A DNA stretch of 42,179 bases from Octopus sinensis. Taxonomy: Eukaryota. The stretch is from positions 1 to 42,179 of the forward strand of contig NW_021835216.1 of assembly GCF_006345805.1 (NCBI RefSeq), written 5' to 3'. The notes beneath the pieces are model-generated. The model saw only the letters and a list, made by a program, of their open reading frames with translations. It had not been told where the DNA came from and searched no databases. The position numbers and the translations under genes were made by a program. Positions 1-42,179 of the stretch are shown here, one piece after another. Positions within the stretch are counted from its first letter, which is position 1, and each line of letters opens with the position of its first letter.

Positions 1-537
1 CTTTTTCAGTGACTTTTCGTCACTGGCGACAAATGCAAAAAATATGCAGAACGACTCCAGCTTGTATCAACTGATTTAGAAGGTATAAACTTGCGTCCTA
101 TAGCTAAATAACTTCATTAATAGACACTTCATATAAACAACGTAGTCTTCGGCGAGAATTTAGTCGATACCAAACATCTGACTGAATCTTTTGCATCATG
201 GGAAAACTGGTTAAGCTCCCGCTTTCCTAGACTTATTAACTTATTTGTTAACTTATTTGTTTTTCCTTCTCTCAAATTTATTTAATTCGATGTAGTTTTC
301 CTTTTGTACTGAAATTGAAAGAGCGAAGGATATTTAGTAAAGAAACGAGCTCGGCATCGTTACCTAACTATAGACACAAGACTAGTATTTATGAGGATAG
401 GTGGAATTTGAACTCGGAACGTATAAAACCGAAAGAAATGTCATTGAGCATTTTGTCTAATGCGATAAATATTCTACCGGTTTATTGCCATCTTCATAAT
501 AATAATCCTTTCTTCTATAGGCACAATGCCTGATGTC

Positions 538-1023
538 GGCGGACGTAAAGAATGTGGACCGCACCTGCTTTGGTTTTTTTTTTAAGCATCCCCCATTTTC
601 GAGTACGGAGATTCTGAAAAATAAATAAATAAAAAAAAAATAATAAACGCATTTAAAAATTTTAACTCCCCACCCCCAGCCATAATAGTTAGTTTTAGAG
701 TTAGGGTTAGTTTTAGGGTTAGGGTTAGAGTTAGGAGTGGGGGTATTATATACTTTTTATAAATTGAAATTTTACAAAATTTTTTTTTAGAATCATAATC
801 TCCGTATTTTTCTACGTATTTCGAAGAAAAAAAAACAAGCAAAAAAACAAACAAACAAAAAAAATTCTGAAAAAAGTGAAAATTGAAGAATTGGGCGGGG
901 CAGAAATTAAAATATGGTTTTTTTTTTTTTGGCAGAATCAGAATTTCCGTACTCGAAAATGGGAGATTCTGTAAATAAATAAAACCCTAAGTGGGTGCAG
1001 TTCACATTCTTTACGCCCGCCCT
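538..1023. mobile_element. MITE-like element with imperfect terminal inverted repeats and internal telomere-like repeats, inserted into a family C SINE
   Basis: Left GGCGGACGTAAAGAATGTGGACCGCACC matches the reverse complement of right GGTGCAGTTCACATTCTTTACGCCCGCC. A second inverted block is CCCATTTTCGAGTACGGAGATTCTGA / TCAGAATTTCCGTACTCGAAAATGGG. Flanks are GATGTC (532-537) and GATATC (1024-1029). TTAGGG/TTAGAG units lie at about 687-735. Confidence 0.75.
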
Positions 1024-1029
1024 GATATC

Positions 1030-1189
1030 TGAGGGAACTAGTCGACTACTAGTACTTATTTTCATCGACCCCGATAGGATGAAAGGCAAAGTTGACCTTG
1101 GCGGTATTTGAACTCAGAAAGTAAAGACGGGAGGAATACTGCAAAGGATTTTGTCCGGCGTGCTGACGCTTCTGCCAGCTCGCCGCCTT
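1030..1189 (-). mobile_element. SINE family C (tRNA-like head GGCGGCGAGCTGGCAGAA, core GTCGACTTTGCCTTTCATCCTTTCGGGGTCGATAAAATAAGTACC); its tail lies left of the MITE at about 505-531
   Basis: Matches more than 20 other copies in the window. The core resembles the Meta-type conserved SINE domain, from recall. Confidence 0.8.
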
Positions 1190-1633
1190 CTTCATAATAA
1201 TTATTATGAATATGTCTCTTTATTAGCCATGAACGTTCGAAGCGATTCAATTAAATGCACCGACCTTGCAAATAAATAAATAAATAAATAAAGAAATGAA
1301 TGAATAAATTAATAAACAAATAAAATAAACAAATTAACAAATAAAATAAATAAATAACTGTTGCTATATATATAAACCAGGTCAGGGATAAAAGCGTTAT
1401 AGAATATATAATTGCGAGAATTAAAAATGTATGAAGAACATCACTGTTGGTGCACCAGCATGGCCACAGCCTTAAGGCTGAAACATGTAAAAGAATAAGA
1501 CATAAAATATTTACATGGGAGAAATAAAATAAAGTACAATAAAACACGCAGTACAATAAAAAAATACAATGAAACACGCAGTAATTACAAAGCACGAAAG
1601 ACTACTTGCGTTCCTAATTAAGCAGCATCTTCA

Positions 1634-1830
1634 GTGGGTGGTTAGGGCAGTGGACTCGCGGTCGGAGGATCACGGTTTCGATTCCCAGACCGGGCGTTGT
1701 GTGTGTTTATTGAGCGAAAACACCTAAAGCTCCACGAGACTCCGACACGGGGTAGTGGTGACCCTTGTTGTACTCTTTCGCAATAACTTTCTCTCACTCT
1801 TTCTTCCTGTTTCTTCTTGTCCCCGACCTC
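1634..1830 (+). mobile_element. tRNA-derived SINE family D
   Basis: A-box-like CAGTGG-TGGTTAGGGCAG and B-box-like GGTTTCGATTCCC. Homologous to 32307-32582. Confidence 0.75.
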
Positions 1831-2119
1831 CTACACAACCGCTGAACCTGGATGCGCATTCATCCATCCGTCGATGCTCTCGGTGTTGGGGTTCTGCTTT
1901 CTGCTTCGTCGGACGGCGTTTCTTACGCCAAAGGACGACGTTTCGACTTTTCTCGCTTCCATCTGCGAGCTCTGGGGCGAAAACCGTTCGCTCAACAGCA
2001 GCAGCATCTTCAAACTTTTCTTCTATTATTCATGGTTGGAGATGTTAAAATCTTGTGCTTGTGTTTGGTGGACACTTGGGGTAGTAGTAAGGAAGTGAGG
2101 GTCGATGTCCTATGGATAA

Positions 2120-2447
2120 ATGGCATTCCGTCGGTTACGACGACGCATGTTCCAGTTGATTTGATCAACGGAACAGCCTGCTCGTGAAAATTAATATGAA
2201 AGCAGTTTAGCACTCCACAGACAAGCATACCCTTGCCGTAGTTCTCGGGAAGAATCAGCTTGACTCAGAATTTAACAAGGCTGATCCCCGTGAATTACAG
2301 GTACAGCTCATTTTTGCCAGCTGAGTGGGTTGGTGCAATGTGAAATAAAATGTCTTTCTCAAGAACACGACGCGCCGCCGGGAATCGAACTCACAACCTT
2401 ATGACCAGAAACTGAACACGTCTAGCACTAACCCACGCGCCTTCACT
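2120..2447 (-). mobile_element. tRNA-derived SINE family E
   Basis: Homologous along its length to 38713-39037. The head reads GAAGGCGCGTGG...GTTCGATTCCCGG on the minus strand. Confidence 0.8.
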
Positions 2448-3345
2448 GAAGATAACTACAAAGAATTGTTTCGTAATGCCTGTCTTTTATATGCTGCTTG
2501 AAATGTAATTAAATCCGACTTAATCTTCTGAGAGTGGTTAGGATATTTTGTCAAAGTGTCAACAAACTGAATGAATAAAGTGGGGGTTTTTTTTTAGGAA
2601 GTTTTGGGTGCTACTATTATGGGAATCTTGACCAAGGTTTCACCTCTGCTAAATGTGGGAAGTGAAACAAAACGTAGTCCTAAACATAGGTCAAGTTTGG
2701 ATTGAAGGTTTATGTAGATTTATCATTACTACTAGAAGTTTACCATTCTACTCATTTCAAAGAGATTATTCTTAGTTTAGAGGTATTCAATCAAATTTTT
2801 GGTTCTTGTTTTCCCCAATTTTTTTAAAATAATAATTATTATTATAAAAAGTGTAAGGTATTTATTTGAATTGTTTAAATGTAAATTTTCTTTCATGAAG
2901 GCATCTTAGAGCTAGTTCTTGTCTTGTGTTTATAAGACTGAATTTAGAAGTGAAAATTTGGTATATTTCCTCCACGCACAAGTCGTATCTTTTATCCCCA
3001 TTCTATAAAGTTTATCCTTACTAATAATATCCCAGCAGAGAAACCGATAGAATAAGAAATAGGCTTACAAAGAATAAGTCCTGGGGTCGATTTGTTCGAT
3101 TAAAACCATTTAAAGCGGTACTCCAGCATAGCCGCAGTCTGTCTGAAACAAGTAACAGAATAAAGAAAGAATAATGACAGATTTCTTTCAATGTAAGGCA
3201 TAATGAAGACATTTTAATCAATACTAGTCGTCCTTATTAGTATTTACTGTAACTCGAGACAAGGTTCTTATATTAACTCACCTACATCATAACATCGATC
3301 TTATAGAGAAGTCAAACCGATATAAAATAATGAAAAGGGTAAAAC

Positions 3346-3346
<1 letters not shown>

Positions 3347-3400
<54 letters not shown>
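3347..3400 (+). repeat. (AAT)n microsatellite, upstream flank of the truncated Dong/R4 copy
   Basis: Directly visible. Confidence 0.95.
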
Positions 3401-3401
<1 letters not shown>

Positions 3402-3420
3402 TCTCATAATATCTCATAAT

Positions 3421-3837
3421 ATCTCGGCGAAAGAATTTGACAAGCTCAAAAAATATAAAGACTTGCTCATTGAAATTGAGAAAATGTGGCATCTCAAAGG
3501 CGGTTACAATACCAGTGATCGTAGGAGCACTAGGAATGATCAAGAAGGGAACTGAAAATTATACGAGAATGATCCCTGGCTTACCATACCTGCAAAACGT
3601 TCAAAAGATTGTCTTAACTAGTACGTTACACGTATTGAGAAGAGCATTGTCGATGTGAGAACTATTACTACCCATGTATTTTAATTTAACTTTATTCCTA
3701 TAAAAAAAAATTAACGAACTAGTGAGTTTAGTTTAATGGCCTACCAATGTATACAATGAGTTTCTTTGCCCTAGGAGACGGGAAGACACACGGCAAGAAA
3801 TGGAAGCAAATTTGAAAGAAGAAAAACTCATAAATAT
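3421..3837 (+). mobile_element. 5'-truncated Dong/R4-type non-LTR retrotransposon (endonuclease-region C-terminus plus 3' UTR)
   Basis: With one +1 frameshift near 3497 it reads ISAKEFDKLKKYKDLLIEIEKMWHL/KAVTIPVIVGALGMIKKG...VQKIVLTSTLHVLRRALSM*. This aligns to the C-terminus of the 14106-14918 ORF (KLSKYKDLEIEISKMWKLKTKTIPVVIGAL...IQKIVLMGTAHILRKILSM*). It ends in an (AAT)n tail at 3838-3880. Confidence 0.85.
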
Positions 3838-3838
3838 G

Positions 3839-3871
<33 letters not shown>

Positions 3872-3894
3872 TTAATAATAAAGCTATGATGATA

Positions 3895-3932
<38 letters not shown>

Positions 3933-4124
3933 ATGCACAGTTTAACAAGATTCTGAAGTGACAATATTTAAATTCGATTTGAAAATGGTAGATTTAATAA
4001 TAAACGTAAAGTGTAGTAAATGGAAGTGACATTTCTTGGTCATCTTTGGAGGTTACCAACATATGGTTCCACGTAAAATCTATTGATGTAATTACATTAA
4101 ATATTGTGTGTGTATATATATATA

Positions 4125-4165
<41 letters not shown>

Positions 4166-4286
4166 CTTATACATATCTACATATATTTTTATACATATCT
4201 ATATTTATTTATTTTTTATACATATATATATATATGTAACACACACATATATATAAATAGTAAACATATTTAGCAATGGAGAGAGA

Positions 4287-4331
<45 letters not shown>

Positions 4332-4496
4332 CGAAGGGCCTCTTTCAGTTTCCGTCTGCCAGATCCACTCGCAAAGATTTGGTCTACCCGAGACCACAAT
4401 GGAGGACAGTTGTTGAAGGTGCCACGCAGTTGAACTGAATCCAGAACCATATGGTTAGGAAGCAAGCTTTTTACCACAAAGCCACTCCTGCGCCTA
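4332..4496 (-). mobile_element. SINE family B, 5' part only
   Basis: Reverse complement of AGGCGCAGGAGTGGCT.TGTGGTAA...ACTGAAAGAGGCCC, as in the full copies at 12744 and 22517. Confidence 0.8.
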
Positions 4497-4550
4497 TATA
4501 CAACATATATGCATATAGAAATAGAGGGCATGTAACGTTATTGATTATTG

Positions 4551-4975
4551 ATTTTAAATTTTGGCACAAGGCCAGCAACTTCAGAGGAAGTGGTAAGTCG
4601 ATTATATCTACACCACTGTTTAACTGGTATTTATATTATTGACCCCTAAAGAATTAAAGGAAAAGTCGACTTGGGCTGAATTTGAACTCAAAACGGAAAG
4701 GCGGATGAAATACCACTAAGTATCTTGTCCGGCGTGCTAACGATTCTGCCAGCTCGTCGCGTTAACGTTATTGATTTAAAATGTTGGTACCAGGCTAACA
4801 ATTTTGGGAGAAGTGTGTAAGCCAGTTACATTGACCCGAAAGCTCAAATGGTACTTATTTTATCAACATCGATAGAATGAGAAGTAAAGTTGATCTCGGT
4901 GGAATTCGAACTCAGAACAAAAGCCGCTAAGAATTTTGGTCCGGCATGCTAACGACTCTGCCAGCTCGCCGCCTT
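4551..4975 (-). mobile_element. Two tandem family C SINEs
   Basis: Two successive units run from tail (GGCACAAGGCCAGCAA) to head (CTGCCAGCTCGCCGCC). Confidence 0.8.
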
Positions 4976-5003
4976 AGAGTTAACGATTATTGGTATGGAT
5001 ATT

Positions 5004-5266
5004 ATAATAATAATAAATGCGCCCTTTTAAAGCCTAGCCAGGCTCATGGGCCCGGTTTTCCGGTTTCAATGGCGTATGTGTTCCCCAGCTGGACGGGACG
5101 TAAATCCATCGCAGCTTTACTCATTTTTGCCAGCTGAGTGGACTGGAACAACGTGAAATGAAGTGTTTTGCTCAAGAACACAACGCGTCGCCCGGTCCAG
5201 GAATCGAAACTACAATCTTACGATCATGATGCTGACACCCTAACCACTAAGCCACGCGCCTCCACA
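5004..5266 (-). mobile_element. tRNA-derived SINE family A
   Basis: Head GTGGAGGCGCGTGGCTTAGTGGTTAGGG...GTTTCGATTCCTGG with a (TTA)n tail. Near-identical to 8453-8709. Confidence 0.85.
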
Positions 5267-5529
5267 TGAATAGTATAGCTGAATAAATAATTTCTGTTAG
5301 TCTGTTGTTGATATTGTAGTTTCAGTGTGACGCTATCAAACAGAATACAAAATTGTGCCAGCCAAACGCATTTCAATTGTAGAATTTATGAATAGGTATT
5401 TCTGGAAAATTCTTGGGATTGTAGAAATATTTTTCATTCATTTTTTCATTTTCCTCTAGTTTCAGCTCACGAGCTGTGGCCATGCTGGGGCACCGCCGTA
5501 TTTGCTTACAATAAAGACTAATATTGCTT

Positions 5530-5985
5530 TAAATTTTTTGCACAAGTTCAGCAAAATTAGAGGGATGGCATTAGTCGATTACATCGTCCCAAGCGCTGAG
5601 CTGTTTCTTATTTTATCGACCCCGAACGGATAAAATACAAAGTTGACCTCGGAGGAATTTGAACTCGGAACATAGATACAGGCGAAATGCCTCTATGCAT
5701 TTAGCCCGCCGTTCTAACGACCAGCTCATCGCCTTAACGTGATTAGTTAACGGCTTAAAAATTTTATCACAAGGCCAGCAATTTTGGGATGGGTGGGGTG
5801 GGGTTCATTAGTGACATAGATCCCCAGGGTTCAACTGCTACTTATTATTTTTTTGAACCCGAAAAAAAAATATGACAGGCAAAATGGACTTTGGCGGAAT
5901 TTGAACGTAGAACGTGAACTCAGAAGAAATGCCGTTAAACATTTAGTTCGGCATGCTAAAGATTCTGCCGGTTCGCTCTCCTGCA
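5530..5985 (-). mobile_element. Two tandem degenerate family C SINEs
   Basis: The repeated core ATCGACCCCGAA...GTTGACCTCGG.GGAATTTGAAC is present in both. Confidence 0.7.
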
Positions 5986-6012
5986 TTAAACACTAATATT
6001 GAGAGAAAGCAT

Positions 6013-6293
6013 GTTTGTTCCTTCTCGAGCCACGCCTGGCTCATAAGAGCGTATAGGTTCCCCACCTGGACGGGACGCCGGTCCATCGCAGGTGAGCTGC
6101 AAGATGCAGGAGGAAAGAATGAGAGAAAGTTGTGGCGAAAGAGTCAGCAGAAGTTTGCCATTACCTTCTGCTGGAGCCGCGTGAAGCTTAGGTGTTTCAC
6201 TCATAAGCACACACATCGCCCGGTCTGAGATTCGAACCCGCGATCCGTCGACCATGAGTTCGCTGCTCTAACCACTAGGCCATGTGCCTCCAC
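6013..6293 (-). mobile_element. Chimeric SINE family F (family D head and body, family A tail) with a 12-bp TSD
   Basis: GAGAGAAAGCAT at 6001-6012 and 6294-6305. Head GTGGAGGCACATGGCCTAGTGGTTAGAGCAGC. Tail GCGATGGACCGGCGTCCCGTCCAGGTGGGAA. Confidence 0.8.
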
Positions 6294-6305
6294 GAGAGAA
6301 AGCAT

Positions 6306-6666
6306 TGAGTCACCAAGATCCATCCCCTCCTCACCGTGGTGAGGACGCTGGCAACGGGTTGTGTCAGAGCTATGCCGTCGGGTAGGGCCACTCAAGGCGG
6401 ATTGGTCTGACACCGAGTGGTATTAGGGCCACAACCCGGCAGACGGGTGAAAATCCTCGGAGTGTCTGCTTCGGGAACCGGCGACTCCTCGGTCGTTCTG
6501 TCCCTGCATTTGCGGACAATCTGCGGCAAACAGGATGTCTCCACATGCGAGATTGTTGGGGACAGCTTGTGAAATACACATATTCCCACGAAACTTCTTC
6601 CTTGAGTAGAAGAAGCCGACTCAACCCTACCAGGGTGAATGCCGCCACATGTACAAGTACAAGTAC
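6306..6666 (+). mobile_element. Short non-autonomous retroelement, probably RTE-derived, with a (CAAGTA)n tail and a 12-bp TSD
   Basis: GAGAGAAAGCAT at 6294-6305 and 6667-6678. Tail TGTACAAGTACAAGTAC. GAGCTATGCCGTCGGGTAGGGCCACTCAAGGCGGATTGGTC recalls RTE/Expander 5' UTRs, from memory. Confidence 0.6.
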
Positions 6667-6723
6667 GAGAGAAAGCATGGTGCCCCAAAATGAAACTGTA
6701 TTCCATAATATAAACTCCTTCAG

Positions 6724-6829
6724 AGGTGCTGATTATTTGCATAATGGAACCAAAATCGACTGCCCGACATTAAGTACTTTCGTAGATGCAAATTTGATAA
6801 CGAGAATGGACACGAATGAAAATGATTCT
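6724..6829 (+). CDS. Candidate isolated internal exon (phase 2 to 0), GADYLHNGTKIDCPTLSTFVDANLITRMDTNENDS, protein unknown
   Basis: Acceptor ACTCCTTCAG and donor TCT|GTATGT. Only one frame is open, in non-repetitive sequence. No partner exon was established. Confidence 0.3.
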
Positions 6830-7060
6830 GTATGTTTATTTATTCCCAGCTGGTATTGATTCTCTGATAATAATGTAAACACACACTTCCTAACAACACA
6901 TTCGGTGCAGACCTGATTGTGTCGTTAGGAAGATAGCTTTGTAAGCACGTGATTACGGGTTCAGTTCCACTGTACAATACCCTGTGAAAGTTCTTTGTAG
7001 AATAGCCCTGGACTGACCAACGCCTTGTTAGTGAACTCGGTTGAGGGGAACTGTGGAAGT

Positions 7061-7448
7061 ATTCCTTTTCTTGTTTCAGTCATTTGACTGCGGCCATGCT
7101 GGAGCACCGCCTTTAGTCGAAGAAATCGACCACAGGACTGAATCTTTGTAAGCCTAGTACTTATTCTCTTCGGTCTCTTTGCCGAACCGCTACGTTCCGG
7201 GGACGTAAACACACCACCATAGGTTGTTAAACGATGGTCGGGGGACAAATACAGACATACAAACATACATATGTACATACATATATACATACGATGGGCT
7301 CCATTCAGTTTCCGTCTACCAGATCGACTCACAAGGCTTTGGTCGGCCCGGAACTATAGTCGAAGACACTTGCCCAAAGTACCACACAGTGGGCCTGAAC
7401 CCGGAACCATGTGGTTGGGAAGTAGGCTTCTTACCACAAATATCCACG

Positions 7449-7451
<3 letters not shown>
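7061..7451 (-). mobile_element. SINE family B, full length
   Basis: Head, internal (TA/CA)n and tail GGCGGTGCTCCAGCATGGCCGCAGTCAAATGACTGAAACAAG, matching the other copies. Confidence 0.85.
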
Positions 7452-7487
<36 letters not shown>

Positions 7488-7491
7488 ATAT

Positions 7492-7564
<73 letters not shown>

Positions 7565-7588
7565 CTGCCTGTGGTAGTAAGGGTTGTT

Positions 7589-7812
7589 AAGGTGGTGAGC
7601 TAGCAGAATGGTTAGCACGGCAGGTAAAATGCTTAGCGGCATTCGTTCGTCTTTGCATTCTGAGTTCAAATTCCACCGAGCTCAATTTTACCTGTCATCC
7701 TTTCAGGATCGATAAAATTAGTACCAAGTTGACCGCTGAGGTCAATGTAATCGACTTAAATTCGATCCACCCCAAAATTACTGGCCTTGTGCCAAAATTT
7801 GAAACTAATATT
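7589..7812 (+). mobile_element. SINE family C
   Basis: Runs AAGGTGGTGAGCTAGCAGAA...CTGGCCTTGTGCCAAAATTTGAAAC. Confidence 0.8.
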
Positions 7813-8194
7813 CGTTCTCTTACCAATATTCTCTACTTGTTGCTTAGTTTAGGGCAAGATATCTGGAAAAACGTTATTCGATAAGGTGTGTAGCTCGGAG
7901 TTGAGGGAGTCTTTCCTGGTCGTGCCGCTACAGTTCTTGTATTATGGTCATGTGATTAGAATGAAGTGTATAACTGAAAAATACGATGCTACTCCTGGTC
8001 TCAGAATCGAAACCACGCACCCTCATTTAATACAGTGGCTCTCAACGGGAGTCCATATGGTCCTTAGGGATCCTTATAGCTCTTAAAGGTCCATATAAGA
8101 TTTTGGTGTTGAAATTTATGTGAAATAAACTGATTTTACATTATTTACATTATTTACATTTGATGGATATTTGTCCTCATCTTGTTTGTTGTTA

Positions 8195-8238
8195 ACACAG
8201 CATTTCGGCTGATATATTCTCCAGCCTTCATCAGGTGT
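8195..8238 (-). ncRNA. Degenerate minimal type I hammerhead ribozyme in a Penelope-type repeat fragment (about 8130-8255)
   Basis: The minus strand reads ACAC-CTGATGA-AGGCTG-gagaatatat-CAGCC-GAAA-TGCT-GTGT. Stem I, stem II and both core boxes are present. Position 16.1 is C rather than U, so it is probably inactive. Confidence 0.6.
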
Positions 8239-8256
8239 CTTGGGAATATTTTCCAC

Positions 8257-8341
8257 GGGCATGTGGCATAGAGGTTAAGAGCGTGGGCTACTAACCGCAA
8301 GATTCCGAGTTCGATTCCAAACAGTAACCTAAATAATAATT

Positions 8342-8390
<49 letters not shown>
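8257..8390 (+). mobile_element. Short tRNA-derived SINE head with an (AAT)n tail
   Basis: GGGCATGTGGCATAGAGGTTAAGAGC (A box) and GAGTTCGATTCC (B box), followed by AATAATAAT. There is no acceptor stem. Confidence 0.6.
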
Positions 8391-8392
<2 letters not shown>

Positions 8393-8452
8393 GATCTATA
8401 TGGATGCATACATACATGTCTACATGTGGAAGTATATGCGTGAGAAGATATA

Positions 8453-8709
8453 AAAATAAAAGCGCCTTTTTAAACCCTAGCCAGGCTCAGGGACCCAGTT
8501 TCCCGGTTTCTATGGCGAATGTGTTCCCCAGGTGGACGGGACGCCAGTCCATCACAGCTTTACTAATTTTTGCCAGCTGAGTGGACTGGAGCAACGTGAA
8601 GTGAAGAGTTTTGCTCAAAAACTCCACGCGTCACCCGGTTCAGGAATCGAAACCACAATCTTACGATCATGATGCTGACACCCTAACCACTAAGCCACGC
8701 GCCTCCACA
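8453..8709 (-). mobile_element. SINE family A with a degenerate TSD
   Basis: Homologous to 5004-5266. TGAGAAG(A/G)TATA occurs at 8441-8452 and 8710-8721. Confidence 0.85.
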
Positions 8710-8729
8710 TGAGAAGGTATACATAAAAC

Positions 8730-9190
8730 AAAATATGTACATATACATACATTCATGCATGCATACATACGTACATACGTACATACGTATATACGTACAT
8801 ACATACGTACATACGTACATACGTACATACGTACATACATACGTACGTACGTACATGCATACATACATATATACATGCATACATACATACAAAACTACCC
8901 TATTGTTGATGTTGAAATTCTAATGAAGGAAACTTGGTTCTAGTTTAGAAACCGGCTCTTTCTCCATTGGCATTGAATCTTAAAATAAATTGATTGACAT
9001 ACATACATACATACACATATACACAAACACACATACATACACGCATATATACACACATGCATATATACACATACACTCATACATATATACATACATAGAT
9101 ACACATACATAAAGACACGCGTACATACATACATACGCACAATCATACATACATACATACATACATACATACATACATACATACATACAT
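8730..9190 (+). repeat. (ACAT)n/(ACGT)n compound microsatellites
   Basis: Directly visible, interrupted by about 100 bp of unique sequence. Confidence 0.9.
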
Positions 9191-9731
9191 GGTGGTTGCC
9201 CCCTCGTTATCGAGTATGGTCATTGCACGAAGCTTAATCAATGTTGTTATCGTGCAATGCCTGTGCAAGAAGATCTTTTTAAAGTGAGGAAAGGCTGTGC
9301 ACCGAGTCAATCCCACTCACTAAGCAACAGCAGCCATAATCCGAAAAGAAGAACAAGTCAGCATCATCGGTAACCACTGAGCCGCAGGTTTTATGTCGGA
9401 GTTATCCCAGTTTCCTGAGTTACCTTCTCCTAGAAGGATGCCCTAACAAAGGCTAGGAGTCCTTCACTCCCAAAGGTTTAACCGCGCGATCGGGTATTCA
9501 GTCCGATTATTTCTATGTCCCCGTGCATGATACAGCCTTAAGACATTTATTGGATGGCCGTTGACTCTCAAGAGTTCCTCCGCCCTTTGACGGGTTTTGT
9601 TTTTCATCCCGCAAGGTATCCAATAAACACCCTCCTCACCAAGAAAGCTTGGTGGGGTCGCCGGTTTAGTCACCAACGACCCGACCATGCAACAGTTTGT
9701 ACTGGATTACATGTTACCAGTAGCACTCGAA
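9191..9731 (-). mobile_element. Family G non-coding repeat embedded in (ACAT)n, probably retrotransposon-derived
   Basis: Shares two blocks with 36281-36461 and is flanked on both sides by (ACAT)n. Strand and LINE origin are inferred from a putative (ATGT)n tail. Confidence 0.5.
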
Positions 9732-10093
9732 ATACATACATACACACATACATACATACACACATACATACAATACATACATACATACATACATACATAC
9801 ATACATACATACATACATACACGAATGCACGTATGCTCGATTTAACAGCTAATATCAGGAAACATACAACTTCCGTGTTTACATCTGAATTCGTTAGTTG
9901 CAGTTGTAATTTTATCTATTAACTGGACTTACAGGTTCGTGGTTTACTGCTGAGGTTTGTAATCTTTGTCTTTTCGTAATGTTAATTGGCTGTGCTGTTG
10001 TTACTACACACAACACAGATGCAGGAAGGTATATATGTACGTATTTCTTACTTACCCTCTATTACTCTCTCTATCACTGTTTCTCTGTCTGTC

Positions 10094-10095
10094 GG

Positions 10096-10161
<66 letters not shown>

Positions 10162-10190
10162 GATCTATCGATCTATCGATCTATCTATCG

Positions 10191-10273
<83 letters not shown>

Positions 10274-10345
10274 GATCTATCGATCTATCTATCGATCTAT
10301 CTATCGATCTATCTATCGATCTATCTATCTGTCTGTCTGTCTGTC
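10094..10345 (+). repeat. (TCTA)n microsatellite with TCGA variant units, grading into (TCTG)n
   Basis: Directly visible. It is the source of the IYLS ORFs. Confidence 0.95.
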
Positions 10346-10568
10346 TGTCTGTCTGTCGGTATATATCTCGCTTCCACTTTGTCTCATTGTCTCTGTCTCA
10401 CAATCATAATCATAAGGGTACACATGGCGCCTCCCTGCTAGAAAGAAGAGTTAAAGCACCCAGTCTCTCTATATATATGTATACACACACACGCATATAT
10501 ATATATATAATATATATTAATATTCCCTAATATCATTATATATATATACATATATATACTAATATATA

Positions 10569-10599
<31 letters not shown>

Positions 10600-10606
10600 A
10601 TATATG

Positions 10607-10657
<51 letters not shown>

Positions 10658-10794
10658 TGTTTGTGTGTGTGTTGTGTGTGTACGTAACTATGTATGTAGA
10701 TAGGTACTTATGTATGTATCTTTCTTTCTTTCTACGTATGTGTGTGTATCTCTCTCTCCCTCTCTATCTTTCTATGTCTCTCCCTCCATCTTAC

Positions 10795-11081
10795 TACATA
10801 CATACATGCATGCATACATACATACAGACAGACAGACATATGTACATACGCACACACACATACATACAGACAGACATATATACATACATGCACACATATA
10901 CATACATGCATACATACATACATACATGCATACATACATACATACATACATACATACATACATGCATACATACATACATACATGCATGCATACATACATA
11001 CATACATACATACATACATACATGCATACATACATACATACATACATACATACATACATACATACATACATACATACATAC
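10795..11081 (+). repeat. (ACAT)n microsatellite with GCAT variants
   Basis: Directly visible. Confidence 0.95.
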
Positions 11082-11459
11082 GAGAGAAAAAAACAAAAGG
11101 AAAAGATGAGCTTCTTGCTGTAAAAACACGTTATTTACGTAAGGGGTAAAATACTGATGAGAGAGACACGAACGCCATTAAGCCTTTTAATTTTCCCCTC
11201 TCATCCTCGCATATAGAATAACATTTATTGTCTTGGTTGTCCTTAATTAATTAATCAATATCATAAACGTTAACCTGATTAGTTTGATATCTATTTATTT
11301 ATTTTTGACTCAGTAGCATTTCTTAATGAATCTTGTCTCAACACGTTTCATTAAAAATTAAACAGGATTTGGACATTATGGATTCTGTGTAAGTGGGGCA
11401 TTTTACTTTCTAAAAATGCATTTCCAATAACATCTTTACCTTGAATAAGATGAAAATAT

Positions 11460-11875
11460 TGGTTTCAAATGGTGGCACAAGGCCAGCAATTTTGGGGGAG
11501 GGGGTAAGTCGATTGCATCGATCCCCTCCCAGCGTTTCACTGGTACTTAAATTATCGACTCCGAAATGATAAAGGACAAAGTCGACCTTGGCGGAATTTG
11601 AACTCAGAACGTAAAGACGGATGAAACGCTGCTAAGCATTTTGTCCGGCATGCTAACGATTCTTTTCTATTCTAGGCACAAGGTCCGAAATTTTGGGGGA
11701 AGAGGCTAGTCGATTAGTCCGACCCCAGTACGCAACTGATAGTTAATTTATCGACTCCGAAAGGATGAAAAGCAAAGTCGACCCTGGCGGAATTTGAACT
11801 TAGAACGTAAAGACGGATTAAATGCTGCTAAGCATTTTGTCCGGCATGAAAACCATTCTGCCAGCTCGCCGCCTA
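11460..11875 (-). mobile_element. Two tandem family C SINEs
   Basis: Two core copies GTCGACC.TGGCGGAATTTGAAC.CAGAACGTAAAGACGG. Confidence 0.85.
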
Positions 11876-11950
11876 AACATATTATATATATAATATATAT
11901 ATATATATAATATATATTATAATATATATATATATATATATAATATATAT

Positions 11951-11981
<31 letters not shown>

Positions 11982-11986
<5 letters not shown>

Positions 11987-12532
11987 AGAGAGTTAACGTT
12001 AAGTGGCTAACTCTAGTGCTAGAAATAGCTCCTTATTCTGGTATAGCCACCGAAGATTGTTTCCACAGAAGAAATAACATTACCTTCAACATAAGGGAAG
12101 CGAAATACAACGAAAAGATAGATTAATACTGAACAATTGTTTCTTTATCAACAAAATAAGTATGCTGAAGCAAATATTGTATGCGGTATTGATTTCCACG
12201 GAGTCTTAGCATGCTTTTGGCGGGAAGCTAAACCACAACTATGTATGCAATCGATCAGACCGCATGAGTATTTTATCGCCCGTGTGGGTCTGATAAATTG
12301 TATCGAGAACAAATAGTGCTGATGAATTATAGACAAATATGTGAGTATAATTGCATATTATGTTGATAAAGAAACAATTGTTCAGTATTAATCTATCTTT
12401 TCGTTGTATTTAGCTTCCCTTATGTTGAAGGTAATGTTATTTCTTCTGTGGAAACAATCTTCGGTGGCTATACCAGAATAAGGAGCTATTTCTAGCACTA
12501 GAGTTAGCCACTTAACGTTAACTCTCTTATAT
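11982..12532. mobile_element. Foldback MITE with 172-bp TIRs in TA context
   Basis: 11982-12153 is the reverse complement of 12361-12532 with one mismatch. The spacer is 207 bp. Confidence 0.9.
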
Positions 12533-12639
12533 TTATGTATAAATTTGTACAGTCTCCCTGGTTTCTATGTGCTGGGCCACTTGGTGTTAAACTGACGGTA
12601 TTATTAAATTAATATCTAATTTTTCACCCTCATTTATGA

Positions 12640-13146
<507 letters not shown>

Positions 13147-13229
13147 ATATATATATATATGTGATCGACTAACTCCTCCCCAAAAATTGTTGGCCTTGTT
13201 GCAAAATTTGGAATCACTATATATATATA

Positions 13230-13445
13230 GTGATTTCAAATTTTGCAACAAGGCCAACAATTTTGGGGGAGGGTTTAGTCGATCATAACGACACCCCACC
13301 TCCAGCGTTTTCACTGGTACTTAATCTACCGACCTCGAAAGGATGAAAAACAAAGTCGACCTCAGTGGAATTTGAACTCGGAACGGGCAAAATGCCACTA
13401 AACATTTATATCCGGCATGCTAACGATTCCGCAAGCTCGCTGCTT
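13230..13445 (-). mobile_element. Family C SINE whose tail is duplicated in inverted orientation at 13162-13217
   Basis: The core GTCGACCTCAGTGGAATTTGAACTC is present; the palindrome is described under findings. Confidence 0.75.
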
Positions 13446-13764
13446 TGGATAAGATGAAAATTTTAATGATTGGTAATTTACTTCGTTGGCTCCGTGGTTA
13501 GGGCATTCAGCTCACGATCGTAAGGTTTTGAGTTCGATTCCTGGCGGTGCGAGCTTGTAACGTTCTGTGTCACGCTGAATCTCCCTGAGAACTACCGATG
13601 GAGCGCTAGTTACTTTGTTGGCTGCAAATAACGCTGTGGTCAGCTTTACTTCTCATCGTTGCTGGGTCGATAAATTAAAGTATCAGGTACCAGAGTCGAT
13701 GTAATGGACTTACCCTCCCCTAAATTTGCTGGCCTTGTTCCTAGTGCCAAAGTTTGAGAGCCTT

Positions 13765-13765
<1 letters not shown>

Positions 13766-13862
<97 letters not shown>

Positions 13863-13876
13863 ATTATTATTATTAT
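13766..13876 (+). repeat. (TTA)n tract, the tail of a family C SINE and the 3' flank of the Dong/R4 element
   Basis: Directly visible. Confidence 0.95.
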
Positions 13877-16800
13877 CATTCTATGTTTGACTTTTGCTTT
13901 ATGTCTGTATAAGTTGGCTCCAAGTCTCACCCAGAGACCTCAAGAGACAACAGGTTGGAAGTTCTGTGCCATATATTTGGGGTTTTTTTTGGGGGGGGGG
14001 CGGTTTGGTGTTGTACTAGTGAATGTCTAATACATAAATAAAATAAAAAAAAAAATAAAATAAAATAAAAAATAAAAATAAAAAAGTTTGTTTTAAACCT
14101 TGGGATTACATAGAGAGTATTTTGCGTAGGATATGAGCAGTTCCCATGAGCACTATCTTTTGAATTTCTGCCATTCCGGCGTTTCCTGGTATCTGAGATA
14201 GGTAGCAATCAGCCCCTTTTGCTATCATTCTCAGGGCACCTATGACAACAGGTATTGTTTTAGTCTTCAGCTTCCACATTTTGCTGATTTCTATTTCAAG
14301 ATCTTTATATTTGCTCAGTTTTTGGTAGGTCTTGACAGATACGTTTATATCGATTGGGACAGTCATATCAATGAGGAGGCATGTTCTTTGTCTGAAGTCT
14401 TTCAATATGATGTCTGGCCTATTTGCATCTATCTTCCTGTCAGTTTGAATGGTGAAGTTCCAGAGGAGTGAGATGTGGTCATTTTCAAGCACTGGAGGTG
14501 GATCGTGTTCCCACCAGTTTTTTTCATGGGGCAAATCCAGGTTTTTGCAAATTACCCAGTGAATATATTGTGCAGTTCTATCATGCCTACTGAGGTACTC
14601 TGTAGGGACTAGAAGACTGCATTTGGAGACAACATGATCAATGGTTTCATTTTGTTGTCGGCATACATGACATGTTGGGGTACTGCCATTCTTTAATATG
14701 TTGGCCAGGTAGTTTCCTGTTGGTAGGTATTGATCTTGAGCTGCTATGATAAACCCCTCTGTTTCAGATTTTAAGCCAGAGGCCATTAGCCATTGATGGG
14801 TCAGGGCTTTGTCGATATCTGCATTATTCGCTCTTTTTGGGTATTTGCCATAGAGAGGTTTTTCTTGCCATTTATTATTCAGAATATCTAAGGCCGCAGT
14901 TTTGGCACGGGTTTTCATGCGCCTAGCTTTTTCTGTGCTTGTTTCTTGTATGTCTATCTCTAATTCCGAATTGGTTGTATTCGGAATTCACTTAGATATT
15001 CCTTTGCCTGTTTTGTGACTGAGTATGATGCTTTCTTGTTTTCATGTTTTGAGACAAGTTTTAACATCCAGTCCTCAGAGTTTTTCAGGTAGGTGTCTAG
15101 GCCAATTGTAGCAATCTTCATTATTATTGCCAGTTGCAAAAGACCACGGCCTCCCTCTTTTCTTGGCAGATAGAGTCGTTCTGTATCTGCCTTAGGGTGG
15201 TGCATTCTATGCATTGTCAACAGTTTCCTTATTTTCTGTCGAGCTGACATATTTCAGTAATTGACCAGTTAACAATATTGAACTGTAAGTCACGACTGGT
15301 ATGGCTAATGCATTGATCGCTTCGATCCTGTTTCTTGCATTCAGCTCTGTCTTGAGTATTGCTCTCACTCTTCGATAGCATTCTCTCCTGATCCTTTCCT
15401 TCATCTCTGAATGCCTTATTCCGTTCCCTTCAATTACCCCTAGGTACTTGTAGCTCTCCGCTGGTCTAGTTCTTTTATGACATTCTGTGGTCAAGGTTAA
15501 CGTTAGATGTTCTGTCATTTTTCCTTTGATAAAGGTAGCTTTTGCACATTTATCGAAGCCGAATTGCATTCTGATGTCGTCACTGAATTGTTTGACTATC
15601 GCTAGTAAGCCTTGAGTTGTTGGTCTTTTTTGCAAAAAACTTTAAATCATCCATGTAAATGAGATGATTATATTTTTATCAAATATTTTATACCGTACTG
15701 CGCGTCACTGAGCAGCTTTGAGAGAGGTATTAAGGATAAACAAAAGAGGAGTGGTGACAGTGAGTCACCCTGGAAAATGCCACACGAAATTTTTACATCA
15801 CCAGCATTTAGGGATTCATTGTCACTGTTCAGAGTTAGTATGGTTCTCCATGATCTCATACTTACAGTCAAGAAGTTTCGCAGAGTAGGTGCTATCTTAT
15901 ACATTTCCAGGCATTTCCTAATCCAGCTATGTGCTAGGCTATTGATAAGTTTTTGTGTCGTTTGTGACAATCTTCTAAGATCATCTTATTGATGAGTAGT
16001 TGGTCTTTACAGCCGTAGGATCCACGTTTACATCCTTTCTGTTCATTAGGGAATATGCTGCTGTCTGTTAAAAAACTATAGGTATATTCCGTCAGGACAG
16101 ATGTTAGTGTTTTGTACATAGTGTTAAGCAGGTTATGGGTCTATAGTTTTTTGGTTCATTTGTTTCTTCACTTTTTGGAAGCAGGAGGAATGTTAACCCA
16201 TTAACTAGCCAAGGAGGCATCCTACTAGGGTGTTGCAAAACATCATTGTACAGTTCTGTTAGCAGTTCATGGCTCTCTGGGAAGGCATTCAGCCAGAAGT
16301 TAGGAGACTTTCCTGGAGACTTCCATTTGCTTGACCTCCTGAGAGCAGATCTTATATCTTCTACCTTGACACCCTCCCACTTTTGCTCTTCTAAGGGGTC
16401 CAGTTCTGTAGATATTCTGTCAATCCAGGGGGCCTTTTCGTTGTGTGTTTTTTTCTTCTGCCCAGGTTTTATTCCAAAATCCCTGCACGTCTTCTTTTGA
16501 TGGTACAGACCTTGCAGTAAACGCTGTTTTTCCTATCTTGCTGTAAAAATTCTTGGTATTATTTTTGAACATGTTGTTGTCCTTGAAAAATCTAACACGC
16601 TTTTCATACCTCGCTATGCGGGCAGCTTTGGCAGATACCTTTTGTTTGATGGTTTCTATGGTGGCATCAATATCAAGTATAGTTTTTTTTTCATATTGTT
16701 TTCAGTAATTTTTGGGTTTTTGTAGGTTTGGTAGTCTTGTGAGCCTTAAGGTTTTTCAAATATTCAATGTCAGATCTAAATATTTAATTTGTTGTTGCAG

Positions 16801-17812
16801 ACGCTCTTGCCAAGAAGGCTTTTTGTGGGAATGTTGCCGTTTCTAATCTTTACACCACATAGGATCGTTGAGATTTTCGCGGATGCATAGTATAGGTGGT
16901 TGAGGTTGTGATATCAACATCATTAGCTGAAATTATATCCTTAAGTGCAAGCCGGATTTTACCAATTATTTTCATGTTTTGGTTAGAGTTGCGGATTTTA
17001 GGAAGGAGTGTCACGTTCATCCATGCTGGTTTCTTTATTTTCAGCCATTCATCATGATTGATTTTTTTTTTTAGCTCATGTAGTTCTGTTGGGTCAATAT
17101 TTGTGTGACTTTCTTTATCTATTTGATGCTCATCTGTCTTAGTGTTTATGATTGGTTCAGGGAGTATTTCACTTTGCCTATCACTTATACTAACTCTTTC
17201 AATCCTCACTTCGTTTTTATCAGCCCTGGGCTGGTCTATAATTATTTCCTCTGTATTATCTTCTCTAGCTGCAACTTCGTTCATTTTATCCGATATTGCT
17301 TGTCTAACCTGATCAATCTCTACTTCAGTCAGTAATTTTCTTTTTATAATGTTTCTTCTGACGTTGGCAAGTTTGTTACTGTCTATGTAGGGTCTTACTT
17401 CAGGGTGTTTCTGTCTCCAGTTTAAGTATGCTTGTACAGTGCTAGATTTATGTGGGGAAATATATGGCATGGTAGAAGGCCTCAAGAACTTCTTTATTAT
17501 CTTCCCTAGACCATTTCTCCTTCTTTTTCTTTTGATTATTTGGTGATGAGCATGGATGGCCATCTGTTGGAATATTCCGGTTGTGGGGTACGTCCAGCTC
17601 CTGTGTGTTGGGAAGATTTGATCCAGTAGCTGATTTTTCAATCAGAATTTGGTTCAATTTTCGGGTACGTGGTCTTTTGTAATCCGCGCAACGACCAATG
17701 CGGTTTATAGTTTGATTTGTTGACCTTGAAGCATGACGAGCATCCATTCTTATATTAGGAGATGGATCTGTCCGTTTAGGGTTCTCTACATGTAAGCATT
17801 GCTCATAGCCCA
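13877..17812 (-). mobile_element. Near-full-length, inactivated Dong/R4-clade non-LTR retrotransposon (single ORF: N-terminal domain, RT, CCHC, restriction-like endonuclease)
   Basis: Fragments across frameshifts are KWSREDNKEVLEAFY (N-terminus), WKSPG, PKNYRPITCL, EQKGCKRGSYGCKDQLLINK, GIFQGDSLSPLLF, YMDD (15646-15657), YKYLGV, CHVC..ETIDHVVSKC (CCHC), RHD, RPDIIL..LLIDMTVP and KYKDL. It has many stops and frameshifts, and a deletion plus stop near 15934 removes the DYKKAFD RT motif. (AAT)n lies on both sides. Confidence 0.92.
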
Positions 17813-17828
17813 ATTATTATTATTATTA

Positions 17829-17895
<67 letters not shown>

Positions 17896-17902
17896 CATTA
17901 TT
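17813..17902 (+). repeat. (TTA)n tract between the Dong/R4 element and the 482-bp element
   Basis: Directly visible. Confidence 0.95.
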
Positions 17903-18384
17903 GAGTGAGAGAGCAGTGCATGCTATCAAAGTAACACTGGGGTAATATATACGAAGCCCAGTATACCCATCATGACTACCCGTCTGATAAGGGTACACTA
18001 GGCACATGCATCACAACCATATGTGCGCGACATGATGATCTCATATCAAGATAAACAGCACATGACCTTGCAGTTGGGGCCCAGTTAGAATTTTCTTCAG
18101 GCTGAGTGGCGCATCCCACTCAAATGGTCCTTGAATAAGAGTTATTTAAGGATGTTGAACGAAATACCCATGTTTCCAAAGATGAATTATCCAAACCCCA
18201 AAGAATTCCTCTCAACACATGGTTATGATGCTCCCCCACCACTTCTGCTCGTGATCTGTGGTATTGAGCAGAATATTTGCGGTAGCCCATCTTTTATATC
18301 AAGACAAAACAATTTACATGATAACACTTCCAATCAGTTAAGATCAGAAGCCATGAGAGCCACTGCCTGGTACTGTATCAGGGC
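17903..18384 (-). mobile_element. 482-bp non-coding interspersed element flanked by (AAT)n on both sides
   Basis: Sharp boundaries against (TTA)n at 17902 and 18385 and no credible ORF. I recall it as an abundant octopus repeat. Orientation is inferred. Confidence 0.6.
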
Positions 18385-18439
18385 ATTATTATTATTATTA
18401 ATATTATTATTATTGTTGTTGTTGTTGTTATTATTATTA

Positions 18440-19095
18440 AGGCGGGGAAGGCGGCCAGCTGGCAGAATCGTTAGCATGCTGAACGAAATGTTTAGCTGTA
18501 TTTCACCCGTCGCTACGTTCTAATTTCAAATTCCGCTGAGGTCGACTCTGCCTTTCATCTTTTGGAGGTCGATAAAATAAGTACTAGTTGAACACTGGGA
18601 TCGATGTAATCGATTAGTACCCTCCCTCAAATTCCTGGCCTTGTACCAAACTTCGAAGCTATTATTAAAGCAGACATGGTGGCCAGCTGGCAGAATCGTT
18701 AGAAGGCAGAGATGGTGGCCAGCTGGCAGAGTCGTCAGCACGCTGGACGAAATTCTTAGCGGTATTTCAACCGCCGCTACGTCGACTTTGTCTTTCATCC
18801 TTTCAGTGTCGATAACTTAAGTACCAGTTGAACACTGGGGTCGATGTAATGGATTAGCACCCTCCCCCAAATTCCCGGCCTTGTGCCAAAATTTGAAACC
18901 ATTATTAAGGCACCAAGCAAGTACAATCGTTACCACGCTTAGCGTCATTTCTTTTGGCTTTTTACGCGCCGATTTGAAATCCTACTGAGTTCAGCTTTGC
19001 CAGTCAATCCTTTCAAAGAAGATAATATAAAGTATCAGTCAAGTACAGGGGTCGATGTAATCGTTTTCTCCTCCCATCAAAATTGCAGGCCTGCA
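18440..19095 (+). mobile_element. Three tandem family C SINEs
   Basis: Repeated GGCCAGCTGGCAGAATCGTTAG heads and CCTGGCCTTGT.CCAAA tails. Confidence 0.8.
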
Positions 19096-19184
19096 GCCCT
19101 GCAACAGACCGGTGTCCAGTTCGTGGGAATGTGTCGATCTCGATCACTTGTCCGCCATGGAAACCAGATACCCGGTCAAATAAA

Positions 19185-19317
19185 TCTCGTGTTTATACGA
19201 GCTAACTTTTCAAATTTACTGCGCAGACGCAGTCCTTCGTTGGCTACAATAAAAACCGCCAACTTATTAACCGAAAACTTACAGTATAAACACGAGACAG
19301 GTAGCTTTGTCTCGTGT
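19185..19317. promoter_or_regulatory. CpG-containing non-repetitive segment with clustered inverted repeats; candidate promoter or first non-coding exon
   Basis: It contains the palindrome ACTGCG-CAGA-CGCAGT, three TCTCGTGT/ACACGAGA motifs and a possible donor CAG|GTAGCT at 19300/19301. Function is inference. Confidence 0.3.
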
Positions 19318-19562
19318 GGATATATTTAGCACTAGGTTGGACCTGCTGAAGAAAGTCAAACCTTGTGAGTTCTCCATGACTCGCTAAAAGATGATCAGAA
19401 ACCAATTGGTCCAGCAAACTAGATGGTAAATGTTTTTCCTTTCCAGATTTATTCCTGTCGAATTTTATCCCTAATTTTTTTGTGGTCAGAGAACTTAGCT
19501 GTTCTTTCTAATCCCTATAAGTGGATTCTCTATGTGTTTAAATATACACTCTATCGTATGAC

Positions 19563-19632
<70 letters not shown>

Positions 19633-19929
19633 TGTATTATTATCTTATCTATTGATTTATAAATATATTTTTGTATGCTTTGGAGGTTCTCATTTGTAAA
19701 ATGAATAAATAATCCAACATCATAATATAAATATATATAGATATGTACATTTGAGTTTAGTTTCAAGCAGGATCTGGATGAAAGGGCAATGCCTATGTCC
19801 ACTGAAGGTGAAAACTGACGTCATTATTGGTTGGCTTAAATTGATACAAGCCGATTCTCCGCAGGAAGAATATGAGTTGAAAGGCAGATAGAGAAATACA
19901 TAAATAAATTATATATATATATATATTAC

Positions 19930-20094
19930 GGAGATGTACTCGCATAGCAAGTAATTTGATCTGAGATCGTGTGCTGAAACGAAAACAATTTTAGCGTGGA
20001 AGGTGTTTATAAGCCATTTAAGAAACTTCAACATTTAAGTTTAATTTGTCAATATGTGTATATATATATATAGTTATATATATAATAGTAATTA

Positions 20095-20142
<48 letters not shown>

Positions 20143-20660
20143 CCGTTCCCTTTCTCTTACTCCTCCTCCTCCCTCTCGTCGCTGACACGTGACCAGAGGG
20201 CCACTGTCTTTCTGACTACTACCTCCAACAAGTGTAGACGGCGTTTCTGTCCCTCTCTCAAGCCGTTCTCAAAGTATTCAAAATAATTCTTCTTTTCGTT
20301 CAGGCTTCACAGCCCTAACTGTTTGTGCTACTGTTATTCTTCTTGTCCTGTTTTTTACTGTTTTTATTTGTATTGATTTTACTGTCGCGTTTTTTTACCA
20401 CTTTTACCGCTGGCAAAAAAATCAAAAATTTTATTTAATTTTTTTGCGGGAAGGACTGTTTCAACTAAGTCGTGTCTCGCCTTTACCTTCGAAACACTGA
20501 GTAGACGAAGCAGAGGCGGCTGAAGAAGAGGAATTTTCCCTGTGTTTTATGTCTTGTACTCTATTTTTTCGTTGTTTAAAAAAATTGTCCGTTTCCATGC
20601 TTTTGTTTTTATGTTTTCGTTTCTCATTGTGCTCGACGTTTTTTTTTGGTGTCCTATACC
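19930..20660 (-). mobile_element. Penelope-type non-coding repeat fragments
   Basis: Shares CACGTGACCAG and GGTATAGGAC..AAAAACG blocks, in reverse orientation, with 27030-27600. It has hammerhead-like remnants (CGAAAC, CTGAAGA). Family assignment is from recall. Confidence 0.45.
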
Positions 20661-20769
20661 ATATATGCATGTATATATACATCTAGATGTAGGTACGTAC
20701 ATATATGTATGTATATATGCATATATTTTATTTATTATTTTGTTATATATATATATATATATATATATA

Positions 20770-20882
20770 TGTAAAATAATATGTGACAATTATTCAGTAG
20801 CCAAGATAAAACACTGAGTTTCGGATGCCGAAACTCAGAGTTTTAACTTGGCTACTGAATAATTGTCACATATTATTTTACA
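20770..20882. repeat. Near-perfect palindrome with 55-bp arms and a 3-nt loop
   Basis: TGTAAAATAATATGTGACAATTATTCAGTAGCCAAG...TTTCGG-ATG-CCGAAA...CTTGGCTACTGAATAATTGTCACATATTATTTTACA, with 2 mismatches. Confidence 0.95.
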
Positions 20883-20949
20883 GATAAATTCCTCTATTTA
20901 CATAATATTAAGGTCTCTTTCTTTCTTTTGTTATCTTACGGTTTTTACT

Positions 20950-20980
<31 letters not shown>

Positions 20981-21169
20981 GTCCCGGGTTGAGTCGGGGT
21001 TAACCACAGTAAATAAGGTACTCAATACATTGCAGAGTAAATTAATTTATTTTATAGAAGGAGCTTCTACAGGACTAGAACTGTTTCATGATTTCATTTG
21101 AATGAAACTGTACTAGTCCTGTAGAAGCTCCTTCTATAGAATAAATATATATATATACTCACACACACA

Positions 21170-21560
21170 CACATGCATAAATGGGTTACAAGACGTCACC
21201 GATGGTGCAAATAACATGAAATACGTAAACAACAAGAAAAAATGCAGAACAGAACAAGTAAACACAGTTGTCGGCTGTCGATTTACTCCTCATTTCGAGC
21301 ATTCAACGACGATATGAGTCTTCAAAGACAGATGCTCCCATAAATTCTAAAGTAAAGTTTTGGATTTAAGGAGGGTCAAAGTTGGGAACAAAAAACGACA
21401 AAGGAGACATACAAGAAAATCGAACGAAAACAAACAGGGAGGGTCGTTAGACCAGAACAAGAGGAAGAGAGAGAAGGGGAGAGAGAGAGAGGGAGGGAGA
21501 GAGAGAGGAAAGAGATGGAACATCTGTGGACCAAGGCCTGGACAGTATGAGTCATTTTAT
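21170..21560 (+). mobile_element. Penelope-type non-coding repeat fragment
   Basis: Homologous to 27030-27400 (ACTCC.CATTTCGAGC; GGATTT..GGAGGGTCAAAG.TGG.AACAAAAA). Confidence 0.5.
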
Positions 21561-22516
21561 GTCAGTCAGTTGAATGAACTTTTCTCTGAACTTTTGTCAG
21601 GGATGTTTCTGTTTGTATCAATAAAGCTGACCCGAAAATGAGAGCAATGCTCCATAATAGGTCCCACATGAGTATGCAGAGCGTCTGTCAGTTAATGTTA
21701 GGGTCAAATCTATTTACTGACATGAAAAAACGGGTTTGTCCTTGAGATGTAGCTACGTTAATGACCCCAACCCATCCCAATAAATAATGTAGCCTAACAT
21801 TAAACCGTTAATGTTTTGTTTTTTTTGCTATGACATTATATATACTATATCCTCGTGAGAAAAAGACAAATCGGCCAGTCAGGTTTCAAACCTGAGTTGG
21901 AATTTCATCAGCAACTGAGAACTCACTTTAGCTATCCACACAAATCTTTCTCATAATTCCAATATTACAAAGGACTTCAATAAATTGAACAGATCGATTT
22001 GCATATTATAACGCATTCAAGGCGTGTTTGATTAGTAGTTAAATGATGCGTAAGTATTGTTTTGTTATAATACTGGTCTGCACTGCAGAAAATATCTATA
22101 GATTTGCCGATATATACATATTTTCGTTGTAAATATCATCAAGGTTATTCATATGTACATTAGAATAATGGATTATATAAGCGTAAATTGCTTTGTATAC
22201 ATATATACATTTTAAGGCCCAATTCCCAGTTCAGGCACAAACACGCCCTATTCTCATAGATTTTTTTATCAACAGTTTCTATGCATTAAACATATTATAT
22301 AAATGGCTATTTTAATTAAATACCGTCTCAGCTGCATATACCCGACATACACGCACGCACACATGTTCGTATCTACACAGAATATTTATTTGCATATGTA
22401 TAAGTGTATAAATATATATGTGTATATATGTATCTCTACGTATATATATATATATATTATATATATATACGCATATATTTGTGCGTGCGAATGCATGCAC
22501 ACATATGTATGTGTGT

Positions 22517-22884
22517 AGGCGCAGGAGTGGCTGTGTGGTAAATAACTTGCTTACCTACCACATGGTTCCGGGTTCAGTCCCACTGCGTGGCACCTTGGGC
22601 AAGTGTCTTCTACTATAGCCTCGGGCCGAACAATGCTTTGTGAGTAGATTTGGGAGACGGAAACTGAAAGAAGCCCGTCGTATATATGTATATGTATATG
22701 TATATGTGTGTTTGTGTCTGTGTTTGTCCCCCCAACATCGCTTGACAACCAATGCTGGTGTGTTTACGTCCCCGTCACTTAGCGGTTCGGCAAAGAGACC
22801 GATAGAATAAGTACTAGGCTTACAAAGAATAAGTCCTGCATGGCCGCAGTCAAATGACTGAAACAAGTAAAATAGTAAAAGAGT
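22517..22884 (+). mobile_element. SINE family B with a short deletion near the tail
   Basis: Matches 12744-13146 but lacks the GGGGTCGATTTG..GCTCCAG block. Confidence 0.9.
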
Positions 22885-23629
22885 ATATATATATGTATAC
22901 ACACACACATATATATAGGTATATGTATGTATGTTTGTGTGTGTGTGTATATATGCATGTATGTATGTATGATTGTTTATATATGTGTACGTAGATCAAA
23001 CTTTAAAAACCGTCGGTTAGATAAACAATCAGTAACAGGATCTCCTCATCCAGTCAATTATATACCTACTTACATATTCATACGTACACAAACGCAGACA
23101 CCTACGCACACACCATAAAACCATGTACACACCTACACACACACGCACACACACACACAAACACACTCCCCGTACATACAAACAAGTCAACATACGCACA
23201 GTGATATCTAGACTTTCCTACTTATATGAATTGTGAAAGGCGTCGCCATACACGTCTGCAATAACGAATTTCTGTTAATGAAAGACTAATGTGATTTAAT
23301 ATACGTCACTGTATCTTTTTTTATTGATGTTGTATATTCAATAGGTGTATCGATTGCTATAATACGTGAGATTTATGGTTTTATGTGTCCTGGTATAACC
23401 TAAGTCGTGTTTGTTGGGACAGGGTTGTCGTACTGCGTCCTAAGTTATAGTTTAACCTTTTTTTTTTATAAACTGTATGTTACTAGTTTTTCAAAATTAG
23501 GCAGTTTCATGAAAAGTTCAAGTTTTATTAACAAGCTTCTATAAATCACTATAAATTATCAAGTAAATTAGAACTTTCCTATATTGAGCTCATACAAGTA
23601 CACACACACTAACACAAACAAACACAGTG

Positions 23630-23722
<93 letters not shown>

Positions 23723-23767
23723 TTATCCATCCATCTCTCTCTCTCTATCTATATACATACAGACATA

Positions 23768-23806
<39 letters not shown>

Positions 23807-23890
23807 CATACATACGTAACATATATATAAATATATATATAATATATATATATATATAACACACACACACACAATATATATATATATATA
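23630..23890 (+). repeat. (TCTA)n plus (TA)n compound microsatellite
   Basis: Directly visible. Confidence 0.95.
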
Positions 23891-24077
23891 TATATAATAC
23901 AAAATGGGACAAGAACGCAAAACATCCGGACAATTAGGTGATACAAAAAGGGACAACAAAACATCCAGATAAACGATACAAAAAAACAAACAAGGACGAG
24001 TCATTCGAAGTTTTCTATCCTCAGTCAAGAACAGGATCATCCTCGCAATTTCGGCTGATATATATATATATATATAT

Positions 24078-24144
24078 GCTCAACGTCGCATCACTTCGGT
24101 AATTGCTCGACAACTGGTGCATTCAACGCGATATGACCGTAAGC
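24078..24144 (-). pseudogene. 5S rRNA pseudogene, 5' about 67 nt only
   Basis: The minus strand reads GCTTACGGTCATATCGCGTTGAATGCACCAGTTGTCGAGCAATTACCGAAGTGATGCGACGTTGAGC, a diverged copy of 24374-24491 cut off by (TA)n. Confidence 0.8.
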
Positions 24145-24164
24145 GGCATGATATTAAATATTGA

Positions 24165-24360
24165 TTTCAAACTTTAGCACAAGGCCAGCAATTTCAGGTG
24201 AAGGAGCAAGTCGATAAAGTCGACCCCAGTACCTATATGGTACTTATTTTATCGATCCCGAAAGGACGAAAGGTAAAGTCGACCTCGGCACAAATTGAAC
24301 TGAGAATGTAAAAAGTTGCTAAGCATTTTGCTTGGTGTGAAACGATCCTGCTAGCGCGCC
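24165..24360 (-). mobile_element. Family C SINE between the two 5S copies
   Basis: Core ATCGATCCCGAAAGGACGAAAGGTAAAGTCGACCTCGGC. Confidence 0.8.
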
Positions 24361-24373
24361 ACCACAGTGAGAT

Positions 24374-24491
24374 GCTTACAGGACCTAGGTTTGCCAAGCG
24401 GTCACCCATCAAAGCTCTAATTAGGTTCAACGTTGCTTAGCTTCGGTGATCGGACGAGAACCGGTGCATTCAACGTGATATGACCGTAAGC
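24374..24491 (-). pseudogene. Full-length (118 nt) 5S rRNA pseudogene
   Basis: The minus strand reads GCTTACGGTCATATCACGTTGAATGCACCGGTTCTCGTCCGATCACCGAAGCTAAGCAACG...GATGGGTGACCGC...TGTAAGC, with complementary termini GCTTAC/GTAAGC. Box C is altered (AGAGCTTTGATGG) and there is no oligo-T terminator. Confidence 0.88.
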
Positions 24492-24649
24492 GGTACGGCA
24501 TTAGATATTAAAATGGATGTTGTTATAAAGCATCTGCTGATCCCGAAACAGCAGCGTCTTTGATGCGTCACGTGGACTGCAACCTTTTAATCAAAGCTCT
24601 GTATCGTAACTCCAGGCTAATATCTTACCTTTCTGGTGGTATCATCTTT

Positions 24650-25057
24650 TTATTTTTTATTTGATTCAGTCATTAGACTGCGCCCATGCTGGGGCACCGC
24701 ATTGAGGAAATCTTAGACAAATGGATCGACCCCAGTATTTATTTATGTTAAGACTTGTACGTATTCTATCGATCTCTTTGCTGAACCGCAAGGTTACGGG
24801 ACGTAAACACACCAACACCGGTTGTGAAGCAGTTGTACGCGACAAACAAACGCACACACGTAGACATACCTGCATACACACACTCACACGCATACACACA
24901 CATGACAGGCTTCTTTCAGTTTCCGTCTACCAAATCCACTCACATTGCTTTGGTCATCTCGAGGCTATAGTAGAAGATATCCAAAATACCACGCAGCGGG
25001 AATGAGCCCGGAAACATGTGCTTGAAAAGCAAACTTCTCACATCCACACCCGCGCCT
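24650..25057 (-). mobile_element. SINE family B
   Basis: Reverse complement of the family B head, core and tail. Confidence 0.8.
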
Positions 25058-25229
25058 ATATATGTAAAGGATAGAGTTTAAATGTATAAGCTATACTATG
25101 AAATATAAGTTGATAGTGCCATCCCCACGATGTTCTATTTTATAGATGCAAATATAAAAATTCTCCAAAACCAGAAGAAAAATCCGAAATCTGCAATACT
25201 TACGGTTCCACGAGTTTCGGATTATGAAT

Positions 25230-25442
<213 letters not shown>

Positions 25443-25534
25443 TTAATATAGGGTAGCAAAAAATTCAGCAGAAATTATTTGCCACCAGCGGTCTAGTGGG
25501 AAAAAGGAAATAGTCAAGACTATTAAAAATTCAA

Positions 25535-25958
25535 CAGCAAAATTAAGGAACGGCCATAATAGGCCGTTCAACCCACTAGAAATAGAGCGCTAAGGCTTCA
25601 ACCGCAAAAAAAATATTAATTCCGTAAACAAGGAGAAAATTTAAAAAACATTTACCCTGTTATACTTTATACAATGCATCGTTTCATCAATTTTTTAATG
25701 GTAAATCAGCCTGATTAAATTAAATCAAACTAATCCTCCACAGGCCAACAGATTCGTCAGTAAAGTAAGCCAGACGGGAGAGATATTTACACGAGGCAGC
25801 ACCATTACTGTCTCGGCAATATCTGACCTAAAATTTTCAAATCATCGTACTCGCGCCAAATTTATCGGCAGCAAATATAAGCTGCCGATTCCATCGGTTG
25901 AACGGTTGCCGATTCCATGGGTTGAACGGCCTATTATGGCCGTTCCTTAATTTTGCTG
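25535..25958. mobile_element. MITE with perfect 41-bp inverted repeats
   Basis: CAGCAAAATTAAGGAACGGCCATAATAGGCCGTTCAACCCA (25535-25575) is the exact reverse complement of 25918-25958. The true left end may extend further left. Confidence 0.8.
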
Positions 25959-25996
<38 letters not shown>

Positions 25997-26020
25997 CTAG
26001 AGATACTATCTATCTATCTA

Positions 26021-26062
<42 letters not shown>

Positions 26063-26211
26063 CTATCTATCTATATCTATCTTTATCTATCTATATAGAC
26101 ACGTACTTATAGTGATGAATTATATGGTTAGGACGATTGCCTAGTTTCGGCATATTTTGGCATTAAAAAATTTTTTTCTTTGCCCTTGTTTATAGTTATA
26201 TTATATATATA

Positions 26212-26262
<51 letters not shown>

Positions 26263-26832
26263 AATATATATATATATATATATTATATATATTCTATCTA
26301 TATATTTTATATATATATAACTTAGATAACTTAGATAGGTTTCGGCGCCAGTATCGACCCAGGCCATATCTAACTTAATAGAACCAGCCGATGAAGACTT
26401 TTAGTCATATATGGGGCGCCATGGCCCACTCTAGCAAAGAGTTATTGTTGTAGACATATCTGGGTGAAGGAGGTTGGTATGGGACTTTTTGGAGAAACTT
26501 GTCCAGAGAACCTTCGAATTGGGATCTGTTTCCGTTTTGATGTATTTTGATATGGCATTAAAGAGAGCTGGACCAGTTGAGGTAAAATGTAGTGTTGACG
26601 TATGTGTGTGTATGTGTGCATATGTAGGTTTTGCGTGTAAGCCATTTGTTACTTACTAATTGTTGATAATCTAAAATTCTATTAAACAAGATAAATATCA
26701 ATTAAAAATAAGGTTGAGGCGTTAACGATCTAAGTTATTATAAATGAATACGTACAACCACAAACACATGCACACATGATGCAGTGATGTGTATCAAACC
26801 ATATTAGTGCTTCATTGAAAGCAATTCATATG

Positions 26833-26878
<46 letters not shown>

Positions 26879-27029
26879 TATAAAACTTACTTTGAAATAG
26901 ATGCGTGGCGTTCGATCATAAAATAATATAAATAATATATATATATATATTTATGTATATATATATGCATATATACATACATAAATATACATACTTACAT
27001 ATATATGTATATAGACATGCATATATTGG

Positions 27030-27600
27030 TATAGGACGTCAATAAACGTAAACAGAATACATGAAAAACGAGAACATGAATTACAAACACATGGAAAATG
27101 GACAACGAAAGAAACAAAATGAGACAGGTAACATTAGGAACAATCCCTTCATCAGTTGTTCACTGTTTTATCTACTCCGCATTTCGAGCTTTGGGACAAG
27201 ATGCGTCTTCGTCAAAAATTCATTCCCGTAAAGCAAAATAAATAAAATTTGGGATTTGCGGAGGGTCAAAGCTGGTAACAAAAACAGGACCGTTAAAACA
27301 AACGGTAAGGGCTGTTAATCCATAACAAGGTGAAGTGGTGTGCGCTGGAGAACAAGCTTTGACAGGAGACAGACGAAAATGCGTGCTATCTCTTGTAGCT
27401 GAACGAGAATAAAAAAAGAAATTTGAGTTAGGAGAAGAAGGATGGCTGCTGGTCACGTGTGAGAAATGGGAAAGTCAAGGAGTAAGTGTGAGGGAGAGAG
27501 TGGAACAGATAGAGAACGGTGAAGGGGAGAGGAGAAGAATTAGAGAAAGCGTAGGAAAGAAAAAAGAATATAGAAAGAGGAGAGAGAGAGAGAGAGAGAG
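27030..27600 (+). mobile_element. Penelope-type non-coding repeat
   Basis: Homologous to the 21170 and 19930 regions. It has minus-strand hammerhead remnants (TGACGAAG...CTCGAAA; CTGATGAAGGGATTGTTCCT). Confidence 0.5.
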
Positions 27601-27775
27601 AGGAATAGAGATAGTGATGGAATAATGTCACAGCAGAATTATAACATGATTTTGTAATTCATGTTCTACGTTTCTTGACGTCCTATACCCATGTATGCAT
27701 GTGTATATAGTTATATATGTAAATACGTACATATATGTATGTAAATACATGTATGCATATATACATACATACATG

Positions 27776-27933
27776 GAGTGGCTGTGTGGTAAGTAGCTTG
27801 CTTACCAACCATATGATTCTGGGTTCATTCCAACTGAGTGGCATCTTGGGCAAGTGTCTTCTACTATAGCCTCGGACCAATCAAAGCCTTGTGAGTGGAT
27901 TTGGGAGACGGAAACTGAAAGAAGCCCGTCGTA

Positions 27934-27975
<42 letters not shown>

Positions 27976-28200
27976 TGTGTGTGTATATGTTTGTGTGTCT
28001 GTATTTGTCCCATCCAACATCACTTGAGAACCGATGCTGGTGTTTTTACGTCCCCGTAACTTAGCGGTTCGGCAAAAGAGACCGATAGAATAAGTACTAG
28101 GCTTCCAAAGATAAGTCCCGGGATTGAATTGCTCGACTAAAGGCGGTGCTCCAGCATGGCCGCAGTCAAATGACTGAAACAAGTAAAATAGTAAAAGAGT
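27776..28200 (+). mobile_element. SINE family B, full length
   Basis: Matches 12744-13146. Confidence 0.9.
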
Positions 28201-28593
28201 AGAGAGTATATAAATACAAACTTCGATGTTTAAATTTTATCGACTACCGCTATTTTGCCTTTAATCTTTCATTTTTTTAAAATTTAGCATTCATTTTGTT
28301 GTTTACTATTCAATTATTGCATGTTTGATGTATTTCTTATTTTATAGTTTATATGAAATTGTTTCTCAACCGTGTCTCATATACAGGTTTATTTTTTATC
28401 CCTCACCAGTTTTATTCGGCACGTTTAAACTGGCATAACAGATCGCCTGAAACAAGCAGAGAACACAAAGTTTAAAGATAATGAAAGATAAAATATAAAC
28501 ACTGAAAGCATTTATAAAGCCAAACAACAAGAAAAACAGAAAGAAAAAGAAGAAGAAATAAACGACAGAATCACTGCAAAATTCCAATGCAAA

Positions 28594-28779
28594 ATGGGTG
28601 ATACTGCGGCTGGAAATCTCTATGGAATTTCTGAAACAGTGAAAATACTTAGCCTGTATGCTGTTGTTTTAGTTCTCCCCCTGTTGTTACCGAGAGCCAG
28701 CGCGGACTCGAATCTACGTGAAGTTAGTGTTCACACGAGGATGGCAAATGCAAACAGAAATCCGCGGCTTTTACAAAGG
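28594..28779 (+). CDS. First coding exon of an unidentified secreted or membrane glycoprotein gene (exon probably 28410-28779 including 5' UTR): MGDTAAGNLYGISETVKILSLYAVVLVLPLLLPRASADS...NPRLLQR
   Basis: ATG in a CAAAATGG context with an in-frame stop upstream. Hydrophobic stretch ILSLYAVVLVLPLLL followed by an A-S-A|D cleavage-like site. Donor AGG|GTAAGT (phase 0) and upstream acceptor TTTTTTATCCCTCACCAG at 28409. Confidence 0.7.
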
Positions 28780-28834
28780 GTAAGTTTGTTATGTGTTGTT
28801 TTTGTTGTTGTTGTTATTACATACTAGATAAAAG

Positions 28835-29670
28835 CAGCAAGTTGGCAGATTTTGTTAGCATGCCACAGAAAATACTTATTGGTATTTCTTCCGAGCTGGC
28901 AGAAACGTTGGCACACCAGGCGAAATGCGTAGCCGTATTTCGTCTGCCGTTAAGTTCTGAGTTCAAATTCCGCCGAGGTCGACTTTGCCTTTCATCCTTT
29001 CGGGGTCGATAAATTAAGTACCAGTTACGCACTGGGGTCGATATAATCGACTTAATCCGTTTGTCTGTCCTTGTTCGTCCTCTCTGTGCTTAGCCCTTTG
29101 TGGGTAGTAAAGAAATAGGTATTTCTTCCGTCTTTAACGTTCAGAGTTCAAATTCCACCGAGGTCGATTTTTGTCGTTTATCATTTTGGGATCGATGTAA
29201 TAAGTACCCGTTGTGCTCCGGGAGTCGATGAAATCGACCTACTACTCCCTCGAAATTGCTGGCATTGTGCCAACATTTTAAACCGTTATTTCTGGATGGT
29301 GGCAATGAGTTTCACGAGGTATGGAGTCGTTGGAACACCAATAATGTCGTCCATGTTTTTGTTATTTGTTTATTTTTGAGTTCAAATTTCGGTGAGATCG
29401 CCTTCGTCATTCATCATTCCAGGGTCGATAGAATAAATACCAGCGTAGCACTGGTATCGATATAATCGACATATTCCTTACCATTAACAAAATGCGTGCC
29501 TTGTGTCAAAATTTGAATTTAATCAAGAGGCAAAACGGCAGAACATTTAGCGAGTCGGACAACATGCTTAGCAGCATTTATTCTGACTTTTTACATACTG
29601 TGTTAAAATTCCACCAAGTTAGACTGTGCCATTCATTCTTTAAGAATCGATAAAATAGGTATGAATTAAG
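28835..29670 (+). mobile_element. Cluster of tandem family C SINEs (long- and short-tail variants)
   Basis: At least four copies of the GTTCAAATT.C..CGAGGTCGA core. Confidence 0.8.
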
Positions 29671-30334
29671 CACCGATGATATATTATATATTATATATAT
29701 ATTATATTATATATATTATATATATATATCTATATATGTGTGTGTGTGTGTGTGTGGTGTGTGTGTATGTGTGTGTGTGGTGTGTGTGTGTGTTGTGTGT
29801 GCTTGGGTGTGTGTGTGAGTGTATGTATGTATGTATGTATAACTCTCTATATAGAATTCTTTGTCTCTATGTCTCTCTGCCTGTCTGCGATTCATCAAAC
29901 TATCGATAAAATCTTCTAACGGTTCGCCAAAGAAGTTCGATAAAATAACATACCGGTTCTCTCGGACTCTCCGTCGCTTTCTCTTACTCTCTATCTTTCT
30001 CTATCTATCTTTCTCCCATTTATAAAGAATTAGATTACCGCGCTTATATTACAAATCCGCTTCCACTTTACCATGTTGAAAATTAGATTGAAATCCGGCA
30101 AAAGGTCTCCAATCTAGACCTCCAAGTGTCCACACAAATCAATAAAATCCCGTTTTCACTCCAAAGTAACCACTGTAGCACCCCAAAACGTCTCCCAATC
30201 AATTTCTCACCTCAAGTTACCCCCTCCTGTAAATTTTAATCCCCTTCCAACCCCATTTAGACCCCTTTTTACATAAAAATCCAATTAGTATCAACGTTCG
30301 CCTTCTTCATTTTATAGATTAGACATATATAGGG

Positions 30335-30487
30335 CCTGCTTCTTTCAGTTTCTGTCTACCAAATCCACTCACAAGACTTTGGTCGACCCGAAGCTATGGT
30401 AGAAGACACTTGCCTAAGGTGCCACGCAGTGGGACTGAACCCGGAACGATGTGGTTTGTAAGCAAGCTACTTACCACTCAGCCACAC
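30335..30487 (-). mobile_element. SINE family B, 5' part
   Basis: Reverse complement of the family B head. Confidence 0.85.
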
Positions 30488-30506
30488 AGCCAGTCTGTCC
30501 ACCTAT

Positions 30507-30508
30507 TC

Positions 30509-30572
<64 letters not shown>

Positions 30573-30589
30573 GGCTGTCTGTTTGTCTG

Positions 30590-30652
<63 letters not shown>

Positions 30653-30656
30653 CTCC

Positions 30657-30748
<92 letters not shown>
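30507..30748 (+). repeat. (TCTA)n microsatellite
   Basis: Directly visible. Confidence 0.95.
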
Positions 30749-30749
<1 letters not shown>

Positions 30750-30842
30750 GTAGGCTTTTCTTCCCACGGATGAACCTAATCTTGTTTCTCACTGTTAAAA
30801 AAATTTTGATCCCTTTTGATCGCTTTTCTTTTCCCGATCCCT

Positions 30843-30954
30843 TTTGATCGGAATTTTACATTTGTCTCCATTTTTGTTTCCTTTTTTCTTTTTCCATCTT
30901 TGATCGGAATTTTACATTTGTCTCCATTTTTGTTTCCTTTTTTCTTTTTCCATC
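30843..30954 (+). repeat. Exact 56-bp pyrimidine-rich tandem duplication
   Basis: TTTGATCGGAATTTTACATTTGTCTCCATTTTTGTTTCCTTTTTTCTTTTTCCATC occurs twice. Confidence 0.9.
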
Positions 30955-31099
30955 TTCGAAAAGAAAATCTCTACATTTGTATTTGTTCCCTCTGTATTTC
31001 AGCCCTGTGTGGCCAATAAAGAAAGTTATCTATCTATCTAGCTAGCTAGCTAGCTAGCTACTAGCTAGCTATCAAACTTTCTTCTTTCAAATTTTTCAG

Positions 31100-31249
31100 G
31101 AGTCATTGTGGGTGTCAGAAGCGGCGGTTGACGGAAATGGAAAGCTTGAAAAGAAGGAAATGCTGACAGACATTCGAATAGTCATTATGCTCCATGAAAG
31201 TATAAACAATTCAAACCGTTTGTATGCAACGTTTAATGAAACGATAACG
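31100..31249 (+). CDS. Second coding exon (phase 0-0): ESLWVSEAAVDGNGKLEKKEMLTDIRIVIMLHESINNSNRLYATFNETIT
   Basis: Acceptor CTTCTTTCAAATTTTTCAG and donor ACG|GTAAAT. It is 150 nt, and only frame 0 is open, matching the upstream phase-0 donor. Confidence 0.75.
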
Positions 31250-31309
31250 GTAAATTTGAAAAATTTTCCATCCTCAAAAATCTTAATTTTTTTTGACTAC
31301 TTTTTGTGC

Positions 31310-31865
31310 GGTGGCAAGAATCGTTAGCATATTGGCCAAAAATGTTTGGCGAAATTTCATCCGTCTTTATGTTCTGAGTTCAAGTTTCAAAGAGGTCGAC
31401 GTTTCCTTTCATCTTTTCGTGTCAATGAAACAAGTACCAGTTGAGCACTGGGGGTGTTTTAATTGATTTACCCCATCACCCGAAACTGCTGGCTTGTGCC
31501 AAAATTTAAAATTATTATTATCTATTTGTCAAACTCCGCGGTCTACTTTGCCTTTATCCTTTCGGGGTCGATGAAATAAGTACCAGTTACGCACTGGGGT
31601 CGATATAATCGACTTAATCCGTTTGTCTGTCCTTGTTCGTCCCCTCTGTGTTTAGCACCTTGTGGACAGTAAAGAAATAGGTATTTCGTCTGAAGTTACG
31701 TTCTGAGTTCAAATTCCGCCAAGGTCGACTTTGCCTTTCATCCTTACGGGGTCGATAAAATAAGTACCAGTTACGCACTGGGGTCGATGTAATCGACTTA
31801 ATCCGTTTGTCTGCCCTTGTTTGTCCCCTCTATGTTTAGCCCCCTGTGGGCAATAAAGAAAAAAA
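31310..31865 (+). mobile_element. Cluster of tandem family C SINEs
   Basis: Repeated core and long tail CTTAATCCGTTTGTCTG.CCTTG. Confidence 0.8.
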
Positions 31866-32306
31866 AATATTTTGTAACGTGTAGTTAAAATTGTTTTATT
31901 TACTAAAAATTTTTTTTACAAATCTAAAGAAAATAGGTAAATAAATTAAATGTTTGACTATAGTAAAATTTAAGCCTATTGAAGTAATTAAACGTTTTCT
32001 TTGTTTAATTTTTGGCAAAATTATTTTACTTTCAAAATTTTAATTTTTAGTTAGTTAACTATTTCTATTTGTCGGTTCATTTTACTGTTAGGTAAGTCAA
32101 AGTTCCCCTCAAATAAAATAAATGCAGGCTTGATATAGTTAATCACAATGAAAAAAGAAATAAAGATCATCTTTAAGATATTGTATTAATAATAAATAAA
32201 CAAAAATGAATCTGTATTTCAAAAATCTTAAAACAATTTTTATTTTATACATGGGAATTCATGAGAAAATATCAAATTATATTTATCGAATGATATATTT
32301 ATCTGC

Positions 32307-32582
32307 GTAGAGGTGCAATGGCCCAGTGGTTAGGGCAGCAGACTCGCAGTCGTAGGATCGCGGTTTCGTTGTGAGTGTTTATTGAGCGAAAACACCAAAA
32401 AGCTCCACGAGGCTCTGGCAGAGGACGATGGCGATCCCTGCTGTACTCTTTCGCCACAACTTTCTCTCACTCTTTCTTCTGTTGGCCGGCTCGCTTAGCC
32501 AGAGGGGTGGCGTCATTTGAAGGCTAAAACAATGCGAAGCGCATTGTGACCAGCGATGTATAGCTGGTCGGTCACGGTGATA
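32307..32582 (+). mobile_element. SINE family D
   Basis: Head GTAGAGGTGCAATGGCCCAGTGGTTAGGGCAGC, homologous to 1634-1830. TATCTGC appears on both flanks as a possible TSD. Confidence 0.8.
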
Positions 32583-32879
32583 CCTATCTGCAGTATTTTA
32601 AGCTCTTTTTCTTTTATTTTAGGCTTACTTCTTCTCCTGTATATTTCCAAGTTTATTAAATATTGTTATTCCTTGCTCGCATCTTTCATCTCAGTATATG
32701 TATGGAGCATTGGCGTATTCTACTTTGTTTTGTTCATGATAACCACACACACACACACACACACAAAATATGTATAAATATATATATTCATATATAAAAT
32801 ACACAAACATATACAAAGAAAACAGAAAATGGATACATTTATCCCTTAGACGGTTATTTTACGTCTAACTCAACTAACC

Positions 32880-32939
<60 letters not shown>

Positions 32940-32976
32940 ATCTATCTATCTCTATCTCTCTCTCCTCTCTCTCTCT

Positions 32977-33018
<42 letters not shown>

Positions 33019-33064
33019 TATATACCATTTTCAATATATACATATACATATATATTATACACAT

Positions 33065-33103
<39 letters not shown>

Positions 33104-33111
33104 CATATATT

Positions 33112-34153
33112 ATGTGGCGCTTTCAGACATGCCTTCAGTTGCTACGATGGCCACCCTGCTAGCTATGCAGATGACACAAAAGTCTCCACACATACAAAGC
33201 CCTGAAAATATTGCGCATCTGCAACAGGAGTGGATACAATATACAGGTGGGCTGAGGACAACAACATGCAGTTTAATGCAGGTAAGTTCCAGGCCCTGCG
33301 CACCGGCCACAAAGGTAAACGACGTGCAGACTGGATAAACTGGCCCAGGAAGAATTGCAATCCCTGAGTCAAAATCATGCGTTGACATGGGCATTGACAT
33401 GAGCAATGATGCATCTTTCCAAGTGCATATTACTAATCTGGTGATAAAATGCAGACGGCTAGCTGGATGGATTCTCCGAACTTTCAGAACAAGAGTGAAG
33501 GGACACTGATGGGCCTCTGGAAAACATTCGTCCTCAGCCGTTGGACTACTGCCCAACTATGGTCACCACAATATAAAACAAGCAGCAGAACTCGAAGCAA
33601 TTCAAAGAAGCTACACAAAGAAGATCGTCTCAATGCAAAATATCAGCTATTGGGAAAGACTGAAAGTATTAAACCTCTTCTCCCTAGAGCGGAGGCGGGA
33701 GAGATATGCGGTGATATACATCTGGAAAATCCTGGAGGGTCTTGTCCCAAACTTTGGCATTCAAAGTTACTCCAACCGTAGAACGGGGCGCCACTGCATG
33801 GTGCCAAAGATTCCAACATCACCATCAAAATACAGGACCAGATACTGCAACAGCTTGGGTTTCAGAGGACCACAGCTCTTTAACATCCTCCCTAAATGCC
33901 TGATAGACTTACATGTTGTGGATGTGGGTTTCTTTAAAACTAAACTGGATCTCTTCTTGTCGGGGGTCCCAGATGAACCTATATCACGACAGGAGACACA
34001 GATGCGGGCAGCAGCATCGACTCCCTTGTTGATCAAGTGCCACGTATCAGAGGTGGATTCACATATTAGTGTAGCTCATTCAGCGGTGGTGCCCAGCTGG
34101 CCCGCGGCCTTCGGGCTAAAACATTTTTAAAGATTTAAGGATTTAAGGATTTA
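33112..34153 (+). mobile_element. 5'-truncated, frameshifted CR1/L2-group LINE (RT C-terminal half plus 3' end)
   Basis: YADD at 33164-33175 (SYADDTKVS), then WAEDNNMQFNAGKF, LWKTFVLSR.DY and ERLKVLNLFSLERRRERYAVIYIWKILEGL. It ends in a (GATTTAAG)n octamer tail and is flanked by (TA)n. Confidence 0.88.
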
Positions 34154-34156
34154 TAT

Positions 34157-34211
<55 letters not shown>

Positions 34212-34218
34212 AGATATG

Positions 34219-34362
34219 AGGCAAATAGAAGAGGGCAAGGACATGCAATCGACAAGCATCGGCCGGTGAATATTCAATTATATCTATTTATAAATATATA
34301 TAATTGAATGTTTGCTGGCTGATGTTTGCCGATTGGGTATCCTCTCTATTTTCTTATTTGCC
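34219..34362 (+). other. Imperfect long hairpin; the inner 37-bp stem (34246-34335) is mostly closed by G-U wobble on the plus strand
   Basis: CAATCGACAAGCATCGGCCGGTGAATATTCAATTATA pairs with TATAATTGAATGTTTGCTGGCTGATGTTTGCCGATTG, with 6 G-U pairs and 1 A-C mismatch. Confidence 0.75.
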
Positions 34363-34579
34363 TTATAAATCCTGGGTAAATTTCCAATCTACCCCCATCC
34401 ATACCTAGTATACATATATATATACATACACACATACATACATATATATGACCATTCTGAAATATAACAATATATATATATATCAATAAATGGTAGGGTT
34501 GTGTTGACCGCACGTGGAGAAATGATAAGCAAGGAAAAATTGTAAAAATGCAGAATGCTAAATTGAAAGAAAATTTTAA

Positions 34580-34657
<78 letters not shown>

Positions 34658-34837
34658 TACATATATCTATACATATATACATACATATATATATATGTAT
34701 GTATGTATGTATATATATGTTGTGTTATGATGTGTATGTATGTATGTATGGATGTGTGTGTATATATATATGTGTGTATGTATGTAGTATGGAGTATGTA
34801 TGTATGTATGTATGTATGTATGTGTGTGTATATAATA

Positions 34838-34879
<42 letters not shown>

Positions 34880-35031
34880 CACATCTGTGTGTGTCTTAGT
34901 ATCTGTGTTTGCATATGCACAAAGCCTCTTCATGTGTGTGTGTGTGTGTGTGCGCGCGCATGTGTCTGTGTGTCCATACATAAGCTTTGTCACTGGAATA
35001 TCGAAGCTAATTTGGAAATTTGACCTTTCAG

Positions 35032-35227
35032 ATAGATAAGAGGTCCCGTGTAATGCCAAGAATTCGAATTCAAATCGAGGCAGAGTTTGAAAACATTTCT
35101 ACTATGCAAATGGAGAACGTGCTTGTCCACAACAAATTCAGACCTGGTCTCAGAATTATCCCTGAACCAAATCCACTTCCGATGGTTAACGATTACCAGT
35201 TTATATGGAACTTCAGCGACGTACAAA
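35032..35227 (+). CDS. Third coding exon (phase 0-1): IDKRSRVMPRIRIQIEAEFENISTMQMENVLVHNKFRPGLRIIPEPNPLPMVNDYQFIWNFSDVQ
   Basis: Branch-like GCTAAT, acceptor TTTGACCTTTCAG and donor AAA|GTAAGT. Only frame 0 is open from the acceptor, matching exon 2. Confidence 0.75.
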
Positions 35228-35559
35228 GTAAGTTACATAAATATTAGTGAAGTACTTTGGTATACTAAAACGACACCATTACGTCAAATAGGTCTATGGT
35301 GAGATTATGCTTCAATGGTGATGAGACAGGTATAAGACCGAAACATGACCAAAGATGTCTCTGGTACCGGACAAGAAAATTAAAATCTCACCCATCATTG
35401 ATAAATTTGCATTTAATATAAATTTGTGAAGGTAAATTTGTATATTTTACCTTCTAACTTTATTTGTTTCAGTAAAAGGTGCGGGTACAAAAACAGATAA
35501 AAAGACAGACAGACAGATTGACAGACACACACACACGCGCACACGTATATAAACGACAG

Positions 35560-35708
35560 CCTCCACACAGTTCCCGTCAACCAAATTAACTCGCAAGGCA
35601 TTTATTGGCTTGGTGTTATAGCAGAAGACAGTTGCCCAAGGTGCCGCGCAATGGGATTGAACCTGAAACCAGTTAGTTGCAAAGCGACCTTCTTAAACAC
35701 ACAGTCAT
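35560..35708 (-). mobile_element. Degenerate SINE family B head
   Basis: AGAAGACAGTTGCCCAAGGTGCCGCGCAATGGGATTGAACC resembles the family B head. Confidence 0.7.
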
Positions 35709-36280
35709 AACTACACTAGTGTTCCATGTCAATAAACGAATAAGTATGATTAATAACTAGGTAAGCATGTGACTATGGGATAAAGACAGCGTCCATGATC
35801 CTTCATTGAGGGTCCAAGGTTGTTAGAAAGGAAAGAAGGAGGAAAGTTTCACTATTCTCAAAGTGGAGACTTGGCCCAATAGCTTACAGAAGGAATTCTG
35901 CTAAAGCTATCAAAGGTACTAGGTACTGATGTGAACACGGGCGATGGATTTCCTCTAGTATCGCAGACAGCCACAGCAGTATTTCAACTGAGGACGCAGA
36001 AATGGAAGAAACAGCATAAATAGATCTAATCTGGTGTTCTGAGAGTTTCGTCAATCTACTTGGATTTTTTCAGTGTTTTATCGACTCCGATAGCATACAT
36101 ACATACATAATACATACATACATACATGCATACATACATACATACATACATACATAAAATACTACGTACCGTACGTACGTACGCCACATACATAACATAC
36201 ATACATTCATACGTACGTACGTTACGTACTACATTACATACACATATACATACATACATACATACATAAAACATACATAT

Positions 36281-36461
36281 GATGGCTGCCCCCTCGTTAT
36301 CGAGTATGGCCATTGCACGAAGCTTAACAGTTATTGGTGCTGTGATCGAATGTGACTTTTTAGCCCAGCTAAAGATCCACAATGTCTTGTACAGAATTGG
36401 CAGCTAAAACTAAAACCGGCAACCCCACCAAACTTGCTTGGTGAGGAGGGTGTTTATTGGA
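36281..36461. mobile_element. Rearranged family G copy embedded in (ACAT)n
   Basis: 36282-36327 matches 9192-9237 directly; 36413-36461 matches 9619-9667 inverted. Confidence 0.7.
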
Positions 36462-36515
36462 CGTACACACATACATACATGCATACATGCATGCATGCAT
36501 GCATGCATACATATA

Positions 36516-36549
<34 letters not shown>

Positions 36550-37050
36550 CATACATACATACATATATACATACATACGTACATGCATACACATATAATA
36601 TTCTTTTATTAAGATGGCGCATTATGTCGGCTACGTTGGATGTAATCACTAGGACAGCTTGATATATTAGGGGTTAAAGATTATTAGCTGGGTGACCAAC
36701 TTTGGACATTAAGGGAAAATTAGCTAAGCAACTTTTATGTATGTTTCAAGTTACGTAACAAACATTGTTTTGGTTATGAAACATATGTAGTCTTTATTTA
36801 CCCTTTCCATTCCTTACATTTTTGAATTTTTATTCACACTTTTAGCAGCTTCAGTTGCAAAACCATGAATTTTATGGTGACTGACAGTTTATCGAAATTT
36901 CCTTTTATTTCAGTATGGGACGAAACGTGTAACTTTCAACGGTTAATAAAACATTTTGTCACCTACATTAGCTGTATACATGATAGACACTCTCTAAATT
37001 CCTACATTAGGAACTTTACATCGTACTAACCTATTACTACATGTATTCAT

Positions 37051-37320
37051 ATGTGGTTGTGTGGTAAGAAGCTTGTCTCCCGATAACATGGTTCCGTGTT
37101 CAGTCCCACTGTGTGGTATGTTAGGCAAATGTCTTCTACTATAGTCTCAGGTCGACAAAAGCTTTGTGAGAGGATTTGGATTAACTAGAACCTGTCGTAT
37201 ATGTGTGTGTTGTGTGTGTGCGCGCGCGCGCGCGAGCGTGTGTGAGTCTGCGCCTGTTCCCCGTCACCATTTTTGTGTTTACGTTCCAGTATCTTAGCGG
37301 TTCGGCAAAAGACACAATTT
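37051..37320 (+). mobile_element. Degenerate SINE family B
   Basis: GTGGTTGTGTGGTAAGAAGCTTG...TTCAGTCCCACTG...TTAGCGGTTCGGCAAAAGA. Confidence 0.75.
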
Positions 37321-38014
37321 GAATAAGAACTTTTTAACTTGGTTCCATGAAACAAATTACTTGGGCGAATTGGCACAAAAAGATTAGTGATATTTATAAC
37401 TAATTATGCTAGTTTCTATACTTTGTAAAGTATATTTACATTCTGGGTTCGAATCCTGCTAGGTCGGCTACTAATTCTTTTTAACTTGGTACCATGGAAT
37501 AAATTTGGTGGGTGAGTTGGCACAAAATACTTAGTCATATTTCTGACTAAATACGCCAGAAGTTCAAATTCCGCCGTGGTCAACTGGGCCTTTTAATCCT
37601 TGGAGTGGAAATAGAAAGAATATCAGACTCATACTGGGGGTCGATGCAGTTGACTTGTTCCCCGCCTTTCCCATTTAAAATTTTTATCCTTGAATTCTGC
37701 AACGGACAAGGGTCTCGTATAAGGGAATTGTTGTGAATACAGCCATTTATATGCTGTGGGAAACCGGGTAACAAGATTTAAGAGTTCTGGGGCTGAACAA
37801 ATATTTATAAAAAAATGAAAAAAATCTACCAATCCAATATTGAGGTCCTGTGCTAATCAGCATTGCTAATATAATGATCCTTATTTTTTTAAAATTTTCA
37901 ATTAAAATATACCACTACCACCACCAACGCTACTACTACTATGGTTACCTCTACGTGCATGGTGCCAACAACCACAACTACCACAACAACAACAACAACA
38001 AAAACGACATACAG

Positions 38015-38109
38015 ATATCAGTATGGATTATACAGCAGAACCTAACAGAGGAGCAAGGGATACTTTCTTCACCGATTTCACCATAATTGAATCTTCGAAT
38101 AATTTGCCT
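38015..38109 (+). CDS. Candidate further exon (phase 1-0): (N)ISMDYTAEPNRGARDTFFTDFTIIESSNNLP
   Basis: Strong donor CCT|GTGAGT and an open frame compatible with the phase-1 end of exon 3. The acceptor CATACAG lacks a polypyrimidine tract. Confidence 0.3.
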
Positions 38110-38213
38110 GTGAGTTATCAAAAGTTATTTTTTTTCTATTCTTCTTTCACAAAACTTTTTTCCAATTAATATTAGCAATCCATTCTTACTTCACAGCTAA
38201 CGAAATTATTGTG

Positions 38214-38271
<58 letters not shown>

Positions 38272-38712
38272 TATATAGATAATACAATATATATATATAC
38301 AATTAGAAAACCCCCACCTTTTATCAATTCAAACTGAACATTAAATTACACCATCTGGAAAATTACATATAATAGAAATATTAAAAATTTTATACATATA
38401 TATAATATAGATAGTATGTGGTGTGTATGTATGTATGTATGTATATAATATTATATGTATACATACATATATAAATATATTATATATATATATATAATAT
38501 AATATTATATATATTATATTATATTGTGTGAAATTTGATTTAGTATCTCTAATGAATTTTTTTCCTTGTAAGTTTGGATCTTATTCCCTCAAATAATAAT
38601 CATATTATCTATATATATATATATATAGTATATAGTGTGTGTGTGTGTGTGTGTGTGTGTTTATGTCCGGTGTTTGTAACATTAAACGATTGAATATAAT
38701 CAATAGTATGTA

Positions 38713-39037
38713 GGAGCACTCTGTCGGTTACGACGACGAGGGTCCCAGCAGATACGATCAATGAAACAGCCTGCTCGTGAAATTAACGTGCAAGTGACTG
38801 AGCGATCCACAGACACGCGTACCCCTAACGTAGTTCTCAGGGTGGCTCAGCGTGACACAGAGTGTGACAAGGCCAGCCCTTTGAAATACAGGTACAACTA
38901 ATTTTTGCCAGCTGATTGGACTGAAGCAACGTGAAATAAAGTGTCTTGCTCAAGGACACAACGCATCACCGGGAATCGAACTCACGACCTTACCATCGTG
39001 AGCCGAATGCCCTAACCACTAAGCCACGCGCCTTCAC
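38713..39037 (-). mobile_element. SINE family E with a 9-bp TSD
   Basis: TAGTATGTA at 38704-38712 and 39044-39052. Homologous to 2120-2447. Confidence 0.85.
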
Positions 39038-39240
39038 AATCAGTAGTATGTATCGCTGAAACAAATGGCACCAGTAGACTGGTGGAATAAGGTAATATAA
39101 AATGGAAAGGGGTCAAACTGTTTTTAGGCTGTCTGCATCGCCGTCAGTGCTCACATACTAAGAGGTGGTAACCTTGTGGTTATACAATCGAGATTTAACC
39201 GTAATCCCTTCGGGTTTCTTTCTTGGGTTACAGAGTAAAC

Positions 39241-39594
39241 GTGGCCGCTCTGTTGGCAGTGTGCACCAATGAAGACCAGAAATCAGTGACCTAATTTCAC
39301 TGGTCTGAAGGCATTTCCGAGGATAAAATTTGTCGCAGGTATCAGTATCGTGCGGGTACAGCGTTGTACCACGTAGAAGTGTGTGTGAGAGAATAGAGAT
39401 GTTTTAAAATGCTCAGACAGGCGTGATGCAAGGAGGGCGATTCATTTTCCTCGAGATATTGTACTGGCAAATTGAATAGTGACCATCGCTGTGGGTGCAT
39501 GTTCTGTACAAAATTTGTCATGACTCTGCATACGAAAGCATCCACGACAAGCTCCGCTTTCCGTAAAGCTAGTGTATGTTGGGACCCAAGAGAA
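39241..39594 (+). mobile_element. Mariner transposase relic, N-terminal HTH region through the WVP motif
   Basis: Across stops and frameshifts it reads AALLAVCTNEDQKSVT*FHWSEGISEDKICRR/..SVVPRRSVCERIEMF and HDSAYESIHDKLRF/RKASVCWDPRE. This matches the mariner pattern CTKEEQRSVIRFLWSEG...IHDRLGFRKVCARWVP. Confidence 0.8.
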
Positions 39595-39704
39595 ATTATC
39601 GAAGCGTATAGGAGATTTATCTCTATAAATATAACAGTAAATTGAAAAATTTAGGAAAAAAATGAATACAAAGATAACTCAGCAGAGTTTATTGGAAAAC
39701 ATAA

Positions 39705-40110
39705 GCAGGAGTGGCTGTGTGGTAAGTAGCTTGCTTACCAACCACATGGTTCCGGGTTCAGTCCCACTGCGTGGCACTTTGGGCAATTGTCTTCTACTAT
39801 AGCCTCGGGTCGACCAAAGCCTTGAAGTAAAATATTATATTTAAACAATTGTTTAAACCTCGCCAAGATAAATATTTAAACCACCTGATGAATGACTGTG
39901 ACATGAAAATTTAAAGAAATTACAGCCATGAAACGATCGTAGTGATATATATAATTATATTTTTTAATAATTTTGTTATATATTTTAAATAATATACATT
40001 AAATAATCTCATGTATTGGCTTAAGTTTTTCATTGTATGATTTGCCTAATAGTGTTTTGTCTCTAATTAATATAATATAATATATATTTATATATATATA
40101 TATATATATA

Positions 40111-40152
<42 letters not shown>

Positions 40153-40370
40153 TGTGTGTGTGTGTGTGTCTGTGTGTCGTGTTTGTCCCCCTAGCATTGC
40201 TTGACAACCGATGCTGGCGTGTTTACGTCCCCGTAACTTTGCGGTTCGGCAAACGAGACCTATAGAATAAGTACTGGGCTTACAAAGAATAAGTTCCGGG
40301 GTCGATTTGCTCGACTAAAGGCGGTGCTCCAGCATGACCGCAGTCAAATGACTTGAAACAAGTAAAAGAG
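39705..40370 (+). mobile_element. SINE family B split by an AT-rich insert of about 250 bp (about 39824-40075)
   Basis: Head at 39705-39823 and tail at about 40150-40370. The central GTGGATTTGGTAGACGGAAACTGAAAG block is missing. Confidence 0.85.
39882..39944 (+). ncRNA. Type I hammerhead ribozyme with an intact catalytic core
   Basis: CAC-CTGATGA-ATGACTGTGA-(18-nt loop)-TTACAGCCAT-GAAA-C-GATC-G-T-A-GTG. Stem I is CAC/GTG, stem II is 10 bp with one mismatch, stem III is AC/GT capped by palindromic GATC, and the GUA cleavage triplet is at 39939-39941. Confidence 0.7.
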
Positions 40371-40494
40371 GGAAAAAAAACAAATGAACTTTTAATAGCA
40401 ACATCAGAGCCCTTCCACGTGGGCCCCATTGGTTATATGTAATACATTTAGACGATACTCAATTCCTGGCCACGTGTGTTGGCGGATCCCTTAT

Positions 40495-40739
40495 TCAATG
40501 TTGGATACGGCTTAGCTTATTTTTTCCCCTCGAGGCCATTGAGGTTTCGAACTCTTGCTCGATTGGTTCTGTTTTAATGTGGCTCCATAAGAAGAAGAAA
40601 TCTAGAGGGATTACTTCTGTTGACATAGGTGGCCAGGGATCTGAGGCACCTCTTCCTATCCAACGGTTTGGGAAAGATTTCATTAAGAAACTCCCGGGCG
40701 CTTTAACCCCAAATGAGGTGGCGCACCATTTTGTTGGAA
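40495..40739 (-). mobile_element. Tc1/mariner-superfamily transposase relic, catalytic region
   Basis: FQQNGAPPH../REFLNEIFP/NRWIGRGASDPWPPMSTEVIPLDFFFLWSHIK matches the QQDGAPPH...RWIGR...WPPRSPDLTPLDFFLWG signature. Confidence 0.85.
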
Positions 40740-40788
40740 AATAACTTTAGTTTATTCAATATGCAAAGAAGTCAGTTAACGAATTTCA

Positions 40789-41165
40789 TCTCTCTCTATA
40801 TAAACGGCAAAATGTCTGTCTGTGTGTGCGTGTGCGTATCCTTTATACAAATCCACAATTTTTCAGTTAGAGGGCTCGCACTTTCCATGGTCATTCAAAA
40901 CCGTCCAAGGGTGGTCGTGCACATTTTTACATTTCCCCAGTCACGCAGCAAAGCCACTAAAAAAATCAATAGAAGTGACTATTTTGTGAATTTTCTATCC
41001 AAAACCCAATCAAAATGCCCGAAACTTGATACGCCAATTGAATGCCAGCTAGCTGTATGTGATTGGTCGGAGATTTGGACAGTATTTGCGTGTATGTGCG
41101 CACGCACGCAGCTGTATATGCATGCACTAGCACCATGACCCGGCGTTGCCGAGTCATTGTGCTAG
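40789..41165 (+). mobile_element. Putative non-autonomous Helitron-type element
   Basis: 5' A|TC..CTATATAAAC, internal (TG)n, and a 3' hairpin GACCCGGC-GTT-GCCGAGTC followed by CTAG. The next base is G, not the expected T. Confidence 0.55.
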
Positions 41166-41339
41166 GTTTTGATAAATACAATCAGTTATTTTATGGACAC
41201 CTTGTAGAAAACATAATATGAAAATAAAAGAAAATATATTGCAGACGCTCGTACGTTTCTGATACTTCTTCATAGCTTATGCATAGAAGAAAAAAAATGT
41301 TCTCATAGGAGTCTTGTCTACATAAATATATAAGTACAT

Positions 41340-41975
41340 CAAAGCGGTGAGCTGGCAGAAACGTTAGCACGCCGGGCGAAATGCTTAGCCGTATTTCGTC
41401 TGTCTTTACGTTCTGAGTTCAAATTCCGCCGAGGTTGACTTTGCCTTTCATCCTTTCGGGGTCGATTAAATAAGCACCAGTTACGCACTGGAGTCGATAT
41501 AATCGACTTAATCCGTTTGTCTGTCGTTGTTTGTCCCCTTTGTCTGTAACCCCTTGTGGGCAGTAAAGAAATAAGAAACGTTAGCACGCAGGGTGAAATG
41601 CTTAGCGGTATTTCGTCTGTCTTTACGTTCTGAGTTCAAATTCCGCCGAGGTCGACATTGTTTTTCATCCTTTTGGGGTCGATAAATTGAGTACCAGTTG
41701 CGTACTGGGATCGATCTAATCGACTGGCCCCTTACCCCAAAATGTCGGGCCTTGTGCCTAGAGTAGAAAATATTGGAGGCGGCGAGCTGGTAGAAACTTT
41801 AGCGGGCCGGGCGAAATGCTTAGTGGTATTTCATCTGTTTTTTACGTTCTGAGTTCAAATTCTGCCGAAGCCGATTTTGCCTTTCATTGTTTCGGGGTCG
41901 ATAAATTAAGTACCAGTTGTGTACTGGAGTCGATCTAATCAACTGGTCCCCTCCCCTTGTGCCTAGAGTAGAAAC
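41340..41975 (+). mobile_element. Three tandem family C SINEs
   Basis: Three copies of GAAATGCTTAG..GTATTTC.TCTGT.TTTACGTTCTGAGTTCAAATT. Confidence 0.9.
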
Positions 41976-41988
41976 GAATATAATAGTA

Positions 41989-42056
41989 CATCATCATCAT
42001 CATCATCTTCGTCGTCGTCGTCGTCATCATCATCATCATCATTATCATCATCGTCA
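41989..42056 (+). repeat. (ATC)n/(GTC)n microsatellite
   Basis: Directly visible. It is the source of the poly-Asp ORF. Confidence 0.95.
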
Positions 42057-42179
42057 TTTAAAATTTGTTGACTAAACTTTCTAACTAATCGAAGCTCTTC
42101 AAAAGTAATCCAATTTTTATCTTTTAACCACAGAATAAAACAAAGACGCAAATAGGCATGCTGTATTGCCTGGAAATGA

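Follow-up and report, generated by a model that had tools for sequence, protein, structure and literature searches.

The window, a stretch of 42,179 nt from the Octopus sinensis contig NW_021835216.1, contains on its forward strand the first five exons of what we take, with a probability of roughly 0.78, to be a gene for a type I single-pass membrane glycoprotein; exons 1 to 4 are complete, and exon 5 is cut by the window end. Exons 1 (28594-28779), 2 (31100-31249) and 3 (35032-35227), as read from the sequence, have GT-AG borders and phases of 0, 0 and 1, and they splice to 532 stop-free nt that encode 177 residues with the sequons NNS, NET, NIS and NFS and no Cys. The initial annotation had described these exons, their splice sites and phases, the open 532 nt, a hydrophobic leader ending in ASA/D, the four sequons and the absence of Cys, all of which are present in the sequence. 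The span that it had given, 28410-35227, is incomplete because exons 4 and 5 lie further 3′; following the downstream exons, as it had proposed, led to exon 4 at 38015-38109 and to exon 5 from position 42134.

Bare open frames are unremarkable in the window, but exons 1-3 specifically stand out. The forward strand has 176 stop-free stretches of at least 150 nt, many of which are microsatellite translations, and approximately 25 distinct donor sites with at least 120 open nt upstream. Exon 1 (186 nt, ending in phase 0 and encoding Met1-Arg62) starts with an ATG in the context aaaATGg and ends at the donor AGG/gtaagt, which scores 10.5 bits in a generic splice-site matrix whose frequencies are uncalibrated on octopus. 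On both strands (84 kb), exon 1 is the sole non-microsatellite ORF that satisfies our own heuristic for a signal-peptide first exon, namely, an ATG-started phase-0 ORF with a donor, a hydrophobic core and a small-x-small site. Its hydrophobic core spans 15 residues (mean Kyte-Doolittle value of 2.86 for the best 12) and is followed by ASA/D, and the predicted signal peptide comprises codons 1-37 (28594-28704) with the h-region ILSLYAVVLVLPLLL and cleavage at ASA/DS. With 17 aa, the n-region is long; it is also slightly acidic. Upstream of exon 1, unique A-rich sequence at 28493-28593 on the same strand is a putative core promoter and 5′ UTR; it includes the TATA-like motifs atataaa (28493-28499) and tataaa (28513-28518), which are common in AT-rich DNA anyway. 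An upstream ORF of four codons begins at an ATG in weak context (28587) and runs into the main ATG.

Exon 2, which is 150 nt long and has phase 0 at both ends, encodes Glu63-Thr112 with the sequons NNS and NET and lies between the acceptor tttcaaatttttcag/G and the donor ACG/gtaaat. With the generic matrix, it is the only open AG..GT segment of at least 120 nt on either strand that reaches at least 6 bits at both sites. Intron 1 (28780-31099, 2320 nt) is packed with SINE-like repeats and with microsatellites such as (ATCT)60 at 30509-30748 and (CTAG)n at 31030-31071, and contains a perfect duplication of 56 bp (x2) at 30843-30956. Intron 2 (31250-35031, 3782 nt) contains SINE-like repeats, long TA/CATA microsatellites and a transposon-like ORF at 33633-34130.

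Exon 3 (196 nt, ending in phase 1) encodes Ile113-Gln177 with the sequons NIS and NFS, and its acceptor cctttcag/A and donor AAA/gtaagt are both conserved in Octopus bimaculoides. It is syntenic with and 81% identical at the amino-acid level to the O. bimaculoides protein XP_014776804.1 (uncharacterized protein LOC106873804, 176 aa; hereafter P0001), and to judge from this conservation, exon 3 is certainly coding. Intron 3 (35228-38014) is syntenic with positions 10176-11149 of the O. bimaculoides locus (L001, in CM046622.1). Exon 4 (95 nt, phase 1 to 0) encodes NISMDYTAEPNRGARDTFFTDFTIIESSNNLP with 65% identity to residues 59-89 of P0001, and its acceptor acag/AT and donor CCT/gtgagt are kept in O. 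bimaculoides. Following intron 4 (38110-42133), the cut exon 5 (42134-42179) encodes NKTKTQIGMLYCLEM, which has one conserved juxtamembrane Cys and 60% protein identity to its O. bimaculoides counterpart. Overall, exons 3-5 are orthologous and syntenic to the exons of P0001, and the window product matches P0001 with E = 2.2e-21.

The P0001 model begins with the first ATG that exon 3 offers (MPRIRIQ...) only because an assembly gap of ~2.2 kb covers the expected place of exons 1-2: the N-run at 7505-9685 of L001 (2181 N) lies exactly between the syntenic anchors that flank these exons. The upstream frame and the acceptor are conserved nonetheless. The gene had initially been described as hidden, which holds insofar as the nearest public model lacks exons 1-2 owing to this gap, and both the absent signal-peptide exon and exon 2 can be read from the window. 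LOC106873804 is a fragment of the orthologous gene, the 3′ part of which is annotated as a separate 881-aa gene. The two orthologues share synteny, splice sites, sequons and the transmembrane helix after the ectodomain, which is modelled in P0001 at a pLDDT of about 96; the O. bimaculoides model differs in its internal start, in the absent exons and in being split from the coiled-coil 3′ part.

In an exhaustive HMMER search of 1.84 billion protein representatives, just two clusters matched the ectodomain, and P0002 (291 aa) was found at E = 2.8e-10, with residues 1-149 of P0001 matching residues 117-265 of P0002. P0002 and P0008 (1263 aa) are derived from transcripts in the Logan assemblies of SRR21372859 and SRR29271480, and transcription of a homologue is seen in both of these independent runs. 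When the five-exon product was compared with P0002 by BLASTP, a single collinear alignment resulted (48-222 versus 46-219, E = 2e-14), and a MAFFT alignment was collinear from end to end. P0002 and P0008 have in common with the window product a signal peptide, ~115 aa before a conserved MP motif, two sequons, PGL, W, the juxtamembrane Cys and a transmembrane helix, but ectodomain identity is only ~24%, and they therefore represent a distant orthologue or paralogue. The window product thus has both the collinear ectodomain similarity and, by the heuristic applied to exon 1, the N-terminal signal peptide of the LOC106873804/P0002/P0008 family. The earlier proposal of a spliced gene for a glycoprotein of the secretory pathway is borne out by the orthology of exon 3 to the O. 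bimaculoides protein and by the layout and N-terminal match of the distant homologue.

P0008, the cluster mate of P0002, is an uninterrupted ORF of 1263 aa in a transcript contig of 4001 nt and runs from a signal peptide through a glycosylated ectodomain (~200 aa) and a single transmembrane helix to a charged coiled-coil tail of ~1000 aa. Four exons of L001 downstream of LOC106873804 match residues 316-395, 456-526, 562-608 and 652-697 of P0008 in order, with each match score equalled by 0-1 of 3000 shuffles, and the P0008 tail is collinear with these exons. Judging from the O. bimaculoides locus, the transmembrane helix and an E/K/Q-rich coiled-coil cytoplasmic domain of ~1000 residues are very probably encoded downstream of the window, and the octopus protein probably carries this long tail. 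Alternatively, the main octopus product could be short (~295 aa), consisting of the signal peptide, the ectodomain, the transmembrane helix and a 33-aa tail given by the 3′ end of P0001, with the downstream coiled-coil exons belonging to a separate gene or a rare isoform. RefSeq indeed calls two separate genes, and P0001 has a terminal exon of its own that is closed by a stop codon (L001 12745-12813); a short isoform may therefore exist. As the main product it is unlikely, although it survives best among the alternatives: the 881-aa model starts at the first in-exon ATG just after another N-run (13102-13728) and aligns collinearly with the tail of P0008, which is one transcript, and the short-looking P0002 ends in an Illumina adapter and is hence truncated. 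The window encodes the N-terminal part of a type I membrane protein, rather than a short secreted or receptor ectodomain fragment.

The evidence for exons 1-2 bears on a further, unlikely alternative, in which the ATG within exon 3 is the start of the gene, and the open frames and GT-AG borders of exons 1-2 have arisen by chance. The sole annotated orthologue begins at this ATG, and open frames of at least 150 nt and usable donors are common in the repeat-rich DNA of the window. Moreover, the exon 1-2 peptide alone gave no BLASTP alignment with the N-terminus of P0002, and in a phmmer scan of six-frame pieces, exon 2 ranked only 11th of 1406 and exon 1 fell outside the top 15; because the proven exon 4 also fails in this single-exon scan, its power is low. 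Against this, the O. bimaculoides model adjoins the 2181-N gap, and its start is therefore forced, while the acceptor and the frame 5′ of the ATG are conserved. A protein starting there would have no signal peptide, yet conserved sequons lie N-terminal to its transmembrane helix. In addition, P0002 has a signal-peptide-bearing N-terminal extension of 116 residues, compared with 119 in the window model and 69 if exon 2 is dropped, and exon 2 is collinear with residues ~61-110 of P0002. The alignment of the exon 1 tail plus exon 2 to P0002 37-116, which crosses the 28779/31100 junction, scored 44 versus 23.8 ± 4.3; of 20000 shuffles, 29 reached this score, as did 7 of 20000 randomly paired pieces of the window (empirical p of ~0.0004-0.0015). 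No other candidate for a signal-peptide exon was found in the 84 kb of both strands. On these sequence comparisons, exons 1-2 appear well supported, short of proven, and the junctions 28779/31100 and 31249/35032 are predicted ones; exons 1-3 are very probably the genuine start of an octopus gene whose product is a lineage-restricted, single-pass membrane glycoprotein.

Constraint on the gene is weak, with a dN/dS of 0.75 between O. sinensis and O. bimaculoides over 112 codons. This value, together with a coding identity (87%) no better than that of the flanking introns (88-90%), would fit a gene in decay, or relaxed constraint on the ectodomain, in the lineage rather than a functional gene, which we consider very unlikely, since the 336 aligned coding nt contain no stops, frameshifts or indels, every splice site seen in both species is intact, conservation extends to three sequons and the Cys, and the homologue is transcribed in both runs. 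Exons 3-5 have identical lengths and an open frame in the two species, whereas the introns have many indels. Because the ectodomain evolves near-neutrally between these two Octopus species, a variable or stalk-like module is likelier than a conserved ligand-binding clamshell.

The initial annotation had proposed a divergent PBP1-type (ANF-receptor/iGluR amino-terminal domain) ligand-binding ectodomain, an identity whose sole support was a pattern of alternating hydrophobic strands (IRIVIML, RIRIQIE, LRIIPEP) and which is now highly improbable. The check that it had suggested with ANF_receptor (PF01094) returned no family at E ≤ 10 when the 177-aa product was run with hmmscan against Pfam-A, and neither ANF_receptor nor Peripla_BP matched P0001, P0002 or P0008 at E ≤ 1; the P0008 ectodomain, scanned separately, matched no Pfam family whatsoever at E ≤ 10. 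In the PDB, phmmer found no iGluR, mGluR or natriuretic-peptide-receptor chain at E ≤ 10, and a four-sequence family profile found no chain at all at this threshold. The best phmmer match in the PDB was an unrelated calmodulin chain (E = 0.092). A bilobed PBP1 domain spans ~350-400 residues, whereas the ectodomain, counted between the cleavage site and the transmembrane helix, has ~190-200 residues in the window-plus-P0001 composite as well as in P0002/P0008. AlphaFold2 models of the ectodomain, which have a pLDDT below 50, predict strands alone with no helix alternating with them; such low-confidence models and the alternating hydrophobic pattern weakly suggest a beta-rich rather than an alpha/beta fold. 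Like the PBP1/ANF_receptor ectodomains of iGluRs, mGluRs and natriuretic peptide receptors, the window ectodomain is extracellular, follows a signal peptide, is predicted to be N-glycosylated and has some short hydrophobic beta-strand-like runs. It is, however, half-sized and without their conserved disulphide pattern, and the downstream architecture is entirely unlike theirs, with one transmembrane helix and a coiled-coil tail in place of a channel, cyclase or 7TM module.

From the architecture of the membrane glycoprotein, we infer that exon 1 would supply a cleavable signal peptide of ~37 residues and that exons 1-5 would encode a small, probably beta-rich N-glycosylated ectodomain of ~190-200 aa with one Cys near the membrane. 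The signal peptide would deliver the N-terminus to the lumen of the ER for glycosylation of the sequons, the helix would anchor the protein, and the coiled-coil tail could act as a membrane-tethered scaffold or an oligomerisation rod. The gene is an ordinary, lineage-restricted one without assigned function. It is doubtful, although conceivable, that it is the founding member of a family confined to cephalopods or molluscs, with relatives detectable nowhere else, perhaps as part of a lineage-specific cell-surface system. If so, a fast-evolving ectodomain on a coiled-coil rod of ~1000 aa could serve gamete or cell-cell recognition; alternatively, the protein might be a ciliary or junctional scaffold analogous to EVC/EVC2.

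EVC2/limbin and EVC are ciliary proteins that cross the membrane once and have long coiled-coil domains on the cytoplasmic side. No sequence relationship to them was found: P0008 matched no Pfam family at E ≤ 1, EVC2_like (PF12297) matched none of its four pieces at E ≤ 10, and the precomputed Pfam field is empty both for P0008 and for the product of the 881-aa O. bimaculoides gene. The likeness is one of layout only, in that the octopus protein may, like EVC2/limbin and EVC, combine a short N-terminus outside the cell with a single transmembrane helix and ~1000 aa of coiled coil in the cytoplasm.

Reading the sequence recovered the exon borders, GT-AG sites, phases (0/0/1) and 532 open nucleotides of the three-exon forward-strand gene exactly as proposed in the initial annotation. 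Exon 1 (28594-28779, 186 nt) has the start context aaaATGg and the donor AGG/gtaagt, exon 2 (31100-31249, 150 nt) lies between the acceptor tttcaaatttttcag/G and the donor ACG/gtaaat, and exon 3 (35032-35227, 196 nt) lies between the acceptor cctttcag/A and the donor AAA/gtaagt; spliced together, the three are free of stops. The leader, cleavage site, sequons and lack of cysteine described for the 177-aa product are likewise all present, with a hydrophobic core (ILSLYAVVLVLPLLL) followed by the site PRASA/DS (ASA/D) and the four sequons NNS, NET, NIS and NFS. In a different frame, a four-codon upstream ORF (ATGCAAAATGGGTGA, 28587-28601) runs across the main start codon. The context of its ATG is weak, with c at both -3 and +4, whereas the main ATG is flanked by A at -3 and G at +4, and it is plausible that ribosomes skip the upstream ORF by leaky scanning.

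Among 5.8 billion proteins, the 177-aa product matched a single one, P0001 (XP_014776804.1, "uncharacterized protein LOC106873804", 176 aa) from Octopus bimaculoides, with E=2.2e-21; a literature search for LOC106873804 and for the sequencing run SRR21372859 returned nothing. A tblastn search of P0001 against the window aligned exon 3 at 81% identity, positions 38014-38106 at 65% and positions 42134-42178 at 60%. Following the gene downstream, as the initial annotation had suggested, thus yielded two further forward-strand exons: exon 4 (38015-38109, phase 1 to 0, splice sites read off the sequence) and exon 5, which starts at 42134 and runs off the window end. These alignments confirm that exon 3 is real and that the gene continues past it. 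P0001 itself continues into FTALIFFLGIFLGLTLLIFIMLLIVI, which AlphaFold models as a helix (pLDDT ~96), and this makes the product a type I membrane protein rather than a soluble protein or a receptor-ectodomain fragment.

Searches for exons 1 and 2 in the O. bimaculoides locus (L001, on CM046622.1) by blastn and tblastn gave no match, but the region concerned is a run of Ns. Syntenic anchors pair L001 4948-5666 with window 21737-22455, L001 6673-7503 with 22920-23736 and L001 9867-10218 with 34915-35270, and a run of 2181 Ns (L001 7505-9685) occupies precisely the expected place of exons 1 and 2. P0001 starts at the first ATG within exon 3, yet ahead of this ATG both the exon 3 acceptor and the reading frame are conserved (IDKRSRVM in the window, IDKRSPEM in O. 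bimaculoides). Because of this gap and this conservation, the lack of exons 1 and 2 in the O. bimaculoides annotation is uninformative. In its annotated form P0001 lacks a signal peptide but carries conserved sequons on the N-terminal side of its transmembrane helix, a combination implausible in a real protein. The model LOC106873804, the nearest public one, is thus a fragment that lost its signal-peptide exon and exon 2 to an assembly gap, and the window provides what is probably the gene's real 5' end.

Open frames bordered by GT and AG are not rare in the window, whose plus strand holds 176 stop-free stretches of at least 150 nt and about 25 distinct donor sites with at least 120 open nucleotides upstream; the particular exons are nonetheless distinctive. 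Exon 1 is the sole ATG-started, phase-0, donor-bearing ORF outside microsatellites, on both strands, that pairs a signal-peptide-like core with a small-x-small site. In our own splice-site matrix, a generic one uncalibrated on octopus, no other open AG..GT segment of at least 120 nt on either strand equals exon 2 in reaching 6 bits or more at each site. This matrix is a rough tool, since it gives low scores to the acceptors of exons 3 and 4, which are true exons.

The window is about 37% GC and dense in microsatellites and SINE-like repeats, in keeping with an octopus genome. Short interspersed repeats of ~150-300 bp, belonging to at least two families, occur in many copies here and in the O. 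bimaculoides locus (27775-28221, 28892-29673, 30320-30485, 31317-31798 and many others in the window), and they flank exons 1 and 2 so closely that these exons lie in small unique islands. In intron 1 a 56-bp unit is perfectly duplicated in tandem (30843-30956, 2.0 copies, 100% match), shortly before the exon 2 acceptor and between an (ATCT)60 and a (CTAG)n array. Some 4 kb ahead of exon 1, amid SINE-like repeats, a minus-strand 5S rRNA match covers the full length of the model (24373-24491, RF00001, positions 1-120 of 120, 91.3 bits) and may represent a working 5S gene, a 5S pseudogene or a repeat derived from 5S; its syntenic place in O. bimaculoides falls within the assembly gap. A degraded non-LTR retrotransposon (14106-17813, minus strand), split into several ORFs with weak Pfam matches to zf-RVT (E=3.2e-5) and RVT_1 (E=0.0025), makes up some of the sequence for which, between the syntenic blocks, the O. 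bimaculoides locus offers no unique counterpart.

Independent support for exons 1 and 2 came from HMMER, run exhaustively with P0001 as the query over 1.84 billion representatives (E<=0.001), which returned four proteins: P0001, two bacterial repeat proteins and P0002. The bacterial proteins P0003 (2118 aa, E=3.5e-7) and P0004 (931 aa, E=4e-6) were set aside, their scores, summed over 7-10 repeats, being judged probably repeat-inflated. They match P0001 residues 32-77 with the repeat unit PxLIITGDxRPKVxGNQLVLSFSD..., a possible hint that the strand pattern of the ectodomain resembles a beta-sandwich. P0002 (291 aa, E=2.8e-10; residues 117-265 aligned with P0001 1-149) is encoded by an intron-less 1009-nt contig (L002) from the public run SRR21372859 and begins with a signal peptide. 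It has 116 residues ahead of the conserved MP motif, against 119 in the window model, and BLASTP aligned it with the five-exon product in a single collinear stretch (product residues 48-222 versus P0002 46-219, E=2e-14). A MAFFT alignment was collinear end to end, with M120, P121, the sequons N133-x-S135 and N178-x-S180, P150-G151-L152, W171 and C221 among the invariant positions; an alignment in which exons 1 and 2 each had a row of their own scattered the two exons and was discarded.

The mature part of exon 1 together with exon 2 aligned with P0002 residues 37-116 across the 28779/31100 junction, with a score of 44 (shuffles, 23.8 +/- 4.3) that was reached by 29 of 20000 shuffles and by 7 of 20000 random pairs of real six-frame window pieces. 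BLASTP of the exon 1-2 peptide alone against the N-terminus of the homologue gave no alignment. When the homologue was compared with six-frame window pieces by phmmer, single exons were not distinctive, and because the proven exon 4 also fails (E ~8) this test is without power. The initial exon model is confirmed by the sequence and is well supported as the real start of a gene, if short of conclusively, and we put the probability that exons 1 and 2 are as described at about 80%.

The contig of P0002 ends in Illumina adapter (L002 985-1009), from which the terminal residues (..QIGRAHV; AGATCGGAAGAGCACACGTCTGAAC at the contig end) were translated, so P0002 is truncated and its apparent stop artefactual. 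Its cluster mate P0008 (1263 aa, one ORF on the 4001-nt contig L003, SRR29271480) comprises a signal peptide, a sequon-rich ectodomain of ~200 aa, a transmembrane helix and a coiled-coil type tail of ~1000 aa that is rich in E, K and Q and ends in a polybasic stretch. A word-indexed protein search with P0008 gave no match among 8000 candidates, low-complexity words dominating. The next gene model on L001 (881 aa, from 14407) starts at the first ATG within an exon, immediately after a second N-run (13102-13728), and four of its exons match P0008 in order: 14362-14625 (P0008 316-395), 17374-17586 (456-526), 19470-19590 (562-608) and 21085-21250 (652-697), each with a score reached by 0-1 of 3000 shuffles. 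Because these exons are collinear with P0008 and both models start at an in-exon ATG beside an N-run, assembly gaps have very probably divided a single gene into LOC106873804 and its neighbour, although a short isoform ending in P0001's own terminal exon is possible.

Over 112 codons of exons 3-5, the window and O. bimaculoides differ by dS 0.175 and dN 0.132 (dN/dS 0.75), with 87% coding identity and no indels. These values point to weak constraint on the ectodomain, which accounts for the difficulty of finding relatives and argues against a conserved ligand-binding pocket. That the locus is a pseudogene is argued against by the frame, splice sites, sequons and cysteine, all of which are preserved.

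The resemblance to PBP1 or iGluR-like receptors proposed in the initial annotation was rejected: the 177-aa product matched no Pfam family at E<=10, ANF_receptor (PF01094) included, PDB gave no relevant match, the size of the ectodomain is roughly half that of a PBP1 domain, and the downstream layout is unlike that of any PBP1-bearing receptor. Pfam searches with P0001, P0002, P0008 and four pieces of P0008 gave nothing beyond noise, ANF_receptor and EVC2_like being absent; PDB searches gave nothing relevant by phmmer and nothing at E<=10 with a four-sequence family profile. AlphaFold2 gave a mean pLDDT of 52 for P0001 alone and of 39.6 for P0002 with a four-row alignment, the ectodomain being below 50 in both, values too low to warrant a Foldseek comparison. 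A tempting receptor annotation is thereby removed, and what stands is an ordinary gene for a lineage-restricted type I membrane glycoprotein, the orthologue of which is present in public annotation only in pieces. The main value of this result lies in annotation, and no open biological question depends on the gene; as a type I membrane, coiled-coil protein without a Pfam or PDB relative, it has a place on a list of cephalopod orphan genes. A relation to EVC2/limbin was dropped for want of Pfam support. The ciliary proteins EVC and EVC2, which we take to be the only architectural analogue that can be named, are like the gene product in layout only, with no support from sequence.
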